Of a DNA stretch of 64,000 nt, positions 1-64,000 are shown piece by piece. Location of the stretch: contig CAYVAR010000001.1 in NCBI GenBank assembly GCA_964449675.1, forward strand, positions 44,877 through 108,876, written 5' to 3'. The position numbers and the translations under genes are program-made. Within the stretch, counting starts at the first letter, position 1. The number at the start of each line of letters is the position of its first letter. A model generated the notes under the pieces. The model was given only the letters and a program-made list of their open reading frames with translations, did no database searches and was not told the DNA's origin. This stretch comes from an uncultured Gammaproteobacteria bacterium. GTDB taxonomy: Bacteria; Patescibacteriota; Microgenomatia; UBA10105; UBA927.

Positions 1-322
1 TGAGCTTGCCGCAACGTGTATGAAGGCAGGAGCAAAACGGTTTGGGCAAGTTCCTACTCAAGAGTTATCTCAGGGAGAAGCAGTTGCGCCACTTCCTGCT
101 ATCGGTAAACAACCGCAAAAAGTGCAGGATGCTCCTCTATCTGACAAAACAGCGCAGGGCGCCTCACAAGAGGATATTATGACAGGAAATCCTCCGCAAA
201 GCGTATCAGCAGCGTCAATGTCTCCTTCTCAAGGGCGAGGGCAAGCCCATTCGGCAGGTTCAGGGCAGGCTCCGGCAGATTGGCTGAAGCCCAAAATCTT
301 CAAAAGCTCGAATTTGCTATAA
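1..322 (+). CDS. Partial CDS (C-terminal end) for a low-complexity Gln/Ala/Ser/Pro-rich hypothetical protein. The gene continues upstream of the window.
   Basis: The reading frame is open from position 1 with no stop, and the listed ORF 20..322 lies in that frame. No recognisable domain. Confidence 0.3.
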   Translation, partial: ELAATCMKAGAKRFGQVPTQELSQGEAVAPLPAIGKQPQKVQDAPLSDKTAQGASQEDIMTGNPPQSVSAASMSPSQGRGQAHSAGSGQAPADWLKPKIFKSSNLL

Positions 323-485
323 TGAATGATAGCAGTATATCTATATTTAGAAGTTGAAAAAATCGAAGAAAGGAATCCAAAAGATAATAATGAATACTCG
401 CCAGTATAGTATCACTCCCATTATTGCAATCACCATTATGGCGAGGTGATAGTTTGGGAGAAAAAGGTCACGTACATGTTAATAC

Positions 486-511
486 CCTCCCAAACTTTGG
501 GAGGTTTTTTT
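486..511 (+). terminator. Rho-independent terminator-like hairpin followed by a T-run.
   Basis: The sequence is CCTCCCAAA-(C)-TTTGGGAGG followed by TTTTTTT, about 160 nt downstream of the first ORF. Confidence 0.45.
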
Positions 512-632
512 ATGGAGAGCATATGAGCGAACTCTTTCCGAAACCAGCTAATAATCTCTAAAAACTCTTTCTAAGCAAAGAGTCACTAGCCCAAGTTCGT
601 AGAATTTCAGATTAACTTTAAATTTAAACATT

Positions 633-1082
633 ATGATACCTGAATGGTTAACTCCATCAACGCATGAGCAAAAAGCATCGTGTTTTGAGCAAAAGATGGG
701 AAACTTAAAGTGGCAACACGCGTTTCCGCTAACAAGTGAAGGGGAATTCCTAGAGGTTGCACAGGAGAGAGTATTAGATTTAGGTAACATAGAGAAAATA
801 ATTTATTGGGCAGATAAAAAAGAGGAAAGAGGACTTGGAAATTTAGCTCGACTGGCCGGAAACCTTGCTGACAGAGAATCAGCATTTAGAGTGAGAGTTG
901 CAGTAATACTTACCGCAAGTGATAAACCATTGATTGTTGAATTAATTCCGCAAATCACTGCCACAGTACTTTCTTGTGGAGGAACTCCCGGCGAACATTC
1001 TCTTGGATATCAACCACTTAAAGAAGGAGAGGGCATCCCAGGTTACTGGTATAGTCAAGGTACACACACTTTTGAATCTTGA
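633..1082 (+). CDS. Hypothetical protein of 149 aa. The ORF overlaps the long upstream extension of the azlC frame, and whether it is really coding is uncertain.
   Basis: Listed six-frame ORF with ordinary amino-acid composition. I recognise no motif. Confidence 0.3.
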   Translation: MIPEWLTPSTHEQKASCFEQKMGNLKWQHAFPLTSEGEFLEVAQERVLDLGNIEKIIYWADKKEERGLGNLARLAGNLADRESAFRVRVAVILTASDKPLIVELIPQITATVLSCGGTPGEHSLGYQPLKEGEGIPGYWYSQGTHTFES

Positions 1083-1089
1083 AGACCCT

Positions 1090-1824
1090 ATGGCAAAAGA
1101 AGTAAGACTGACAGATGACATTTCGAACAAAAAACACTTCCGTAATGGTGTGCACGCAAGTTTGCCCATTGTATTAGGATACATTGCTATCGGACTTGTG
1201 GTTGGTGTAGTTGCAAAAACAGCTGGTTTGACCGTCCTTGAAGTTTCTCTCATGTCTCTCCTCCTTTATGCCGGTTCTGCCCAACTGATTGTATCAAGCC
1301 TCATCGGAGTGGGCGCATCCGCGCCATCTATAGTTTTTACTATCTTTCTCGTGAACATGCGACATCTTCTCTACAGCGCATCTCTAGCACCTCATATTCG
1401 CACATTACCACTCTGGCAGAATATTCTTATTGGGCTGGAACTCACCGATGAGACATTCGCTGTCGCGGCAAATCATCTCGCAGGGAATCGCCGTGCACAC
1501 GCAGCCTGGTTATTCGGTCTCAATCTGACGGCGCACGCCACATGGATTGCATCCACAACCATTGGCGCGATCGCCGGACGTGCCATTCCCAACACGCATG
1601 CTCTCGGTCTCGATTTTGCGCTTACTGCGATGTTTGCAGCGCTCTTTGTTCTCCAGATTGCCAGTAGTTCACAGATGCGTGTGGCGATTACTGTGGGTCT
1701 AGTAAGTGCAGTCGTTGCTGTTGGTGGCACCTTATTTGTGTCATCAAGTTGGGCTATTATTGTAGCCGCTGTGATGGCGGCTAGCGTTGGAGTGTTGATT
1801 GAAAGGAAGTTACAATGGATATAA
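1090..1824 (+). CDS. azlC: AzlC family branched-chain amino acid transporter.
   Basis: Polytopic membrane protein carrying the LLLYAGSAQL motif typical of AzlC. The start is chosen at MAKEV (1090), in frame within ORF 976..1824. An AzlD homologue follows immediately. Confidence 0.7.
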   Translation: MAKEVRLTDDISNKKHFRNGVHASLPIVLGYIAIGLVVGVVAKTAGLTVLEVSLMSLLLYAGSAQLIVSSLIGVGASAPSIVFTIFLVNMRHLLYSASLAPHIRTLPLWQNILIGLELTDETFAVAANHLAGNRRAHAAWLFGLNLTAHATWIASTTIGAIAGRAIPNTHALGLDFALTAMFAALFVLQIASSSQMRVAITVGLVSAVVAVGGTLFVSSSWAIIVAAVMAASVGVLIERKLQWI

Positions 1825-2144
1825 GAGCATCGATATTTTGGATTATAGTCGGAACAGGCATGGTTACGATAATCCCACGAGTTTTGCCTTTGGTACTCCT
1901 TAGTCGCATCAGTTTGCCCGAATGGATGAATCGCTGGCTCGGATATGTGACAGTAGCGGTACTTGCCGCACTTTTCACACAGTCAGTGATACTATTAGAA
2001 GGACAAATCGCACTTTCTCCAAAAACCCTAGCTCTACTAGCAGTTATTCCAACACTATTGGTGGCGATAAAGACTCGCAATCTCATCATGACGGTCGTGG
2101 GCGGTATGATTACCATGGCACTTTTACGCTTGGTGATGCTTTAG
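1815..2144 (+). CDS. azlD: AzlD family branched-chain amino acid transport protein.
   Basis: Hydrophobic 109-aa protein with 3-4 transmembrane segments. It overlaps the azlC stop codon, the classic azlCD arrangement. Confidence 0.65.
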   Translation: MDIRASIFWIIVGTGMVTIIPRVLPLVLLSRISLPEWMNRWLGYVTVAVLAALFTQSVILLEGQIALSPKTLALLAVIPTLLVAIKTRNLIMTVVGGMITMALLRLVML

Positions 2145-2175
2145 GTTTAGTTTTCAAAGGCATTATTTTTTTCTC

Positions 2176-2205
2176 TTGACATACACACTACACAGTGTGT
2201 ATAGT
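2176..2205 (+). promoter_or_regulatory. Putative sigma70-type promoter, TTGACA ... TATAGT, with an internal palindrome that may be the vapB operator.
   Basis: TTGACA begins at 2176. The palindrome TACACACT-acac-AGTGTGTA sits between the -35 and the TATAGT, just upstream of the vapB ATG at 2213. Confidence 0.35.
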
Positions 2206-2212
2206 ACGGCTA

Positions 2213-2460
2213 CTATGTTAACTAGAGTGCAGGTGCTTATTCCAAACGATCTTCTCCAGGCGGCCAGGCTGGCCGCTGCAAGCCATGACTTGAGCTTTTC
2301 TAAGTTCGTGACGAAGTCCCTGGAAGAAAAAGTACAGCCTGAAAAGAAAGAGTCTGTCTATATAGCTTTTAAAAAACTTGCAAAGATCATTGGAAAGAAA
2401 AAAGTCAAACTTCCCCCTGATTTTGCTACAAATGATGATTATCTCTACCGATTGCCATGA
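2213..2460 (+). CDS. vapB: Ribbon-helix-helix (CopG/VapB-like) antitoxin.
   Basis: The N-terminus LTRVQVLIPNDLLQAARLAAASHDLSFSKFV has an RHH-like pattern. The stop overlaps the start of the downstream PIN gene by ATGA. The ATG start is internal to ORF 2176..2460. Confidence 0.6.
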
Positions 2461-2855
2461 TCTTTGTAGATTCTGATGCGCTCATTGGTGTTATCGCTCC
2501 TCAAGACGCTCATCACCCGCGCGCAACCCTCGCCTTTGATCGTTTTGCTAAGACCGACGAGCAACTGGTAACGAGTTGGGAAACGATTGACGAAGTAGCA
2601 ACGAAACTCAGTAGGTATTTCGGGAAAGATATCGCAAGAGTGTTTTTCTCATTTCTTCACCGAACACAGATTACCATCATTTACGTTGACGAGGTGCTTG
2701 CCCAGGTTACGACGGTGATATTTGACAAGCAAACGTCCAAAAACATTTCGCTTACGGATTGCGCCAACATTGCCATCTGCCGATCTTTGGGTATTACGTG
2801 GGTCTTTTCTTTTGATCCGCATTACAAGAAGAATGGGTTAAAACTGCTTTCATAA
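2457..2855 (+). CDS. vapC: PIN-domain ribonuclease toxin VapC.
   Basis: Begins MIFVDSDALIGV with the acidic PIN residues, is 132 aa long, and is translationally coupled to the upstream RHH gene. Confidence 0.8.
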   Translation: MIFVDSDALIGVIAPQDAHHPRATLAFDRFAKTDEQLVTSWETIDEVATKLSRYFGKDIARVFFSFLHRTQITIIYVDEVLAQVTTVIFDKQTSKNISLTDCANIAICRSLGITWVFSFDPHYKKNGLKLLS

Positions 2856-2946
2856 GCACCACCCATTGTTTTTTGGAGTGAGAACGGGTATAATAGAGTT
2901 TATTGGAGCGGGATGAAGCTCCTTTTTATAATTCTACTACCTGGGT

Positions 2947-3327
2947 ATGCCGGCAACGAAAAAAACTGTAAAAACAAAAAAAGAAGCGAAAAAAGTATCG
3001 CCAAAAGTTAGTCTAAAAAAATCTTCTGGAAAAAAGATTAAAAAAGAGGAGCCAGTGGTACCGGCACCGAGCGAAGAAAAGCAGGTAATTATTGCTCAAT
3101 TTCAGGTGAAACAGGGTGATACCGGTAGTCCCGAAGTACAAGTAGCGCTTCTAACCAAACGCATCGAAAAACTCGTTATGCATTTAAAAACCAATCCATC
3201 AGACAACCATTCTCGCCGGGGACTTTTGGGGATTGTCAGTAAAAGGCGTAGACTTCTAAACTACCTAGAAAAAAAAGACGGAAAACGCTACAAGGAAGTA
3301 GCAGTGAAACTAGGACTCGGCAAGTGA
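2947..3327 (+). CDS. rpsO: 30S ribosomal protein S15 with a Lys-rich N-terminal extension of about 40 aa.
   Basis: [20 protein letters not shown] ... [20 protein letters not shown] matches the conserved S15 core. The gene lies upstream of pnp, the conserved rpsO-pnp order. Confidence 0.85.
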
Positions 3328-3348
3328 GACACTAGATGATAGAATAAA

Positions 3349-3451
3349 GATGATAGTGGTAGATGATAGAAGGTGGAAGATAAAAAAGAGCTATTATCAA
3401 TCGTCGATCTTCTATCCTCGACCACTATCTTCAACATTCAACCTTCTATCG
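3349..3451 (+). promoter_or_regulatory. Long imperfect stem-loop in the rpsO-pnp intergenic leader; it may be a pnp autoregulatory or processing hairpin.
   Basis: Nested complementary arms pair GATAGTGGT (3353-3361) with ACCACTATC (3421-3429) and GATAGAAG (3365-3372) with CTTCTATC (3409-3416). GATGATAG units are repeated within the element. Confidence 0.4.
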
Positions 3452-3463
3452 TTTATTAATTGC

Positions 3464-5629
3464 ATGAAAATTGTAAAAAAATCACTTGAACTAAATGGAA
3501 AACCATTGACGCTTGAAGTTGGACGATTTGCCCAGCAGGCAAGCGCTGCTGTGCTTGCCCAGCATGGTGACACAATGGTACTTGCAACGGTTACTGCGTC
3601 AAGTCGCGAAACGACGCTTGATTATTTTCCTCTTTCCGTCGAGTATGTCGAGCGTTTGTACGCAGGGGGACGCATCAAGGGATCCCGGTGGGTCAAGCGC
3701 GAAGGGAGGCCTTCAGATGATGCAGTCCTTGCGGGCCGCATAATCGACCGATCGATACGCCCGCTTTTCCCAAAAACGTATAAGCACGATGTACAGGTTA
3801 TTATTACGGTCTTATCTGTAGACGGTGAAAATGATCCTGATGTATTAGGGTTGGTTGCAACAAGCGCCGCAATAGCTATTTCTCCGATTCCATGGAGTGG
3901 TCCGATCGGAGGCGTTCGTGTGGGATATGTCAAAGATAACGGCAGAAGCGAATTTCTCATAAATCCAACAGTCACGGAACAAGGATTATCTGAATTTGAT
4001 TTTGTCGTCGCAAGTTCAAAAGGAAAAACAGTCATGCTTGAAGGAGGATTTTGTGAAACTCCGGAAGATGTAGTTTATACCGCTGTCCAAAAAGCAAAAG
4101 AAGCAAACGCGAAGATCATTTCATGCATCGAAGATCTTGTCAAAACAGTCGGAAATACGAAGCTTCCCACACCTGTAGCTAGTGCGGCAGACGAACTAAA
4201 AGCCAAGATAATGAAGGATTATAAAAAAGAGATGGACGAGGCTTTTGCCAAAAAAGCCCAAAAGGAATTTGGCGGAGAAGAGATAGGAGAACTTGCCAAA
4301 ACAATCCAAGAAGCGTACGCAAATGAGTACACCCTTAAAGCCATAGAAGATGCCCTGGACACACTCTTTAAAAAACGCGTGAAAGAAGATGTTTTGACCA
4401 AAGGCAAACGATTTGACGGACGAAGTTTAGATGAAATTCGACCGCTTGATGTTGCCGTTGGCATACTTCCTCGTACGCACGGTAGCGCTATGTTTACGCG
4501 TGGACAAACCCAGGCTTTGACCGTTGCAACCCTAGGAACACCAAGCTTAGAACAACTTATAGAAAGCCCAGTTGGAGAAGAATCAAAACGGTATATTCAT
4601 CACTACAGTATGCCGCCCTATTCTGTCGGAGAAACAGGACGCATCGGTACACCATCCAGGCGTGAGATAGGGCATGGTGCTTTGGCTGAGCGCGCACTTT
4701 TATCTGTCATCCCATCAGAAGAAGATTTTCCGTATACCATTCGTTTAGTGAGCGAGATTATGTCCAGTAACGGCTCCACTTCTATGGCTAGTACGTGTGG
4801 ATCGACCCTTGCGCTTATGGACGCTGGAGTACCGATAAAAGAACCAGTCGCTGGTATCTCCATAGGGCTTATGACTGACAAGAAAAAGTTTGTGCTTCTT
4901 ACTGATATCATGGGGATAGAGGATTTCGCGGGCGATATGGACTTTAAAGTGGCTGGAACAAAAAACGGCATTACAGCCATACAGCTCGATATTAAAATCG
5001 ACGGACTGACGGATGAGATAGTTGAACAAACATTGGGTAAGGCAAAAATTGCGCGGATGAAGATACTGGAAAAAATGCTTTCAGTTATCAGTACCCCCCG
5101 TAAAAAACTTTCTCAATACGCGCCAAATGTCAAAGTAGTCAAAATCCCTACGGACAAAATCGGAGAAGTCATTGGTCCGGGTGGGCGAGTTATACGGCAA
5201 ATTATCGCCGTTACCACTGCAACCGTTGATGTCAATGACGATGGATCGGTCGTTATATCGGGAAGTGCTGATGCCGTCGCAAAGGCTGTCGAGTGGGTTG
5301 AAGGGTTGACCAAAGAAGTGCAACCAGATGAAGAATACGAAGGCGAAGTCAAGCGCATACTACCGTTTGGTGCATTTGTCGAAATTCTTCCCGGGAAAGA
5401 AGGCATGGTGCATGTGTCCCAAATGTCTACGAGTTACGTCAACGATCCCAACGATGTCGTAAAGCTTGGTCAAAAAGTGAAGGTTCGGGTAATGGAAATA
5501 GACGATCAACACAGGGTCAATCTCTCAATGCTTTTTGGCGAGGATGCAAAAAAAGCGCCGGTGCGAGAACGTCGAGATTCTTCAGATCGCCCACGGAGAT
5601 CTTTTGATAGAAATAGAAAGAGATATTAA
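3464..5629 (+). CDS. pnp: Polynucleotide phosphorylase (PNPase).
   Basis: Two RNase PH domains, a KH domain and an S1 domain are recognisable, including FTRGQTQAL, the GIEDF-AGDMDFKVAG motif and the KH GPGG motif. The ATG at 3464 is in frame within ORF 3350..5629. Confidence 0.95.
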   Translation: MKIVKKSLELNGKPLTLEVGRFAQQASAAVLAQHGDTMVLATVTASSRETTLDYFPLSVEYVERLYAGGRIKGSRWVKREGRPSDDAVLAGRIIDRSIRPLFPKTYKHDVQVIITVLSVDGENDPDVLGLVATSAAIAISPIPWSGPIGGVRVGYVKDNGRSEFLINPTVTEQGLSEFDFVVASSKGKTVMLEGGFCETPEDVVYTAVQKAKEANAKIISCIEDLVKTVGNTKLPTPVASAADELKAKIMKDYKKEMDEAFAKKAQKEFGGEEIGELAKTIQEAYANEYTLKAIEDALDTLFKKRVKEDVLTKGKRFDGRSLDEIRPLDVAVGILPRTHGSAMFTRGQTQALTVATLGTPSLEQLIESPVGEESKRYIHHYSMPPYSVGETGRIGTPSRREIGHGALAERALLSVIPSEEDFPYTIRLVSEIMSSNGSTSMASTCGSTLALMDAGVPIKEPVAGISIGLMTDKKKFVLLTDIMGIEDFAGDMDFKVAGTKNGITAIQLDIKIDGLTDEIVEQTLGKAKIARMKILEKMLSVISTPRKKLSQYAPNVKVVKIPTDKIGEVIGPGGRVIRQIIAVTTATVDVNDDGSVVISGSADAVAKAVEWVEGLTKEVQPDEEYEGEVKRILPFGAFVEILPGKEGMVHVSQMSTSYVNDPNDVVKLGQKVKVRVMEIDDQHRVNLSMLFGEDAKKAPVRERRDSSDRPRRSFDRNRKRY

Positions 5630-6010
5630 ATATTCGTCATCCCGACCGAAGCGGAGGGATCTTTTTTTAAATGCCTGCAAAGAAACAGTATTACGTTTAT
5701 ATCTTACGTAGCAAATAGGGAGTATTGTACATCGGCATTACAGATAACCTCGTAAAGAGAATCTGGCAACACAAACAGAAATTTGTAAAAGGATTTACTC
5801 AGAAATATAACATTGACCAACTCCTCTACTACGAAATTTTTCAAGATCCACTCACCGCTATTGCTAGAGAAAAACAGATTAAGAAGTGGAGTCGAAAGAA
5901 AAAAGTACTATTAATAATAACTACAAATCCGACATTTCGGGAAATTTTCATTGAAGACATACATTAATAAGTGAGATTCCTCGACTTCGCTCGGAATGAC
6001 AATTAGTATA
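5630..6010. mobile_element. Putative small mobile element: a GIY-YIG nuclease gene bounded by ~28-bp terminal inverted repeats.
   Basis: The left end TTCGTCATCCCGACCGAAGCGGAGGGATC (5632-5660) and the reverse complement of the right end GATTCCTCGACTTCGCTCGGAATGACAA (5978-6005) match at about 22 of 28 positions. Related ORF-less copies occur at 61036-61150 and 63655-63775. Confidence 0.45.
5671..5967 (+). pseudogene. GIY-YIG nuclease family protein (UPF0213/YhbQ-like) interrupted by an in-frame TAG codon.
   Basis: The frame reads MPAKKQYYVYILRSK-TAG(5716-5718)-GVLYIGITDNLVKRIWQH..., so the canonical YVYIL ... LYIG ... GIY-YIG N-terminus is split by a single in-frame amber. The listed ORF 5725..5967 is only the portion after the stop. 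Confidence 0.5.
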
Positions 6011-6023
6011 AGATAGAAGAAGT

Positions 6024-7139
6024 ATGTCAAAACTTACAGATGAAGTTGAAAGTCTTCGAAAAAAACTTACTGAGGTGAAGGTTCCCAAAGAATTAGTCAA
6101 TCGAGTAGAGGGAAATTTAGACGAATTACTCCGGATTGAACACGACATTACCGCACGAGCTCATGTGGAACAGATATTGCGGTATGCAGAGTGGGTGATT
6201 GATCTGCCTTGGAATGTGCGGACGAACGATGTTTTAGATCTGGTGAAAGCACAAGAGATACTCAATAAACATCATTATGGACTTGAACCGGTAAAAGAAA
6301 GAATTTTGGAATACTTAGCAATATTAAAGCTTAATATCGACAAATGGAAAAAAGAGTCAGATGTGAACGTCGCCAGTCGAACTGCGCAGATTGCCAATGA
6401 TGCCAAACTTTCTCACGCAATTTTAGCGCGAAGAGCGCCAATATTATGTCTTGTCGGACTTGTGGGTACTGGAAAGACAACGCTTGCAAAATCGATTGCT
6501 GAGGCGATGGGACGCAGATTTGTGCGTATTCCTTTTGGTGGCATGGCAGATGCCTTGGATCTACGCGGACAGTCACGAGTGCGGCCGGATGCGGAAATCG
6601 GACTTATTCTCAAAGGGCTTCGCTTTGCGGGAAGTAAAAACCCGGTCATCCTTCTTGATGAAATCGATCGTGTCGCAGAACAGGCCAGGGGAGACATAAT
6701 GGGAGTTTTAGTCGAGCTTCTCGATCCCGAACAAAATGCTGCGTTTACTGATCACTATTTGGATTATCCGTTTGATTTATCAGAGGTACTTTTTATCGCA
6801 ACAGCCAATAATACGACAAATATCGCAACAGCCGTCCTTGACAGGCTAGAACCGATCCAAATGCCGTCATATACAGACGAGGAAAAAACAAAAATTGCCC
6901 GGGATTATGTGTTGCCGCAACTTATGAAAGAATCGGGACTCACGAGCGAAAATTTAACCATCGATGCGTCAATTTGGCCAAGGCTTGTTCGTCCGCTCGG
7001 TTACGATGCAGGCATCAGAAGTTTGGAGCGCACGATGAATAGTTTATGCCGTAAGGTAGCCCGGATGATCGTTGACGGCAAAGGAAAAAGCTTCCACGTG
7101 ACGAGTGATAATATAAAAGATTTTATTGATATTTATTAA
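6024..7139 (+). CDS. Lon-like AAA+ ATPase comprising only the helical region and AAA+ module. Both the N-terminal LAN domain and the C-terminal S16 protease domain are absent.
   Basis: The sequence aligns with the Lon middle region: HHYGLEPVKERILEYLAILK matches the Lon DHYGLERVKDRILEYLAV, and Walker A GLVGTGKTT, Walker B ILLDEID, sensor-1 ATAN and arginine-finger LDR are all present. It ends at 7139, 54 bp before rnj, leaving no room for a protease domain. Confidence 0.75.
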   Translation: MSKLTDEVESLRKKLTEVKVPKELVNRVEGNLDELLRIEHDITARAHVEQILRYAEWVIDLPWNVRTNDVLDLVKAQEILNKHHYGLEPVKERILEYLAILKLNIDKWKKESDVNVASRTAQIANDAKLSHAILARRAPILCLVGLVGTGKTTLAKSIAEAMGRRFVRIPFGGMADALDLRGQSRVRPDAEIGLILKGLRFAGSKNPVILLDEIDRVAEQARGDIMGVLVELLDPEQNAAFTDHYLDYPFDLSEVLFIATANNTTNIATAVLDRLEPIQMPSYTDEEKTKIARDYVLPQLMKESGLTSENLTIDASIWPRLVRPLGYDAGIRSLERTMNSLCRKVARMIVDGKGKSFHVTSDNIKDFIDIY

Positions 7140-7192
7140 TACAAATCAAAACTCAAAGGTCAAATGTCAAAACTTTACAATACACAATAATT

Positions 7193-8923
7193 ATGAGATT
7201 TTGGCAAAAATTTAAAAAACAACCAGTGTATCACGGCTCTTCCTCAACCGGTAAAGATACAGTTCGAATTATCCCATTAGGAGGTATAGGAAATGTTACG
7301 AAAAACATGTTTGTCTATGAGTATCGTTATGATGGCAAACTTCGAGATATTTTGATTGTCGATTGCGGCATAGGGTTTCCGGATCCTGAGATGTTTGGAG
7401 TTGATTTAGTCATTCCTGATGTGCGCTATCTTGAAGCAAAAAAAGACCTCATTCGGGGACTCGTATTTACTCACGGACACGACGATCATATCGGAGGTAT
7501 CCCGTATCTTTATAAAAAGTTGGGGAATATACCGATGTGGGGGACTACGCTTACTGCTGCTTTTGCCAATATTAAACTTCGAGAAATCCGATCAACGAAC
7601 AAAGTGACACCAGTGACCTTTGACAAGGTTCTCACGATTGGTCCATTTCGTGTAACATTTGTGCACGTAACTCATTCAGTTCCTGATGCAGCAAACCTCA
7701 TCATTGAAACACCAATAGGAACGTTTTATCACGGAAGCGATTTTAAATTTGACTTTAGTCCGCTGGACGGAAAACTTTCTGAGCTTCACAAAATAACAGA
7801 TGCTGGAAGGCGTGGTGTATTATGTCTTTTGACTGACTCTTTAGGGAGCGAACGGCCTGGGTTTACCCCGTCTGAACAGCGTATTCGTGAAACTATCGAA
7901 CGGGAGATAGAACTTTGTCCCGGTAAACTTCTTTTTACGACCCAATCAAGCAATATTTCACGTATTCAACTTGCTATTGAAATTGCCATTGCTCATGGCA
8001 GACAGATAGCATTTTTGGGTCGAAGCATCGATCAAAATGTCGAAGAGGCAGTCAAGCTCGGCTACATGAAGTTTCGCCGCGAGGCCCTTATCAGCGATCG
8101 AGATTTAAAGCGCTTACCATCGGTCAAACAATTTCTTGTGGTTGCCGGTAGTCAAGGGCAATCGGACTCCGCGCTTTCAAGGATTGCCAATGATAGTCAT
8201 AAATATGTGAGGCTTGTGGAAGGAGATACCGTTGTTTTTTCTGCAGACCCCATACCCGGTCACGAAAATGACGTCAACCGCTTGATTGACCAAATTTACC
8301 GCAAAGGAGCGAGAGTATCCTACTCCGATATCATGGAGGATTTACATGTATCCGGACACGGTAGTCAAGGAGACATGATGCTTATGCTCTCTGCCTTAGG
8401 TCCACGCTATATTTTTCCCATCGGAGGAACCTATAAGCATATGATGCAGTACCGCAGGCTTGCGATGGAGCTCGGGTACAAAAAAAGCGAAATCCTCATT
8501 CCTGAGGATGGACAAGTATTAGAATTTTCTGCTGTAGGTGAGCCAAAGGTGGTCGAAACGATAGAGCTTGAAAATGTGATGATCGATGGCCTAGGAATCG
8601 GCGATGTGGGAAATGTCGTCCTTCGCGATCGGCAAACAATTGCTAAAGAAGGTATCGTTGTCATTGTAGTACCTATAGAAGAATCAACTGGCCGAGTTAC
8701 AGCTGAGCCAGATATTATTTCCCGGGGATTTGTCTACATGAAGGCATCTGGCAGACTCGTTGATCAAGCGAAGCAATTAGTGACGAGGTCGCTTCGACTC
8801 AAAAAGGGGCGCATGATCGATTGGCATTTTGCGAGAAAGCAGGTAGAAGAGAATGTTGGTGTCTTTCTGCGTCGCGAAACCGGCCGCAGCCCCCTCATCG
8901 TTCCTGTAATCGTAGAGGTATGA
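7193..8923 (+). CDS. rnj: Ribonuclease J (metallo-beta-lactamase / beta-CASP family).
   Basis: Contains the THGHDDHIGG motif and the beta-CASP and C-terminal domains. Its length of 576 aa is typical for RNase J. Confidence 0.9.
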   Translation: MRFWQKFKKQPVYHGSSSTGKDTVRIIPLGGIGNVTKNMFVYEYRYDGKLRDILIVDCGIGFPDPEMFGVDLVIPDVRYLEAKKDLIRGLVFTHGHDDHIGGIPYLYKKLGNIPMWGTTLTAAFANIKLREIRSTNKVTPVTFDKVLTIGPFRVTFVHVTHSVPDAANLIIETPIGTFYHGSDFKFDFSPLDGKLSELHKITDAGRRGVLCLLTDSLGSERPGFTPSEQRIRETIEREIELCPGKLLFTTQSSNISRIQLAIEIAIAHGRQIAFLGRSIDQNVEEAVKLGYMKFRREALISDRDLKRLPSVKQFLVVAGSQGQSDSALSRIANDSHKYVRLVEGDTVVFSADPIPGHENDVNRLIDQIYRKGARVSYSDIMEDLHVSGHGSQGDMMLMLSALGPRYIFPIGGTYKHMMQYRRLAMELGYKKSEILIPEDGQVLEFSAVGEPKVVETIELENVMIDGLGIGDVGNVVLRDRQTIAKEGIVVIVVPIEESTGRVTAEPDIISRGFVYMKASGRLVDQAKQLVTRSLRLKKGRMIDWHFARKQVEENVGVFLRRETGRSPLIVPVIVEV

Positions 8924-9032
8924 TACCTATTTAATAGTTATATACGAGCAAAATATTATAGGTCTTGAAAAATATAAACAAAAATGGTATATTATAATTG
9001 TTTAATAAATAGTTAAAAGACAACAACGCCTT

Positions 9033-9092
9033 GATCTTTCTTTAGAAGAAAGATAATTACAACCGGCCAGTCAAAAGGGGCCGGTTTTTTGA
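9033..9092 (+). terminator. Tandem hairpins ending in a T-run; an intrinsic terminator after rnj.
   Basis: ATCTTTCTT-tag-AAGAAAGAT is followed by CCGGCC-agtcaaaagg-GGCCGG and then TTTTTT. Confidence 0.55.
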
Positions 9093-9351
9093 TGCATAAA
9101 AAACCGGCACAAACAGAGCTGGTTTTGTTGACAACAGTAGCAAAGCCGGATGCACGCCAAGCTCCAGAAGCACTGAGAAGCCTGCGCGCATCCGGGCAAA
9201 GGTGCTTTGCTACAGTGCAGCATGTGTGCCCGCGCCCGGGTGCGGGCACATTAACAATCTGGTGTGAAAACAGGTTTTCCTGTTGCCCTTTCGGGAAAGA
9301 ACTTATTCTTTTTCGAATGGGTAACAGGAGACCTAAACAAGGAGACTATGA

Positions 9352-10066
9352 GATGAGTACCTTACGAATGTTTTGGGAACTTCTAAGGCGGACTGACGAT
9401 CGTATCGCCCGCGTGACCTTGCGGCTGCCCAAAAGGCTGCAAGGACTGGAGCTGCGCGACGACCTGACGCTTGCCGTAGCCATCACGAGAAGGATTTACG
9501 TGTATGGCGTTCTCGCGCTTTCGGCCTTCCTCGTGGTCTACGTGGCCTACTGGTTGCTCTTTAGCGGGCCACGGACGAGGCTCTCAGACCCAGCCCTCCA
9601 AACCGAGATCCCTACGGCCATCGCTTCACCGACGCCGCGGGTGATTATCGATCCCTGGAGCGGACATGAGTGGTTCTCAGCCGACGAGGCGCGAAACCTC
9701 AGGACCCAGGAGAACGTTATCAACCTGGCATATCTTGAGGACGGTAGCGCCAAGTACAGCGCAGGCTTTAGCGTAGTATTCACCGGCGAGACTCCTTGGG
9801 AGAATGCGGGCAAGCCCTTCGGCGTGAGCGAGCTGAGTGTCGAAGTTACCTCGGTTGCGCTCACCGCCCACGGTCAGCAATATACCCTGAACGTGTGGCA
9901 GCCGTTTGTGCTTTCCGAAAATTCTCAGGAGATCTACGTCGTTGATGCGACAGGCCAGTTGTGGCGGGCGCCACTGGCCGATCTGAGCCTCGTTCCTTTG
10001 GATCAGGTTATCGGCGACCTCCCGGCCCCGATTGCGCCCAACCCCAACCTCAGTTTTACCTACTGA
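9352..10066 (+). CDS. Hypothetical single-pass membrane protein encoded in the high-GC island.
   Basis: The ATG carries an AAGGAGA RBS (MSTLRMFWELL...), one transmembrane segment is present, and codon usage is GC-rich unlike its flanks. The upstream part of ORF 9089..10066 is treated as leader. Confidence 0.5.
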
Positions 10067-10080
10067 AAGGAAGGTATGAG

Positions 10081-11877
10081 ATGTTATTCACCTACAGTCT
10101 TGCATTCGCTGCGGGAGCGGCTGCTGCTGCAGGCCTGTTCGAGCTGTTCAACGGCCGCTTTAAACACCCGGTGAGCGCCGGATTCATCACGGGCGTCCTC
10201 ACCTTCATCGTCAACGCGGGGATCGTGTACTTCGGCATGCCGCCCTTCACCCACTGGCTCGCGGCCGGCTACCCGATTCTGTTCTTCGTGGATTTGGCTA
10301 TCGCTGCGGTCATCGTGGTCATTGACTCGGCGGTAACGTATGAAGAGCACCGCGCGGATGGTTCCGGCGGTTACGTAGCCGCAGGCACGTTCGTCGTGTT
10401 TCTGGTTGTTTGGGGTATGGTCGCCGCAGTGACCCCTCCCGGGGCATTCTGCGACAATCCCGGCTACCAGCGGATGGTCGCGCTCATAAACGTTGCTGAT
10501 AGCGACGCGGCGTTCCCGGACACCAACTTGGACAGTCTGGTGCGGGTTGCCCCGGAGACGGCTATGCTCAAGGCTAGCCGCGCAATCGGCGGCGACGCCA
10601 ACATCGGCTCCTACCTTGAAGTAAACAACCCTTACCTGCAAAAGGTCCAGGGGCGTTGGGTCTATGTTGTAGACCTTAAGGTAAAGGACTGGCGGGCCTT
10701 CGAAACTAAGGGTGCGGTCGTGCCCGGATATATCGTAGTTTCAGCAACGGATCCGCAAGCCGAGGCAGAATTTCGCACCGGCTATGCCATCCGCTATGCG
10801 CCAGACGCGCGCTGGGATCAGGACCTCGACCGGCACGCGTATCTAGGCTTCCTGTTGGGTTCTCCCTACCGCGTGATGGACTTGCGCGGTATGGAAGTTG
10901 ACGAGGAGTGGAACCCTCACTACACGGGCACACTCCTTCGTCATGAAGTAGGATTCGAAGGCAAGGTCGTGGTCGGGATGCTTGACGTCAATCCCCAATC
11001 CGGCGAGATGGCCATGTACACAGTCGGCGAGGTCCCCGAGTGGATCGACAGGATCTGGCCGCTCGAGCTTGTCAAAAGCTACGCAGGTTGGTGGGGTAGT
11101 TATATAGACCACCGGGCATGCGAGCTTCAAGGGGCTGCAGGTCAGCGCGCGATCGACAACACCAACGACGTCGTTACGAGCGCCGGACTCGAGTTTCAAG
11201 TCACGATGACGTCCGTCGGAACCGACCAGTCCCTAACGGAGATTCTCTACGTCGAGCCTCGGACGGGAATCGCCACTCGCTACAAGCTGACCGGCGCCAC
11301 AATCCAGGCTATCGACAACCTCGTTGATGAAGCCAGCCGGGAGATCACCGCCGAAGGTTACGAGCCAGTTGAATGCGAACTCCAGGTGCTTCTGGGCCGC
11401 CAGGTCTGGTACTGCGTCCTGACGGGCCGGGGCGGGGGCGAGGATCTCTCGAGCGGCTCCTACGCGGGGGTGGCCTTTGTCCAAGTGAAGTTTACCTCGG
11501 ATAACACCAAGGTAATCATCGCCGAAACGCTTGAAGAAGCCTACGCCCAGCTCCAGCGACAGATCGCCACGGAAAGTTCCGACGACCCGACCTTGCGCGA
11601 GGCTCAAGAAAAGATCCAAGTGGAAGGCGTGATCGAGCGCAAAGCCAGCATAGGCCAGGACGGTTTCGACACCACTGGTGGAGGTGCTTTCCTGTTCCTA
11701 ATTAAGGCTGACGACGGCAAGACCTACTACTGCCTGGCGCCGACCGCTAGCTGGAATGCGGCGCTCGCACGAGAAGGAGACCGGGTCACAATCACGGCCT
11801 TTCAGGAGCTTGACAAAAGCTACCTGACGGTGATTGATATCGCCATAGTCGGCGCGCCCGACTTCGATCCCAACTAA
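10081..11877 (+). CDS. Hypothetical polytopic membrane protein (about 4 N-terminal transmembrane segments plus a ~450-aa soluble domain) in the high-GC island.
   Basis: The start MLFTYSLAFAAGAAAAAGLF follows a GAAAGGAAGG RBS. GC-rich codons (GCC, CTG, CGC) run throughout. I recognise no domain. Confidence 0.55.
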   Translation: MLFTYSLAFAAGAAAAAGLFELFNGRFKHPVSAGFITGVLTFIVNAGIVYFGMPPFTHWLAAGYPILFFVDLAIAAVIVVIDSAVTYEEHRADGSGGYVAAGTFVVFLVVWGMVAAVTPPGAFCDNPGYQRMVALINVADSDAAFPDTNLDSLVRVAPETAMLKASRAIGGDANIGSYLEVNNPYLQKVQGRWVYVVDLKVKDWRAFETKGAVVPGYIVVSATDPQAEAEFRTGYAIRYAPDARWDQDLDRHAYLGFLLGSPYRVMDLRGMEVDEEWNPHYTGTLLRHEVGFEGKVVVGMLDVNPQSGEMAMYTVGEVPEWIDRIWPLELVKSYAGWWGSYIDHRACELQGAAGQRAIDNTNDVVTSAGLEFQVTMTSVGTDQSLTEILYVEPRTGIATRYKLTGATIQAIDNLVDEASREITAEGYEPVECELQVLLGRQVWYCVLTGRGGGEDLSSGSYAGVAFVQVKFTSDNTKVIIAETLEEAYAQLQRQIATESSDDPTLREAQEKIQVEGVIERKASIGQDGFDTTGGGAFLFLIKADDGKTYYCLAPTASWNAALAREGDRVTITAFQELDKSYLTVIDIAIVGAPDFDPN

Positions 11878-12240
11878 CGTATTCTCCTGTTACCCGAGGG
11901 TTGACTCTCGGTAGAACTATCACACCAGAGTGGAGGACGGACGATGATCCGATTGTCTGCGCGAATTTTGCGCATACGATTTGATCCATTTTCCGTTCCT
12001 CCATAGCCCTCTTCCGATGATTATCGGGACTGATGAGTCGGTCTTTCTACTATATAGGACTACGACGAAAGAGCTATTTTAAATAATGATTACCATAGAT
12101 TAAAGATATAAATAACGTCGACGACGTATATATTTGTCCGGGACTTGGCTAAACGTCATTTTCATACAATCCACCATTTTTCAGTTTAAACGGTTGAACC
12201 AACCTCCAAATCCCTCTATACTAACTGGTACACCATCTTT

Positions 12241-14394
12241 ATGTTTGGAAGAAAGAAAAAGCGCGCGTATAGGAAGCGCAAATCATTTGGCATCAAGCTT
12301 AAAAAGCAGACTGTCTATACGGTCGGGGCTATATGGTTATGGCTTTTTGCGGGAGCTATAACCCTCGCGTTTTTTGGAGAAGGATCAGTGTTATCTACTC
12401 TTCGCGAAGGACTCTTGCAGCACGTCGGTTGGGTCATGTATGGGCTACCGCCGTTTCTCGTCACCTTAAGTTTTCTCTTTTTTAACGTGAAATCAGATAT
12501 AGGGAAACCAAATGTCCCCTTGGGCTTAGGCGTTCTTCTTCTTTCTCTTATAGGCGTCACGCAAGCGGGAACGTTTGGTGAATTTTTGTGGAATATTGTT
12601 TCAAATAACTCCGCAGCTGAGGTAACAATTTTGGTCTATATCGGTCTTTTTATGGTTGGCTTGATCGTCCTTTTCAACACTTCTCTTGACCGATTTATGA
12701 ATATTATCCTTTCTGCGTTTCAAAAAATGGGTGAGTTGCTTGCAGTAGCCGTAGAAAATATTTTTTCTAAAAAGGAAATCCCGCTTTTTGCAAAAGACAA
12801 ACAACTTAAAATAAAAGGTACAGATGATGAAAAGCTATTAGGAAAGGCACCTATGCCGCTTCCTCCGATACTAGGAAAGTCACAAGCGATGGCTGGTGTG
12901 ACATCGACCAAGTCTGATCTTTCGATACACGCACCGCTTGCAAGTTCAAACGACGCGATATGGGAGTATCCACCGTTGACGCTTCTCTCTGATGGTCCTG
13001 GTCAAAAAGCAGATCGCGGTGACATGAGAAAGAATGCATCCATCATAGAAAAAACCCTTGAAGGATTTGGGATAACGGCAAAAGTAACTGAAGTAAATAC
13101 CGGTCCGGCGGTCACGCAGTACGCACTTGAGATAGCATTAGGTACAAAAGTGTCAAAGATTACATCACTTTCAAGTGACCTTGCGCTTGCTCTTGCTGCT
13201 CCCACCGGTCAAGTGCGCATAGAAGCGCCGATACCCGGACGAAGCTTGGTGGGAATTGAAATTCCAAATAGGGGGCTTGAGTTTGTTACCCTTAAACGGA
13301 TGCTTACTTCCGACGTACTTCGTAAGTCAAAAAGTAAACTCGCTGTCGCATTGGGACTTGATGTGTCTGGGAGTCCACTCATCGCAGATATAGGAAAAAT
13401 GCCTCACGTATTGGTAGCCGGAACTACCGGTAGCGGCAAGTCGGTGCTTGTTAATTCGTGGATTTGTTCGCTACTGTTTCGTACTACACCATCGGAAGTA
13501 CGACTTATCTTGGTTGATCCAAAACGAGTGGAACTCACTGGATACAACGGTATACCGCATCTTTTAACTCCGGTCATCGTTGAACCGGATAAAATTCTTT
13601 CCGCCCTTCGCTGGGCGATGACAGAGATGGAAAATCGCTATAAGCAGTTTGCTGAGGTGGGAGTCCGGAATATCGACGGATTCAATGAACTATCCGGATT
13701 TCAAGCGATGCCCTACATTGTGATCCTTATTGATGAACTCGCTGATCTTATGGCGTATGCGCCAGTTGAAGTAGAAGATGCTATTTGTCGCATAGCGCAA
13801 ATGGCTCGAGCAACGGGGATTCATCTCGTATTGGCAACGCAGCGGCCGTCAGTTGACGTTATCACAGGACTTATTAAAGCCAACGTACCTTCTCGTATAG
13901 CCTTTAATGTATCTTCCATGATTGATTCTCGCGTTATTATCGATATGCCGGGAGCTGAAAAACTCCTCGGTCGCGGAGATATGCTGTATGTCCCGCCAGA
14001 CCAGTCAAAACCAAGTAGAATTCAGGGAACGTTTGTTTCAGAGCAGGAAGTTAATAAAGTCGTAGATTTCCTTAAAGTAAAAAATGTGCCTGTGCAGTAT
14101 ACCGAGGAAGTAACAAAGCAACCGCTTACTGGGTGGAAAAGAGGGCTTGCGGTAAACGCTGGAACTGATGGGAAGGATCCGCTTTTTGAAGACGCACTTC
14201 GGCTTATATGCCAGCATGACAAAGCATCAGCGTCACTTCTTCAACGACGTCTTTCTGTTGGGTATGCGCGTGCTGCACGAATTTTGGATCAGTTGGAAGG
14301 TGCCGGTATTATTGGTCCGGGAGAAGGCAGTAAGCCTCGAGATGTCCTCGTAAAAAACGCGGATGATTATCTTGCCCTACAAGCACAACAGTAG
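12241..14394 (+). CDS. ftsK: DNA translocase FtsK/SpoIIIE.
   Basis: N-terminal transmembrane segments, Walker A VAGTTGSGKSV, LILVDPKRVEL and IDELADLM motifs, and a C-terminal gamma domain (LLQRRLSVGYARAARILDQLE) are all present. Confidence 0.9.
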   Translation: MFGRKKKRAYRKRKSFGIKLKKQTVYTVGAIWLWLFAGAITLAFFGEGSVLSTLREGLLQHVGWVMYGLPPFLVTLSFLFFNVKSDIGKPNVPLGLGVLLLSLIGVTQAGTFGEFLWNIVSNNSAAEVTILVYIGLFMVGLIVLFNTSLDRFMNIILSAFQKMGELLAVAVENIFSKKEIPLFAKDKQLKIKGTDDEKLLGKAPMPLPPILGKSQAMAGVTSTKSDLSIHAPLASSNDAIWEYPPLTLLSDGPGQKADRGDMRKNASIIEKTLEGFGITAKVTEVNTGPAVTQYALEIALGTKVSKITSLSSDLALALAAPTGQVRIEAPIPGRSLVGIEIPNRGLEFVTLKRMLTSDVLRKSKSKLAVALGLDVSGSPLIADIGKMPHVLVAGTTGSGKSVLVNSWICSLLFRTTPSEVRLILVDPKRVELTGYNGIPHLLTPVIVEPDKILSALRWAMTEMENRYKQFAEVGVRNIDGFNELSGFQAMPYIVILIDELADLMAYAPVEVEDAICRIAQMARATGIHLVLATQRPSVDVITGLIKANVPSRIAFNVSSMIDSRVIIDMPGAEKLLGRGDMLYVPPDQSKPSRIQGTFVSEQEVNKVVDFLKVKNVPVQYTEEVTKQPLTGWKRGLAVNAGTDGKDPLFEDALRLICQHDKASASLLQRRLSVGYARAARILDQLEGAGIIGPGEGSKPRDVLVKNADDYLALQAQQ

Positions 14395-14496
14395 CTAAAT
14401 AGCAAGGCCAGTTACTCCGTTACTTAGAAAGAGCAAATTCTTTTTTTATTTTTTTCCTAATAACTAAGTAACAAAGTAACCAAGTAACCTTTTTTC

Positions 14497-15129
14497 ATGA
14501 AAACAGTAGGATCTATACTCAAGGAAGCTCGAATTGGGAAAGAAATAACACTTGAACAAGTAGAAAAAGCGACGAAAATTCGTGAGAAATTTTTGCATGC
14601 CATAGAAGCAGATGATTATACAACGCTTCCATCTCCTTCCTATGCGAAAGGATTTGTAAAAAACTATAGTGCTTTTTTAGGACTTGATATTGAATGGGTA
14701 CTCGCGTTTTTCCGCCGACAAACCAGAGAGCCACCTCGGTCTACGCTTTTACCCAAACAACAGGACGAGTTGGAAAAACCGTTCTTCCGCCTTACACCGA
14801 ATCGATTCCTCTTGCTATTTGTGGCGAGTTTGGTACTTATTTTTTTGTCGTATCTAGGACTCCAATATCGTAAATTAACATCACCTCCGTTCCTTTCTAT
14901 CGAATCTCCAAAAGAACAAATCGTAAAAGATAAACGTGTAGATATTCTTGGAAAAACAGATACAGATGCAACAGTGACTATAAATGATGTTTCAGTATTC
15001 GTACGAAGTGATGGACGATTTTTCGATCAAAGAATTCTTAACGAAGGAATAAATAAAATTGTTATTACTTCGACGAGTCGGTACGGAAAAACAACGACAG
15101 CAACTCGAGAGGTAACGTACAAACCTTAG
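14497..15129 (+). CDS. rodZ: RodZ-like cytoskeletal protein with an XRE-type HTH and one transmembrane segment.
   Basis: The N-terminus GSILKEARIGKEITLEQVEKATKIREKFLHAIEADDYTTLPSPSYAKGFVKNYSAFLGLD follows the RodZ HTH pattern, and a single transmembrane segment follows it. Confidence 0.6.
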   Translation: MKTVGSILKEARIGKEITLEQVEKATKIREKFLHAIEADDYTTLPSPSYAKGFVKNYSAFLGLDIEWVLAFFRRQTREPPRSTLLPKQQDELEKPFFRLTPNRFLLLFVASLVLIFLSYLGLQYRKLTSPPFLSIESPKEQIVKDKRVDILGKTDTDATVTINDVSVFVRSDGRFFDQRILNEGINKIVITSTSRYGKTTTATREVTYKP

Positions 15130-15309
15130 TCATTGACAGATATCTGGTTTTTGGAGATACTAGTGAAGTAAATTCTAAGCACTAAATACTAAATCTGAAA
15201 CAAATTTAAAATAAAAATATTCAATTTTTAAACTTTTTCTATTAGTATTTTGAATCTATAATTTATTTAGAAACTAGATATTAGTGTTTAGAATTTTATA
15301 ATCTGCCTC

Positions 15310-15570
15310 ATGGAACCTATACAGCTAACTATTATTGTAATAAGCATTATCCTCACAACTCTATTTGTTTTCCTCGGCATTCAAGTGTGGCATATCCTCA
15401 AAGAAATGAAATTATCTCTTGAGAAAGTCAACAAGATGCTTGATGATGCTGGAAAAGTCACAGGAACGGTGAGTACGGGAGTAAGCGGTATGGCGGGACT
15501 TGTGGAAGGACTTAAAACTGGACTATCAGTGTTTAGTGCATTTCGAAAAAAGCACGAAGACTATGAATGA
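15310..15570 (+). CDS. Small membrane protein of 86 aa, hypothetical.
   Basis: Listed ORF with an N-terminal transmembrane helix and no known motif. Confidence 0.35.
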   Translation: MEPIQLTIIVISIILTTLFVFLGIQVWHILKEMKLSLEKVNKMLDDAGKVTGTVSTGVSGMAGLVEGLKTGLSVFSAFRKKHEDYE

Positions 15571-15955
15571 TGATCATCAGGGGCGAGACTTCAAATTCTG
15601 GGTAGGTTTTTTTGTCGGGGGTCTGCTTGGGGCGATCGTTTTATTTTTTCTGGGAACAAAGGAAGGAAAAAAAACGGGAAGATTTTTGGAGGATAAAGGA
15701 AAAGATCTAATCGATGAACTTCAGGATCGTTTGGGTGAGCTTGAGAAGAAAGGCAAAGAACTTGCCAAGCAAGGAGAAGAGATCAAAGAGGAAGTTTTAG
15801 AAACGCTTGATGATAAAAAGGAACACCTAACAGAAAAAGCGACGGAAAAATTAGATGAAGCGCTTGAGCATATAGAAAAGCTGCAAGAACACGGCCGCCA
15901 GACGACGATAGCCATAAGAAAACGCCTCTTCAAAAACCTTCCAAAGAGACCATAA
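15563..15955 (+). CDS. Hypothetical membrane-anchored coiled-coil protein.
   Basis: The in-frame ATG (MNDDHQG...) is followed by a transmembrane segment (FWVGFFVGGLLGAIVLFFLG) and then a charged coiled-coil region. Confidence 0.4.
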   Translation: MNDDHQGRDFKFWVGFFVGGLLGAIVLFFLGTKEGKKTGRFLEDKGKDLIDELQDRLGELEKKGKELAKQGEEIKEEVLETLDDKKEHLTEKATEKLDEALEHIEKLQEHGRQTTIAIRKRLFKNLPKRP

Positions 15956-15963
15956 AAAATAAT

Positions 15964-17628
15964 CTATTGAGATTTATATTGCAATGTACCAGACTCAAGT
16001 GCATTAAGAAACTGGGAGGCTTGAGTAAATGATGGATCTATAGAAAGGGCTTTTTCGAATGCTTCTTTAGCATTTTCTTTATCATCTAGTGCAACGAAAA
16101 TAACGCCGAGATTAGTGTAAAGAGCGGCATTGTTTGAATCAATGGTCAAACCTACTTTGATATGTTTCAATGCTTCAGTTAGATCCTTTCTTTCATAGAG
16201 AAGCGCTGCGATATTTTGATGCGATTGCCAAAGCGTCGGATTATAATCCAAAGCTTTTTGATATTGGCTGATGGCTTCGTCGTTTTTCCCAAGACTTCGA
16301 TAGGCATTGCCGAGATTGTGATAGGCGTCAGCGTAGTTTGGTTTGAGGGCAATTGCTTCTTGAAATTCTTGTGCAGCTCGCGTGTGATCGCCGCGACGCC
16401 CATAGACATCACCGAGGTTGTTATGCGTATTGGGACTACTTGGCGAGGTTTTACCGGTCGCTATCCAGAGCGTATCTTCATTTTTCCAGTCGTTATTTCG
16501 GACAACAGTTCGAATGCTTAAAGCAATAATTATGAGAATCCAAAGTATTATAAAGATTTGTCTCATATGATGTTTTCGAAATCCATAATCAGCACAAAGA
16601 GCAGTAAGTACACATAGTCCTGCAACGCTTAGATACGCATATCGTTCGGCTACGACCCACGTGAGCGGTAATGGGATGAGTGTCGGTATAAGCGGGATGA
16701 TAAAGAATCCAAACCAGAAAGAAATTTTTCTATTGATCTTAAAGAAAACTATCGCACACAAAAAGTAACCGAGTACCAAAAGTGCGCGAAGAATGAAAAT
16801 AAATTTCGTAAAAGACAATTCTGACTGATAGATAGTTAATTTGTTCGGCCATGCAAAAAGCAAGAGGTAGGAGGAAAGCGCTATAGGGATACGGATCAGT
16901 GGATTATCTATGGTGATTTGCGTTTGCGTTTCTTGGGTAAGATACGAAAGCCTGTTAGATAAGCGACCAGAGTAAAACCAGCCGAACATATACAAAAGAC
17001 TTAAAACAAAAAATATTGTTACAATGCGCCAGTTTTTTTTTACATTACCAGAGCAAATTTCATAGAGAGGGAAAACGAGAAAGAGTATGCTTGCTTTTTC
17101 TGAAGAAAGAAGCGATAGAAGAAACGATACAATTGACAGAACCAGAATTATTTTTTTTGTTTTTGCGACCAGATAAAGATAGAAAGACAGTAAGAAAAAA
17201 AAGCTATATTGTGCATAGACGCCACCAGAAATCCAGGTGATTGTTTCCACCAAAAGCGGGTGGACGGCAAAAAGCGTTCCAGAGAGAATGCCGATACGCT
17301 TCGAAAATATTTTTTGTGCAATTCCATAAACGAGAATGGTGTTTCCTATGTGGAAGGCGATGTTGCCAAGTCTATAAAAGATTGGTTGGAACCCAAAGAA
17401 TTTATAAGTAATAAGGTAAACCAAGAGACGAAAGGACGTAAGAAATTTACTAAATACAAATGCAAGGTTCCATGATGGTGCATTGATGAGAATACCTCTA
17501 TCGTCAGATACAAACCCATTGAATAAACTATTACTATAGGCGATGCTAATAAGAGTGATGATCGATAAAATATATAGCAAGTTTTTTTTTAACAATTGAG
17601 AATTCAAAAACGAGAGAAGTTTACCCAT
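15964..17628 (-). CDS. Polytopic membrane protein with a C-terminal TPR-repeat domain, resembling a glycosyltransferase family 39/83.
   Basis: About 10 transmembrane helices are followed by several TPR repeats (AYHNLGNAYRSLGKNDEAISQYQKALDYNP and others). Confidence 0.55.
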   Translation of the reverse strand: MGKLLSFLNSQLLKKNLLYILSIITLISIAYSNSLFNGFVSDDRGILINAPSWNLAFVFSKFLTSFRLLVYLITYKFFGFQPIFYRLGNIAFHIGNTILVYGIAQKIFSKRIGILSGTLFAVHPLLVETITWISGGVYAQYSFFFLLSFYLYLVAKTKKIILVLSIVSFLLSLLSSEKASILFLVFPLYEICSGNVKKNWRIVTIFFVLSLLYMFGWFYSGRLSNRLSYLTQETQTQITIDNPLIRIPIALSSYLLLFAWPNKLTIYQSELSFTKFIFILRALLVLGYFLCAIVFFKINRKISFWFGFFIIPLIPTLIPLPLTWVVAERYAYLSVAGLCVLTALCADYGFRKHHMRQIFIILWILIIIALSIRTVVRNNDWKNEDTLWIATGKTSPSSPNTHNNLGDVYGRRGDHTRAAQEFQEAIALKPNYADAYHNLGNAYRSLGKNDEAISQYQKALDYNPTLWQSHQNIAALLYERKDLTEALKHIKVGLTIDSNNAALYTNLGVIFVALDDKENAKEAFEKALSIDPSFTQASQFLNALESGTLQYKSQ

Positions 17629-17650
17629 GAAAATATTGTACTACGAAGTA

Positions 17651-17695
17651 TATAAAACCAAGAGGACGCAGAAATACTGCGAATAAATTCATAGT
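17651..17695 (-). terminator. Perfect 15-bp inverted-repeat hairpin; a terminator for the DUF2795 gene.
   Basis: GGACGCAGAAATACT ... AGTATTTCTGCGTCC, followed on the minus-strand transcript by a U-rich tract. Confidence 0.5.
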
Positions 17696-17716
17696 ATTTC
17701 TGCGTCCATAGAATTG

Positions 17717-17908
17717 TTACCAACCGAGTGCTTTCGTGACATCATCTGCGCTATTATATGTTCCCTCTGCAAGGTGTTCATTGAACCACTGCTTGTCTTC
17801 TGCGGAAAAGTCTGATAAATTATCGCATTCTGCGAGAAGTTGTGCTTTCGTCGCCGGATATGTTTGATGATTTTTTAAATGATCAACCGCTGCTGCTTGA
17901 TTTTGCAT
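17717..17908 (-). CDS. DUF2795-like small protein of 63 aa.
   Basis: YPATKAQLLAECDNLSDFSAEDKQWFNEHLAEGTYNSADDVTKALG fits the DUF2795 pattern as I recall it (YPAsK.eLv ... lp...Y.s..ev..alg). Confidence 0.45.
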   Translation of the reverse strand: MQNQAAAVDHLKNHQTYPATKAQLLAECDNLSDFSAEDKQWFNEHLAEGTYNSADDVTKALGW

Positions 17909-17993
17909 TTTGTAATCACCCCCAATCTCTCAAAGGAAAAAGTGTGCTTATTGTGTGAGATAGCGTACAGATTTGCAAGAGGGAAAAAATGGG

Positions 17994-18521
17994 TTACTTT
18001 GAAATAAATTTCATGTATTCCTTATCGGTGATAATATCTCTATTATTTTTGATGCGATCAAGGAAAACGATGCCATCAAGATAATCGATTTCATGTTGAA
18101 TGATGCGTGCGATGAAATTAGAAAATTTTTTCCGATGTTTCTCACCTTTTCTATCTATATATTCTATAGTAATCGTTTCAAAACGAGGGATGAGGCCGCG
18201 GATCCCCGTAATACTCAAACACCCTTCCCAATCTTTCTTTTTTACTTTTGAGTGAGAAAGAATTTTTGGGTTAATCATCGACGTAGACTTCATTTCTGGT
18301 GCGTTGGGGTAACGGGGATTTGGATGCGATGCGACGATAATTATCCGGAGCGACTCATACACTTGTGGTGCTGCAATGCCCACACCGTTGACGTCCATGA
18401 CTGTTGCAAGGAGATCATCGATCAAAGATTGAATACGCGAGCCTCGTACGTTTTCCACTTCTTTTGCTTTTTGACGAAGGATAGGATGTCCTAATTGTGC
18501 AACTTGAAGAAGTCGTGCCAT
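17994..18521 (-). CDS. def: Peptide deformylase.
   Basis: The three conserved motifs are present: GVGIAAPQV, EGCLSITG and HEIDYLDG. Confidence 0.9.
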   Translation of the reverse strand: MARLLQVAQLGHPILRQKAKEVENVRGSRIQSLIDDLLATVMDVNGVGIAAPQVYESLRIIIVASHPNPRYPNAPEMKSTSMINPKILSHSKVKKKDWEGCLSITGIRGLIPRFETITIEYIDRKGEKHRKKFSNFIARIIQHEIDYLDGIVFLDRIKNNRDIITDKEYMKFISK

Positions 18522-18523
18522 AT

Positions 18524-19432
18524 CTAAACTATGACATTTTGTGGATTACCTTGGATAAATTGTACAATATTTTTTGCGACCATTTGAGAAAGTGCAAATT
18601 CTGCTTCATCGGTGTTGAATCCTATATGTGGTGTAATGATAACGTTTGGGAAACTAAATAATGGACGGGTTATGTCCATAGGTTCATTCGTAAGAACATC
18701 AAGTCCAGCAGCAAATATTTTTCCTGATTTAAGATTATCTACAAGTGCTTCTTCATCGATAACTGCTCCTCTACCGGTATTTACTATGACGACAGCTTTT
18801 TTCATGCATGAGAATTCTTTTTTTCCTATCATACCGCGTGTTTTTTCTGTGAGAGGCGCCGTAATAGCGACAACATCACTTTCTTTAAGTAATCTCTCAA
18901 AATCTTCTCGTTTTGATGATGTATTTATGTAAAAAATGTTCATATCAAATCCTTCTTTCGCAATTTCTGCGACACGTCTACCAATATTACCGGATCCAAT
19001 CACTCCAAGCGTTTTGCCTTTTAATTCTTTGCCTTTATATGTACCTGGATTATATACACCCCTACGAAGTTCCGTGCTTGATTGGCAGATCAATCTACTT
19101 GCTGCAAGCATAAGTCCAATCGTATGCTGCGCAACAGCTTCTGTGGAAAATCCTGGACAGCTACAGACAATAATTCCTCGTTGTCGAGCTTGGCTTATAT
19201 CGATCTTTTCATAGCCCGTTGCGGATACACAAATCATACGTAATTTTTTTGCAGCGATGATAGTGTCTTTTGTCATTTCGAATGCAATGACAATATCTGC
19301 ATCCGTCACGCGGCGACACAACACGTCTCTCGATGGTTGATCAGTGTATAGAAATAATTTCCCATAATGTCGTAATTCTTTTTGGTGCTTAGGGTGGATG
19401 ACAATAAAATTATCAATACTTACAATTTTCAT
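18524..19432 (-). CDS. D-isomer-specific 2-hydroxyacid dehydrogenase (glycerate or phosphoglycerate dehydrogenase-like).
   Basis: Contains the NAD-binding motif GVIGSGNIGRRVA and the catalytic region GRGAVIDEEAL ... TPHIG. Confidence 0.8.
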   Translation of the reverse strand: MKIVSIDNFIVIHPKHQKELRHYGKLFLYTDQPSRDVLCRRVTDADIVIAFEMTKDTIIAAKKLRMICVSATGYEKIDISQARQRGIIVCSCPGFSTEAVAQHTIGLMLAASRLICQSSTELRRGVYNPGTYKGKELKGKTLGVIGSGNIGRRVAEIAKEGFDMNIFYINTSSKREDFERLLKESDVVAITAPLTEKTRGMIGKKEFSCMKKAVVIVNTGRGAVIDEEALVDNLKSGKIFAAGLDVLTNEPMDITRPLFSFPNVIITPHIGFNTDEAEFALSQMVAKNIVQFIQGNPQNVIV

Positions 19433-19965
19433 ACGTTTAACAAGGACAGCAGTTGAGGAATTTGTGTGATACCATCTTTATCAGTAAAGTGGCGGGCACC
19501 CTTAATCAGCATATATTTTCCACCCAATCGTTTACTCATTTCTTGTACTGTAAACGCAGTAACGTAGGGGTCGTTGTCAGATGATATACAATAGATTTCT
19601 TTGACGTTCCTTTTTATTGCAGCGTGATTGATTGGTTTTTCCCAAAATAGTCGATGTTCCTTCGTCAGATCGTTGAAATCCCAACCGGCAACGAGAAAGA
19701 GCTTATCAAAAGAATATTTTTCTGCAAGCCGCATACCGAGAAGACACCCAAGACTATGACCAATGACTATAGTTTGATGGTTAATTGTTAATAGTTGATT
19801 GATAAAGGATAGTTGTTTTGTCATATCCGGAAGATCAGTATGTATCGTGGGAAGGTCGGGGAGTAAAATTGTATATTTTTTCTTTTCTAACTCTTCTTTA
19901 AGCCATGGGTACCAATTGCTCTCCGGTTTTTGATACCAGCCTTGAAGAATAAGCGCCTGTTTCAT
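19429..19965 (-). CDS. Alpha/beta hydrolase of the RBBP9/YdeN family.
   Basis: Contains a GHSLGC nucleophile elbow, is 178 aa long, and shows the YdeN-like order of catalytic residues. Confidence 0.6.
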   Translation of the reverse strand: MKQALILQGWYQKPESNWYPWLKEELEKKKYTILLPDLPTIHTDLPDMTKQLSFINQLLTINHQTIVIGHSLGCLLGMRLAEKYSFDKLFLVAGWDFNDLTKEHRLFWEKPINHAAIKRNVKEIYCISSDNDPYVTAFTVQEMSKRLGGKYMLIKGARHFTDKDGITQIPQLLSLLNV

Positions 19966-20014
19966 ACTTTAGAGTATGTTCGATTATACCTGAACAAGAT
20001 CGAATAAGAAATTT

Positions 20015-20044
20015 ATGTTATCATGTTTTAAAACAAGATAACAT
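20015..20044. repeat. Copy 1 of a 30-bp AT-rich palindrome, ATGTTATCATGTTTTAAAACAAGATAACAT.
   Basis: Identical to the copy at 59837-59866 and near-identical to the one at 21704-21733. It lies about 20 bp downstream of the cutA stop on the minus strand. Confidence 0.5.
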
Positions 20045-20066
20045 GATTTATGTCAGGAGACTTCTG

Positions 20067-20393
20067 TTAACGAAGTTCTTGTAGAAGCCAGTCGTGATAC
20101 TTCTTAGAGACGTGGGAGATGGGGATCTCATAGAGGGCTGGATTGGAGTAGGAGTGAATCGTCATGATCTCTTTTTCAATAGCCTTATACTTTGATGCTA
20201 ATGCATGGCAAAGAAGGATCGTTTCGGAGGCTTTTTCAATGCGATTCTTCCCTGGTGGCCAGAAGTACATCGAGTGGACGCCATCAATAATATTGATACA
20301 CCCAACGAGGCGTTTTTTGAGGAGATGGCGTCCGATATCCTCAGCTTGTTCGCGAGACTGACAGGTGATGTAGGTGAGAATGAGTTGTTTCAT
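20067..20393 (-). CDS. cutA: Divalent-cation tolerance protein CutA.
   Basis: The 108-aa sequence aligns end to end with CutA1, e.g. LVGCINIIDGVHSMYFWPPG ... ILLCHA. Confidence 0.8.
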   Translation of the reverse strand: MKQLILTYITCQSREQAEDIGRHLLKKRLVGCINIIDGVHSMYFWPPGKNRIEKASETILLCHALASKYKAIEKEIMTIHSYSNPALYEIPISHVSKKYHDWLLQELR

Positions 20394-21340
20394 TATGCTA
20401 GCCCTCTCTTGGCTTTTTCTAGCCAGTTAATAGTTAGTTTTGATGTATCTCGAAGCTTAGTAACGTAATAATTAGTTCGGAGATATATTATCGCATATTG
20501 GGCATGGATTAAGGGAACAAGTGCATCGCGTTCATATGATACAAGCGGCAGCGTCAGTTGGTAATGATTGACAACCAGATCTATGCGCCGTTGTTTTTCT
20601 CCATGAGGAATGTCGAGCGTGTAGTTAGCAAGAAACGTCGCGACGTCGTATATCGCGGCGTTATAGTCCATACATCCCAAATCAAGAAGACAGAGATTAT
20701 CGTCGCGCTTGAGTATGTTTTCTGACTCTAATGTGCCATGGATAATACACCGCCGGAATCGATTATGCGGTAAAGATTGGTATTCTCTAACGACTTGTGA
20801 GACGCGCTGCTCATGAGAATCAGTAAGATAACGATGAAACTTCTTAAACTGTGAGAGAAGGTTAGCAATTCCCATCGTGTCGTAATAGCGCCCGATGCGA
20901 TGGGTATTTTTGTGAATGGTCGCCATGTAATCCGTAAGGCGCAGGAGGTCATCGTCTGTCGCTTTTTGGGGTCGGAGGTACTGACCATCAAAGTATTCCA
21001 TGACGCACAGATAGGATGTTTTTTTCTTGCCTGGTATAGAGAAAGCATATTCGTTACGATCTGTTTTCCGTAGCACAGGAAACGGAACTCCTTGCTTGCG
21101 AAACGAGAGATAGCCCCAGATGTTATCCTGAATCCTTTTTAGTGACTTTTCTTTTGAAAAAATTTTTATAACAAAGTCTCCCTGTGTTGTGGTAGTTTTT
21201 ATATTTAACTCTTGGTAACCATCCGACAAAAATTCGTAGGAACGCAGTGATCCGATGTTGCAAGCACGGCAAGCCTGGTTGAGAAGTTCATCCAGAGAGC
21301 AAGCGATATCGACGCGTTTCAATAGTGACGAATTATCCAT
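20393..21340 (-). CDS. Phosphotransferase-family protein (APH / choline-kinase / CotS-like fold), possibly catalytically altered.
   Basis: The Brenner-like region reads HGTLESENIL, with Thr where the catalytic Asp of the HGD motif normally sits, and is followed by a DLG motif. Confidence 0.5.
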   Translation of the reverse strand: MDNSSLLKRVDIACSLDELLNQACRACNIGSLRSYEFLSDGYQELNIKTTTTQGDFVIKIFSKEKSLKRIQDNIWGYLSFRKQGVPFPVLRKTDRNEYAFSIPGKKKTSYLCVMEYFDGQYLRPQKATDDDLLRLTDYMATIHKNTHRIGRYYDTMGIANLLSQFKKFHRYLTDSHEQRVSQVVREYQSLPHNRFRRCIIHGTLESENILKRDDNLCLLDLGCMDYNAAIYDVATFLANYTLDIPHGEKQRRIDLVVNHYQLTLPLVSYERDALVPLIHAQYAIIYLRTNYYVTKLRDTSKLTINWLEKAKRGLA

Positions 21341-21701
21341 ATGTTATGACGTGTTGCTTCGGATCAAATTTGGGCGTGGTGACCGTGAAGATCGTCACGT
21401 TGCCTTGCCATGCAAACTGTTCTCCTTTATCCAAAAATAGTAAGTCACCAACTTCGAGAGCGTGTTTGGATTTTGTGGTAATAACATATCCACTTCCGGA
21501 GATGACAAAAGCAAGTTCCTTTGAAACCTCATTGACTGCAAATCCGTATTCGGGATAGCGGCCGTTGACTTCTATAGCTGCACCGCTTAAGGACGGTTCA
21601 TCAATAGAATATTCGTGGATCGTCGTTCCAGCAGAGGGAATAATCTTATTTGTTTCTGATTTTTTGACGATCCGCATACCTAAAAAAAATAATTTCGGCA
21701 A
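21333..21701 (-). CDS. Cupin-domain protein.
   Basis: The length (~115 aa) and beta-rich pattern are cupin-like. The start is probably the internal MRIVKK (21677). Confidence 0.55.
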   Translation of the reverse strand: MPKLFFLGMRIVKKSETNKIIPSAGTTIHEYSIDEPSLSGAAIEVNGRYPEYGFAVNEVSKELAFVISGSGYVITTKSKHALEVGDLLFLDKGEQFAWQGNVTIFTVTTPKFDPKQHVITYG

Positions 21702-21703
21702 TC

Positions 21704-21733
21704 ATGTTACTATGTTTTAAAACATGATAACAT
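21704..21733. repeat. Copy 2 of the 30-bp palindrome, ATGTTACTATGTTTTAAAACATGATAACAT.
   Basis: It lies about 10 bp downstream of the stop of the 21746..22060 gene on the minus strand, directly abutting the cupin gene start. Confidence 0.5.
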
Positions 21734-21745
21734 GGATACGAGCAT

Positions 21746-22060
21746 TTACTTTTTCAGTTCCCCGGTTTTTGCTGCGGCTTCGAAGAAACGTTTGAAGTAG
21801 ATATTTTGTTCTCCAGGGGTGAATAAGGATAAAACTTCAAACGTTAGGGTCGTCCTTTTTTCCTTAATCACGGCCTCGTGAACCACGCAGTACCCGAAAA
21901 AAGTCCCATCAAATCCTTCCAGAAGCATGGCGATATGTAGTGGGAACATGCGTTCGTTTTCTTTCACTACTGTATATGTATTTCCTACCGTAAGGGTTGA
22001 AGTATCGAGAGAATCCTTGGGTAGCCTAAGAAGTGTATTAAGTTCTGTAAAGTATCCCAT
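21746..22060 (-). CDS. Hypothetical protein of 104 aa.
   Basis: Listed ORF with no recognisable motif. Confidence 0.4.
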   Translation of the reverse strand: MGYFTELNTLLRLPKDSLDTSTLTVGNTYTVVKENERMFPLHIAMLLEGFDGTFFGYCVVHEAVIKEKRTTLTFEVLSLFTPGEQNIYFKRFFEAAAKTGELKK

Positions 22061-22130
22061 GAGAAAATTATATCACTTCAACAAAACTAGATTGTGTTGG
22101 TACATAGAGTACGATGATATAATTAGTATC

Positions 22131-23990
22131 ATGAAATCTGCGGAAGTAAGGAAGAAGTTTATTGAGTTTTACAAAGCGAGGGGGCACGTGGAGGTGCCGT
22201 CGGCGAGCTTGGTGCCGGAGAATGATCCAACCACATTGTTTACCTCCTCCGGCATGCAGCCGCTTGTGCCGTATCTTCTTGGTCAGACTCACCCATTGGG
22301 CAATCGACTCGTCAACAGCCAAAAAGCATTTCGGGCGCAGGATATCGAGGAAGTGGGAAATAATCGCCACACGACATTTTTTGAAATGTTAGGAAACTGG
22401 TCGCTCGGTGATTATTTTAAGAAAGAACAGTTGCCGTGGATCTGGGAATTTTTGACAAAAGAATTGGGTTTACCCAAAGAAAGACTTTATGTATCTGTTT
22501 TTGAGGGAGACAAAAACGTGCCCAGAGACGAGGAATCAGCGGAGATTTGGAAAAAGTTAGGAGTTCCCGAAGAAAAAATTTTTTCTTACGACATTACTAA
22601 AAACTGGTGGTCTCGAGCAGGAGAGCCCAGCAGGATGCCTCCGGGTGAACCAGGCGGACCGGATAGTGAAGTGTTTTACGAATTTACCCAAGTTGAACAT
22701 GATCCAAAATTCGGCAAACACTGTCATCCAAACTGCGACTGCGGGAGATTTATGGAAATTGCAAATTCAGTATTTATGCAATATCGCAAAAACAAAGACG
22801 GAAGTCTTGAGGAGTTGCCTAATAAAAACGTTGATTTCGGCGGGGGACTCGAGCGGTTGGTGGCGGTGACGGAAAATACACCGGATGTGTTTGACACGGA
22901 TTTGTTTTTGCCGATCATTCAAAAAATAGAGGAGGTGACTCACCAGAGTTATTCCGAAGACAAAAATAAAACTGCCATACGCGCTATTGCCGACCACGTC
23001 AAGGCAGCCACCTTTCTCATTGTTGATGGAGTAATGCCCTCAAATAAAGAACGAGGATATATTGTGCGAAGGCTTTTACGAAGTGCATCCGTGAAGTTCG
23101 CTTTCTTGCGGGATAATCCGGGAGAGTATCTCCCCCCCGAATTAACAACGACAGTTTTAACGATGTATGACGGTGTTCACACCATCGACGAAAAAAAACA
23201 AGGAGGAGATGTTTACAGAGTAGTAGAGGAAGAGATTCGCAAATTTCAAAAAACTCTTCATCTTGGTCTTAAAGTATTGCAAAAAACAACGTTCGTTGAC
23301 GGAAGGAAAGCGTTTGATCTCTATCAAACGTACGGATTTCCGCTTGAGGTAACCATTGAAATTCTTAAAGGAAAAGGTAAAACCGTAGAAGATGTTCAAG
23401 GTTTTCATGAGGAATTTAAAAAGCACCAGGAACTTTCCCGCACGGCAGCAAAGGGCATGTTTAAAGGGGGTCTTGCGGATCATAGTGAGGAAGTGACTAA
23501 ACTTCATACTGCTACTCACCTCCTCCATCAAGCACTTCGCGTAGTATTAGGGCCGCACGTTTCCCAAAAAGGTAGCAACATCACCGCCGAGCGATTACGA
23601 TTTGATTTTTCTCATCCGAACAAGCTTACCGACGAACAGCTCAAACGCGTATCTGATTTAGTCAACGAAAAAATTAAAGAAGATTTACCTGTTTCCTACG
23701 AGATTATTGAAAAAGAAACAGCGCTTAGTAGCGGTGCACTTGCGTTTTTTGGTGAGCGATATGGGGAAAAAGTGAAAGTGTATACCATTGGGGGGACTAC
23801 GGCTGAGCCTTCAAAGATCAAGGCTCAGCCTTCTACAAAGCAGCTTGCCAAAGAGAAACAAACGCCATTTAGTCTAGAAATCTGCGGAGGGCCGCATGTT
23901 GCTCAAACAGGCGCACTTGGTCATTTCACTATCGACCGTGAAGAATCGCTTGGATATGGTATTCGGCGAATATATGCAACGCTCACTTAG
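22131..23990 (+). CDS. alaS: Alanyl-tRNA synthetase comprising catalytic, tRNA-binding and editing domains but lacking the C-terminal C-Ala domain.
   Basis: The N-terminus FTSSGMQP ... RHTTFFEMLGNWSLGDYFK, the editing-domain motif HTATHLLHQAL and the C-terminal ICGGPHV are all present. The start is at MKSAEVRKK. Confidence 0.9.
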   Translation: MKSAEVRKKFIEFYKARGHVEVPSASLVPENDPTTLFTSSGMQPLVPYLLGQTHPLGNRLVNSQKAFRAQDIEEVGNNRHTTFFEMLGNWSLGDYFKKEQLPWIWEFLTKELGLPKERLYVSVFEGDKNVPRDEESAEIWKKLGVPEEKIFSYDITKNWWSRAGEPSRMPPGEPGGPDSEVFYEFTQVEHDPKFGKHCHPNCDCGRFMEIANSVFMQYRKNKDGSLEELPNKNVDFGGGLERLVAVTENTPDVFDTDLFLPIIQKIEEVTHQSYSEDKNKTAIRAIADHVKAATFLIVDGVMPSNKERGYIVRRLLRSASVKFAFLRDNPGEYLPPELTTTVLTMYDGVHTIDEKKQGGDVYRVVEEEIRKFQKTLHLGLKVLQKTTFVDGRKAFDLYQTYGFPLEVTIEILKGKGKTVEDVQGFHEEFKKHQELSRTAAKGMFKGGLADHSEEVTKLHTATHLLHQALRVVLGPHVSQKGSNITAERLRFDFSHPNKLTDEQLKRVSDLVNEKIKEDLPVSYEIIEKETALSSGALAFFGERYGEKVKVYTIGGTTAEPSKIKAQPSTKQLAKEKQTPFSLEICGGPHVAQTGALGHFTIDREESLGYGIRRIYATLT

Positions 23991-24053
23991 CTTGCTTCCT
24001 CACTCCTTTCTTAGTAGTATGATCGTAGGCCCAAAAGATGCGCCACGTATGTC

Positions 24054-26420
24054 ATGAAACTGCCGGGTGCGATAGCTTCCATTTTTTCCAAAAAACCTGA
24101 ACCAAAAGAGGTGATCCTGTCTCTTCTTCTAGATACCGATGCGGTGTCGGGAGCAATTTGGACGCGCGTAAAAAAAGGGGAAGTATCTGGAAAAAAAACA
24201 ACGCCGTCACTTATAAAAACTGTTAACCGTGATGTATCGCAAGATTTGTGGGAAGAACGATTAAAAGCAGCAGATAGCGCGGTATCGGAGCTAGATGAAG
24301 CAGTTGGAGCGACAAAAATCAACGATGTGGTTTTGGGAGTTCCGGCAGTATATTTAACCCCAGATGGTGATATAGAAAAATCAATACAAAAAGAGATTCG
24401 TCATATAACCTCAACTCTCGATTTAACTCCTATCGGATTTGTGGGTGTGCATCAGGCGATCGCCCATACGCTCAAACGCGATGAGGGAGTACCACCAACT
24501 GTAATTTTGCTTAGTGTTACGAGCGATGCTCTCACCGTAACTTTGTATAAAGTAGGAGTGCTTATCGGACAAAAGATGACAAAAAACGAAGGAGAAGTAG
24601 CGCAAAAACTTGAGCATATCCTCAAAAGCTTTAAAGAACTTGAAATTCTTCCATCACGTATACTTTTGTATGGAAATAATAGGCAAGCTCTTGAGGATAC
24701 ACAAGCAAAACTTCTTCGGTACCCATGGCAGACCAAAGCAAATTTTTTGCACTTTCCAAAAATCGAACTATTACCAACGGATTTTGCTGTGGTTGCTGTA
24801 TCAGTCGCAGGAGCGACAGAGTTATCCCAACAAATGGGTGAAGATATAGAAGAAACATATCCATCTGAAGCCCAAGACACACTTCAAAAACACGAGAACA
24901 TCAATGCAGTACCTTTGAAAGAAGAAACTCCATTGCCAGATGAGGAAGAGAGGAAGATGGGAAGAGAGGAAGATGGGAAGAGAGGAAGATGGGAAGAGAG
25001 AGACAAAGAAAACGAGGAAAATATTGAATCAGAAGACAAGAATGCCCTTGATATTGAAGAGTCAAATGTTACTTTGGTGACGCCTGAAGAGCTGGGATTT
25101 GCGCATGGAGATGGGCTCCATGCTGATGACTATAAGGATAATGCCCAACCACTACCGAAACAATCATCTACTGAAAATAATGGTCCGGAAGACAAAGCTC
25201 ATGAAATGATCACTACAGAAAAGACACCAGCTGTATCATTCTCTCATCTTCCGAAATTTTTTTTCCATCTCCCTATATTACCGAGATCCGCAGTGTTCGC
25301 ACTTTTTGGTTTTATCATCGTGGGTTTTGGAATATTTGGACTTACTGCGTGGTTTATCCCAAAAGTAGCTGTGACGGTTTTTGTCATCCCGCAGCAAGTT
25401 GAGGAGTCAGCCGTCGTGACAATTGAACCAACGGCGACTGTTGTTGACCCACAAAATAAAATTATTCCGGGAAAGAAACAAGAAAAAATAGTAAGCGGCG
25501 AAAAAATAATTCAGGTAACAGGCAAAAAGAAAGTTGGTGAACCTGCAAAAGGAATTGTCACGATATTTAATAAAGCAACAACAAACAAATCGTTCAAAAA
25601 AGGAAGTATCATCGTATCAAATAGTTTGTCATTTACTCTCGATGATGATGTACAAGTGGCCTCGGCAAGTGAAAATTTAATAAGCGGCACAGTGACCTTT
25701 GGGAAAGGAACAGTCGGCATCACCGCATCAGAGATTGGAGGCCAAAGCAATCTTGCATTGGGGAGTGAATTTACTTTTAAAGATATCGCCTCAAGTGTAG
25801 CAATCGCTCGAAACGAAAAAGCACTATCTGGTGGAACAAGTCGCGACGTGACAGTCGTATCGCGTAGTGATTATGATACTCTGACGAAGTCGCTTACTCA
25901 AGATCTCGTAGAGAATGCCAAAAAGGAGCTTGCGACAAGTGTTGAAGGAAGTGAAAAACTTATCGATGAGACAATAAAAACGTCAGTTTCGGAAAAATCT
26001 TTTACCGAAGAACTAGATCAAGAAGCGAGTGAACTTCATGGGAAACTCACCCTCGTTATGTCTGGTATTTCATATAGTGAGCATGACATCGCGTCACTTT
26101 TGTCGTCAGTTGTAGCAGATAAAGTACCACAAGGATATACGGTAGATACGACAAGTGTTACGACATCGATTGAAAATGCACTCATAAAAAAAGATGGCAC
26201 GATAACAGTGTCGACGAGTCTGAAAGGGAGCGCACTTCCTTCTTTAGATATAGAGGAAATAAAAAAGAATATTACCGGAAAAAAACTTGATACATCGCAA
26301 GATTACCTCAAGCGCCTTCCGGGTGTCGGGGGAGCTGAGTTTCGATTCAGATTTTCTCTCTCTAAAGATAAACTTCCTGCCAATAGCCACAATGTTTCGA
26401 TATCGATAGCAATACAGTAA
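24054..26420 (+). CDS. Large hypothetical membrane protein: an N-terminal cytoplasmic domain, an acidic repeat linker, one transmembrane segment and a beta-rich extracytoplasmic C-terminal domain.
   Basis: 788 aa. A single transmembrane segment lies near residue 420 (FALFGFIIVGFGIFGLTAWFI). The linker contains the EEDGKRG tandem repeat. There is no LPXTG motif. Confidence 0.5.
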   Translation: MKLPGAIASIFSKKPEPKEVILSLLLDTDAVSGAIWTRVKKGEVSGKKTTPSLIKTVNRDVSQDLWEERLKAADSAVSELDEAVGATKINDVVLGVPAVYLTPDGDIEKSIQKEIRHITSTLDLTPIGFVGVHQAIAHTLKRDEGVPPTVILLSVTSDALTVTLYKVGVLIGQKMTKNEGEVAQKLEHILKSFKELEILPSRILLYGNNRQALEDTQAKLLRYPWQTKANFLHFPKIELLPTDFAVVAVSVAGATELSQQMGEDIEETYPSEAQDTLQKHENINAVPLKEETPLPDEEERKMGREEDGKRGRWEERDKENEENIESEDKNALDIEESNVTLVTPEELGFAHGDGLHADDYKDNAQPLPKQSSTENNGPEDKAHEMITTEKTPAVSFSHLPKFFFHLPILPRSAVFALFGFIIVGFGIFGLTAWFIPKVAVTVFVIPQQVEESAVVTIEPTATVVDPQNKIIPGKKQEKIVSGEKIIQVTGKKKVGEPAKGIVTIFNKATTNKSFKKGSIIVSNSLSFTLDDDVQVASASENLISGTVTFGKGTVGITASEIGGQSNLALGSEFTFKDIASSVAIARNEKALSGGTSRDVTVVSRSDYDTLTKSLTQDLVENAKKELATSVEGSEKLIDETIKTSVSEKSFTEELDQEASELHGKLTLVMSGISYSEHDIASLLSSVVADKVPQGYTVDTTSVTTSIENALIKKDGTITVSTSLKGSALPSLDIEEIKKNITGKKLDTSQDYLKRLPGVGGAEFRFRFSLSKDKLPANSHNVSISIAIQ
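24951..24998 (+). repeat. Perfect tandem repeat, 3 x 16 bp (AGGAAGATGGGAAGAG), inside a coding sequence.
   Basis: Directly visible in the sequence. It encodes the EERKMGREEDGKRGRWEE low-complexity stretch. Confidence 0.6.
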
Positions 26421-26576
26421 TACCAATAGGAGATATTCTTGTAATGAATTATCATGTATGAATTTTTATAGACCTACAAATACTTGAGTTTTTTCCCATA
26501 TAGAGAAAATGGATACAGTGCTATGCTTCTTTATCGATATATAAAATCATCAACTGATAAAAAAAAACGCATACGG

Positions 26577-27275
26577 ATGCCATTTGTATTTTCGATCGTT
26601 CTCATCACAATAGGCTTGAGCATCCTCATGTGGGTGGGATGGCCGATTTTATCTTTCACACTTTTTAATCAATATCTATACGCATCAACTATTTCACCGC
26701 TTGCCAGTGAGATTGATACTGCTATTGGAGGACTCATTTCTCCAGTTGTCTTGGCATCTTCGGGCATCGTTTCTAATAGTAGCAATGCACAACTTACGCT
26801 GCAGAATGCAAATCTCTGGTTTCCGACGCTTCCGCAAAAGAAAGTGGTGACTCCGGTAAATAGCTACAAACTTTCGATACCGAAGCTTAAAATTCTTGAT
26901 GCAGCTGTTCTCATCGCTGGCGATGATCTTATGAAAAGCTTGATCCATTACGGTGGTACTGGATTACCAGGTGAATATGGAAATGCTATTGTCTTTGGCC
27001 ACTCGACACTTCCACAGTTTTTTAATCCAAAGGACTATAAAACGATTTTTTCAACAATTCCCACACTTAAGGAAGGCGATGATATTTTTGTCGTTTACGA
27101 CGGGGTGACGTATCGGTATCAAGTCATTTCTTTGACTGTTTTGCAGCCAACTGATCTATCGGGACTTGAACAACGGTTTGATGATTCGTATCTCACCTTG
27201 GTCACGTGTGTTCCCCCCGGGACCTATTGGCAACGACTCTATGTAAAGAGTCGATTAATACGTCCGCAGACGTAG
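26577..27275 (+). CDS. Sortase-family transpeptidase.
   Basis: An N-terminal transmembrane anchor is followed by a His motif (IVFGHS), the catalytic TLVTC motif and a downstream Arg. The ATG for MPFVFSIV is at 26577. Confidence 0.65.
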   Translation: MPFVFSIVLITIGLSILMWVGWPILSFTLFNQYLYASTISPLASEIDTAIGGLISPVVLASSGIVSNSSNAQLTLQNANLWFPTLPQKKVVTPVNSYKLSIPKLKILDAAVLIAGDDLMKSLIHYGGTGLPGEYGNAIVFGHSTLPQFFNPKDYKTIFSTIPTLKEGDDIFVVYDGVTYRYQVISLTVLQPTDLSGLEQRFDDSYLTLVTCVPPGTYWQRLYVKSRLIRPQT

Positions 27276-27314
27276 ACAGAAATATAACACATACAATGAC
27301 TTTTTTTGCCTACT

Positions 27315-28574
27315 ATGCTTGAAGATAAAAAGCAGCAAGCGATAAACGCGATAAAAAAGAAATTGTTGGGAAAACAATTGTCGTATAACGAGATTTTTTC
27401 CATCATGGACGAAATAGCCAATAAACGATTGGGTCCGGTGCTTACGACATACTTTGCAGCAGCGGGGTTTACCGAAGGGTTTAATGATGAGGAATTGTAC
27501 TTTCTCACAAAAGCAATGGTCGCGACTGGACCACGACTCCATTTTAAAGGTATTGTGGCTGATAAACATTCTACTGGAGGAGTAGCAGGAACGAGGACGA
27601 CCATGATCGTGGTTCCAATTGTTGCAGCCGCAGGTTTTCAGATTCCAAAAACATCTTCACGCGCTATCACATCTCCATCAGGTACAGCAGATACGATGGA
27701 AGTTGTTGCACCAGTGACATTTTCTCCAAAACAGATTGAAGCGATCGTTGCAAAAGTCGGCGGGTGTATTGTCTGGGGAGGACATTTGGGACTAGCTCCT
27801 GCTGATGACATGATCATTCAAGTCGAACAGCCACTTGCCTTTGAATCATTTGATAAAATTATTGTTTCTATAATGGCCAAAAAAGTGGCATCGGGAGCAA
27901 CACACGTGGTACTTGATATTCCCGTTGGTCCGAAGATGAAAATACAACATTTTAGAGACGCAGAAATTATTGAAAAAAAATTTACTTTCTTGGCAAAAAA
28001 ATTTGATATAAAAATAACGACTGATATAAATGAGATTCGTCAAAACGCCGGTCGAGGTATAGGACCGGTGCTTGAAGCGCGGGATGTATTTGATGTGCTT
28101 GAGCAAAAAAAAGGCCGCCCGCTTGCTCTTGAAGCCAAAGCACTACGACTTGCCGGAAAATTATTAAATCTATGCTTTGCCGATACACGAGAGAAAAAAG
28201 ATCTTCTCGGAGATGATGTCGCGCGCGATATCCTCCAATCTGGAAAAGCACTTGCGGAATTACGTGAGATCATAAAAGTACAGGGTGGAGATCCGGCTAT
28301 AGATAGTTCTAAACTGCAACCCGGGAAAGCGACCTACCATGTCACATCACCTCGTCACGGTCATATCGTTTCGATAGACAATAAGCAAATCACGGTACTT
28401 TGCAGAATATTAGGCTGTCCGACTGACAAAAAAGCTGGAATGTTCTTAAATAAGAAACTTGATGAGGAAGTAGACAAGGGTGATATACTATGTACGATTT
28501 ATAGTTCCGATCGCTTTAGGCTAAAAGAAGCAGTCGACACACTCAAGAACATACCAGTATATACGGTAGAGTAA
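27315..28574 (+). CDS. AMP phosphorylase / thymidine phosphorylase (pyrimidine-nucleoside phosphorylase family).
   Basis: Contains the DKHSTGGVAG motif and the TSSRAITSPSGTADTMEV motif. The domain order is that of type-II nucleoside phosphorylases. Confidence 0.85.
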   Translation: MLEDKKQQAINAIKKKLLGKQLSYNEIFSIMDEIANKRLGPVLTTYFAAAGFTEGFNDEELYFLTKAMVATGPRLHFKGIVADKHSTGGVAGTRTTMIVVPIVAAAGFQIPKTSSRAITSPSGTADTMEVVAPVTFSPKQIEAIVAKVGGCIVWGGHLGLAPADDMIIQVEQPLAFESFDKIIVSIMAKKVASGATHVVLDIPVGPKMKIQHFRDAEIIEKKFTFLAKKFDIKITTDINEIRQNAGRGIGPVLEARDVFDVLEQKKGRPLALEAKALRLAGKLLNLCFADTREKKDLLGDDVARDILQSGKALAELREIIKVQGGDPAIDSSKLQPGKATYHVTSPRHGHIVSIDNKQITVLCRILGCPTDKKAGMFLNKKLDEEVDKGDILCTIYSSDRFRLKEAVDTLKNIPVYTVE

Positions 28575-28679
28575 TGTAAAGCTCAAATGTCAAAACTCAA
28601 AACTATAGCGTAAATCTTAAAACTTTTTAGATTTGGGTTGTCGTTATGCGTTTTGAACTTTGCGTTTTGAGTTTGGTAT

Positions 28680-28874
28680 ATGTTAAAGAACATCATTGCG
28701 CCAGTGCAAGCGTGGTTACTTTCTCAGGGTAAATGCGTGGGGTGCGGACGAGACCTTACTAAAAAGCAAGGGAAGGGATTTATACGGGTAGATTGCATGT
28801 GTGGGCGTATATATATGTATGACTCTGATGCTCGTAAATACAAAAGGGCGACACTTGATGAAATTAACAAATAA
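28680..28874 (+). CDS. Small zinc-ribbon-like protein of 64 aa.
   Basis: Contains the cysteine pattern CVGCG ... CMCG. It overlaps the 5' extension of the mltG ORF in another frame. Confidence 0.35.
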   Translation: MLKNIIAPVQAWLLSQGKCVGCGRDLTKKQGKGFIRVDCMCGRIYMYDSDARKYKRATLDEINK

Positions 28875-29850
28875 TCCGTCAAAAAGTTTTTTGTTTCGTA
28901 TTGGCATACTTTTTGTTGTTGCCATAGTTTTCATTGTGAGCGGGTGGATATGGTGGTCAGATGGAATTTCTTCAGTTGATCCTACAGATAAAAAACCAGT
29001 TGTTTTCGTCGTCCGTCGAGGGCAAGGAGTACGCGACATAGCCGCAAATTTAGCGCTGCAGCGTCTCATACGCAGTTCCACGAGTTTTTTTCTCATCGTA
29101 AAATTTCTTGGAGTCGAAAAAAACTTACAGGCTGGTGATTATCGGCTCAATCGATCCATGGATGCAAAAACGATTGCCCTTGAACTTACGCACGGTATTG
29201 TCGATGTATGGGTGACGACGCTTGAAGGATGGAGAGTAGAAGAAATTGCTACAAAACTTGCCAAGGAATTAGATATACCGGAAGCAGAATTTTTGAAATA
29301 TGCGAAAGAAGGACATATGTTTCCAGATACATACCTCATTCCTCGTGATGCAACTCCTGCCGCGGTTGCCAAACTTTTTTTGACTACATTTGATACAAAG
29401 GTAACAAAAGACATGCTAGATGATGCAAAAGAAACAAACCTTTCACTTGAAGATATTGTGACCCTTGCCTCAATTGTCGAGCGGGAAGGCAGAAGCGATC
29501 TGGATCGTCCAATTATTGCCGGAATACTCCTCAAGCGTTTGCAAGAAAAGTGGCCTCTCCAAGTGGATGCCACACTGCAATACGCACTTGGGTATCAATC
29601 GTATGAAAAATCCTGGTGGAAGAAATCATTAGAGAGTGAAGATAAGAAACTTAAATCGCCATACAATACGTATCTTCATACTGGACTTCCGCCTGGACCA
29701 ATCGCCAACCCCGGTCTTTCTGCTATAAAATCAGTCATTTATCCCAAGGACACTGAATATTGGTATTATATTCATGATAAAGAAGGCAACGCGCACTACG
29801 CCAAAACAATCGAAGAACATGAACAGAACATCCGCACGTTTCTTCAGTAA
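28858..29850 (+). CDS. mltG: Endolytic murein transglycosylase MltG (YceG-like).
   Basis: An N-terminal transmembrane segment precedes LASIVEREG, LQVDATLQYALG and YNTYLHTGLPPGPIANPG, which match MltG signature motifs. Confidence 0.85.
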   Translation: MKLTNNPSKSFLFRIGILFVVAIVFIVSGWIWWSDGISSVDPTDKKPVVFVVRRGQGVRDIAANLALQRLIRSSTSFFLIVKFLGVEKNLQAGDYRLNRSMDAKTIALELTHGIVDVWVTTLEGWRVEEIATKLAKELDIPEAEFLKYAKEGHMFPDTYLIPRDATPAAVAKLFLTTFDTKVTKDMLDDAKETNLSLEDIVTLASIVEREGRSDLDRPIIAGILLKRLQEKWPLQVDATLQYALGYQSYEKSWWKKSLESEDKKLKSPYNTYLHTGLPPGPIANPGLSAIKSVIYPKDTEYWYYIHDKEGNAHYAKTIEEHEQNIRTFLQ

Positions 29851-30354
29851 AAAAGACAACGAGTTTTTTCAACAACCAGATGTAACCTTAAGTTGCATTT
29901 GTCGCATCATGTTGCTATAATGTTCTTATTGTAAAATAAACTATGGCGCTAACACCTGATACTCGTCCTGGTTGTGGAAATTTTGATTCTCTTTCGGGAG
30001 TTTGTCTTGCAGGACGGCTGCATAGGGAAAAAAATATTCCCACAATGGCAATCATAGCGAAAATTTCTCCTCCTGGTGCGATCGAGGGACCTGATGTTCA
30101 AATCGACGGAATAATATGTAAAGTTAGAAACGGATCTCCAGATCAAATAGGATGCAGCGATTATGTGCCTAGAACTGAAGCAGATGACACTAGAGATCTA
30201 ATGCTTGATTAAAGGCATAAAATGTTTGATATTCTTCAAATAATTAAAGTCGTTGACAACGCATTCTTATTGGTTTAAGATTTCATCTTACTATAAGATT
30301 ATTGAGGTGTCATGCCTAGTATTTTTTACAGTTACGGCCTTTCCGTAAAAGGGG

Positions 30355-32856
30355 ATGCATATGCTAGATGAACTTAGAGGAGGTTACGGCCAAGACGAAA
30401 TTGAACAAAAATGGTCGGGCATCTGGGATCATTTACAATTATTTCAAAATACTCCTGATAATGAGCTTAGCCAACAATTAACTGGTGATAAACTTTATCT
30501 TCTTTTTGCATTTGCCTATCCATCCGGATCAGGGCTTCACGTAGGGCACGTAGAATCAAAAACCGCACTAGATATTCTTTCTAGATACTTCAGAATGCAG
30601 GGAAACAATGTATTCTTTCCCGTCGGATGGGATGCCTTCGGTCTACCTGCTGAGAATTATGCTGTAGAAACCGGGATTCACCCGGCAATTACCACTCAAA
30701 ACGCTATTGATACATTCCGAAGACAAGTACGACGCCTCGGGATTTCCTACGAGTGGGCAAATGAAATAGCAACAAGTGATCCAGAATATTACAAATGGAC
30801 GCAATGGATATTTACTCAATTATACGAGAACGGATTAGCCTATCATGCCGATGGACCTGTAAACTGGTGTCCATCCTGTCAAACAGTCTTAGCCAATGAG
30901 CAGGTTGAAGAAGGAGACTGTTTTCGTTGTCACAGTGAAGTAATTCAGAAGCAAATGAAGCAGTGGTTTTTAGGGATCACTCATTATAAGGATGAACTGA
31001 TTGACGGTCTTGCGACAGTGGATTGGCCAGAGTCTACCAAGAAAATGCAGAGGGATTGGATTGGCAGACAGGAGGGCGCGAACGTCATTTTCCATCTGCA
31101 GGATACGGATGCGGATCTGGCGTGTTTTACGACCAGATTAGACACCGTTTGCGGAGTGACGTTTGTTGTAGTTTCACCAGAAAAGTTTACGGAATATGGT
31201 TTAGCAAGTTATGTGCCGGATGATTTATGGGGTCCAGTAAGTGAGTATCTAGAAAGAGCCCAGCACAAGACAGAAGAACAACGTAAAAAAGGCGAAAGAG
31301 ATAAATACGGTATACACACAGGACTTACGATGTTAAATCCGGTGACAAACGAGGAAGTTCCTCTGTATCTTGCAGATTATGTACTTCCAAATTATGGTAC
31401 CGGTATCGTGATGGGCGTTCCCGCTCACGATGAAAGAGACTATGCGTTTGCAAAAAAATACGGTCTCCCGATACGTCAAGTTGTTCAGAATGATACGCAA
31501 AGTGAGCAGGGCGTTTTTTCCGAAGAAGGAATTCTCATCAATTCCGGTGAATTGAACGGTTTGACATCAGAACAAGCAAGAATTACTTTAATGCAGCAGT
31601 TTCCCGGCCTTATAGAATCTGCTGTAACATATAAACTTCGAGATTGGCTTATTTCTAGGCAAAGGTACTGGGGTGCTCCGATTCCGATCGTCTATGATCC
31701 GCAGGGTAAGCCGCATCCAGTAAGAAAAGAGCATCTTCCATGGTTATTGCCGACGGACGTAGATTTTAAACCCACTGGTGAGTCACCATTAAGATCATCC
31801 AGAGAATTTTTAGAAAGAACTGAAAGACTATATGGTGAAGGTTGGAGACCAGAGTACGACACGATGGATACTTTTGTCGATTCAAGCTGGTATTATCTCC
31901 GTTACCCAGATGCCCATAACCCGAATGAGTTTGCAGCAGCTCAACGGCTTCAGAAATGGCTTCCAGTCGATTTCTACATGATCGGTGCTGAGCATACTGT
32001 TCTTCATCTATTATATTCTCGTTTCTTCACTAAGTTTCTTCGAGATCAGGGATATCTAGCCTTTGATGAACCATTTCAAACGATGAGACATCAGGGGATG
32101 ATACTCGGGCCGGACGGGAAAAAGATGAGTAAATCGCTTGGTAACGTCATAAATCCAGATGACGTTATTGACCGATTCGGAGCAGATACGCTTCGCATGT
32201 ATGAAATGTTTATGGGTCCGATTGACGTTGATAAACCATGGGATGATCGTGCCGTCCATGGAGTATATAAATTTCTTTCACGGGTAGCGACATTAGTCAG
32301 ATCTTTTGAACAAGTACAAAAACCGCAACGAAGTCAAAATCTTGAAAAACTACTTCATCAAACTATCCGGAAAGTGACTGAAGATATAGAAAGGCTGAAA
32401 TTTAATACGGCAATAGCCGCTATGATGCGATTTGTAAATGAATGGTCCAGAGAGCAACGAGAAAATCCGACAGTAAATTCAGTGCTTACACCCGACGAAA
32501 TAGCTACTTTTGCAAAGATCCTTTCTCCATTTGCGCCATTTCTTGCGTCGGAAATATATTATCTTATTGAATCTAAAAATGGGGAAAATGGTCTTGAGCA
32601 AGATTATATTGTTCATTTACAACCATGGCCTATCTACGACGCAGCCCTTTCCACTGAACATGAATATCTCATCCCGGTGCAAATCAACGGCAAAGTGAGA
32701 GGACATATACCTATTTCAGGTGATATCATAAGGGATGAAACGAAGGTTTTCGCATTGGTCTATCAATTAGAGAGTATACAGGGAAGACTAGCGGGTAAGA
32801 ATATTAAAAGTCAAATATACGTTGAAGGAAGAATAGTCTCGATTGTAACCGATTAA
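30355..32856 (+). CDS. leuS: Leucyl-tRNA synthetase.
   Basis: Contains the HVGHVESKTALDILSRY (HIGH) motif, a KMSKS motif (KMSKSLGNV), and the CP1 editing and anticodon-binding regions. Confidence 0.95.
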   Translation: MHMLDELRGGYGQDEIEQKWSGIWDHLQLFQNTPDNELSQQLTGDKLYLLFAFAYPSGSGLHVGHVESKTALDILSRYFRMQGNNVFFPVGWDAFGLPAENYAVETGIHPAITTQNAIDTFRRQVRRLGISYEWANEIATSDPEYYKWTQWIFTQLYENGLAYHADGPVNWCPSCQTVLANEQVEEGDCFRCHSEVIQKQMKQWFLGITHYKDELIDGLATVDWPESTKKMQRDWIGRQEGANVIFHLQDTDADLACFTTRLDTVCGVTFVVVSPEKFTEYGLASYVPDDLWGPVSEYLERAQHKTEEQRKKGERDKYGIHTGLTMLNPVTNEEVPLYLADYVLPNYGTGIVMGVPAHDERDYAFAKKYGLPIRQVVQNDTQSEQGVFSEEGILINSGELNGLTSEQARITLMQQFPGLIESAVTYKLRDWLISRQRYWGAPIPIVYDPQGKPHPVRKEHLPWLLPTDVDFKPTGESPLRSSREFLERTERLYGEGWRPEYDTMDTFVDSSWYYLRYPDAHNPNEFAAAQRLQKWLPVDFYMIGAEHTVLHLLYSRFFTKFLRDQGYLAFDEPFQTMRHQGMILGPDGKKMSKSLGNVINPDDVIDRFGADTLRMYEMFMGPIDVDKPWDDRAVHGVYKFLSRVATLVRSFEQVQKPQRSQNLEKLLHQTIRKVTEDIERLKFNTAIAAMMRFVNEWSREQRENPTVNSVLTPDEIATFAKILSPFAPFLASEIYYLIESKNGENGLEQDYIVHLQPWPIYDAALSTEHEYLIPVQINGKVRGHIPISGDIIRDETKVFALVYQLESIQGRLAGKNIKSQIYVEGRIVSIVTD

Positions 32857-32874
32857 CCACGAGTCACAATTACT

Positions 32875-33309
32875 ATGAAGGTTGTATTAGAAAGGGTTTC
32901 GATGGCAGCAGTTACAGTAAGTAAAGAGACTGTTGGCCGTATAGAATCTGGGTTTTTGCTTCTTGTTGGATTTACCCATAGTGACACTGAGGAAATTACA
33001 GGTGAAATGGCAAGAAAAATAGCAAATTTTCGTGTCATGGAAGATGAAAATGGTAAATTGAACAGCACGTTACTGGAGACAGGTGGTAAAATACTTGCTG
33101 TTCCGCAATTTACGTTATATGCCGATACATCAGGTAGGAGGCCTGGATTTTTGGACGCAGCTCGTCCTGAACAAGCTCATACCCTATTTGATACTTTTGT
33201 GACTCAGTTAACTTCTGAGGGCATATCTGTAGAAACTGGTACGTTCGGCGCGTTTATGAGTGTGCAATCAATAAATGAGGGACCTTTAACGCTTGTTGTT
33301 GAAATCTAA
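32875..33309 (+). CDS. dtd: D-aminoacyl-tRNA deacylase.
   Basis: The sequence aligns end to end with Dtd: MKVVLERVS ... FLLLVGF ... QFTLYADT ... GRRPGF ... ETGTFGA ... NEGPLTL. Confidence 0.9.
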   Translation: MKVVLERVSMAAVTVSKETVGRIESGFLLLVGFTHSDTEEITGEMARKIANFRVMEDENGKLNSTLLETGGKILAVPQFTLYADTSGRRPGFLDAARPEQAHTLFDTFVTQLTSEGISVETGTFGAFMSVQSINEGPLTLVVEI

Positions 33310-33318
33310 GGAGTATCC

Positions 33319-34632
33319 TCAATTTTTTCCCAACCCGAGACATTGAGTTTTGTATATACGATACGTTGATTTGGGAAACGCATTGCTCTCCCATTCTTTG
33401 AATACTTCGGTGAAGATATTTATGGCGCGCAGTATTTCTCTATGCGTTATCGTTAGAGGAGGGTGTATGCGTAATACGTCATTATTTTTTCCAAAATATC
33501 CGACGTAGAGTCCCTTCTCAAGACACCTGACACCAAAGAGGGCCGCAAGAGGCTTATCATCTTTTGAGCGTATTGATAAGCCGATTTGGAATCCAATTCC
33601 CCGAACCTCACAACGTAGAGAGTCTCCAGACCTCCTTATCAGATTGTTTAATTGATGAATGAAAAATATTCCATTTTTGTTAACAGAATTCAAAATATTC
33701 TCTTTTTCGATAATGGATAGAATTTTTGTCCCAACTGCACAGGCAGGAGGATGTCCAGAATACGTGAAAACATGCTGTGCTTTGTCAAGCGAGTCAATTA
33801 CTTCTGATCGACCTATACAAGCTCCTAAAGCAATATAACCTCCGCTTATACCCTTGCCTACGACGATAATATCCGGTATGACATCAAAATGCTCTATGCC
33901 CCACCATTTTCCGGTTCGGCCAACTCCACTTTGCGCTTCATCATCTATCAGGATTACCCCATACTTTTGAGTTAATCTTTTCAGTTCGGCAAAAAAATAC
34001 TTGGGCGGAACAAGATTTCCTCCGTCTCCTTGAATAGGCTCAATGATAAAGCATGCAATCTTACCGGTTTGAAAATATTCTTCTGCGGCTTTTAAACACG
34101 CGTCGGCCCCTTTTTTTGTAATCGGAAAGTCTAAAAAGAAAAACTCATCAGAACTCAAAATTCCATTCCTTATACCTGGAAACCCAGTAGCTTGTGCAGA
34201 TAGTCCCGTACTTCCGTGGTATGCATTATGAAAAGCAATAGTTCCTCTTCTTTGTGTAAATTTTCTTGCTGCTTTAATAGCACCGTCTATACTGTCGGAT
34301 GCAGACATGCCAAACATTACTTTCTTTCTGAAGTTTCCCGGAGTTATTCTGATTAATTTTTCGGCTAGTTCTATAGTTTCTATATTAGGAGAATAGACAA
34401 AACATGACTGTGTAATTTTTTTTGCAACAGTTGCATATGCATCGATTACGTCTGTCCGTCCATAACCAACATTTACTGAGGAAGCGGCTGAAAATAAATC
34501 AAGATATTCTTTCCCTTCAACGTCTTTGATGGTACTTCCGCGAGCGGATTCCAGAGCAATTCCATATAATCCAGCATACTGAGCTCTGGCTATATATTTT
34601 TTAACTTTCCTAAATACCTGTGTAGTTTTCAT
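33319..34632 (-). CDS. Class-III (omega) PLP-dependent aminotransferase.
   Basis: Contains DEAQSGVGRTGKWWG followed by the catalytic Lys in VVGKGISGGY, with the fold-type I class III pattern. Confidence 0.85.
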   Translation of the reverse strand: MKTTQVFRKVKKYIARAQYAGLYGIALESARGSTIKDVEGKEYLDLFSAASSVNVGYGRTDVIDAYATVAKKITQSCFVYSPNIETIELAEKLIRITPGNFRKKVMFGMSASDSIDGAIKAARKFTQRRGTIAFHNAYHGSTGLSAQATGFPGIRNGILSSDEFFFLDFPITKKGADACLKAAEEYFQTGKIACFIIEPIQGDGGNLVPPKYFFAELKRLTQKYGVILIDDEAQSGVGRTGKWWGIEHFDVIPDIIVVGKGISGGYIALGACIGRSEVIDSLDKAQHVFTYSGHPPACAVGTKILSIIEKENILNSVNKNGIFFIHQLNNLIRRSGDSLRCEVRGIGFQIGLSIRSKDDKPLAALFGVRCLEKGLYVGYFGKNNDVLRIHPPLTITHREILRAINIFTEVFKEWESNAFPKSTYRIYKTQCLGLGKN

Positions 34633-34640
34633 ACATTACC

Positions 34641-34666
34641 AAAAAAATTCCCCCTTCTCGGGGGGC
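34641..34666 (-). terminator. Intrinsic terminator on the minus strand, between the 468-aa gene and the aminotransferase gene.
   Basis: The minus-strand transcript reads GCCCCCC-gagaa-GGGGG followed by TTTTTTT. Confidence 0.5.
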
Positions 34667-34780
34667 TTATGTGCTATCACACAAAATGCTCCCCGCTAAG
34701 AGGAAAGGAGAACGAGAAGGAGCGTATTTATAGAATAATTCATATCTTGAATATCAGTATATCAGACTATATGTTTGAGG

Positions 34781-36187
34781 TCAACTATTAATAAAACTTA
34801 GAAATTTCATAAGGAGGTCTTCACTACCGATATCACCGATCATCACAAGAATATCCCGTTCAATTTCGTTCAATCGTTTGAGTTCAAGCGATCGTTCGGC
34901 TCCTGACAACTGTGAGTTAATTAAATCCCTCATATAATTCAGATAAGACAATGGCGAATCGGAATAGGTCCGTATTCCTAAATCATACCGTGTCCGATAG
35001 TACACGGGTGTACTCCCGACTCTTGTAATTGCCAGTGTACTGGCAACAGGAGACAATGCATGATCCGGTGAGGCGGAGAAAATTTCATAACTTATTGACG
35101 CAGCAGTTGCTTCCGATTCGCTGGTGCAGAGTAATGTCTGACTCGTCTCTTTAGAAGTCGATGCAGGATGAAATCTTCCGTTTCTTCTGATGTATGCACG
35201 TGCGATATTAAACATTCGTTCGGGTCTACCACCTATTGATACGGCAAAAATGCTTTTTTCTCCATCTTCAAAGACATTGACTTTGGGATGATAAACTGAA
35301 TCTTTGAATAATAATGGATGCATCGCGGCATAAACATGGGAGAGTTTCGCACCGTTATCGTTACCGTGCTTGATTCCTCTAGCATATAGTATAGCAAGCG
35401 CTCTTTTCACGTCATCATCTTGAGAATCCAAAAGTAATTGTGAATAGTTTTGAATAACTTCACGCGTGATAGGGTCATGCATACCCCACGGATTTTCAAA
35501 TTCAAAATATACATACGGAAAAATTTTATTATGAAAATAGTAAATATACTTGTATATATATTCATACGTTCTCGTCATATGTTGTAGCACCTCTTCTGAG
35601 GACATTTCTGCGGCATTTACCGAAATTGCTGTATAAGGAGCGAAAAAAATTCTAAGCCTCGGGAGTTCAAAGTCGATAATATTCTTTCGTTTTAGTTCTC
35701 TTAAATTTTCTAATATTTTTATACCTGGTATGACATACGATGGTGCTCGAATATTTGTATCCTCATCATTACTTCCCCCAAATCCAGTACTAATTGTCAG
35801 TTCTTCAAATAGCCTAGGATCGCGAGCTAAAAGAATCGAGGTAGATAGCAGATTTAAATAGGAATCTTGATGGATAGATCGAATCTGGGTACCCAGCAAG
35901 AAACACTCCAATATGGGTCGAACTGCTGCACGGGCCCTTTTGCCTTCGTCGCTGTCAGGGTTGACTCCCGTTAGGGTCAGCGAAAATATCTCTGCAATTT
36001 GAGCTTTGAGTGTGGGTGATACACGATTTACCTGTAATTCACCATTACCTGTATCTAATAAAATTGCTGTTTGTAAAATGAGGTCTGTACTCTGATTGAG
36101 AACTCTACGAAACCCTTGATCAAGAGTAATATTGTAATCTTCGCAATGCAAAGGAATGCTAGTATCGTAATACTTTTCGGGGGTCAT
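34781..36187 (-). CDS. Hypothetical protein of 468 aa, probably an enzyme of unknown family.
   Basis: Long ORF with no transmembrane segment, signal peptide or motif I can assign. Confidence 0.45.
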   Translation of the reverse strand: MTPEKYYDTSIPLHCEDYNITLDQGFRRVLNQSTDLILQTAILLDTGNGELQVNRVSPTLKAQIAEIFSLTLTGVNPDSDEGKRARAAVRPILECFLLGTQIRSIHQDSYLNLLSTSILLARDPRLFEELTISTGFGGSNDEDTNIRAPSYVIPGIKILENLRELKRKNIIDFELPRLRIFFAPYTAISVNAAEMSSEEVLQHMTRTYEYIYKYIYYFHNKIFPYVYFEFENPWGMHDPITREVIQNYSQLLLDSQDDDVKRALAILYARGIKHGNDNGAKLSHVYAAMHPLLFKDSVYHPKVNVFEDGEKSIFAVSIGGRPERMFNIARAYIRRNGRFHPASTSKETSQTLLCTSESEATAASISYEIFSASPDHALSPVASTLAITRVGSTPVYYRTRYDLGIRTYSDSPLSYLNYMRDLINSQLSGAERSLELKRLNEIERDILVMIGDIGSEDLLMKFLSFINS

Positions 36188-36458
36188 AATTAATTTTATG
36201 CTTTAGTCTATTATATAATGTATCAATCTGGTATAATTATTACGACGGCCAATTACAACCTATAATTATACCCAAATTATACAATTTTCAAGGAATAATA
36301 TAGGTGACAATAAAGAATTCTGGCCAATATACATAATTAAACAAGTATATCAGGGTTTTATTATAAGTCAATGTAAACTTATTTAATCATTAACCTATAA
36401 TTTATTTTGTAATATATAAGTCTTAGCATCAGATTTTTTTAAGGGGAGAGAACTTAAT

Positions 36459-36749
36459 ATGTCCAAGATAATAGCAGAGTATCCTGCGCGAACTTCATTG
36501 CAGGATGTATTTGATTCAAATAAGATAATCGAACTAATGAGAATGGATCCTGGTGATTGCAGAGTATTTTACACTTTGTATAAAGGAATGCTACTTGAGA
36601 TGAACGCACTCCGGCCGAATAATGTCGCTATGGCAGATGCTACAGATACAGCCAATGGACTTTGGGATATACACCGACCTGATTGTTTTCTTGGATCTAT
36701 ATCAGCGCACTTTCCAAGTGGAGTAATGGAACACAGGTTATCTGAATAG
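36459..36749 (+). CDS. Hypothetical protein of 96 aa.
   Basis: Listed ORF with an RBS-like GGGGAGAG upstream. No motif. Confidence 0.35.
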   Translation: MSKIIAEYPARTSLQDVFDSNKIIELMRMDPGDCRVFYTLYKGMLLEMNALRPNNVAMADATDTANGLWDIHRPDCFLGSISAHFPSGVMEHRLSE

Positions 36750-36750
36750 A

Positions 36751-37029
36751 TTGATCCTTAAGAAAATCAATACAAGCAGAACCTATCCTTCCTTCTCGTC
36801 AACGACAGCCAACCAATTCGCCATTCGAGCAACGGGCGGCGTAAAGTTCGTGTTGGCCGTGGACGGTAAAGGCAACGCCTCGCGATGGTGCGAGGCTACG
36901 ACCACAGGAGACTTTCGCTGTACCACTGGTGGTCTGACTGTTTCCCTCACTCAGCTCTTTGCGGAAAATGCCGCCCTCAAGCAGCAACTGAAACAACTTG
37001 AGGAGCGGATCGCAAAATTGGAACAGTAA
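36751..37029 (+). CDS. Fragment resembling the C-terminal chaperone-of-endosialidase (tail-fibre) domain; probably a gene remnant.
   Basis: NQFAIRATGGVKF ... resembles the N.F.VRA.GG.RF start of the tail-fibre intramolecular-chaperone domain, and the sequence ends in a coiled coil. Local GC is clearly higher than the flanks. Confidence 0.3.
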   Translation: MILKKINTSRTYPSFSSTTANQFAIRATGGVKFVLAVDGKGNASRWCEATTTGDFRCTTGGLTVSLTQLFAENAALKQQLKQLEERIAKLEQ

Positions 37030-37233
37030 ACGTTTTTAAGAAGGCCCACCGATGAGACGAGAACGTGCAGTACATGCAACTGCTCATATGTGCGTTCTCC
37101 TCTCCAAGTTTTCATTACATTATAATAATAGGTAAATGTAGGTACATGACCCTAAATAAAATTGAGGAAGACAATGCGGTAGTGAGCGGAGTGAAATTGA
37201 CATCGTACACTTTTCGTTCGTACAATCAATACA

Positions 37234-38511
37234 ATGCCTGACTTCAAGCTGGTAGAATCCCAACAGTACAACACAAAAATTACCAAAGACTTCTCTATTG
37301 ATATTGAGATTGCGCGAGATGGGTTGTATGTCATTGTTATCGGTGCTCGTGCGTTGGCATGGTGGCAGAATATACCTCACTTCTTTAAGCGATATTTTCA
37401 GGACGACCATCTCTCCGTCCGACTTAATACTTTGGGTGATGAGCTTGCATGGAACGGAAACGACCTCAAGGGGCTTGAACAAACAAACATTTTTCTTTCA
37501 CACATTCATCCGGGGAGTTATAGAATTTCTTTCAAAGTCAAACAGCAGCCAACGTTGTTGTCTTTAGTGATTTACGAAGTGGTAAATACCACAAACCCCA
37601 ATCTCATCGAGGTGATTCCTTCTTCAGTCGAAGACGGAAATAGACGTCCGGTTATCAAAGTAGTCGCCGCAGATGTTTTGATACAGAACATAACTATTGA
37701 CGCTACCGTGTTGACCGGAAGACAACATATGGTATTTTTTCGAGATGATGATGATTTGAAAGCAGTAATAAATGGGGAAGTTGTCAAAAACGATCTGCCG
37801 AAGTCGCATACGGACTGGTACTGGTGCGGCCAAGGCCAACGCTATCAACAGATCAATCGCAGGACACTTGAAAAGAAATTATCAGGAGAGACAAAAAATA
37901 CCATGGAACTCTATGCCGATAGAACGCCTGCCATTCATAGATTCGAGCTTATACTTTCAGTTAACACCCTGCCCCCTCGTTTTGATGAGTTATACATTAT
38001 CGATGATGATACGTTCACCCATGGAGGGTTTACCCAAAAAGAAATCCAAGATTTTTTTGAACAAAAAAGTCAAAACCACCCCAACCATCTGGCCTTCCGC
38101 ATATTTCATGAAAAAAGCGCAGCGCAGCTCATCTACCAGGCAGCAAAAACAAACAGCATCAACCCAAAGGTCATGGTGACGAAACTTCAGGCAGAGCAAG
38201 GGGTGATCTCGGGGAGTAGGGCAACAAACCCCACACAGTCACAGCTTGATCGCGCCATGGGCGTTGGCATATTGGACGACGGCACCGTGTTAGGATCATA
38301 CCAGGGGTTTGAGAATCAGGTTGCCGGCGCCGCCCAATTACTACGGAAGCATTTTGATCAAGCAGAGAAAGAGCACTTTACCCTACGAGATGTTGACGGC
38401 AGAATGCTCTTGGTGAAAAATAGCGCGACGTACAGCCTCTATCGATATACGCCTCATGTTGCCGGGGCCAAGCTCTTTTTTGATATTTACTCAAGTTTTT
38501 TCAGACTATGA
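37234..38511 (+). CDS. Hypothetical protein of 425 aa, possibly a cell-wall hydrolase-like C-terminal domain.
   Basis: The C-terminal region INPKVMVTKLQAEQGVISG ... SQLDRAMGVGILDDG resembles glucosaminidase/muramidase-type domains, with low confidence. There is no signal peptide. Confidence 0.4.
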   Translation: MPDFKLVESQQYNTKITKDFSIDIEIARDGLYVIVIGARALAWWQNIPHFFKRYFQDDHLSVRLNTLGDELAWNGNDLKGLEQTNIFLSHIHPGSYRISFKVKQQPTLLSLVIYEVVNTTNPNLIEVIPSSVEDGNRRPVIKVVAADVLIQNITIDATVLTGRQHMVFFRDDDDLKAVINGEVVKNDLPKSHTDWYWCGQGQRYQQINRRTLEKKLSGETKNTMELYADRTPAIHRFELILSVNTLPPRFDELYIIDDDTFTHGGFTQKEIQDFFEQKSQNHPNHLAFRIFHEKSAAQLIYQAAKTNSINPKVMVTKLQAEQGVISGSRATNPTQSQLDRAMGVGILDDGTVLGSYQGFENQVAGAAQLLRKHFDQAEKEHFTLRDVDGRMLLVKNSATYSLYRYTPHVAGAKLFFDIYSSFFRL

Positions 38512-38903
38512 ACCGACGTTTCGTACGCACCTTCGAACTCGTTGGACTCGCAATAGGAATAGTTCTCTTTTTGCTTATCGTAAGAACAAATAGCGAACTG
38601 TTTAAAGACATACAATCGTACCAACGACTCCTTAAAGATGCTCAGGAGCGGGCAGACCGTATGACCGAAGAAAAAACTCGTTGGGAGAATACGTATGCAC
38701 GCACACGGGAATCTTGGATTGCATGGCAAATAGAATCAAAACTGAAAGATATAATAACGGGTGTAGAATCGATTGAATTGGGAAATAATGATGATGGGAT
38801 TGCCTACGTACAAGAGGGAGGGGTCAAAAAGCGGTACTCATTCCGATTCGCTTCTGATCGCAATAACACGGCGTTAGTTACCGATGTACAACTGTTGCCA
38901 TAG
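38508..38903 (+). CDS. Hypothetical membrane-anchored protein of 131 aa.
   Basis: An N-terminal transmembrane segment is present, and the start overlaps the stop of the upstream gene (ATGA). Confidence 0.4.
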   Translation: MNRRFVRTFELVGLAIGIVLFLLIVRTNSELFKDIQSYQRLLKDAQERADRMTEEKTRWENTYARTRESWIAWQIESKLKDIITGVESIELGNNDDGIAYVQEGGVKKRYSFRFASDRNNTALVTDVQLLP

Positions 38904-38996
38904 GGATACATAACACAAATCGAGAGATTTTGTTGGGTAGTTCTCGACTCGAGTTTACCCCGATCTTTTCGAGTGTTTCAAGCAATGTGGTAGGCG

Positions 38997-39401
38997 CTAC
39001 AGAGTTTTAAACCCCATCTGTTCAAAGTTACGGTCGAAAGTGAAAACCGTCTTGATTTTCAACTCTTTCATTACTACATAACTGGTACAGTCGGTAAAAG
39101 ACCATTTTTTATCTCTGTTATATCGTCTAAGTACTTCTTGGGCTTTAACAAATCTCTGTTCCGTAATCCTTTCAATGCTCCACTTGCCTAAGGTTAAATT
39201 CCGGTCAAACTCCATAGCCAGCCGGTAACCCTCTTTTGACAAAAGGGCGGTGTACGTTTCGTCAATAACGTAATCAGTAAGAATAGTCCTTATTTTTTGG
39301 GCCTCAATTTTTAACAAAACCTCTCTTGCCTGCTGATGGTCTTTGTCTCCCTGCCGAAGTAACGCCACGAAGGCACCAGTATCAATAAATATATTTGTCA
39401 T
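38997..39401 (-). CDS. vapC: PIN-domain toxin VapC.
   Basis: The sequence MTNIFIDTGAFVALL ... IDETYTAL ... FTDCTS carries the PIN acidic residues. Confidence 0.8.
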   Translation of the reverse strand: MTNIFIDTGAFVALLRQGDKDHQQAREVLLKIEAQKIRTILTDYVIDETYTALLSKEGYRLAMEFDRNLTLGKWSIERITEQRFVKAQEVLRRYNRDKKWSFTDCTSYVVMKELKIKTVFTFDRNFEQMGFKTL

Positions 39402-39642
39402 GATTTCTGGCCAAATCTACTGGACCAGTAGTCTTATATTTTTTAGCCGCCTTTACCATCCTAAACATGGCCCTGATGGCGCTTATTTTTTTAACTGTCT
39501 TAGCGACTCTCTTCCTGTCCTGTATCTTCTCAAACAGAAACTCCCGTACCAAACCCGAGATGGATCTGCCTTCTTCTCTAGCCAAAACAGCCAACTCTAA
39601 CCGAGTTTTGTCATCAATCATGAGCTGTACTCGTTGTAACAT
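39382..39642 (-). CDS. vapB: RHH/CopG-like antitoxin VapB.
   Basis: MLQRVQLMIDDKTRLELAVLAREEGRSISGLVREFL has an RHH fold pattern. The gene lies upstream of the PIN gene and overlaps it. Confidence 0.55.
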   Translation of the reverse strand: MLQRVQLMIDDKTRLELAVLAREEGRSISGLVREFLFEKIQDRKRVAKTVKKISAIRAMFRMVKAAKKYKTTGPVDLARNHDKYIY

Positions 39643-39745
39643 ATACACAATACTATTACACAACTAATCAGGTGTCAATCCGACGTTTGGGGATTTTGTC
39701 AATTCCAATTAACTCCTTAGTTTTGTACGATATACTTATAGGTAC

Positions 39746-40288
39746 ATGACCCCACATTTTCGTTTTCCATTTACCGGAAATTTTGCGATCACTTTTCCGT
39801 TTGGGGCTGCACCTATAACTAGTGATATGCAGAAAAAATTTGATGCGTGGGGGATCAAAGGCCATGACGGCGTTGATTTTGGTTTACCAGAAGGGACTGA
39901 GGTGGTAGCGGTTGACGCTGGTACCGTTTCTCAATACGGAGAAAATGGCGACTTCGGCATATCAGTAACTATCAAGCATGAATGGGGAATCAGTCTCTAC
40001 GCGCATTTGCACGATACAGCGATAACACTTCATCAAAATATAAAAGAAGGAGAGGTTATTGGCCACAGCGGACAAACGGGAGTTACAACCGGACCACATC
40101 TGCATTTTGGTATAAAACCAAATGATGAAGTTTTGGAGAATGGATATCTGGGATTTGTTGATCCTACACCAGGTTTTGTGAAAGCGCGCCAGTTCAAGGT
40201 AATCAAACGGCAACAGACGCTTGAACGCGAAGGAAAAATTCGTCAAAAAGGCATCCGCGGCAGATCGGTGTACACCCCAGTTCAGTAG
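39746..40288 (+). CDS. M23-family metallopeptidase.
   Basis: Contains the two M23 zinc-site motifs, GHDGVDFG ... EGTEVVAVDAGTV and HLHFGI. Confidence 0.8.
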   Translation: MTPHFRFPFTGNFAITFPFGAAPITSDMQKKFDAWGIKGHDGVDFGLPEGTEVVAVDAGTVSQYGENGDFGISVTIKHEWGISLYAHLHDTAITLHQNIKEGEVIGHSGQTGVTTGPHLHFGIKPNDEVLENGYLGFVDPTPGFVKARQFKVIKRQQTLEREGKIRQKGIRGRSVYTPVQ

Positions 40289-40363
40289 CCAATACTCAGA
40301 GTTTTAGTAAGTCACGTGTGTTGACAGAGACGTAGGAGCGTGTCATTCTAGATAGAGAAATAT

Positions 40364-42934
40364 ATGACAAAACCGCAACCACCAAAAGGAGTAACACCCA
40401 GTAGAGCTGAAGGTGAACCATCAGGTCAACCTTTTGTTTCTCAAGCTGATCAACCACTTACCCCCCCCAATGCCGCCGCACGTATCCCGGAGGATTCTCC
40501 TCAAGCGAAAGACGCGCGAGATGCGCTGGATACTTTAGCTACACGAGCCACACCAAGCGATATACCAGATGACCTTGCAGATTTTTTTACTGATTCTCCT
40601 GGAACAGCTTTAGACACTGAACAAATTTTAAAAGATGTCCAAGAAGCAAGACGGGATCCATATGAAAGACGTAGAGAAATAAATCAAGCAGTTGCCGATC
40701 CCGAGCATGCCATAACAAAAAAAGCTAGAGCTCTTGGCGCATCGCTATGGGCGCACCCGGGGGATGAAGCAGTCGTCAGCGAAGCGGTTGCGTTTTTAGG
40801 TGAAAACATGAGAGTTGCTCTTCAAGAGCCTGGACAATTGGGCGTGGGCGATATGATCGGCTTGCTAAAAACGGAATTAGGTGAACTTGAAAGCGGGCAG
40901 AGAAGTATTTATAGAAAATTGTCTGATTTTGAGGCGACTGCAGAAGTTGGAGCAGAACGAAGGACTGGCCAGCAAACGGTTACGGCAACTAAAGCGACGC
41001 TCCTGTCTATCTCCGAAGCAGCATTTCAATCAGAAGATTTGACTGCTAATAATTTGCATCTTGCAATTTCCGCATTTGAGGCAGCGCAGGTCGATATGAT
41101 ATCTGCTGAACCGGTATGGGCGGTTGATACGATGGCACGCGCAATTGAAAAAGCAGATATAAACAATCCGGCAATAAGACATGAGCTTGTCGGGATGAAA
41201 ACTAAAAATATCCTCCAAACAACCATGGACATGGATGCTCGTGCAAAAGATGAACAGCCCGAGGCGCTTACGGCGCGAGAAATAATACTTAAAAGATCAC
41301 TCGAAGCACAACACATAAATGACCAAATCAAAGAAGCTGCACGACTAGAGGCAGAAAGGGTAGCAAATGCAGAGAAGCTCGCGCGCGCGCTGGAAAGGAA
41401 AATGGCAGCAGCAGTGTCTGACGGAATGACGCAATTTTCCTATCACTTTACCGGAGGAGATGATTATCCTGTTCGATTTACCACCAGTAGCGACGGATCC
41501 GGTATCCTACGAGGTGTTTTAGAAGATGACTATCAGATGTTTGGTGAGGTTAGTCAAAATCATAGTCTTGGAGGAGTGAATGGATATCTTCAGGTATTGG
41601 AAAATATTCTTGAAACACCCGGGTTTGAGGATCGTCTTGTGGAAAAAACAGTTGGAAAGTATTGGAGTGATCCGGCCGGTAAAAGCCGTGAGGATTACAA
41701 GCGCGAAGGGAGAGAAAACGAATGGAACATGTATATGCAGCAACAGGTCCGTATCGAAGTCTATGGAAATGCTCTTGGTATACTTTTTGGAGCGGTAAAT
41801 GAAGAAGGTCCTCATATGAGTGAGGATAGACGGGCACTGATATTGCGACGGTCTCTGGAGGTACTTGGCGGCGGGAGGTCATTGGAACAACTTATTTCAG
41901 GTAGAGGTGAGCTGTCACCGGAGATGAAAATGGTCCGGAAAACACTTACAGAATATATCAAAAATCCTTTTGGCCGAGAGGAAAAAAAGAGAGACGACAG
42001 CGAATCTGTGGCAGCCAGACGAAAAGGGAGACTCAGGACGCTCAAAGATTATGCAGCGCAGGCAGATACTTCAGTGAGTGACAGGCGCAGGCGGAAACAG
42101 GAAGAACTTAGACAAAAACAAAAAGAAAAAGAGGAGCGGCGAGATCGACTGACGGCAAAGAGAACGAAGTCTCAAGAAGCACTTCGGGCTATAGAAAAAG
42201 TGAGAGTTGATATGCGTGCGTTAAAAGAAAAAGCCGCAAGACTAGGACAACTATCATACGCTCCGGTAGAAGAATTTATCACGGTTACTCCAAATGATAA
42301 CGCAGCAGGAGATCCGCTTGTTGATGTAGCTATAAACGAAGATAGATTTAGGATGCGGGAACAAGAAATTGCGCAATTGCGAGAGCAGCTAACTGCGGAG
42401 CATGTTGAAAGTCCGGACGAAATGCGTGCGACGCTCGCACGGCTTGAAACCGATCAGGAATTTGTTCAAGCGATGAGGCCTTCTGTGCAACGAGTAAATG
42501 GTCCAGCGTACCAAGGTACAAAAGAACAAAGAGGAGGGTTTTTGGGAGTTGGCAAGAAGAGACTTGGTGCTATTGCCGCAACTGCATTTGATGAAATTAA
42601 ACCATTAAGCAAACAAGAAGAATTACCCACTTATTTTTCACGAGAGATTGATGATTCTCAACGCAGTATATTTCTTGCACCAGAAAGAGCAAAAACACTT
42701 GATGATCTACGCGGGGCTTTAGAAATACAGTTAGCAGCAGATGACGTTACGGTCATAGCAGGAGACATTGAAACTGTCGAAGCAGAACTTTCCGGGAGAA
42801 GAGCTAGAGGAGCGACGCGATTTGAAAAACACCGAAATGACTTATCAAATGCGGTTAAGGGTGCCGCTCGAGTATACGTGAAAGACCAACTCTACCAGGC
42901 TTTATATCAACAGCATCGGATTTCATCGACATAA
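40364..42934 (+). CDS. Large acidic, coiled-coil-rich hypothetical protein of 856 aa.
   Basis: Long ORF with GC above its surroundings, no transmembrane segment or signal peptide, and no motif I recognise. Confidence 0.5.
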   Translation: MTKPQPPKGVTPSRAEGEPSGQPFVSQADQPLTPPNAAARIPEDSPQAKDARDALDTLATRATPSDIPDDLADFFTDSPGTALDTEQILKDVQEARRDPYERRREINQAVADPEHAITKKARALGASLWAHPGDEAVVSEAVAFLGENMRVALQEPGQLGVGDMIGLLKTELGELESGQRSIYRKLSDFEATAEVGAERRTGQQTVTATKATLLSISEAAFQSEDLTANNLHLAISAFEAAQVDMISAEPVWAVDTMARAIEKADINNPAIRHELVGMKTKNILQTTMDMDARAKDEQPEALTAREIILKRSLEAQHINDQIKEAARLEAERVANAEKLARALERKMAAAVSDGMTQFSYHFTGGDDYPVRFTTSSDGSGILRGVLEDDYQMFGEVSQNHSLGGVNGYLQVLENILETPGFEDRLVEKTVGKYWSDPAGKSREDYKREGRENEWNMYMQQQVRIEVYGNALGILFGAVNEEGPHMSEDRRALILRRSLEVLGGGRSLEQLISGRGELSPEMKMVRKTLTEYIKNPFGREEKKRDDSESVAARRKGRLRTLKDYAAQADTSVSDRRRRKQEELRQKQKEKEERRDRLTAKRTKSQEALRAIEKVRVDMRALKEKAARLGQLSYAPVEEFITVTPNDNAAGDPLVDVAINEDRFRMREQEIAQLREQLTAEHVESPDEMRATLARLETDQEFVQAMRPSVQRVNGPAYQGTKEQRGGFLGVGKKRLGAIAATAFDEIKPLSKQEELPTYFSREIDDSQRSIFLAPERAKTLDDLRGALEIQLAADDVTVIAGDIETVEAELSGRRARGATRFEKHRNDLSNAVKGAARVYVKDQLYQALYQQHRISST

Positions 42935-43087
42935 ATAATTAGGACTAGCCAATACGCACTGTCCTGGCTAGCCCTGTGGATGTTTTTTTATTGGAGTGTA
43001 TGCGAGTAGTTTGCTTCACGAGCAGGCGGGCCTCCAGATTTTTTTACCCTCCTTCGCAGAAAGCCACGGGCGTTATCCCGTGGAGCT

Positions 43088-43670
43088 TCACTTTTTCAAA
43101 CGTTTGGTGTTTTGCGACTCTTTGAGGTAATTGCCAGATGTGGAGACTTTTTGACCGGATTTTCGTTCTAATTCCTTTCGCGCGTTACCAGCAACACTAC
43201 CACCCTCACGGGCAGCTTGTATATTTTGGGGAAACCCTTGGGCGTTTTTGGCGCGGGTAATTTTCGTGGTTGATGCTTCACTAAGCATGGTGAAGATAAG
43301 TTCAAGGTCGTCCATATGATCTCGAAGATTTTGTCTTTTAAGGTGTTTGAATTTTTTGTATTCCGATGGTGTCATGTCAAACGTTGCTTTGGAGATTTCT
43401 GCGGTGAGAATAGCGTATTCTCTATTTTTTCTCACGTTTCGTTTTTTCCATCGGAGCTTCCAATTTCAACCGTCCGATTTTTTCGGACACTTCAGTATAC
43501 CCCTCGCGTGTTAGCCTGACTTTGAGGTCATTCCAGTACTTTCTTGGCCGATCTGATTGAGTAAGGACTGCGATAACATCGATAACCGAAAACCACCATT
43601 CGTCCTGGTGAATGGTTCGGCGGATTTGTTTACCTTGGAAGAGAGCCAACTGTGTATGTACAGTTTGCAT
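43088..43670 (-). pseudogene. DinD / Bro-N-like (DNA-damage-inducible protein D family) gene split into two overlapping ORFs; probably frameshifted.
   Basis: ORF 43422..43670 carries the N-terminal HQDEWWFSVIDVIAVL ... YWNDLKVRL Bro-N/DinD-like region. ORF 43088..43435 carries the DinD-like C-terminal region. The two overlap by 14 nt in different frames. Confidence 0.45.
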
Positions 43671-43728
43671 ATTGTTGTAATGGTAGTATATTAAAAAAAG
43701 AAATTAAAGACTATTCTCACGGAGGGCT

Positions 43729-43757
43729 TGACAAGTTTCTTTAGGGAGCTATAATAC
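43729..43757 (+). promoter_or_regulatory. Consensus sigma70 promoter upstream of rpoB.
   Basis: TTGACA-N16-TATAAT (cTTGACAagtttctttagggagcTATAAT). Confidence 0.5.
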
Positions 43758-43782
43758 ATACTAATTGAATAGCCATAAGGCA

Positions 43783-43812
43783 GGCGAACGTTCATTGTTC
43801 GCTTCTTTTTGT
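43783..43812 (+). terminator. Attenuator-like hairpin in the rpoB leader.
   Basis: GCGAAC-gttcatt-GTTCGC followed by TTCTTTTT, lying between the promoter and the rpoB start. Confidence 0.4.
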
Positions 43813-43876
43813 CGTTCACTAGAATCATAATCGTATTAATTTTTCCATGTACTAGATTTCTTAAAGAAATTATTCG

Positions 43877-46800
43877 ATGGCTAAAGACGGCATTACCACA
43901 GAGCGATTGTACTGGGGGAAAACAGACGTAACGCTTCCTCCTTTTGATCTTACCCTCGTACAACGGGAATCCTACCAGTGGTTTTTAGAAGAAGGCATTA
44001 AAGAACTTCTGAGCGAAGTTTCTCCGATTACAGATTTTACCGGAAAAAATTGGGAACTTACCTTTGGTGATTACTATTTCGGAAGACCCAGACTTACTAC
44101 GCAACTTGCCCGTGAAAAAGGGTTGACCTATGACATGCCGCTTAAAGTCACAACGACTCTCACCAACAAACAAACAGGACATCACGTCACCCAGGAAGTA
44201 TTTCTAGGAGACATACCCGCCATGACTGAGCACGGGACGTTTATTATTAACGGCATTGATCGCTGTGTCGTTAATCAACTCGTCCGGTCTCCCGGAATTT
44301 TTTTTACTGGGGTTGTTGATCCATCTACGGGAAAAACGTTATATAGCGCGGAAATTCGGCCGATGCACGGCAGCTGGCTAGAGTTTATCATCACCCGTAA
44401 CAACGTGCTCATGGTTAGAATTGATAGGCGAAGAAAATTTGTCGCCTCTACATTTTTACGTGCAATAGGACTATCAACCAACGAACAAATCACACAGGTT
44501 TTCTCCGATGTTCCCGAAGAGATTCGTAATAAATTTTTAGAAGCGACATTTGGTAAAGACCCGACAACCAGTCAGGCAGAGGCAGTGCTTGAGCTTTACC
44601 GTAAACTTCGACCAGGAGAGCCGATTGTACTTGAAAACGCTCAAGAACTTCTAAAAACGATGTTTTTTGACTACAGGCGCTACTCTCTAGAACGGGTTGG
44701 TCGCTATAAGATGAATAAGAAATTAAATATCAATGTACCAAACAGCAAAGATCATTGGATGTTGACTCGGGATGATATCATCGGCAGTATCCGCTATCTT
44801 ATGAACCTGACCCATGGCGATGGAGATGTAGACGATATAGATCATTTGGGTAATCGTCGAATACGGAGAGTCGGTGAGCTCGTTGCGACCAATGCGTTTC
44901 GCGTCGGACTCTTGCGGCTTGAACGGTCAATTCGAGAAAAAATGAGTTTAGCAGGTCCTGCTGCAGAAGATTTGACACCAAGTCAGCTCGTAAACGCTCG
45001 ACCAATTATCGCCTCAATAAATGATTTTTTCCGAACAAGTCAACTCTCAACTATTCTTGATCAGAATAACCCTTTGGCCGAAATAGACAATTTACGCCGA
45101 CTTACCGTTATGGGTGTCGGCGGTATATCACGGGAACGCGCGTCGTTTTCCATCCGAGATATTAATGCCAGCCAGTATGGACGTATTTGTCCGATTCGAA
45201 GTCCTGAGGGACCAAACATTGGACTCGTTACCTATATGTCTTTATATACGCGGGTTGACGAATATGGATTTTTACAAACGCCATATCGAATCGTTAATAA
45301 AGTCGGATCAGGAGATAGCATGAAAATGAAAGTGACGGATAAAATTGTGTATCTCGACGCAGCAGATGAACAATACCACTATATTACCCATGCTGGGGTG
45401 TCTATAGATACCAAGGGCATGATTTCGGATGAGCGTGTTCCCGTACGCTATAAAGGTGATTTTTTAGAAGCTGATGCACATCTGGTTGAGTATATAGACG
45501 TGATTCCTCGACAAGTAGTCGGAGCACCTGCTTCACTTATTCCCTTTTTAGCTCATGATGAGGCAAATCGTGCGCTTATGGGTACGCATATGCAGTGTCA
45601 AGCAGTGCCACTACTTAAACCTCAGGCGCCAGTTGTGGGAACAGGTATGGAAGCGGCGATTTCAGAGACCATGGGTCGTGTCATTCGTGCAAAAGATGAC
45701 GGCGTCGTTGGTTACGCAGATGGAGCAACTGTTGCTATCTTTTATAAAGATGGGCAAGAAGAAACATATACTTGCAACAAATTCATGAGATCAGCGCAAT
45801 CAACCTGTTATAACCAACGAGTTACTGTAGCAACAGGACAAAAAGTAAAAAAGGGCATGGTTATCATTGATGGTCCAGCAAGTGACGCAGGAGAATTAGC
45901 ACTCGGGGCTAATCTCGTAATCTCGTACATGAGTTTTGATGGCTTGGGATACGAAGATGCGATCGTCATATCAGATCGATTGGTGAAAGATGATGTATTA
46001 ACCTCAGTTCACATCGAAGAGTATGAGGCAAGTGTGGTTGATACGAAACTTGGACCTGAGGAAACAACTCGGGATATCCCAAACGTAGGAGAAGAAGCGC
46101 TTAGAAATCTAGATGAATATGGTATTGTCGTTGTCGGTGCTGAGGTGGGACCCAATGATATTCTCGTCGGAAAAATTGCACCCAAAGGAGAAACAGAACT
46201 TACTGCAGAAGAACGGCTTTTGCGCGCTATTTTTGGAGAAAAAGCCCGAGAAGTCCGCGACACCAGTCTACGTATACCACATGGTGAACGAGGGACGGTT
46301 ATAGATGTCAAAATTTTGGATAAAGAAAAAGGCGATGAACTCGAGCCGGGAACCAACAGAAAAATTATTGTAAAAGTTGCACAAATGAGAAAAGTAGTTG
46401 TAGGAGACAAACTTGCTGGCCGTCACGGAAATAAAGGGGTCATTTCAAAAATTGTTCCGGTGTCTGATATGCCATACCTTGCTGATGGCACTGTGGTTGA
46501 TATCATAATCTCTCCGCTTTCTGTGCTTTCACGTATGAATCTTGGACAACTTCTTGAAGCACACTTAGGACTCGCTGCAGATAAACTTTCTTTACGAATT
46601 GCTTTACCAGTATTTGAAGAAGTTGCTGAAGGAAAAATTATCGAAAAAATGAAGGAAGCGAAAATACCGGTAAGCGGTAAAAGTGTTTTATTTGACGGAC
46701 GCACTGGTGAGCAGTTCTCCGAGCCGGTCGTCGTAGGACTTGGGTATGTTATGAAACTTATCCACATGGTTGAAGATAAAACGCATGCTCGCTCAACTGG

Positions 46801-47239
46801 TCCCTATTCTTTGGTTACCCAGCAACCGCTTGGTGGAAAAGCACAAATGGGTGGACAACGCTTAGGAGAAATGGAAGTATGGGCACTTGAAGCACATAGA
46901 GCAGCGCATGTTCTCCAAGAAATGCTTACCATAAAATCCGATGATGTTGTGGGTCGCGCTAAAGCATTTGAAGCAATCGTCAAAGGAACAGATATACCAG
47001 AGTCAACTGTGCCAGAATCTTTTAAAGTACTTGTTAAAGAGCTCCAGGCATTAGGACTGAATGTTATGCCGACAGGAGTGGTAATGAGCAAGCCACAAAT
47101 CGTTGCAGCAGATACAGGAAATTCTTCATCAAGCCAACCGATACAAGATGACGCAGTCACAAAAGTTGCAGTAGAGTTAGCCAAAGTAAGCGGGGAAGAG
47201 GCTGTCGTAGATGAACACATGATTAAAAAACGTGAGTAA
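43877..47239 (+). CDS. rpoB: DNA-directed RNA polymerase subunit beta.
   Basis: The 1120-aa product carries conserved RpoB blocks throughout, e.g. GDKLAGRHGNKGVISKI. Confidence 0.97.
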   Translation: MAKDGITTERLYWGKTDVTLPPFDLTLVQRESYQWFLEEGIKELLSEVSPITDFTGKNWELTFGDYYFGRPRLTTQLAREKGLTYDMPLKVTTTLTNKQTGHHVTQEVFLGDIPAMTEHGTFIINGIDRCVVNQLVRSPGIFFTGVVDPSTGKTLYSAEIRPMHGSWLEFIITRNNVLMVRIDRRRKFVASTFLRAIGLSTNEQITQVFSDVPEEIRNKFLEATFGKDPTTSQAEAVLELYRKLRPGEPIVLENAQELLKTMFFDYRRYSLERVGRYKMNKKLNINVPNSKDHWMLTRDDIIGSIRYLMNLTHGDGDVDDIDHLGNRRIRRVGELVATNAFRVGLLRLERSIREKMSLAGPAAEDLTPSQLVNARPIIASINDFFRTSQLSTILDQNNPLAEIDNLRRLTVMGVGGISRERASFSIRDINASQYGRICPIRSPEGPNIGLVTYMSLYTRVDEYGFLQTPYRIVNKVGSGDSMKMKVTDKIVYLDAADEQYHYITHAGVSIDTKGMISDERVPVRYKGDFLEADAHLVEYIDVIPRQVVGAPASLIPFLAHDEANRALMGTHMQCQAVPLLKPQAPVVGTGMEAAISETMGRVIRAKDDGVVGYADGATVAIFYKDGQEETYTCNKFMRSAQSTCYNQRVTVATGQKVKKGMVIIDGPASDAGELALGANLVISYMSFDGLGYEDAIVISDRLVKDDVLTSVHIEEYEASVVDTKLGPEETTRDIPNVGEEALRNLDEYGIVVVGAEVGPNDILVGKIAPKGETELTAEERLLRAIFGEKAREVRDTSLRIPHGERGTVIDVKILDKEKGDELEPGTNRKIIVKVAQMRKVVVGDKLAGRHGNKGVISKIVPVSDMPYLADGTVVDIIISPLSVLSRMNLGQLLEAHLGLAADKLSLRIALPVFEEVAEGKIIEKMKEAKIPVSGKSVLFDGRTGEQFSEPVVVGLGYVMKLIHMVEDKTHARSTGPYSLVTQQPLGGKAQMGGQRLGEMEVWALEAHRAAHVLQEMLTIKSDDVVGRAKAFEAIVKGTDIPESTVPESFKVLVKELQALGLNVMPTGVVMSKPQIVAADTGNSSSSQPIQDDAVTKVAVELAKVSGEEAVVDEHMIKKRE

Positions 47240-47292
47240 TACATGATCAGGTGTTGATCATGTTCATTTATCATGTATCAATCTTTGTAGCT

Positions 47293-50200
47293 ATGGATAA
47301 AAAAGGAACGTTTGCAAATATTGTTGACTTTTCAGGTCTTCGCGTGACGCTTGCGTCGCCTGAGACGATAAAATCCTGGTCATACGGGGAAATTACCAAA
47401 CCTGAAACGATCAACTATCGTACGCTCAAATCGGAGAAAGACGGATTATTTGACGAGCGAATTTTTGGGCCGACCAAAGACTGGGAGTGTTACTGTGGAA
47501 AATATAAACGGATTCGCTATCGCGGTATTATTTGTGATAAATGCGGTGTAGAAGTGACACAAAGTAAAGTGAGACGCGAACGCATGGGACATATCGCTCT
47601 TGCCGCCCCGGTTGCGCATGTATGGTTTTTCAAAAGTGCTCCGTCAAAACTCTCTCTTCTTTTGGATATAAGCCCGAGAGCGCTTGAGGAAGTCATATAC
47701 TTTTCGCAGTATTTGGTGACGATGGTTGATGAAGACAAAAAAAAGTCTGTCCTTGCGCACGTTTCTGATATCGGGAAAAAACGATTACATGATGTTGACG
47801 GCCGCCTCAAGGATGAGAAGGGTACCCGTCATGAAGCATTTCAAAAAGAGAAAGAAACGTTGAAAGTTCGTTCACTTGGGATAGAAGCCAAAGAGCTTGC
47901 CATTTCAGAAATTGATCTTGAGGAAAAACAAGACCTCGCCCTCATAGAAGAAAATTCAACCAAGGAGAAAGGAAAGATTGAGGAAATCATAAAATCTCTT
48001 GAGAGCATAGTACGAAGCATTAAACCGCTTTCTACCCTTACAGAAGATGAGTATTTGCGGCTTCTTGAATACGATGCAGCGAACTGTTTTAGTGTTGGCA
48101 TGGGCGCTGAAGCAATCGTAGAAGTTGTCAAAAAGCTCGATCTTGATAAGCTCGCTTCTCATCTTCGTGAAGAAATTCAAAATTCTACCGGACAACGCCA
48201 TATTAAAGCGACGAAGAGGTTACGTGTTGTTGATGGTATGCGCAAAGCGCAAATTAATCCCTCCTGGATGATTCTTTCGACGCTACCGGTAATTCCGCCT
48301 GATCTTCGTCCCATGGTGCAGCTTACCGGAGGTCGCTTTGCGACGAGTGATTTAAACGATCTGTATAGACGGGTGATTAATCGCAATAATCGTTTAAAAC
48401 ATTTGATGGACTTAGGTGCACCGGAGATCATCCTCCGAAACGAAAAACGCATGCTCCAGGAGGCAGTTGACAGTCTCATAGACGCCACACAGCGCCCATC
48501 TTCTCGTGCGGTTATCGCACCACTACGGTCTCTTTCAGATATGCTTCGTGGTAAACAAGGACGCTTCCGTCAAAACTTACTCGGCAAACGCGTTGATTAT
48601 TCGGGTCGATCGGTTATCGTCGTAGGCCCTGAGCTTAAATTGACGCAGTGCGGTATCCCTAAAGAAATGGCTCTTGAAATGTTTAAGCCGTTTGTACTTC
48701 GAGAACTCATTGTCCGCGGTATAGCGCCAAATGTCAAAAATGCGAAAAATGTTCTAGAGCGCAGAACTCCAGAGGTTTTTGACATTTTAGAAGAGATTAC
48801 AAAAAATCATCCGGTTCTTCTTAATCGTGCGCCGACACTTCATAAGCTTGGTATCCAAGCGTTTTATCCGATTCTTATTGAAGGGGCTGCTTTGCGTATT
48901 CACCCTTGTGTCTGCGCCGGTTATAACGCTGATTTTGATGGTGATCAAATGGCGGTTCATATCCCGCTTGGTAGCGAAAGTCAGCATGAAGCCATTCACC
49001 TCATGTTGCCAACCCATAATTTGCTTAAGCCTGCTGATGGCTCACCGATCACTGTACCGAATAAAGAAATGGTACTAGGGTGTTATTATCTGACAACGAA
49101 CCAAGAAGATTTGATAAAAGACGAGAAGCAGTTGCCACTTTTTAGTGATACAAGGACGGCGATATATGTCTATCAAACAGGAACATTGTTGTTGCGGGAG
49201 CCAATACGCGTGATGATTGCAGGATCCGCGATGGTTACGACGGTGGGTAAAATCCTTTTTAACGAAATTCTGCCACAAGCACTTCGCTTCATCAATACAC
49301 CGGTCAAAGCAGCAACGGTAAAAACTATTATTACAAAAGCGCTAAGTCTTTACCCGAAAGAAGACGTCGTGACACTCATCGATGCGATAAAAACCATTGG
49401 ATTTTGGGGAGCGACGCTTTGTGGTGGACTATCTGTTTCTGTATTTGATTGTGAAATGATTCCAGAGAAAGCGGAAATTCTTTCTGAGGCAGAAAATAAA
49501 GTCACTGAGATAGATAATAATTATCAACAGGGACTCATCACGCTTGAAGAGAAAAAACGATTAAGCAATGAAGTATGGATTGAGATTACAGAAAAAATAG
49601 CAGATATGACGTGGCAAAAACTTCCGGCAGACAATCCTGTCAAGATGATAATAGACTCAGGGAGCGCCCGCGCATCCAAAGACCAACTCAAACAACTTTC
49701 TGCAATAAAAGGGCTTGTGGTTGATCCACTTGGAAAAATTGTAGAACTTCCGACGAAAAGCAACTACCGTGAGGGACTTGAAATATTTGAATACGTCACA
49801 AGTACCCGTGGATCCCGGAAAGGTTTGACAGATTCGGCACTCAAAACCGCCGATGCGGGATACCTTACGCGACGATTGGTAGACATAGCTCATGAAGCAA
49901 TCATACGGATAGCTGACTGTGGTACGAGTGAAGGATTTGATATCAGTCGAAACGAAAAGCGCCAGACGTCATTATCAGTGCGAGTCATCGGTAGATATAC
50001 GGCAGGAGATATTACCGCACCCAATAGTAAAAAGATTTTAGTGAAAAAAGGAGAGCTTATTGCAGAAAAGCATGCAAAACTTTTCGAAGAACACGGAGTT
50101 ACTGAAGTACTTGTGCGTTCACCGATTACCTGTCAGGCACAAGTAGGGCTTTGTGTCAAATGCTATGGCCGAGATTATGCAACGGGAACGGATGTAGAAA

Positions 50201-51006
50201 ACGGTACGCCGGTTGGAGTCATCGCTGCTCAATCAGTAGGGGAGCCTGGGACACAACTTACCATGCGGGTGCGACATGCAGGAGGAATTGTTGGGCTTGA
50301 CGTGACACAAGGACTGCCTCGCGTTGAAGAGCTTTTTGAAGTTCGCATGCCAAGAGTATTATCTCCAGTTTCCGAAATTGCCGGAAAAGTAGAAATTGTT
50401 GAAACAGAACAAGGATACAAAGTACGCGTCAAAAATACCTCGATGAAGCCACCAGAAGAGCGCGAATACATAGTTCCGCTCACGAGCGAACTACGCGTTT
50501 CTGATCGTGATTTAGTAGTATCAGGTGATCAGCTTGCGAGTGGAAGCCTTGATATAAAAGAAGTTCTTCAGATCCGAGGACTTCGAGGTGCGCAAAAATA
50601 TCTTATTACTGAAATTCAGCGCGTCTATGAGTCACAAGGAATTCAAATATCCGATAAGCACTTTGAAGTAATTGTCAGAAAAATGAGCGAAAAAGTTCGC
50701 ATCGATACGTCAGGTGACACGATGTTATTACCAGGTGAGCTGGTAGACCGGATGCGATTTCAAGAAGAAAACGCACGAGTACTTGCTGAAGGAGGAGAAC
50801 CAGCGACTGCGCAAATCGTCATCCTTGGTATCACGCGAGCATCCCTTTATACAGAAAGCTGGTTATCTGCTGCTTCCTTTCAAGAAACAACGAATGTGCT
50901 CACCGATGCGGCTCTTGCGGCAAAAGAAGATAAGTTGCTGGGGCTTAAAGAAAACGTTATAATCGGGCGACTCATTCCTGTATCTAGTGATAGTGCACAA
51001 GTATAG
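47293..51006 (+). CDS. rpoC: DNA-directed RNA polymerase subunit beta'.
   Basis: Contains the zinc finger CYCGKYKRIRYRGIICDKCGVE and the NADFDGDQM catalytic motif. The start is at MDKKGT, in frame within ORF 47251..51006. Confidence 0.97.
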   Translation: MDKKGTFANIVDFSGLRVTLASPETIKSWSYGEITKPETINYRTLKSEKDGLFDERIFGPTKDWECYCGKYKRIRYRGIICDKCGVEVTQSKVRRERMGHIALAAPVAHVWFFKSAPSKLSLLLDISPRALEEVIYFSQYLVTMVDEDKKKSVLAHVSDIGKKRLHDVDGRLKDEKGTRHEAFQKEKETLKVRSLGIEAKELAISEIDLEEKQDLALIEENSTKEKGKIEEIIKSLESIVRSIKPLSTLTEDEYLRLLEYDAANCFSVGMGAEAIVEVVKKLDLDKLASHLREEIQNSTGQRHIKATKRLRVVDGMRKAQINPSWMILSTLPVIPPDLRPMVQLTGGRFATSDLNDLYRRVINRNNRLKHLMDLGAPEIILRNEKRMLQEAVDSLIDATQRPSSRAVIAPLRSLSDMLRGKQGRFRQNLLGKRVDYSGRSVIVVGPELKLTQCGIPKEMALEMFKPFVLRELIVRGIAPNVKNAKNVLERRTPEVFDILEEITKNHPVLLNRAPTLHKLGIQAFYPILIEGAALRIHPCVCAGYNADFDGDQMAVHIPLGSESQHEAIHLMLPTHNLLKPADGSPITVPNKEMVLGCYYLTTNQEDLIKDEKQLPLFSDTRTAIYVYQTGTLLLREPIRVMIAGSAMVTTVGKILFNEILPQALRFINTPVKAATVKTIITKALSLYPKEDVVTLIDAIKTIGFWGATLCGGLSVSVFDCEMIPEKAEILSEAENKVTEIDNNYQQGLITLEEKKRLSNEVWIEITEKIADMTWQKLPADNPVKMIIDSGSARASKDQLKQLSAIKGLVVDPLGKIVELPTKSNYREGLEIFEYVTSTRGSRKGLTDSALKTADAGYLTRRLVDIAHEAIIRIADCGTSEGFDISRNEKRQTSLSVRVIGRYTAGDITAPNSKKILVKKGELIAEKHAKLFEEHGVTEVLVRSPITCQAQVGLCVKCYGRDYATGTDVENGTPVGVIAAQSVGEPGTQLTMRVRHAGGIVGLDVTQGLPRVEELFEVRMPRVLSPVSEIAGKVEIVETEQGYKVRVKNTSMKPPEEREYIVPLTSELRVSDRDLVVSGDQLASGSLDIKEVLQIRGLRGAQKYLITEIQRVYESQGIQISDKHFEVIVRKMSEKVRIDTSGDTMLLPGELVDRMRFQEENARVLAEGGEPATAQIVILGITRASLYTESWLSAASFQETTNVLTDAALAAKEDKLLGLKENVIIGRLIPVSSDSAQV

Positions 51007-51095
51007 AATAAATAATCTGCTCATGAAGAATCTGCTAATCTGCGAGTAAAAATTAGCAGATTTAATTATTAGTAGATTAGTAGATTTTTTATAGT

Positions 51096-51533
51096 ATGCC
51101 TACGATAAATCAACTCATTAAATACGGCAGGCGGAGTAAATCAAAAAAGGTAAAGGCGACTGCGCTTCGCAAGTTTTTTAATGCAAAAGATCGCATCACC
51201 AAGAAGCTTCAGGCCCCCTTTAAGCGTGGTGTTGTGACGCTTGTGAAAACCATGACTCCAAAAAAGCCAAATAGTGCGCTTCGAAAAGTGGCAAGAGTAA
51301 GACTTTCAAATAAACAAGAGGTGACTGCATATATTCCTGGTATCGGACATGAACTCACCGAACACGCGATTGTACTTGTTCGAGGAGGTCGAGTGCCGGA
51401 TTTGCCGGGAGTCAAATATCATATAGTACGTGGTAAGTTTGATATGACGGGTGTGGTAAGCCGTAGACAAGGACGCAGCCGCTACGGCGCCAATGCGTCA
51501 GGTCCAGGACCGACGGTAGCAGCTGCTAGCTGA
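51096..51533 (+). CDS. rpsL: 30S ribosomal protein S12 with a short C-terminal extension.
   Basis: [13 protein letters not shown] ... [16 protein letters not shown] ... [30 protein letters not shown]. Confidence 0.95.
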
Positions 51534-51648
51534 GAATTAATAAACAAATCTACAAATGATAAATCTACAAATGAATGAATAAATGATTAAATCATTTACT
51601 AAATAAATTATTCATTTGCATATTTGTCGGATTTGTAGATTCTAGAAT
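51534..51648 (+). promoter_or_regulatory. Highly structured AT-rich rpsL-rpsG intercistronic region; a candidate S7 translational operator.
   Basis: Nested inverted repeats AAATCTACAAAT ... ATTTGTAGATT and AAATGATT/AAATCATTT, plus a direct repeat of AAATCTACAAATGA. Confidence 0.35.
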
Positions 51649-52125
51649 ATGCCAAGAGCAGGACGAATAAAAAAACCATTACTTTCACCCGATCCCATGT
51701 ATGGGAATCGGTTGCTGTCGCGTTTTATAAACCGAGCGATGATTAATGGAAAAAAACGGGTAGCCGAGCGTCAAGTCTATCAGTCCCTTGAAACGATCAA
51801 AGCAAAAGGTGAAGATCCGATAAAAATTTTTGAAGCAGCAATTGCATCAGTTGGTCCCAAGATGGAAGTGCGCCCAAGACGTGTCGGGGGAGCGTCATAT
51901 CAAGTGCCCATGGAAGTACGAGGTGATAGACGCGTCGCGCTTGCTATCCGGTGGGTCATTGCATTTGCAAAAAAGCGTTCGAATAAAGAATACACATCAT
52001 TCGCAGAAAAACTTGCTGCAGAACTTCTTGACGCTGCAAAAGGAGTGGGTGAGTCAATTAAAAAGCGCGACACCGTCCACCGCATTGCAGAAGCCAATAG
52101 AGCTTTCGCCCATTTTAAGTGGTGA
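51649..52125 (+). CDS. rpsG: 30S ribosomal protein S7.
   Basis: MPRAGRIKKP ... MINGKKRVAERQVY ... a 158-aa S7 homologue. Confidence 0.95.
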   Translation: MPRAGRIKKPLLSPDPMYGNRLLSRFINRAMINGKKRVAERQVYQSLETIKAKGEDPIKIFEAAIASVGPKMEVRPRRVGGASYQVPMEVRGDRRVALAIRWVIAFAKKRSNKEYTSFAEKLAAELLDAAKGVGESIKKRDTVHRIAEANRAFAHFKW

Positions 52126-52316
52126 AAGCTCTATGAAGTCCCGCCGAATCGCTCCACGAGCCGTCTACGAATAGTAGTGAAAAGGCGAGCGGTAAGATTG
52201 TGTGGGACGAACCGTGCATTTGCCACTTTAAGTGGTAGTACTGCCCTCTACAAAGATCCCTGTGTATAGTAACATACTTCTTTTCATCTCTTCTTACAAT
52301 TTTTATACATCGTTTT

Positions 52317-53468
52317 ATGTCTAAAGAGATAACCACGTTATCGCGACGCGAATTTCTAAAAGGGATGCTTGGTGGTTCAGCGGGAGCACTCGCACTACTT
52401 TATACCCCAGATGGACTTGCTTGGCTTATGGGTGAGCCGTTGCAAGAAGAAGAACAAGAAGTTCCTTACCCAGATGGAGGTTGGCTTGAGACGATGGTTC
52501 CAGACAGAGCGGCGTTTATCAAAATTGACGGGGGGCATCAGGATTACCTTCGTGACATGTGCCTAAAAAATTCAGTTCTACGAAGTGCACTCAAGCCTTT
52601 ATATGATGATCTGCTCTACTTACCACGATCCAGTCCTCCACTTCTTGGCGACGTCTTTCGGCAGCATTTAATGAATGCTGAAACAACATTAATCGCACAT
52701 GCAAATACATTGCTCGCGGGAGTTGAGGTTCAACATGCTCCGTCACTTGAAAATATAGTTCATGTCGCTTTATTTACTATGGCAGCTATATACAGTCCGT
52801 ATTTAACGAGAAGTGATGTACAAGAAATATTAGAAAAAAGTGATCTCCAGATACCAGAGGCACAAAAGGGTAGCTTATGGATTGACTACGATGGTTATAG
52901 AGTTCCTCGAATATTTCCAGTTGATATAAAAGAATGTGGATCTGCTGCAGACCAAATTCTTCGATGCGGAGGTATGGATAAAACAGTTCACCTCATCCAG
53001 CATTTGTTTTTGAAGTACCAATATTTTTATGCATTGCGTTATGGATTACAGGAAAAAGATCGAGTAACGAGACTCGCTCGTTTTATATCAAAGATTGGGT
53101 GGAGCAATGAGGCAAAAGCAACAATACTCGATACACTCGGTCAGTTTGCATGGGAATTTCTTGAGTCGATAGATCAGATTCGCAGTGACGCAACCACTGA
53201 TGAAAATGGTGATCTAATAGATACCGGCTTTTTTGATCCATTTGTATGGCAAGACTTTCGGGCAAATATGGTCGGTGCTCACTACGCAGATGAACTTACT
53301 CGTCATACTCTTGCATGGGATACAATAGATAAGATTGTTAATGAAATGAACGCGTTGACTAATGCGTCAGACGTTCCTCACGCGGGCGACGACGATACGT
53401 CTATAATCAGTATAGACGAAATACCTCTATTTTCTGCTGTTTACGCAGGTCAGAATGCCTATGCATAA
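52317..53468 (+). CDS. Hypothetical exported protein with a twin-arginine (Tat) signal.
   Basis: The N-terminus MSKEITTLSRREFLKGMLGGSAGALALL matches the S-R-R-x-F-L-K Tat consensus. The mature domain is unrecognised. Confidence 0.5.
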   Translation: MSKEITTLSRREFLKGMLGGSAGALALLYTPDGLAWLMGEPLQEEEQEVPYPDGGWLETMVPDRAAFIKIDGGHQDYLRDMCLKNSVLRSALKPLYDDLLYLPRSSPPLLGDVFRQHLMNAETTLIAHANTLLAGVEVQHAPSLENIVHVALFTMAAIYSPYLTRSDVQEILEKSDLQIPEAQKGSLWIDYDGYRVPRIFPVDIKECGSAADQILRCGGMDKTVHLIQHLFLKYQYFYALRYGLQEKDRVTRLARFISKIGWSNEAKATILDTLGQFAWEFLESIDQIRSDATTDENGDLIDTGFFDPFVWQDFRANMVGAHYADELTRHTLAWDTIDKIVNEMNALTNASDVPHAGDDDTSIISIDEIPLFSAVYAGQNAYA

Positions 53469-54057
53469 AAGAGTTATTGAACACTTTCGTCTTAACGATT
53501 CGATCCTTTTTGCCTTCATTGATAAATTAGAACCAATGAAGTTGATTAAGTATGATGATTATTTTGTCTGTTTATGTCGGGAAATTATTGGACAACAACT
53601 TGCCGGGAAAGCTGCTGATGCGATATATAGACGATTCCTCAAGCTTTTCCCCAAAGGCTCCGTGACCCCAAAACGAACGCTTAAAATTTCAGATGACAAA
53701 ATCCGCAAGATAGGTCTATCATGGGCGAAGGTAACATATATTAAGGACCTTGCGAAAAAAGTTTTCGATGGTGCACTCAACTTGAGGCGACTTCCATCGC
53801 TTTCTGATGATGAAGTGATAAAAGAGTTGGTGAAGGTAAAAGGTATCGGGCCGTGGACCGCTGAGATGTTTCTCATGTTTACCCTTGGCCGGGAAGATAT
53901 ATTTTCCTATGGAGATTTGGGACTTCGAAAAGCGATTCAAAAACTTTATGGTTTTAAAAAAGAACCAACAATGCGTCAAATGGAAAAAATCGTCAATACG
54001 TGGAAACCATACCGTACCTACGCGGCACGACTACTTTGGAAAAGTTTAGAGAAATAA
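53455..54057 (+). CDS. HhH-GPD superfamily DNA glycosylase (DNA-3-methyladenine glycosylase II / AlkA-like).
   Basis: Contains the VKGIGPWTAEMFLMF helix-hairpin-helix and a downstream Asp (GDLGL). Confidence 0.75.
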   Translation: MPMHKRVIEHFRLNDSILFAFIDKLEPMKLIKYDDYFVCLCREIIGQQLAGKAADAIYRRFLKLFPKGSVTPKRTLKISDDKIRKIGLSWAKVTYIKDLAKKVFDGALNLRRLPSLSDDEVIKELVKVKGIGPWTAEMFLMFTLGREDIFSYGDLGLRKAIQKLYGFKKEPTMRQMEKIVNTWKPYRTYAARLLWKSLEK

Positions 54058-54063
54058 GGTCTT

Positions 54064-55359
54064 ATGAAAAAGATATTGTACGTGACGATTGTATTTGGTG
54101 TCATGTTAGGAAGTTACTATGGATATAGATTTTATTATCAAAATCTCCGCGGTATTGGTCCAGCAATATTGCCATCAGCTCGCAACATGGACCAACTTCT
54201 AGAAGAGCAGATCAAGCGTGAATCAAGTCCTGAGTCAGTGGAACCCAATACGACAGGATTACCATTGATCTTGCCAACTAAGTTCTCAATTTCAGTTTTT
54301 GCAAAAGACCTAGGGGGTCCACGTGTACTTGCCTGGGATCCCAATGGCGTTCTTCTTGCAAGCATTCCCAGTCAGGGGAGAGTGGTTTCGATACTTCGTG
54401 CGATTGGCGAGTTTCGAGATGACCAAGTTGCGACTGTCGTTGAAGGACTGAATCGTCCACATGGGATAGCATTTTTAGGAAATACACTCTACATCGCCGA
54501 GACGAACGCTGTAGCGACCTATGATTATGATGTTAATTCTCACAAAGCCACCAACAGAAAGAAGATAATCGATCTTCCAGAAGGCGGAAATCATTTTAGT
54601 CGAACAATCGGTTTTGGACCTGACGGAAGGCTTTATATAGCAGTTGGATCTTCATGTAATGTTTGTAATGAAAACGATTGGCGCCGGGCAAAAATTCTTG
54701 TTGCAAATGCAGATGGCAGCGACCTTAAGGAATATGCAACCGGACTACGAAACTCTGTATTTTTTACCTGGCATCCGTTGACAGGTGAGATGTGGGCGAC
54801 AGAGATGGGTAGAGATCTCATCGGTGACGGCATACCGCCGGATGAGATTAACCTTATTAAGGAAGGCGCCAATTATGGTTGGCCATATTGTTATGGGAAG
54901 AATGTAACAGACTTAACGTTTTCTTCCAAAGGCTGTCAGGGCGCAATAGCTTCGCATATCGATCTGCAGGCACACTCGGCACCGTTGGGTCTCGCATTTA
55001 TTCCCAATAGGAAGCCAAGTAGCTTAAAGGATGAAGGAGCCAACAAAATTGCGACCGCAAAAATATTGACTCCTTCGCTATGGCCGGAGGAATATCTGGG
55101 AGATTTGTTGGTTGCCTACCACGGCTCATGGAATCGAAGTACGCCAACAGGGTATAAGGTAGTGCGCATGAAACTCGATTCTCAAGGAAATTACGAAGGC
55201 ATAGAAGACTTCATCACTGGATGGTTGGGACATGCATCCGCTGCTGCCGGCGCTCTCGGCCGCCCGGTGGATCTTCTATTCGACCAAAAAGGAAATTTGT
55301 ATATTTCCGATGACAAGGCAGGGGTTATATATCGCGTAACATTCCATAGTTTTGAATGA
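54064..55359 (+). CDS. PQQ-dependent soluble sugar (glucose/sorbosone) dehydrogenase-like beta-propeller, membrane-anchored.
   Basis: An N-terminal transmembrane segment precedes SGDH-like blocks (GRLYIAVGSSCNVCNE, GEMWATEMGRD, NYGWPYCYG). Confidence 0.7.
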   Translation: MKKILYVTIVFGVMLGSYYGYRFYYQNLRGIGPAILPSARNMDQLLEEQIKRESSPESVEPNTTGLPLILPTKFSISVFAKDLGGPRVLAWDPNGVLLASIPSQGRVVSILRAIGEFRDDQVATVVEGLNRPHGIAFLGNTLYIAETNAVATYDYDVNSHKATNRKKIIDLPEGGNHFSRTIGFGPDGRLYIAVGSSCNVCNENDWRRAKILVANADGSDLKEYATGLRNSVFFTWHPLTGEMWATEMGRDLIGDGIPPDEINLIKEGANYGWPYCYGKNVTDLTFSSKGCQGAIASHIDLQAHSAPLGLAFIPNRKPSSLKDEGANKIATAKILTPSLWPEEYLGDLLVAYHGSWNRSTPTGYKVVRMKLDSQGNYEGIEDFITGWLGHASAAAGALGRPVDLLFDQKGNLYISDDKAGVIYRVTFHSFE

Positions 55360-55395
55360 GGTTACAGCTAAACATAGTATAATAACATTGAACGT

Positions 55396-55827
55396 ATGGT
55401 CGAGCGACATAGGCCTATAGAAGATCGTCAAAATAATATACAGAATAGAGAAAAAATTGGTTGGTATGATGTTTGGTTTCTTCTTGCTACATCTGGATTG
55501 TTTGGCGTGTTAATAGTTCAGGATTTCTTAGAAAAAGTACAAAGATATAGTTTGACAATAGAAAGTTCTCCCGCTGTTTTGGTTCATGCAGGTATCCCAT
55601 GGAGTGAGTGTTATCCACAAGAAAATTTTCCTGATTATGATTATAACGATCTTGTATTAGGATACGTGATGGATCTACTTCCACAACTTGATCCCACAAA
55701 AGACACATGGAGATTGTATAAACAATTTTTAGACGACAATAGTATTATGAATCCAGACGGAACAGTTTCTGCCTACGTTGTGCCAGATGTTGATCTCGAC
55801 GGGAAGGTCTGCGGTATAACTATCTGA
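55396..55827 (+). CDS. Hypothetical membrane protein of 143 aa.
   Basis: Listed ORF with one transmembrane segment and no motif. Confidence 0.35.
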   Translation: MVERHRPIEDRQNNIQNREKIGWYDVWFLLATSGLFGVLIVQDFLEKVQRYSLTIESSPAVLVHAGIPWSECYPQENFPDYDYNDLVLGYVMDLLPQLDPTKDTWRLYKQFLDDNSIMNPDGTVSAYVVPDVDLDGKVCGITI

Positions 55828-55916
55828 GAAGATGGGAGTCTGCTCCTTTCAGGAGGAGGGTTGTATATTCCTTCTCGTACCGATAATCCTTAAATATTAA
55901 CCTGAGTTTAGGATCA

Positions 55917-55954
55917 CCCAAACGTAAACGCGTAGAGGTCGAGGGTGGCGTCAG
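55917..55954 (+). repeat. Left copy of a ~28-bp direct repeat flanking the brnTA cassette.
   Basis: CCAAACGTAAACGCGTAGAGGTCGAgGGT is repeated at 56600-56635, where it encodes the C-terminus (DLYAFTFG-stop) of the dsbD-like gene on the minus strand. Confidence 0.55.
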
Positions 55955-55999
55955 TTCGTTTGATAGTTGACATTGTACATACAATGTGTCATCATCAAT

Positions 56000-56290
56000 A
56001 TGATGAGGCGGTTTGAGTTTAGCGGAGAGAAAAATGCGTTGATAAAAAGAAAGCACGGTATTTCGTTTGAGGAAATTATTGACGCATTGGAAGGAAAGAA
56101 AATTTTGGCAGCATTTCCGCATCCGAACCGGAAGAAATATCCAAATCAAACCATGATGATTGTAGAGATAAAAGGATATGCGTGTGTTGTACCGACGATA
56201 AAAAGTGAGCAGTCAATATTTCTCAAGACCGCGTTTCCGAGCAGAAAATATACAAAGAAGTATCTAAAATCACGAAAGGAGGCTATATGA
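56000..56290 (+). CDS. brnT: BrnT-family (DUF497) toxin.
   Basis: FEFSGEKNALIKRKHGISFEE matches the BrnT FEWD.aK...N..KHGvsFeEa signature. The palindrome TGACATTGTACATACAATGTGTCA lies at its promoter. Confidence 0.7.
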   Translation: MMRRFEFSGEKNALIKRKHGISFEEIIDALEGKKILAAFPHPNRKKYPNQTMMIVEIKGYACVVPTIKSEQSIFLKTAFPSRKYTKKYLKSRKEAI

Positions 56291-56589
56291 AAAAGCAGAA
56301 ATCCGTTACTCTTGATTCCTACGAAAAGGAGATCAACGATGCTATTGAACGGGGAAAAGTTCGAGAGGTTTCTCCCGCGGTTTTACAGCGTATGCGAGAG
56401 AAATATGCTCGAATAGCAAAATATACCAAAACACAAAGCAAAAAAGATCGACGCGTGAGCTTGCGGATGAATGAGCGAGACTTAGATGCTATTCAAGCGA
56501 AGGCTTCGGCTAACGGTTTACCCTATCAGACGCTCATCGCCACTATCCTTCATCAAGTGGCTACGGGTAAAGTCACGGTTACGCTGTAA
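56287..56589 (+). CDS. brnA: BrnA antitoxin (CopG/RHH-like).
   Basis: It overlaps the brnT stop, and its C-terminus RVSLRMNERDLDAIQAKASANGLPYQTLIATILHQ is BrnA-like. Confidence 0.65.
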   Translation: MKKQKSVTLDSYEKEINDAIERGKVREVSPAVLQRMREKYARIAKYTKTQSKKDRRVSLRMNERDLDAIQAKASANGLPYQTLIATILHQVATGKVTVTL

Positions 56590-56595
56590 GGGCAC

Positions 56596-58356
56596 TTATC
56601 CAAACGTAAACGCGTAGAGGTCGATGGTACCGTCGAGGAATTCGAGCTTTAAAGTATGTTCTCCCGGAGTTGAAAGCTTGATAAGTTTATAGAGGCGATC
56701 AGAATCGATGGTTACAATACCTTCTTTTGTATCTTCACCTGCAACGTTTATCGTCAGCGATTGATTATCCAATGTTACTCGTATTCTTCCGGTAAGCCCT
56801 TCGGTTTTCGGACGCATGACGAGGAAGACTTCTTTGGCATCGAAGCGATAGGTAAGGGAAGAGCCTTGAGCAGGACTTGCGTACTCATCTCCGATCATCC
56901 ATTGGCCACTGAGTGCAAATGAATTCCTGTTAAGGTTTGTTGGCGTAGTATAGAGAGTACCTTCATCAACCTTTACTCTTTCAGGAGAAGCAAGACCACT
57001 CATTCTCCGAAATCCTAGATACGTTTCCGGAGTACGTGTTTGCACTTGATACGTTGGATTGCTTATAGAAACATCGCCAACAAGTGATCCTGATTCTTCC
57101 AAAAGTTCCTGGATTTTTTTCTCGGTCTCGTCATAATTCCCTTCACCAAAATGCGTGTAGCGGATACGGCCATCTTTATCAATCAAATATTTTGCCGGCC
57201 AATACCTGTTGTTGTACGCATTCCATGTTGCGTAGTTATTGTCCTGCATTACCGCATATTCAAGGCCGAAATCTTTAATAGCTTTGGCTACGTTGTCAGG
57301 ATTTTTTTCAAATTCAAACTCCGGTGTGTGGACGCCGATGATCACGAGTCCTTTATCTTTATACTTGGCATGCCACGATTTGAGGTAAGGAAGTGTTCGA
57401 ATACAATTTATGCACGTATATGTCCAAAAGTCTACAAGGACTACCTTTCCGTGAAGACTTTTTATTGTAAGAGCTTGTCCTGAGCTTGTCGAAGGATTAA
57501 ACCATCTTCCTCCTGAGATAAGCTCCGGTGCAGGACCTAAGTCGGGCGCAAGGAGCTTATTGAGCACATTTTTTTGAGGTTTTTGAGGAGCGCGAAGCAC
57601 ATCGAGCTGCTTTTTAACTGCGCTATTATCTTCAAACTTTGTGAGCCCGACGCCATAGTTTGGAAATTTGTCGAGGATAAAGGTTTGAAATTTTCTATCC
57701 AGTTGCAAGTAAATACTTATGCCAGCAATGATCATCAAAACTCCAAATGCTTTTTGAATTTTTCCACTGCTTGCCAGGAGCCAAGGTACTTTTTGCAGCA
57801 ACGTTCTGCCGCTGTAGGTGATTGCCAGAAGTGGCATTGACGTCCCGATAGCATAGGCAAGCGTAATGATAAACGCATCTGTCGTTACCGTGCTTGTTAC
57901 CGCAATAGTGATGATTGAGGCAAGAATTGGTCCGACGCATGGTGTCCAGACAAGCCCGAGGCTTAAACCGATCAGAAGTCCCGCAATCAGATCCGGTCTA
58001 TGGTTGGCTGTATCCGGATTGGATTGGTTTATTGGAACAAGACCTGCAAATTTTGAGAAAAACTGCTCCATGCGCACTTGAAATTTTGGATACAATAAAC
58101 TTAAGCCAAATGTCGCTACGATGACAACAGAGAGATTACGCAGAAAATCTGCAGAGAGTCCGGTAGACTTAACAATCGCGGTGAGGAAAAGAGTAAAAAA
58201 AGTAAAACTTGCAATAAAGCCAAGGATAATGCCAATCGGTCGCTTTTTGCCGCCGGTGAGGGATCCGGAAAGCACGATGGGTAGAATCGGAAGAATGCAC
58301 GGAGAAAGTATCGTAACGATACCTGCCAGGAATGAAAAGAGTATGAGAAGAAACAT
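56596..58356 (-). CDS. DsbD/CcdA-like membrane thiol:disulfide transporter fused to a periplasmic TlpA/ResA-type thioredoxin domain and a C-terminal beta-rich domain.
   Basis: The CcdA transmembrane cysteines CILPILPIV and CVGPILASI are followed by the thioredoxin motif WTYTCINC. Confidence 0.75.
   Translation of the reverse strand: MFLLILFSFLAGIVTILSPCILPILPIVLSGSLTGGKKRPIGIILGFIASFTFFTLFLTAIVKSTGLSADFLRNLSVVIVATFGLSLLYPKFQVRMEQFFSKFAGLVPINQSNPDTANHRPDLIAGLLIGLSLGLVWTPCVGPILASIITIAVTSTVTTDAFIITLAYAIGTSMPLLAITYSGRTLLQKVPWLLASSGKIQKAFGVLMIIAGISIYLQLDRKFQTFILDKFPNYGVGLTKFEDNSAVKKQLDVLRAPQKPQKNVLNKLLAPDLGPAPELISGGRWFNPSTSSGQALTIKSLHGKVVLVDFWTYTCINCIRTLPYLKSWHAKYKDKGLVIIGVHTPEFEFEKNPDNVAKAIKDFGLEYAVMQDNNYATWNAYNNRYWPAKYLIDKDGRIRYTHFGEGNYDETEKKIQELLEESGSLVGDVSISNPTYQVQTRTPETYLGFRRMSGLASPERVKVDEGTLYTTPTNLNRNSFALSGQWMIGDEYASPAQGSSLTYRFDAKEVFLVMRPKTEGLTGRIRVTLDNQSLTINVAGEDTKEGIVTIDSDRLYKLIKLSTPGEHTLKLEFLDGTIDLYAFTFG
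56600..56635 (+). repeat. Right copy of the ~28-bp direct repeat; this is the native 3' end of the dsbD-like CDS.
   Basis: See the 55917-55954 entry. 27 of 28 nt are identical. Confidence 0.55.
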
Positions 58357-58357
58357 G

Positions 58358-58795
58358 CTACTGTTTTGTTTTTAGTCTGTTTATGATGTCATTGACATCG
58401 CCGCCATTCCAAGTTTGGAGTGCATTGCCAACTTTATCAACTTCGACAAACGTATGCTGGTACGTTACTCCGTACCTCGTCTTAAGTGCTGTTTCACTAT
58501 CATAATCAGTTTTCAAAATGACAACGCCTTCTGGTATTTGATTGGGATTATCACTGAGCGCTTTATCCAGTGGTCGACACGTTGGACACCAGGGTGCGTG
58601 GAAGTAGAGAACCCGGCGTTTGTCCGCCGCCGCGTCAAATGCAGTTTCTGAGTAAGGAATGTATCGATCAGTTTGACTTGCTACTTGAGGCGGCTGTGTT
58701 TCCCTAGTGTACGTTGGTGAGGAAGTAGATTTCACTGTAAAAAGAATACCTCCCACCACGAGAACTGCAACTACAATACCAATTATTTTTTTCAT
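58358..58795 (-). CDS. Membrane-anchored thioredoxin-family protein.
   Basis: An N-terminal transmembrane segment precedes the thioredoxin active site HAPWCPTC. Confidence 0.7.
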   Translation of the reverse strand: MKKIIGIVVAVLVVGGILFTVKSTSSPTYTRETQPPQVASQTDRYIPYSETAFDAAADKRRVLYFHAPWCPTCRPLDKALSDNPNQIPEGVVILKTDYDSETALKTRYGVTYQHTFVEVDKVGNALQTWNGGDVNDIINRLKTKQ

Positions 58796-58851
58796 TGTTT
58801 ACGTTTCAGTATAGCACAATCTTTGATTATTTAAGGTAAAATACGGGAAGT

Positions 58852-59826
58852 ATGACGCTCCCACTTAACTGGGTCGATTGGATTATCCTTGCTGCTATTT
58901 TTTACTTTCTCGTTGATGGATGGCAAGCAGGACTTGTTTCGCTCGTAGAAAGTTTATTAGCGTTTTTGGGATCACTTTGGTTATCTATAAAATACCATGC
59001 GTTGGTAGGAAATTTTCTTGTTGAAAAATTCGGAATCCCGCAACTTTGGTCATCAGTCGTCGGATATATCATCGTTGGTTTTGTTGCTGATATTGTTATT
59101 CGTGAAGTTCTCACTATGCTCATCGGGAAACTTCCCAAAAAACTCGTAGAGTCAAAGACAAATCAATGGCTCGGGTCGATTGTTTCAGGTGTCAACGGCA
59201 TTATCCTTGTCACGTTTGTACTTCTTCTTGTTACTGCGTTACCAATTCGAGGAACGGTAAAAAATGATATCAGACAATCTACAGTAGGTAAACAACTACT
59301 TTTACTTGCCAATCGGTATGCCGGACAAGTGAAATCGACCTTAGATGAAGCGACGAAAGAAGCACTCAAATTTATTACGGTACAGCCTACGTCAAAAGAG
59401 CGCATTGTTTTGGACGTAACTCCTGGCAAAAATCAGCTTTCGATCGATAACCAGGCGGAGGTTACAATGCTTGAACTACTTAATAAGGAACGTGAAAAAG
59501 TAGGTGCACCACTTCTCGTTATTGACTCCAAAATTACCCAAGTCGCTCGATTACATAGTCGCGATATGTTTGAACGTAAATACTTTTCGCATATTACTCC
59601 GGAAGGGAAAGATGCTGGAGACAGGTTACAAGCGGGTGGAGTAGCCTATGAGGTGGCCGGAGAAAATCTCGCCTACGCACCGGATGTAAATACTGCACAT
59701 CATGGACTTATGAATAGCGAAGGACACCGGAAAAATATTCTTGATCCCCAGTTTCACCATATTGGCATCGGCGTCATTGACGGAGGAGTCTACGGCAAGA
59801 TGTTTGTCCAAAACTTCACGGATTAA
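58852..59826 (+). CDS. CvpA-family membrane protein fused to a C-terminal CAP/SCP (PR-1-like) domain.
   Basis: Four N-terminal transmembrane segments resemble CvpA. The C-terminus contains GHRKNILDPQFHHIGIGV, a CAP-domain signature. Confidence 0.6.
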   Translation: MTLPLNWVDWIILAAIFYFLVDGWQAGLVSLVESLLAFLGSLWLSIKYHALVGNFLVEKFGIPQLWSSVVGYIIVGFVADIVIREVLTMLIGKLPKKLVESKTNQWLGSIVSGVNGIILVTFVLLLVTALPIRGTVKNDIRQSTVGKQLLLLANRYAGQVKSTLDEATKEALKFITVQPTSKERIVLDVTPGKNQLSIDNQAEVTMLELLNKEREKVGAPLLVIDSKITQVARLHSRDMFERKYFSHITPEGKDAGDRLQAGGVAYEVAGENLAYAPDVNTAHHGLMNSEGHRKNILDPQFHHIGIGVIDGGVYGKMFVQNFTD

Positions 59827-59836
59827 TTTTCTTATC

Positions 59837-59866
59837 ATGTTATCATGTTTTAAAACAAGATAACAT
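59837..59866. repeat. Copy 3 of the 30-bp palindrome ATGTTATCATGTTTTAAAACAAGATAACAT.
   Basis: It lies 11 bp after the stop of the CvpA-CAP gene and 17 bp before the MGMT gene start, and is identical to copy 1. Confidence 0.5.
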
Positions 59867-59882
59867 GAAATGATTAGGAACT

Positions 59883-60182
59883 ATGATGGTTGCAGAACGA
59901 GTGCACACAATCATTAAGAAAATTCCTAAGGGAAAGGTTGCGACCTACAAACAAATAGCAAGCCTTGCTGGAAATATTCATCCGCGATACATTGGTTATC
60001 TCCTTCATCATAACCCAGATCCAAAGACGATCCCATGTCATCGGGTAGTAAATGCTCAGGGAAAGCTTGCGAAGCAATATGCGTTTAGTGGAATTGAAGG
60101 ACAAAAAATGAAACTTGAACAAGAAGGGATCACAGTGAAAGAGGATGAGGTAGATCTTGATCGATATTTATGGAAACAATAA
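59883..60182 (+). CDS. MGMT-family (O6-alkylguanine-DNA alkyltransferase DNA-binding domain) protein, 99 aa.
   Basis: Contains the PCHRVV active-site motif with its Cys, within a winged-helix domain, and lacks the N-terminal domain. Confidence 0.75.
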   Translation: MMVAERVHTIIKKIPKGKVATYKQIASLAGNIHPRYIGYLLHHNPDPKTIPCHRVVNAQGKLAKQYAFSGIEGQKMKLEQEGITVKEDEVDLDRYLWKQ

Positions 60183-60257
60183 ATTGTCATCCTGCTAGTC
60201 ACCCGCCATCCCGTCGACTTCGCTTAAAGGCAAGCTAGTCTTTTGGATAATCAAACG

Positions 60258-61031
60258 TTAGCTCGATAGCCAACCACCATCTACATATAGTGTCGCACCG
60301 GTGGTGTAACTTGCTTCGTTTGAGGATAGATACACGACTGCTCCTGCAATTTCTTCTGGTTTTCCTGCGCGTTTGAGTGGCACGCGGGAAAGAAACGTTT
60401 GGGCCTGCGTCGGGTCTTTAAGCATATTTTGTGTCATTTCTGTTTCGATGATTCCGGGGCCAATGCAATTGACAAGTATTCCCATTGGCGCAAGCTCATC
60501 AGCAAGCGCTTCGGTCATCGCGACAATACCGCCTTTGCTTGCGCAGTAATGTGCGACAGAGGGAAACCCTACGCCAACGCCGCCTGAGGCAATAGATGCG
60601 ATATTTATAATGCGCCTTCCGCCAGCTGGCGGATTATTTTTTTTCATTTCTCGTGCAGCTGCCTGAGCAACGAGAAAATACCCTTTGAGATTTGTGTCAA
60701 TGGTTTTATCCCACTGTGCTTCAGTCATATCAAGAAATGGACTAAACTCGGCAACTCCAGCATTATTAAGTAGTATATCGAGACGACCGTACGTTTGGAC
60801 TGTCTGGTTGATCGCTGATTGGATGTCCTCTTTTTTGGTAACATCCATTTGTACGGCAAGCGCTTCATGCCCGTTTTCTTTTATTTCCGTAGCAAGCGCC
60901 TTGAGCCGATCAATTCTTCGTGCGGCAACAGCGACTTTTGCACCCTGGTTGGCAAGGGCAATTGCCGAGGCTTTTCCGATACCGCTACTTGCTCCCGTAA
61001 CGAATGCAACTTTTCCGGTCAAATCAAACAT
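60258..61031 (-). CDS. SDR-family oxidoreductase (FabG-like).
   Basis: Contains TGASSGIGKA, NNAG and YCASKGG. Confidence 0.85.
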   Translation of the reverse strand: MFDLTGKVAFVTGASSGIGKASAIALANQGAKVAVAARRIDRLKALATEIKENGHEALAVQMDVTKKEDIQSAINQTVQTYGRLDILLNNAGVAEFSPFLDMTEAQWDKTIDTNLKGYFLVAQAAAREMKKNNPPAGGRRIINIASIASGGVGVGFPSVAHYCASKGGIVAMTEALADELAPMGILVNCIGPGIIETEMTQNMLKDPTQAQTFLSRVPLKRAGKPEEIAGAVVYLSSNEASYTTGATLYVDGGWLSS

Positions 61032-61035
61032 ATTT

Positions 61036-61150
61036 AGGAGTTACGCACTTTTGTCATCGCGAGACCGTTCTGACGGCGAAGCGATCTCTCATTGACGAAT
61101 ATGAGATTGCCGCGTCGCTCTCGCTCCTCGCAATGACAGTTTGTGTAAGT
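61036..61150. repeat. MITE-like copy A of the TIR-element family seen around the GIY-YIG gene.
   Basis: Left end ACGCACTTTTGTCATCGCGAG ... CGAAGCGATCTCTC; right end CGCTCCTCGCAATGACAG. It shares 25 bp plus further blocks with copy B (63655-63775) and with the ends of the element at 5630-6010. Confidence 0.4.
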
Positions 61151-61160
61151 CATGCATATT

Positions 61161-61805
61161 CTATTTTTTCCGAAATATTAAAAGACCTCTATAGATGAGT
61201 ATGACTGTCATTATGAGAAAAACAAACGTGCTCGCCGGAGGAAATGAAGGATTAGCAAGTTCCGGCGTGACTTTAACTTTTCCCTGCCACCAGCTGATCC
61301 ATCCTTGATACTTCATGATGACGAGATGAAGATACACAGCGATAAATGCCGTATGCCCAGCGATTTTTTGTCGCCATCGCCATGAGTCTGAACCAAGCGC
61401 TGTAATGCTCTTGTTCGATGATATCGATGCTACATATACCCATATCGCTATCGCAATACCCCCAAATGTTATCGGAGTAATTTCGTTTATAAACCATGAG
61501 ACGGGAAACTTATTTGGTAATAGAAAGACAGAATAATAGACGTGGAAAAGTGCTAAGGCAAGGGCGAGTAATCCAAGTTCACGTCGAATCGGCATAAAAA
61601 GGGAAAATAATCGATATCGATGCGCAAGCGGGCCGATAATGAGGGTAAGTCCTGCGACCACAGCTGATGTTGAGCCAAAAACTTTGTTAATAATATAGTC
61701 GTTATAGTACCCGCGCCTGAGCCAAAGGTATAAAGAGAAAAGGAGAAAAACGATACCGGTAATACCTATGCTTTTTATCCATCGGGCAGTTACTTCTTTA
61801 TTCAT
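61161..61805 (-). CDS. Polytopic membrane protein (about 6 transmembrane segments), possibly a ferric-reductase/MsrQ-like haem-binding domain.
   Basis: Conserved His residues sit within transmembrane helices (LALFHVYY, AGHTAFIAVYLH). Placement next to the DsbA/VKOR genes suggests a redox role; the family assignment is weak. Confidence 0.35.
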   Translation of the reverse strand: MNKEVTARWIKSIGITGIVFLLFSLYLWLRRGYYNDYIINKVFGSTSAVVAGLTLIIGPLAHRYRLFSLFMPIRRELGLLALALALFHVYYSVFLLPNKFPVSWFINEITPITFGGIAIAIWVYVASISSNKSITALGSDSWRWRQKIAGHTAFIAVYLHLVIMKYQGWISWWQGKVKVTPELANPSFPPASTFVFLIMTVILIYRGLLIFRKK

Positions 61806-61821
61806 ACCTTCCCTTCTTATA

Positions 61822-62448
61822 TTACTTGAGCGCGCGTTCCACTTCCACTCGTATATCACTATATGAAGTTAAAATGAGCTTTTTTCCGTTGAGGTAGAAT
61901 GTTGGCGTTGAATTAACTCCAATTTTTAGACCGTAATCTCGATCGAGCGAGACATTGGCTTTTGTCTTCGGGTCACTCAGCGAGTCGGTAAAATCTTTTT
62001 CATTGAGATTCAGTTGTTTTGCTAAATCGACAAAAAGGGCTTCAGAAAGATTTTCCTGATTGGTAAAAAGCAGGTCATACATCTCCCAAAATTTTCCTTG
62101 GACACCAGCAGCTTCTGCAACAATCGCAGCCTTCAAACCAAACGGATGCTGCGCCAGAGGAAAATGACGATAGACAAAAAATAATCTTTCTCTATTTTTT
62201 TCAACGACTTCATCAACAAACGGTTTAGCAGCTTTGCACGCTGGACATTGAAAATCAGAAAATTCTACTAAATAGGTCGATGCGCTCGCATTTCCTTTTC
62301 CATGGGGCTGCTGTCCCAAAAGTTCGCTTTTTGGAAGTGTTGGTTGTACGGGAGCGGGACGGGAAAAGAAAATAGCCGCAATAGCAATAAGAAGAATAGA
62401 TGCACCAGTAACTCCTAAAAATAACTTAGATTCTCCCGTCAATCTCAT
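61822..62448 (-). CDS. DsbA-like thiol:disulfide oxidoreductase (BdbD-like).
   Basis: A transmembrane anchor precedes the CPAC active site FSDFQCPACK. Confidence 0.7.
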   Translation of the reverse strand: MRLTGESKLFLGVTGASILLIAIAAIFFSRPAPVQPTLPKSELLGQQPHGKGNASASTYLVEFSDFQCPACKAAKPFVDEVVEKNRERLFFVYRHFPLAQHPFGLKAAIVAEAAGVQGKFWEMYDLLFTNQENLSEALFVDLAKQLNLNEKDFTDSLSDPKTKANVSLDRDYGLKIGVNSTPTFYLNGKKLILTSYSDIRVEVERALK

Positions 62449-62894
62449 ATTTTTTCCAGTGTATAGCTTTTCAGTGTGAGAAGAAAAATCGTGACCATAT
62501 TAACTGCAGATACTGCGCACCAGGTGCAGACCGCTCGGATGACAAATAGTTCTGTATAGGTAAACCAGGATACAAAGAAAACACCGAATATTGACATACC
62601 CAGGATGCCCTTAAGAAATTGAAAATTGTTATTAGACTTCGTTGTTCGAAGAAATGAAAGAATTGCAATAATTGAATAACCGATGAGTCCAACTCCGGGG
62701 ACAGGAAATCCGAATAAATAACTCGATGGACTTTTTCTGACTGTCTCGCACCCAGTGTTTACACATACTATGGGTGCTTGCCGTACAAAACTTTGGAAAA
62801 CATATATTGCTATGACAATACCAACAAGTGAGAGGATAAATATGATTCGATTGAGTTTTTTCGTTTGTACTTCGCTAACTAGCATTTGCTTCAT
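62445..62894 (-). CDS. Vitamin K epoxide reductase (VKOR) family protein.
   Basis: A polytopic membrane protein with the loop Cys pair CVNTGC and the active site CTWC, overlapping the DsbA-like gene (VKOR-DsbA pairing). Confidence 0.75.
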   Translation of the reverse strand: MKQMLVSEVQTKKLNRIIFILSLVGIVIAIYVFQSFVRQAPIVCVNTGCETVRKSPSSYLFGFPVPGVGLIGYSIIAILSFLRTTKSNNNFQFLKGILGMSIFGVFFVSWFTYTELFVIRAVCTWCAVSAVNMVTIFLLTLKSYTLEKI

Positions 62895-62989
62895 GTTGAT
62901 CTAATTATCGCTTACGCCAGGCAAAAATACTGTGATGTAGATTACAGGGAGTATAATATGGGTGAAATCTATTAAACAGCGCAGAATTT

Positions 62990-63637
62990 ATGTATGAAGA
63001 GATGACATCGGTAGGCATATCGGCTTTTTTTTCAAAGTTTCCAAAGCTTGTTGTAAAAACAAAAACAACTATCCTGCGTGGAGATCAACAACCGAAGGCC
63101 CTCTTTTTTCTCGAGTCGGGATACGTAAAACAGTATAGCGTTTCGCCAGCAGGCGAGATGCTCATGATGACTATATATAAGCCTGGTTCATGTTTTCCTC
63201 TGATGTGGGCGCTAGAGGACATCCCCAACACGACATTTCTCGAAACCGTTTCCCCAGTGGTGATGCGAAAAGTTCCCAAAGAGCGATTTTTGGAACTGCT
63301 GCATACGCATCCGGATATTTTGTTTGCCTACGCAAAACGAATCGTTAAAGGACTCAATGGACTCATGAAACGCATGGAGCTTCTCGTATTTGACCGCGCA
63401 AATATGCGCGTTGCTCTGATTCTTTCGTATTTTGCCCGTTCATTTGGCGAGAAAGCTCATGGGTCCATCACCCTGCCGATTCTTCTGCCACACAAAGAGC
63501 TTGCAGCTTGGTGTGGGTTGACGAGGGAAACAACAAGCGTCGAAATGGCTCGCCTCGTAAAGGGCGGAGTCATTTCCTATAATCACCGCTTCATCGTGAT
63601 TCAAAATCTCCCAAAACTCGAGCATGCATCTATTTAA
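62990..63637 (+). CDS. Crp/Fnr-family transcriptional regulator.
   Basis: An N-terminal cNMP-binding-like beta-roll is followed by the C-terminal HTH RETTSVEMARLVKGGVI. Confidence 0.75.
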   Translation: MYEEMTSVGISAFFSKFPKLVVKTKTTILRGDQQPKALFFLESGYVKQYSVSPAGEMLMMTIYKPGSCFPLMWALEDIPNTTFLETVSPVVMRKVPKERFLELLHTHPDILFAYAKRIVKGLNGLMKRMELLVFDRANMRVALILSYFARSFGEKAHGSITLPILLPHKELAAWCGLTRETTSVEMARLVKGGVISYNHRFIVIQNLPKLEHASI

Positions 63638-63654
63638 TACTGACTAACTACAGG

Positions 63655-63775
63655 ACTCACGCACTTTGTCATCGCGAGTCCGCGCACCATCCGATGGTGC
63701 GCGGACGTGGCGATCTCTCCGATATTTTAAAAATTGCTTCGCCAGCGGCTCGTAATGACAAGGAATACGTCGATA
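63655..63775. repeat. MITE-like copy B of the TIR-element family.
   Basis: AGGACTCACGCACTTTGTCATCGCGAG ... (perfect internal 13-bp palindrome TCCGCGCACCATC/GATGGTGCGCGGA) ... GGCGATCTCTC ... CTCGTAATGACAAGG ... CACTGCGTAAGTCCT, where the outer ends are themselves inverted repeats. Confidence 0.4.
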
Positions 63776-63800
63776 CACTGCGTAAGTCCTGTAACTAAAT

Positions 63801-64000
63801 TATTTTTTAGCAAACGAATTATAGGCAGTTGCAAATATATATCCGATAAACCATCCATAAGCAGTCGCCGTCACAAATCCTAAAACAAGAGACTCAATGG
63901 AAAAGTTCCACGAACTTATTTTTGACAGATCTATGCCATGGAACCATGATCTTGTGACATTCATGGTAAATTCAGGAAATAATGCGACAGCTGTTGCACA
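63801..64000 (-). CDS. Partial CDS (C-terminal end) of a hydrophobic membrane protein; the gene continues beyond the window.
   Basis: The minus-strand frame ending ...LGFVTATAYGWFIGYIFATAYNSFAKK-stop is open to the window edge. Confidence 0.25.

Follow-up and report, generated by a model that had tools for sequence, protein, structure and literature searches.

Accessory modules, including a putative peptidoglycan hydrolase cassette, in the variable interval upstream of rpoB of a Gottesmanbacteria genome

Introduction

Immediately upstream of rpoB in a Gottesmanbacteria (CPR) genome, positions 36.4-43.7 kb of the window (the whole 64-kb stretch of DNA that has been analysed) hold genes for two putative peptidoglycan hydrolases, a toxin-antitoxin pair and a phage-family pseudogene, which raises the question of whether this DNA is the remnant of a single mobile element. 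A preliminary description of the sequence had read the region as a decayed prophage or as an island specialised for envelope attack or remodelling. All of the ORFs named there have been located at their positions and most of the genes it lists have proved genuine, whereas the tail-fibre fragment, the att-like repeats and the compositional patchiness have not been borne out; of its interpretation, the non-core status, the two hydrolases, the toxin-antitoxin pair, the pseudogene and the transfer of one cassette have survived, and the prophage and the single element have not.

We consider it reasonably probable that the region is a mosaic of accessory modules, neither one mobile element nor a recognisable prophage. 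According to this reading, unrelated modules would have gathered and decayed independently between YceG and rpoB: a 1.7-kb cassette of a glycosidase and a membrane partner, moving laterally among Microgenomates; a vapBC pair; a leaderless M23 endopeptidase and, downstream of it, an 856-aa helical protein of a rare family; a dead gene of DinD/Bro-N type, the nearest intact relative of which lies on a phage; and about 1 kb of unannotated DNA with two unsupported ORFs.

A lineage-variable interval between YceG and rpoB

The region occupies the distal end of a chromosomal interval that varies between lineages and extends from the end of the YceG/MltG gene to the rpoB promoter (29851..43727, no strand assigned), as delimited by the synteny of relatives and by promoter alignment. 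The blocks alaS-788aa-sortase-PyNP-YceG and rpoB-rpoC-rpsL are common to related Gottesmanbacteria (eight genomes compared, all comparison genomes being metagenome contigs), and the DNA between them has been found to differ in content in each related genome, with 0.5-6.4 kb of unrelated DNA in six relatives versus 14 kb here. Besides the region itself, the interval contains leuS, dtd, an aminotransferase gene and a 468-aa gene without assigned role; since leuS and dtd are essential genes, rearrangement operates in the interval in addition to insertion. On the right, the variable DNA ends at the conserved rpoB promoter (12/12 consensus positions) and a leader hairpin with a U-run (43728..43804, plus strand), and upstream similarity among relatives resumes exactly from the -35 hexamer. 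In 30 relatives, the 10 kb upstream of rpoB encode none of the proteins found here at 36.4-43.7 kb, and this synteny check supports the view that the region is not part of a shared core.

A candidate glycosidase coupled to a membrane protein

The two-gene cassette (37206..38903, plus strand) is bounded by the extent of its DNA similarity to relatives, which reaches 84.7% nucleotide identity over 1698 nt to the loci L088, L089 and L090. Immediately 5' of its first gene lies a promoter-like site with 11/12 consensus positions (37197..37226, plus strand), partly inside the block conserved with L088, which begins at 37206. The gene itself (37234..38511, plus strand) encodes a 425-aa leaderless protein that domain, fold and alignment evidence marks as a candidate peptidoglycan glycosidase, composed of two CBM-like beta-sandwiches followed by a divergent lysozyme-like C-terminal domain of the GH73/GH23 fold, in agreement with the muramidase/glucosaminidase-like C-terminus suggested earlier. 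Profile searches of Pfam, NCBIfam and PDB have returned no match for the protein, and residue E321, invariant in 26 homologues, is by alignment probably the catalytic acid. Hydropathy has revealed no hydrophobic N-terminus, and the open frame upstream of the start comprises 11 codons only.

The start of the second gene (38508..38903, plus strand) overlaps the stop of the first (ATGA), and its product is a 131-aa bitopic membrane protein with a single N-terminal hydrophobic helix (residues 9-27, Kyte-Doolittle maximum 2.26) and a C-terminal domain of roughly 100 aa, so that the small membrane protein of the preliminary description is real. The enzyme would cut cell-wall glycan strands, and its gene is translationally coupled to that of this type-II membrane protein, whose outward-facing domain would control, anchor or neutralise it. 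The partner is conserved: the pair, with an overlap of 1 or 4 nt, has been found in the window and in seven fetched loci (three distinct neighbourhoods), where it adjoins EamA/hisS, RNase J/AAA or epimerase genes; VapBC, the M23 gene and the 856-aa gene are missing from all three of these other neighbourhoods. The 425-aa protein has about 30 homologues (E <= 0.001) among billions of proteins, and paralogues carry its N-terminal module in fusion with SLT and Hydrolase_2 domains.

The known systems that come nearest to the 425-aa protein are the GH73 N-acetylglucosaminidase autolysins (S. pneumoniae LytB, S. aureus AtlE) and the GH23 lytic transglycosylases with g-type lysozyme. Unlike these, it is unrecognised by sequence models, its chemistry may be that of GH73 or of GH23, and it carries two CBM-like beta-sandwiches in place of a signal peptide, LysM, SH3 or choline-binding repeats. 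The cassette also resembles phage endolysin-holin cassettes in joining a predicted leaderless muralytic enzyme to a coupled small membrane protein and in being mobile, but no viral relatives have been found for it, the enzyme gene comes first and its contexts are chromosomal and housekeeping; in contrast to most holins, the partner combines a single TM helix with a conserved external domain of about 100 aa.

A signature of lateral transfer in the cassette

On the contig that shares the cassette with the window, the RNase J and AAA genes reach only 69.8-71.6% nucleotide identity against the 84.7% of the cassette, a difference that points to recent lateral transfer; the arrangement has been reproduced in three assemblies. 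The proportion of synonymous differences (pS) is 0.32-0.36 for the cassette versus 0.80-0.86 for housekeeping genes, dS having been calculated with our own Nei-Gojobori script, and GC3 is 0.48 compared to 0.29-0.42 in the neighbouring genes. A Y1 transposase gene adjoins the cassette in L088 and in L089. Taken at the level of sequence comparison, the data indicate that the 425+131 cassette has been exchanged laterally among Microgenomates.

This evidence bears on the quite unlikely explanation that the hydrolases are vertically inherited housekeeping autolysins for growth or division, shuffled beside rpoB in the way of leuS and dtd, whose presence shows that rearrangement acts in the interval. 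Other envelope genes (sortase, YceG/MltG) do lie nearby, and the cassette dN/dS of about 0.22 indicates purifying selection; however, the cassette shows less than half of the synonymous divergence that housekeeping genes of the same contig show, neither hydrolase has a signal peptide, and the few homologues of the 425-aa protein, like the 29 representatives of the 856-aa family described below, amount to a patchy distribution.

The same cassette may be read as a weapon: the 425-aa protein would be a secreted or contact-delivered effector of the episymbiont against the wall of a host or competitor, the 131-aa protein its immunity protein or regulator, and the M23 and 856-aa proteins a second attack module. 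Cell-wall effector-immunity pairs of interbacterial antagonism include T6SS Tge/Tgi and Esx TelC-TipC, and an enzyme gene followed by an overlapping gene for a one-TM protein with an external domain is a gene order and topology typical of such pairs. The leaderless hydrolase with its outward-facing partner fits this pattern, as do the lateral, patchy distribution, the raised dN/dS and the constant N-terminal module joined to alternative lytic domains in paralogues. The cassette differs from such pairs in that it has no secretion marker domain (LXG, PAAR, MIX and the like), and the 64-kb window holds no secretion-system gene (virB4, T4SS, T7SS). Nor is there a sign of export or a known host of Gottesmanbacteria, the paralogues in L085 do not have the small partner gene, and CBM-plus-lysozyme is also an ordinary layout of self-acting autolysins. 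In another patescibacterium, Ca. Southlakia epibionticum, peptidase and lysozyme homologues adjacent to virB4 are reported, in the summary given by PMC12102498, to be essential for epibiotic growth; the likeness to the present region is one of gene type only, namely glycosidase and peptidase genes close together in a patescibacterium, and here neither virB4 nor any other T4SS gene lies within the window. On balance, envelope attack is an unlikely function of the region.

VapBC, the M23 peptidase and the 856-aa protein

Downstream of the cassette, a VapC-type PIN toxin gene (38997..39401, minus strand; PF01850, E 1.4e-16) is preceded, with a 20-nt overlap, by the gene of a putative 93-aa RHH/RelB-like antitoxin (39382..39663, minus strand). 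The arrangement is that of VapBC type II toxin-antitoxin systems, from which the pair differs in that the antitoxin matches RHH/RelB models weakly (E 4e-4 to 0.05; NCBIfam RelB-like 4e-4, RHH_5 0.008). The earlier vapBC assignment has accordingly held in full for the toxin, and for the antitoxin by weak matches and the overlapping ORF.

The M23 metallopeptidase named earlier has been verified (39746..40288, plus strand; PF01551, E 3e-24, with M23 families of PHROG and NCBIfam also matched), and its active site, as read off the sequence, is intact with H40xxxD44 and H118xH120. These features it shares with M23 endopeptidases of the LytM/lysostaphin type, in comparison to which it is minimal: its 180 aa include neither a signal peptide nor a targeting domain nor a coiled-coil/LysM region. 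Both hydrolases of the region are without a signal peptide, as in phage lysins.

The following gene (40364..42934, plus strand) encodes an 856-aa protein that is predicted to be cytoplasmic and all-helical with a disordered N-terminus. Described before as an acidic orphan, it is mildly acidic (pI 5.4) and not a strict orphan, as it is a member of a rare and uncharacterised family from CPR genomes, with 29 representative matches among billions of proteins. Elsewhere, the family neighbours ClpB (L093, L096), transketolase or an aminotransferase. An M23 homologue again lies near an 856-aa homologue in L086, and this second genome with both close together implies that not all modules are independent.

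Degraded DNA and the search for prophage marks

A 96-aa ORF (36459..36749, plus strand) is candidate coding only: Pfam, PHROG, NCBIfam and PADLOC give no match, no fetched locus is similar, and the ORF is omitted by the NCBI annotation and called in a Logan assembly of the same organism. The adjoining 92-aa ORF (36751..37029, plus strand), in a GC-rich patch (GC 51.6%, GC3 58%), had been likened to the chaperone-of-endosialidase C-terminus of a tail fibre. Profile, homologue, phage and metagenome searches have all failed to support a tail-fibre/S74 fragment: no Peptidase_S74 domain is found, Pfam and PHROG give nothing beyond weak coiled-coil matches, 5.8 billion proteins contain no homologue and a metagenome scan no relative, and the sole phage tblastn match is a 25-residue coil at E 0.4. 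The stretch is also absent from the NCBI gene calls, has no Rfam match and yields modest RNA folding z-scores of -2.2 (plus strand) and -2.9 (minus strand); it is probably non-coding or a degraded remnant.

The disrupted DinD/Bro-N gene (43088..43670, minus strand) has been confirmed as a pseudogene. Its two fragments match both ends of the 286-position PADLOC model PDC-S13 (positions 4-78 and 165-274) as well as phrog_15286, models of the phage anti-repressor-like DinD/Bro-N family; one intact homologue, of 280 aa, carries the annotation Bro-N. Against intact homologues, central residues ~67-152 (about 86 codons) are lost and the frame is shifted. The closest intact copy adjoins terminase and portal genes on an IMG/VR phage contig (L098), and identity is 65-71% to this phage copy versus 47-57% to a chromosomal CPR copy. 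One or more insertions of phage or mobile origin may have taken place here. By these sequence relationships, the pseudogene is the only part of the region that points to phage.

Could the whole region then be what remains of one integrated phage, stripped of integrase, structural and packaging genes? Lysis would be represented by a glycosidase with a holin-like membrane protein and by an M23 lysin; the toxin-antitoxin pair would be a moron, the 856-aa product a large helical protein of virion or tape-measure type, and the Bro-N/DinD gene a further remnant. The kinship of the pseudogene agrees with this, as do the leaderless hydrolases, the lysis-cassette-like coupling of the 425-aa gene to a single-TM protein and the absence of the region from relatives; the M23 domain matches phage endolysin and tape-measure PHROGs, but these matches are attributable to a ubiquitous domain, and the 856-aa protein has no PHROG match below E 0.03. 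No integrase, att site, structural or packaging gene and no tRNA or Rfam family has been detected in the region, and the tail-fibre fragment is unsupported. Searches of GenBank phages and IMG/VR have turned up no relatives of the 425-aa and 856-aa families, which is weak negative evidence because the IMG/VR scans used short conserved patterns and CPR phages are scarce or missing in public phage collections. Both families occur singly amid housekeeping genes of other CPR genomes, and this, together with the missing phage marks, argues for independent modules instead of one element. A decayed prophage is accordingly distinctly improbable, and the mosaic of accessory modules is preferred.

Composition and repeats have likewise been found ordinary. 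Tetranucleotide z-scores over 36-44 kb stay within -0.7 to +0.7, contrary to the patchiness described before, and the direct repeats expected near 36.2 and 43.7 kb reduce to a longest common word of 12 nt, A/T-rich and inside the shuffle range. One direct repeat, TAGGTACATGACCC (14 nt exact, 17/19; left copy 37139..37157, right copy 39739-39757 over the M23 start codon, plus strand), brackets the hydrolase cassette and vapBC, which could have come in together; it was spotted post hoc and is marginally above chance. The only compositional outlier of the window lies at 9-12 kb (z 4-5, GC 57-59%).

A variable interval upstream of the conserved rpoB promoter

The genes preceding the region at 36.4-43.7 kb are ordinary (alaS, a sortase, pyrimidine-nucleoside phosphorylase (PyNP), YceG/MltG, leuS, dtd and a class-III aminotransferase), and the region is followed by rpoB, rpoC and rpsL, the N-terminal half of RpoB being 76-83% identical to that of Candidatus Gottesmanbacteria or Microgenomates MAGs. 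The window lies within contig JACQJW010000017.1 (GCA_016204865.1, 189 kb). In the six relatives that possess the upstream block, the order alaS, 788-aa gene, sortase, PyNP and YceG, and then rpoB-rpoC-rpsL-rpsG, has been kept. The DNA between YceG and rpoB ranges in these from ∼0.5 kb (contig L004) to 6.4 kb (contig L002) and has a different content each time: PD-(D/E)XK-like and DUF2130-like genes in L006 and L027, a channel protein in L036, and RlmN- and MazG-like genes together with a YceG paralogue in L002, where the "-like" assignments reflect our own reading of the sequences. In the genome studied here the interval, which begins at the end of YceG (29851), measures 14 kb and includes the essential leuS and dtd, and rearrangement therefore acts at this locus besides insertion. 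None of the proteins of the region has been found within 10 kb upstream of rpoB among 30 relatives, so that close relatives, with conserved flanks, lack the region at this locus. A core gene order shared across related lineages, which would speak against the island suggested in the preliminary description, is therefore not what is observed.

The right-hand limit of the variable DNA is sharp, as conservation in the alignment of rpoB upstream sequences starts exactly at the −35 hexamer at 43728. The stretch 43728-43810 contains a consensus promoter (TTGACA-16 nt-TATAAT, with a spacer of 17 nt in most relatives) and, downstream of it, TTGAATAGCC and a hairpin, GGCGAACGTTCATTGTTCGC, which hardly varies and is accompanied by a U-run. 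Promoter and hairpin are kept in 9 of 9 Gottesmanbacteria species (including contigs L001-L006, L027 and L036), with the surrounding DNA unalignable. The element looks like a conserved rpoB leader or attenuator; it corresponds to no Rfam family, and since the leader sequence is invariant it offers no covariation to test. No Rfam family has been detected elsewhere in the window either. The reading that we favour, and hold to be fairly probable, is that accessory modules, distributed independently of each other, make up the region as a mosaic, and that they lie in a hotspot of turnover which the rpoB promoter bounds. The region would illustrate how small CPR genomes maintain such a hotspot immediately in front of a conserved rpoB promoter.

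A laterally transferred two-gene cassette

One of these modules is formed by a 425-aa gene (37234-38511, plus strand) and a 131-aa gene (38508-38903, plus strand). The muramidase/glucosaminidase-like C-terminus initially assigned to the 425-aa protein has been borne out at the level of structure, in that the putative catalytic domain is assigned a lysozyme-like (GH73/GH23) fold, but neither PF01832 and PF01464 nor any other CAZy/Pfam model matches it in Pfam, NCBIfam or PDB profile searches. The protein is a lysozyme-fold putative glycosidase that no sequence model recognises. E321 (motif LQAEQG), placed at a helix end and invariant in 26 homologues, is the candidate catalytic glutamate, and a signal peptide is absent from the enzyme and its homologues. 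The latter number ∼30, the few with a source name coming from Gottesmanbacteria or Roizmanbacteria, and the cassette is restricted to Microgenomates. The small membrane protein described after the 425-aa gene has proven to be a conserved partner, with a single N-terminal TM helix and a conserved ∼100-aa domain. The 425-aa gene is directly followed by a gene of 130 or 131 aa, with an overlap of 1 or 4 nt, both in the window and at seven further loci. The latter amount to three distinct genomic neighbourhoods: the first with EamA, a hydrolase, prephenate dehydratase and hisS, the second with an epimerase and a CopG-family gene, and the third with the pair placed between a Y1 transposase and the genes for RNase J and an AAA protein. 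In a further CPR contig, L085, the N-terminal module of the 425-aa protein is joined to SLT and Hydrolase_2 domains instead. Three paralogues having this N-terminal beta-sandwich module lie there within 12 kb (L085:1657-12022), their C-termini all differing (SLT, SleB-like Hydrolase_2, and an unnamed domain as in the window protein), and HEPN/MNT toxin-antitoxin genes are scattered among them.

Similarity at the DNA level to three contigs (L088, L089 and L090) covers exactly 37206-38903 with 84.7% identity; all comparison contigs are metagenome assemblies, and the key arrangement of the cassette has been seen in these three. For RNase J and the AAA gene, located on the same contig, identity to the window orthologues is 69.8-71.6%. 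Nei-Gojobori counting with our own script has given pS 0.36, dS 0.49 and dN/dS 0.215 for the 425-aa gene (79% amino-acid identity) and pS 0.32, dS 0.41 and dN/dS 0.232 for the 131-aa gene (82%), compared with pS 0.86 for RNase J (78%) and 0.80 for the AAA gene (82%), for both of which dS is saturated and dN/dS not computable. From these identities and pS values it follows that the cassette has a much more recent common ancestor than the genomes that carry it, and lateral transfer of content is detected in the region for this cassette only. What the analysis yields of use is thus a delimited cassette of 1.7 kb, made up of the lysozyme-fold enzyme and an obligate membrane partner, with measurable lateral exchange between genomes.

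A 14-nt exact direct repeat (17/19 when extended), TAGGTACATGACCC, occurs at 37139-37157 and 39739-39757 with a spacing of 2600 nt. The pair flanks the hydrolase cassette and vapBC, and the right copy spans the start codon of the M23 peptidase gene. By chance ∼0.2 matches are expected per window, and the level has been reached in 1 of 100 shuffles. The repeat has not been found in other loci, and similarity around the copies goes no further; the repeat may mark an insertion junction or have arisen by coincidence.

The toxin, the peptidase and the 856-aa protein

All listed ORFs of the region are present, and profile searches of each (Pfam, PHROGs, NCBIfam and PADLOC) have recognised a PIN toxin, an M23 peptidase and DinD-like fragments; the ORFs of 425, 131 and 856 aa match no family there. 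For the supposed vapBC pair, the toxin at 38997-39401 (minus strand) is clearly a PIN-domain protein (PF01850, E 1.4e-16, 61.6 bits versus a cutoff of 23.6), while the candidate antitoxin is an upstream ORF at 39382-39663 (minus strand), whose RHH/RelB-like matches are weak and below the curated cutoffs; the geometry of the two, with an overlap of 20 nt, fits VapBC. The M23 peptidase at 39746-40288 (plus strand) has been confirmed by its profile match (PF01551, E 3e-24, 85.5 bits versus a cutoff of 28.7) and by the Zn-binding HxxxD ... HxH motifs (H40/D44 and H118/H120).

The 856-aa protein (40364-42934, plus strand), first described as an orphan, does lack any Pfam or fold match, but it belongs to a family, of which a full HMM scan of 1.84 billion representatives has returned 29 matches, mostly of ∼800 aa; four homologues are 37-39% identical. 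No Pfam domain occurs in 27 members, a PDB sequence profile search has returned no match, and the AF2 model is all-helical (pLDDT 71) with a best Foldseek E of 0.09. With ∼29 representatives in 1.8 billion and no fold match, the family is dark matter. A PADLOC match to LmuB (E 2.6e-4) has been taken as coiled-coil noise because it falls in the long helical region. The genomic contexts of the family are chromosomal, for example transketolase and an aminotransferase in contig L095, and in contig L086 an M23 homologue (57% identity) lies 2.4 kb from the 856-aa homologue. A gene for a ClpB-type AAA+ chaperone adjoins members or lies within 2 kb of them in two unrelated contigs (L093:5538-10442 and L096:2567-9286), a sample too small to judge a functional link.

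A DinD-like remnant and the question of a prophage

The disrupted DinD/Bro-N gene noticed earlier is indeed a pseudogene of that family. At 43088-43670 (minus strand), one fragment corresponds to positions 4-78 and another to positions 165-274 of the 286-position PDC-S13 model, phrog_15286 being matched too, and they lie in two frames, so that no full-length match in a single frame is obtained; compared with intact homologues, ∼86 central residues are missing and the frame is shifted, and the gene is therefore considered a pseudogene. The pseudogene is most similar (65-71% identity) to an intact gene of an IMG/VR contig, where the adjacent ORFs are, by our reading, those for terminase, portal and head morphogenesis; identity to a chromosomal CPR copy is only 47-57%. 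The remnant has probably been left by one phage- or mobile-derived insertion. Reading the region as a defence island has been rejected, since PADLOC matches the DinD-like pseudogene alone (candidate PDC-S13).

That a single decayed prophage gave rise to the whole region, one of two options in the preliminary description, is unlikely, and as a prophage claim the observation does not stand. This origin would agree with the relative of the DinD-like gene in a viral genome, but the ORFs of 34.8-43.7 kb contain no integrase or recombinase domain (Pfam, PHROGs, NCBIfam). A search for att-like direct repeats between the zones at ∼36.2 and 43.7 kb has returned a longest common word of 12 nt, which is within the range of shuffles, nothing above chance has appeared at 29.9 versus 43.7 kb, and a tRNA target is lacking with no tRNA in the 64 kb. 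PHROGs match only the M23 domain, the PIN protein (weakly, to a family of unknown function) and the DinD-like fragments, among which no virion, packaging or tail gene or fragment is recognisable. Relatives of the 425-aa and 856-aa families have not been found in GenBank phages or IMG/VR, collections that are poor in CPR phages, and the IMG/VR and metagenome scans rest on short conserved patterns. The lack of a conserved gene order, for its part, is a sign of a variable region and not of a prophage.

Cell-wall hydrolases and a possible role in envelope attack

The enrichment of the region in cell-wall enzymes is real, with a lysozyme-fold putative glycosidase and an active-looking M23 peptidase lying within 3 kb. 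The most curious feature of the region is that both are devoid of export signals. A link to a secretion system is missing in the window, and association with a T4SS has been rejected as the 64 kb hold no T4SS genes.

The two genes of the cassette may be conceived as an effector-immunity pair circulating laterally among ultrasmall Microgenomates. Leaderless and targeted by CBM, the lysozyme-fold enzyme would reach its target by a non-Sec route and breach the cell wall of a host or a competitor, and the outward-facing 131-aa membrane protein would shield the producer. The idea agrees with the order of the genes, the topology of the partner, the patchiness of the distribution and the signature of transfer, and the missing secretion-system link in the window counts against it; we regard such a role as unlikely. 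According to a published survey, lysozyme and peptidase homologues adjoining virB4 are essential for epibiotic growth in another patescibacterium (PMC12102498), and by this analogy the effector-immunity idea would be worth testing. The M23 peptidase and the 856-aa protein could be a second module of this type. If the idea were true, it would provide a genetic handle on how CPR other than Saccharibacteria engage other cells, and a cassette acting on other cells would qualify as a candidate means of episymbiosis for a lineage of which no member has been cultured; if the enzyme acted on the producer's own wall, it would represent another divergent family of autolysins.

The left part of the region and compositional anomalies

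Left of the cassette, the ORFs of 96 aa (36459-36749, plus strand) and 92 aa (36751-37029, plus strand) as well as the neighbouring 468-aa ORF (34781-36187, minus strand) match no family in Pfam, PHROGs, NCBIfam or PADLOC, so that nothing in these collections speaks for or against the label "unknown enzyme" given to the last; a metagenome scan for its relatives, sought to fix the left boundary, has returned none. NCBI has called no gene within 36188-37233. The 92-aa ORF had been likened to the chaperone-of-endosialidase C-terminus of a tail fibre, a resemblance that has been dismissed: no match to the Peptidase_S74 profile, with its autoproteolytic Ser-Lys region, has been obtained in Pfam at E ≤ 0.1, and only a bZIP-like coil similarity is seen; PHROGs are negative; 5.8 billion proteins contain no homologue (nor the ORF itself); tblastn against phages has given a 25-residue coil match (E 0.4); and the metagenome scan has found no relative. 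The GC-rich patch at 36740-37040, with a GC-rich hairpin at 36877-36896, folds somewhat better than shuffles, chiefly on the minus strand (z −2.9, 0 of 100 shuffles). With no Rfam match and modest z-scores, any structured RNA there would probably matter little. A remnant of the Y1 transposase of L088 and L089 has been sought within 36188-37233 by tblastx against all loci and not found. The 468-aa gene and the 96-aa ORF diverge from an intergenic region with an AT-rich inverted repeat at 36219-36283, whose 22-nt arms are 82% complementary and enclose a loop of 21 nt; the repeat may serve as an operator or as a terminator.

The compositional patchiness originally ascribed to the region has not been recovered, with tetranucleotide z from −0.7 to +0.7 across 36-44 kb. 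Raised GC3 is found only in the 425-aa gene (0.48, versus 0.29-0.42 in the genes neighbouring the cassette) and the 92-aa ORF (0.58). The sole real compositional anomaly of the window is located at 9000-12000, where GC reaches 57-59% versus ∼42%, GC3 0.64-0.70 and the tetranucleotide z 4-5, and as a candidate for recently acquired foreign DNA this stretch surpasses the region studied. It comprises two ORFs without a Pfam match (9089-10066 and 9961-11877, plus strand). Distant relatives (23-28% identity) of its 638-aa multi-TM protein are encoded on plasmids of Bacillus, Vibrio and others, where they are annotated as hypothetical or DUF3981. Downstream of RNase J, contig L088 carries a 304-aa gene and the two-gene cassette in place of the 9-12 kb DNA.

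What the first reader, a model, noticed from the sequence alone, without database searches (positions are those of the whole stretch)
55917..56635. BrnT/BrnA cassette inserted at the 3' end of the dsbD-like gene and flanked by a 28-bp direct repeat
CCAAACGTAAACGCGTAGAGGTCGA(G/T)GGT occurs at 55917-55954 and again at 56600-56635. The second copy is the genuine C-terminal coding end (..IDLYAFTFG-stop) of the minus-strand CcdA-thioredoxin gene. The first copy is an orphan duplicate of the same codons. Between them lie only brnT, brnA and their palindromic promoter (TGACATTGTACATACAATGTGTCA). A ~680-bp insertion bounded by a duplication of the target is a footprint of mobile acquisition of the TA module by site-specific or duplicative insertion. 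That mechanism of TA spread is rarely caught so cleanly.
Basis: seen in the sequence. Interest (0 to 1): 0.65.

Follow-up and report, generated by a model that had tools for sequence, protein, structure and literature searches.

The report
Toxin-antitoxin cassettes between repeated dipZ tails
A small toxin-antitoxin gene pair in a groundwater Gottesmanbacteria genome sits between two copies of the last codons of a neighbouring gene (dipZ), and related genomes carry a different toxin-antitoxin pair, or both pairs in a row, separated by the same repeat, so this gene end seems to serve as a reusable docking site for such cassettes.

Summary
A 35-nt repeat (32/35 identical) lies at 55918-55952 and 56600-56634, and shuffled sequence gives no such match. 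With the stop codons it is 39 nt, and with one 4-nt gap about 44-51 nt. The right copy is the working 3' end of a DipZ-like gene. The left copy is an orphan that keeps its own stop codon. Between them lie only a BrnT-family toxin, a CopG/RHH antitoxin and their palindromic promoter.

It is not a fresh target-site duplication made by this cassette. A diverged relative (L028, 85.6% nt identity) has the same cassette and both repeats. Other relatives (L024, L027) have a hicBA cassette between dipZ-tail repeats. One contig (L047) has dipZ tail | hicBA | tail | brnTA | tail. More distant relatives have no insertion, and there dipZ overlaps the convergent gene. Orphan tails change far more slowly than synonymous sites of the adjacent genes, and their differences look like those of coding sequence.

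Best reading (about 0.45): the dipZ tail is an att-like recombination site where minimal toxin-antitoxin cassettes accumulate. This resembles tandem accretion of integrase-less elements. The recombinase is unknown. I rate it a new variant of a known kind, of moderate to high interest.

The parts
56596..58356 (-). dipZ-like gene (CcdA/DsbD transmembrane domain + redoxin + Thioredoxin_10 C-terminal domain). Its last 16 codons plus stop are the repeat unit.
   Evidence: ORF. Pfam DsbD_TM, Redoxin and Thioredoxin_10 (E=7e-35). Sources name it 'cytochrome c biogenesis protein DipZ'.
56596..56646 (-). Proximal tail copy 'A' (GAATTC..GGATAA). It is the functional 3' end of dipZ and is probably a recombinant tail: Asp at position -8 was found in only 1 of 120 DipZ homologues.
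56287..56589 (+). Antitoxin, CopG/RHH type (BrnA-like). Its stop lies 6 nt from the dipZ stop.
   Evidence: Pfam PF12441, 29.2 bits against a cut-off of 28. BrnA models score only below threshold. Orthologues in L028, L047, L030 and L026.
56000..56290 (+). BrnT-family (DUF497) toxin. It overlaps the antitoxin start by ATGA.
   Evidence: Pfam PF04365 E=3.7e-4, below the gathering score. Many homologues at 45-66% identity carry PF04365 or are named BrnT/DUF497.
55967..55995 (+). Cassette promoter (TTGACA, 17 nt, TG-n-CATCAT) with the operator-like palindrome ACATTGTA/TACAATGT (55970-55987) in the spacer.
   Evidence: Conserved in L028, L047, L026 and L030.
55914..55957 (-). Distal orphan tail copy 'B' (GAACT/GACGCC..GGGTGA). 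It has its own stop codon TGA and a 4-nt deletion relative to the full 51-nt unit.
   Evidence: Orthologous copies in L028, L047 (B2) and L026.
55396..55913 (+). Second variable slot between the orphan tail and GSDH. It holds a 143-aa ORF of unknown family (55396-55827) and a terminator-like hairpin (55843-55858). Homology to L028 stops exactly at the outer end of the orphan tail.
   Evidence: Relatives carry different DNA in this slot (L024 a 117-aa ORF, L047 a 95-aa ORF, L028 an 86-aa ORF).
54064..55359 (+). GSDH-like gene (glucose/sorbosone dehydrogenase family), the ancestral convergent neighbour of dipZ. In the distant relative L001 it overlaps dipZ by 14 nt.
58358..58795 (-). Thioredoxin gene immediately upstream of dipZ (conserved trx-dipZ pair). 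Both genes are deleted in L028 except the last 72 nt of dipZ.

Best explanation
The repeat belongs to a family of dipZ-tail repeats: the last ~16 codons plus stop, about 51 nt. In one clade of Candidatus Gottesmanbacteria these repeats act as att-like recombination sites that delimit a slot for minimal toxin-antitoxin cassettes.

Inferred mechanism. A cassette travelling with one tail copy recombines with the resident dipZ tail in a Campbell-type, single-crossover integration. The enzyme would be either an unidentified site-specific recombinase acting in trans or RecA working on the 20-25-nt identical core. After integration, dipZ keeps a working, hybrid 3' end (copy A). The displaced tail (copy B) stays on the far side, joined to the old downstream DNA. 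Repeated events build tandem arrays, with the newest cassette next to dipZ. Recombination between tails deletes or exchanges cassettes and homogenises the tail cores. Toxin-antitoxin addiction selects against cells that lose a cassette by repeat recombination.

For this window: the brnT/CopG cassette (about 55960-56589) is an old resident of the slot, inherited since before the split from the L028 lineage, not a fresh insertion.

Shown: the repeat, the cassette content, the different occupants of the slot, the three-tail array, the empty ancestral state, and the non-neutral conservation of orphan tails.

Inferred: the circular intermediate, the crossover, the enzyme, and the stabilising role of the TA.
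For: 1. Repeat and anatomy.
2. Same slot, different occupants.
- brnTA in the window, L028 and L026.
- hicB + hicA in L024 and L027, with HicA matching PF07927 at E=4e-19.
- Both cassettes in tandem with three tails in L047: tail 38-88 | hicBA | tail 625-670 | brnTA | tail 1306-1352.
3. Ancestral empty state. dipZ overlaps the convergent gene by 14 nt in L001 and L043, and no orphan is present in L001-L013, L042 or L043. The orphan abuts GSDH 3'-end sequence in L026 and L025.
4. The 5' boundary of the orphan falls at the same place, GAA of codon -16, behind both hicA (L024) and the brnT promoter (L026).
5. Differences between A and B are stop-to-stop, synonymous or conservative: 5 of 39 in the window and 8 of 48 in L024. 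The stop codon varies among orphans but is always TAA, TGA or TAG.
6. The orphan cores are 28-30 of 33 identical between genomes. Four-fold sites of the adjacent TA genes are only 0.38-0.74 identical (P down to 3e-10).
7. Within a genome the copies co-vary: ACC and GCG in both window copies, AAC and GCA in both L028 copies.
8. The window's real tail has Asp at -8, like the orphans, whereas the other 119 of 120 DipZ homologues do not have Asp there.
9. Real dipZ tails of the window, L024, L042 and L002 are identical at 7/7 to 8/8 synonymous third positions. The gene bodies are 0.40-0.60 identical.
10. Published analogues: att-flanked elements without integrase, and their tandem accretion at the 3' end of a target gene (PMC5704250); Dehalococcoides ssrA islands separated by 20-bp ssrA repeats, some lacking an integration module (PMC3146451).
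Against: - No recombinase is linked to the slot. None lies within about 6 kb on either side.
- No empty site was found in a close relative, and no circular form has been observed.
- The same brnTA cassette occurs without any dipZ tail in L030 and L031-L038. A tail is therefore not an intrinsic part of the cassette.
- A different BrnT/CopG cassette in L049 is flanked by a 55-nt duplicate of another gene's 5' end. That could point to a general duplicative insertion process rather than a dipZ-specific att site.
- Everything rests on about 8 metagenomic loci from one clade. Some are contigs of 1.9-2.5 kb.
- L025 and L046 have tail remnants in positions that the simple model does not predict.
Confidence: 0.45

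Rival explanations
1. True duplicative insertion. An unknown enzyme makes staggered cuts about 50 nt apart at the target. Fill-in synthesis then duplicates the target on both sides of the cassette, as with target-site duplications of transposons and casposons or repeat duplication in CRISPR adaptation. Arrays arise from repeated hits on the same hot spot. Later gene conversion keeps the copies similar.
For: - The architecture is repeat-cassette-repeat-cassette-repeat, with the presumably newer cassette next to the gene body (L047).
- The duplication is of similar length at an unrelated site: 55 nt, 89% identical, flanking another BrnT/CopG cassette and copying the 5' end of an 82-aa gene in L049.
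- The 5' boundary of the orphan tail is the same for two unrelated cassettes.
- The copies co-vary within a genome.
Against: - Copies should be identical at birth and then drift. Instead their differences are stop-to-stop, synonymous or conservative, and orphans evolve much more slowly than synonymous sites.
- No transposase, Cas1-like gene or terminal inverted repeats are present in or next to the cassette.
- Duplications of 40-55 nt are far longer than any known prokaryotic transposition TSD (own knowledge).
- The cassette in L030 and L031-L038 has no flanking repeat.
Confidence: 0.22
2. There is no dedicated site. Cassettes arrive on linear DNA from relatives by natural transformation. They integrate by homologous recombination in dipZ on one side and an illegitimate join on the other (homology-facilitated illegitimate recombination). 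Because dipZ and GSDH overlapped tail to tail, only products that brought a replacement dipZ tail and left the old tail in place kept both genes. Selection therefore produces the duplicated tail. Unequal homologous recombination between genomes with different occupants builds the arrays.
For: - Ancestral 14-nt overlap of the convergent genes.
- The orphan keeps the old junction to GSDH.
- The A/B differences look like those between orthologous gene ends.
- The tail DNA is unusually conserved between genomes, which would give a good homology anchor.
Against: - Random illegitimate joins should give different orphan boundaries. The boundary is the same for the hicBA and brnTA cassettes.
- GSDH tolerates a changed C-terminus and is decayed or absent in L026, L046 and L030, so the selective filter is weak.
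- It does not explain why orphans stay conserved after dipZ is deleted (L028, L026).
Confidence: 0.18
3. A single ancient accident, such as a tandem duplication plus insertion in the clade's ancestor. No special mechanism followed, only differential loss of cassettes and gene conversion.
For: - All tail-bearing loci come from one clade of related, syntenic Gottesmanbacteria genomes.
- The window cassette is old.
- L047 could be the ancestral array, with the others as deletion derivatives.
Against: - It needs two unrelated TA cassettes, each already separated by a tail copy, in the ancestor. That only moves the question back.
- Orphan tails are conserved well beyond neutral expectation, even in L028 where the gene is gone.
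- Tail remnants sit at other positions in L025 and L046.
- There is an analogous repeat-flanked cassette at another locus in L049.
Confidence: 0.12

Closest known systems
Cis-mobilizable elements (CIMEs) and tandem accretion at the 3' end of a protein gene, such as ICESt1/ICESt3-related elements in the 3' end of fda of Streptococcus thermophilus (as reviewed in PMC5704250)
   Same: The elements are bounded by direct repeats that are copies of the target gene's 3' end. They lack integration and transfer genes. Elements sharing att sites form tandem arrays, and the gene stays intact.
   Different: Here the units are only about 0.6 kb and consist of a TA operon alone, promoter to stop. CIMEs are decayed ICEs or IMEs of several kb. 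No cognate integrase or ICE has been seen here, and the host is a CPR bacterium. Excision and integration are untested.
Dehalococcoides ssrA genomic islands (PMC3146451)
   Same: Multiple tandem islands lie downstream of one gene, each bounded by a short direct repeat of that gene's 3' end. Some islands lack the integration module. The repeats are conserved across strains.
   Different: The target there is an RNA gene (tmRNA), the repeat is 20 bp, the islands are large, and most encode a serine recombinase (DsiB). Here the target is a protein-coding tail, the repeat is about 51 nt, and no integrase is seen.
Integron gene cassettes, including TA cassettes of chromosomal integrons (own knowledge)
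   Same: Arrays of small, mostly promoterless or self-promoted cassettes are separated by a recurrent recombination site. The newest cassette lies nearest the primary site. TA cassettes can stabilise arrays.
   Different: attC sites are imperfect palindromes that fold as single-stranded hairpins. The dipZ tail shows no significant fold on either strand. No IntI gene is present. The recurrent site is a copy of a host gene's coding end.
Casposons and other elements with target-site duplications at gene 3' ends (PMC4779613 appeared in search; details are from own knowledge)
   Same: Insertion at the 3' end of a conserved gene, duplication of the target on both sides, and tandem arrays that share a repeat.
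   Different: Casposon duplications are about 14-15 bp, and the elements carry Cas1 and a polymerase with terminal inverted repeats. None of these is present here.
BrnT/BrnA type II toxin-antitoxin system (Pfam PF04365/PF14384; Brucella abortus prototype, own knowledge)
   Same: Toxin-first operon with overlapping genes, a DUF497/BrnT-like toxin, a ribbon-helix-helix antitoxin, and a palindromic operator in the promoter.
   Different: The toxin scores below the Pfam gathering threshold. The antitoxin matches CopG_antitoxin PF12441, not BrnA PF14384. Activity is untested.

Membership tests
BrnT/BrnA-type type II toxin-antitoxin | Toxin belongs to BrnT/DUF497 (PF04365) | tested here: inconclusive
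   PF04365 E=3.7e-4, 21 bits against a gathering score of 34.5. NCBIfam gives no hit. Homologues at 45-66% identity carry PF04365 or are named BrnT/DUF497.
BrnT/BrnA-type type II toxin-antitoxin | Antitoxin is BrnA (PF14384) | tested here: not met
   The window antitoxin matches CopG_antitoxin PF12441 (29.2 bits, cut-off 28). BrnA models score only below threshold: NCBIfam BrnA 18.5 bits against a cut-off of 60, and PF14384 E=0.06 for the L028 and L026 orthologues. In Pfam terms it is a BrnT + CopG/RHH pair.
BrnT/BrnA-type type II toxin-antitoxin | Two small overlapping genes, toxin first, with an autoregulatory palindrome in the promoter | tested here: met
   ATGA overlap at 56287-56290. Promoter and 8+8-nt palindrome. 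The arrangement is conserved in 4 other genomes.
BrnT/BrnA-type type II toxin-antitoxin | Toxin is a ribonuclease neutralised by the antitoxin | not testable with these tools
   This requires expression and rescue assays.
Site-specific integrative element without integrase (CIME-like) with tandem accretion | Element flanked by direct repeats that copy the 3' end of the target gene, with the gene left intact | tested here: met
Site-specific integrative element without integrase (CIME-like) with tandem accretion | Different elements use the same site, and tandem arrays share att copies | tested here: met
   hicBA in L024 and L027, brnTA in the window, L028 and L026, and both with three tails in L047.
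Site-specific integrative element without integrase (CIME-like) with tandem accretion | A cognate integrase exists, in cis or in trans, and catalyses attL x attR excision | tested here: inconclusive
The rest of the genome could not be searched.
Site-specific integrative element without integrase (CIME-like) with tandem accretion | Derived from an ICE or IME by decay | tested here: not met
   The cassettes contain nothing but a TA operon. They are bounded within 1-32 nt (A stop to hicB) by the tails, and no remnant of transfer or integration genes is present.
Integron gene cassette | The recombination site is an attC-type imperfect palindrome that folds as a hairpin | tested here: not met
   DNA folding of both strands of both window copies gave MFE -2.1 to -6.3 kcal/mol and z-scores from +1.5 to -0.8.
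Integron gene cassette | An adjacent IntI integrase and attI site | tested here: not met
   No tyrosine recombinase lies next to the array in the window, L024, L028 or L047.
Transposon-type target-site duplication | Identical short duplication (2-15 bp), terminal inverted repeats, and a transposase | tested here: not met
   The repeat is 39-51 nt and 83-92% identical. No inverted repeat was found at the cassette ends. No transposase lies in or beside the cassette.
Xer/dif-exploiting element (IMEX) | The repeat is a dif-like site (XerC arm, 6-8-nt spacer, XerD arm) | not tested
   Compared only by eye with dif consensus sequences recalled from memory. No resemblance was noticed, and the dif site of this lineage is not known.

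The most novel reading that the evidence does not exclude
CPR bacteria possess a previously undescribed, integron-like cassette system. The primary site and the inter-cassette repeats are a ~51-nt copy of a host gene's coding end (here the dipZ tail; in L049 the 5' end of a small Cys-rich gene). The cassettes are self-promoted toxin-antitoxin operons. Integration duplicates or replaces the gene end by a mechanism with a defined ~50-nt footprint, carried out by an unknown recombinase or by host recombination. This would be a general route by which TA modules move as naked cassettes.
Probability: 0.25. Interest if true: 0.8.

Novelty: new variant of a known kind. Interest (0 to 1): 0.62.

Why it matters
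How chromosomal toxin-antitoxin modules spread when they are not inside a recognisable mobile element is a long-standing loose end. Here the unit of movement can be read directly from the sequence. It is a 0.6-kb promoter-to-stop operon, and the junctions show a reusable docking site made of a gene's own last codons, holding one or two unrelated TA cassettes in related genomes.

If the repeats are active recombination sites, this would be the smallest att-bounded element type known. It would also give a concrete handle on gene flow in Patescibacteria, which have tiny genomes and few known mobile elements.

The data also suggest that TA addiction and flanking direct repeats interact: the TA would protect itself from pop-out by repeat recombination. 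Finally, the mobile tails appear to homogenise the 3' end of a host gene across species.

Tried and rejected
- Chance or artefact. Rejected: no matches in shuffles, and five independent assemblies show the same structure. The identical runs of 25 nt or less are shorter than the assemblers' k-mers (the k value is from my own knowledge).
- attC-like hairpin or terminator in the tail. No significant fold.
- Known RNA family. No Rfam hit at gathering score anywhere in the window.
- Phage-borne attP. A scan of viral contigs for the tail gave 3 hits, all inside unrelated T4-like nuclease genes.
- Orphan translated as a micro-protein. An ATG in the operator gives MSTIKRTDATLDLYAFTFG* in the window and in L028. 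The frame is shifted in L047 and stops early in L026, so it is not conserved.
- Tail as an intrinsic part of the brnTA cassette. Rejected: L030 (84.6% nt identity) and L031-L038 have the cassette without tails or any flanking repeat.
- Integrase in the window. None found, but the test was weak.
- Uptake-sequence idea. The tail occurs only twice in 64 kb.
- Empty site in a close relative. Not found. The closest DipZ homologues are 71-75% identical and already carry tails. The next ones (66-67%: L042, L043) have other genes downstream and no orphan.
- The ORFs in the second slot (window 143 aa, L024 117 aa, L047 95 aa, L042 176 aa) have no family match.
Full report
**1. What is in the window**

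The 29-mer CCAAACGTAAACGCGTAGAGGTCGAKGGT occurs exactly twice in 64 kb, at 55918-55946 and 56600-56628. None of 100 shuffles gave a match. The ungapped repeat is 35 nt, 32/35 identical. I read both copies in the frame of the minus-strand gene.

- The right copy (A) ends the 586-aa ORF 56596-58356 with ..EFLDGTIDLYAFTFG-TAA.
- The left copy (B) reads ..DATLDLYAFTFG-TGA and has no gene body. The orphan therefore carries its own stop codon.
- With the stop codons the repeat is 39 nt (34/39).
- With a 4-nt gap the homology continues to GAACT/GAATTC. The full unit is therefore the last 16 codons plus stop, about 51 nt.

The gene has DsbD_TM, Redoxin and Thioredoxin_10 domains, and sources name it DipZ.

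Between the copies lie three things:

- A promoter, TTGACA-17-CATCAT, with an 8+8-nt palindrome.
- A 96-aa toxin. It matches BrnT only weakly (PF04365 E=3.7e-4), but its homologues carry PF04365.
- A 100-aa antitoxin that matches CopG_antitoxin PF12441 just above the cut-off and not BrnA.

The window comes from the Candidatus Gottesmanbacteria MAG GCA_016204865.1. Four further assemblies show the same arrangement.

**2. The ancestral state**

Relatives share the synteny rpoC-S12-S7-..-HhH_GPD-GSDH, then convergent dipZ, then trx. In the distant relative L001, dipZ and GSDH overlap tail to tail by 14 nt. In L043, dipZ overlaps a different convergent gene by the same 14 nt. None of L001-L013, L042 or L043 has an orphan tail. 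The TA pair is therefore an insertion relative to that state.

**3. The repeat is not private to this cassette**

A six-frame search for the C-terminal motif, one metagenome scan for D-L-Y-A-F-T-F-G-stop, and look-ups of BrnT and HicB homologues found the following loci.

| Locus | What it carries |
|---|---|
| L028 | Orthologous locus, 85.6% nt identity over window 56668-55918. Same cassette and both tails. trx and dipZ are deleted except the last 72 nt. |
| L026 | Only the antitoxin, the promoter palindrome and tail B remain. B directly abuts the remnant of the GSDH 3' end. |
| L024, L027 | Between the real dipZ end and an orphan tail lies hicB + hicA (HicA PF07927 E=4e-19). This is an unrelated TA family, on the same strand as dipZ. 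|
| L047 | Tandem array: dipZ tail (38-88), hicB-hicA, tail (625-670), antitoxin-brnT with palindrome, tail (1306-1352), a 95-aa ORF, GSDH. |
| L025, L046 | Further tail remnants in other positions. |

In L047, the junction between the middle tail and the antitoxin (TAA + 6 nt + TTACAG) matches the junction between the real dipZ end and the antitoxin in the window. The pattern count is: three tails in L047 and two in the window-type contigs, L024, L027, L028 and L046.

**4. Nature of the copies**

- *Boundary.* The 5' boundary of the orphan is at the same place, GAA of codon -16, behind hicA (L024) and behind the brnT promoter (L026). The B copies of the window, L028 and L047 (B2) are the same unit with a 4-nt deletion.
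- *Differences between A and B.* In the window they are TAA/TGA, GGA/GGG, ATC/CTC and GGT/GCC. In L024 they are two synonymous changes, A/S, E/D, E/N and TAA/TGA. These are stop-to-stop, synonymous or conservative. Across orphans the stop codon varies but is always a stop.
- *Rate.* Orthologous orphan cores are 28-30 of 33 identical between the window, L028, L047 and L026. Four-fold sites of the adjacent brnT and antitoxin genes are only 0.38-0.74 identical (binomial P down to 3e-10). The orphans are therefore not drifting neutrally. They are either constrained or repeatedly overwritten.
- *Co-variation.* Within a genome the two copies co-vary: ACC and GCG in both window copies, AAC and GCA in both L028 copies. 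This indicates exchange between copies.
- *Asp at position -8.* The window's functional tail has Asp there, as all but one (L047 B1, Asn) of the cassette-flanking orphan tails do (L046 has non-Asp remnants). The other 119 of 120 DipZ homologues do not have Asp at this position. This suggests that the present gene end is a recombinant.
- *Synonymous sites of real tails.* The real dipZ tails of the window, L024, L042 and L002 are identical at 7/7 to 8/8 synonymous third positions. The gene bodies are at 0.40-0.60. The tail DNA is thus homogenised or constrained across Gottesmanbacteria.
- *Folding.* The tail does not fold.

**5. The cassette as a unit**

The brnTA cassette occurs from about 8 nt upstream of the -35 box to the antitoxin stop in two other settings. 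In L030 it is 84.6% identical at the nucleotide level, in the same chromosomal neighbourhood, with no tails. In L031-L038 it is 72% identical and lies next to obg. It therefore moves, or is retained, as a compact module, and the tail is not part of it.

In L049, another BrnT/CopG pair is flanked by a 55-nt, 89%-identical direct repeat. That repeat copies the promoter and the first 11 codons of the downstream 82-aa gene. The orphan differs by GTG/ATG, GAA/GAT and CGC/CGT. This is a second, unrelated example of a TA cassette between diverged copies of a gene end.

**6. Interpretation**

The best-supported reading is that the dipZ tail is an att-like recombination site at which minimal TA cassettes integrate, accumulate in tandem, and are lost or exchanged. 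Integration leaves a hybrid working gene end and a displaced tail. This is the logic of integrative elements that target gene 3' ends, of integrase-less CIMEs, and of their accretion (PMC5704250). It is also the logic of the Dehalococcoides ssrA islands (PMC3146451).

It differs in three ways. The units are bare TA operons of about 0.6 kb. No integrase was found nearby. The repeat is long, about 51 nt, and lies in coding sequence.

Whether the enzyme is a recombinase acting in trans, RecA acting on the 20-25-nt identical core, or a staggered-cut integrase that makes a true duplication cannot be decided from these data. The rivals are listed with their evidence.

In this window the cassette is an old resident, shared with L028, and not a freshly caught event. 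That criterion is partly met, because the repeat also flanks hicBA and stands alone in L025.

**7. Limits**

- About eight loci, all from one clade, and some on short contigs.
- No empty site in a near relative.
- No reads were examined.
- The statistical tests use few sites and related sequences.
- The positions of the tail remnants in L025 and L046 are unexplained.

Noticed in passing
L049 5032-5086 and 5808-5861 (also L050-L054): In a Hainich groundwater Patescibacteria MAG, four BrnT/CopG pairs lie between argS and obg. One pair (5238-5787) is flanked by a 55-nt, 89%-identical direct repeat that copies the promoter and first 11 codons of the downstream 82-aa Cys-rich gene. The orphan differs by GTG/ATG, E/D and one synonymous change. 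A strong hairpin (5119-5150) lies between the orphan and the cassette. A 53-nt copy of the same gene's 3' end lies at 1136-1188. An IS200/IS605-type Y1 transposase gene is at 12012-12674.
   Followed up: partly
window 55396-55913: There is a second variable slot between the orphan tail and GSDH. Homology to L028 stops exactly at the outer end of the orphan (window 55918). The window holds a 143-aa ORF with no family match and a terminator-like hairpin. L024, L047, L028 and L027 hold unrelated small ORFs there. The window's GSDH has a new C-terminus (..YRVT|FHSFE*) in place of the ancestral end inside the dipZ tail (..YRVTQT*).
   Followed up: partly
L028 2336-2457: In the sister lineage, trx and dipZ are deleted except the last 72 nt of dipZ. 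The deletion stops just short of the antitoxin gene. Both tails remain well conserved without a gene.
   Followed up: partly
L026 222-689: The antitoxin gene and the palindromic promoter are kept, but the brnT toxin is deleted, leaving an orphan antitoxin. GSDH is reduced to a fragment. Two copies of a CCACC(T/C)GGCAGGTGG hairpin motif lie upstream (about 50-64 and 189-203).
   Followed up: no
L025 3371-3450; L046 1435-1521: Tail remnants occur in unexpected places. In L025 an orphan tail plus a GSDH remnant lie upstream of HTH-121aa-trx-dipZ, within a block of small ORFs (DUF5678-like, aspartyl-protease-like, CHRD-like). In L046 a 28-codon dipZ remnant lies between a GSDH fragment and HhH-GPD.
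   Followed up: no
dipZ 3' ends of window, L024, L042, L002: Synonymous third positions of the last 9 codons are almost invariant (7/7 to 8/8) between Gottesmanbacteria dipZ genes whose bodies are saturated (0.40-0.60). This holds even in genomes without orphan tails.
   Followed up: partly
window 58358-62600 (L018 1-6000): The cassette slot lies at the edge of a thiol-disulfide gene cluster: VKOR, a DsbA-like gene, a short-chain dehydrogenase, an MGMT-like DNA_binding_1 gene, a Colicin_V/CAP-domain protein, thioredoxin and DipZ.
   Followed up: no
window 1-64000: No Rfam family, tRNA included, reaches its gathering score anywhere in the 64-kb window.
   Followed up: no
L039-L041 (viral contigs): The degenerate tail pattern hits three viral contigs. 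The hits lie out of frame inside T4-like nuclease genes and are chance or codon-pattern coincidences, not dipZ tails.
   Followed up: yes
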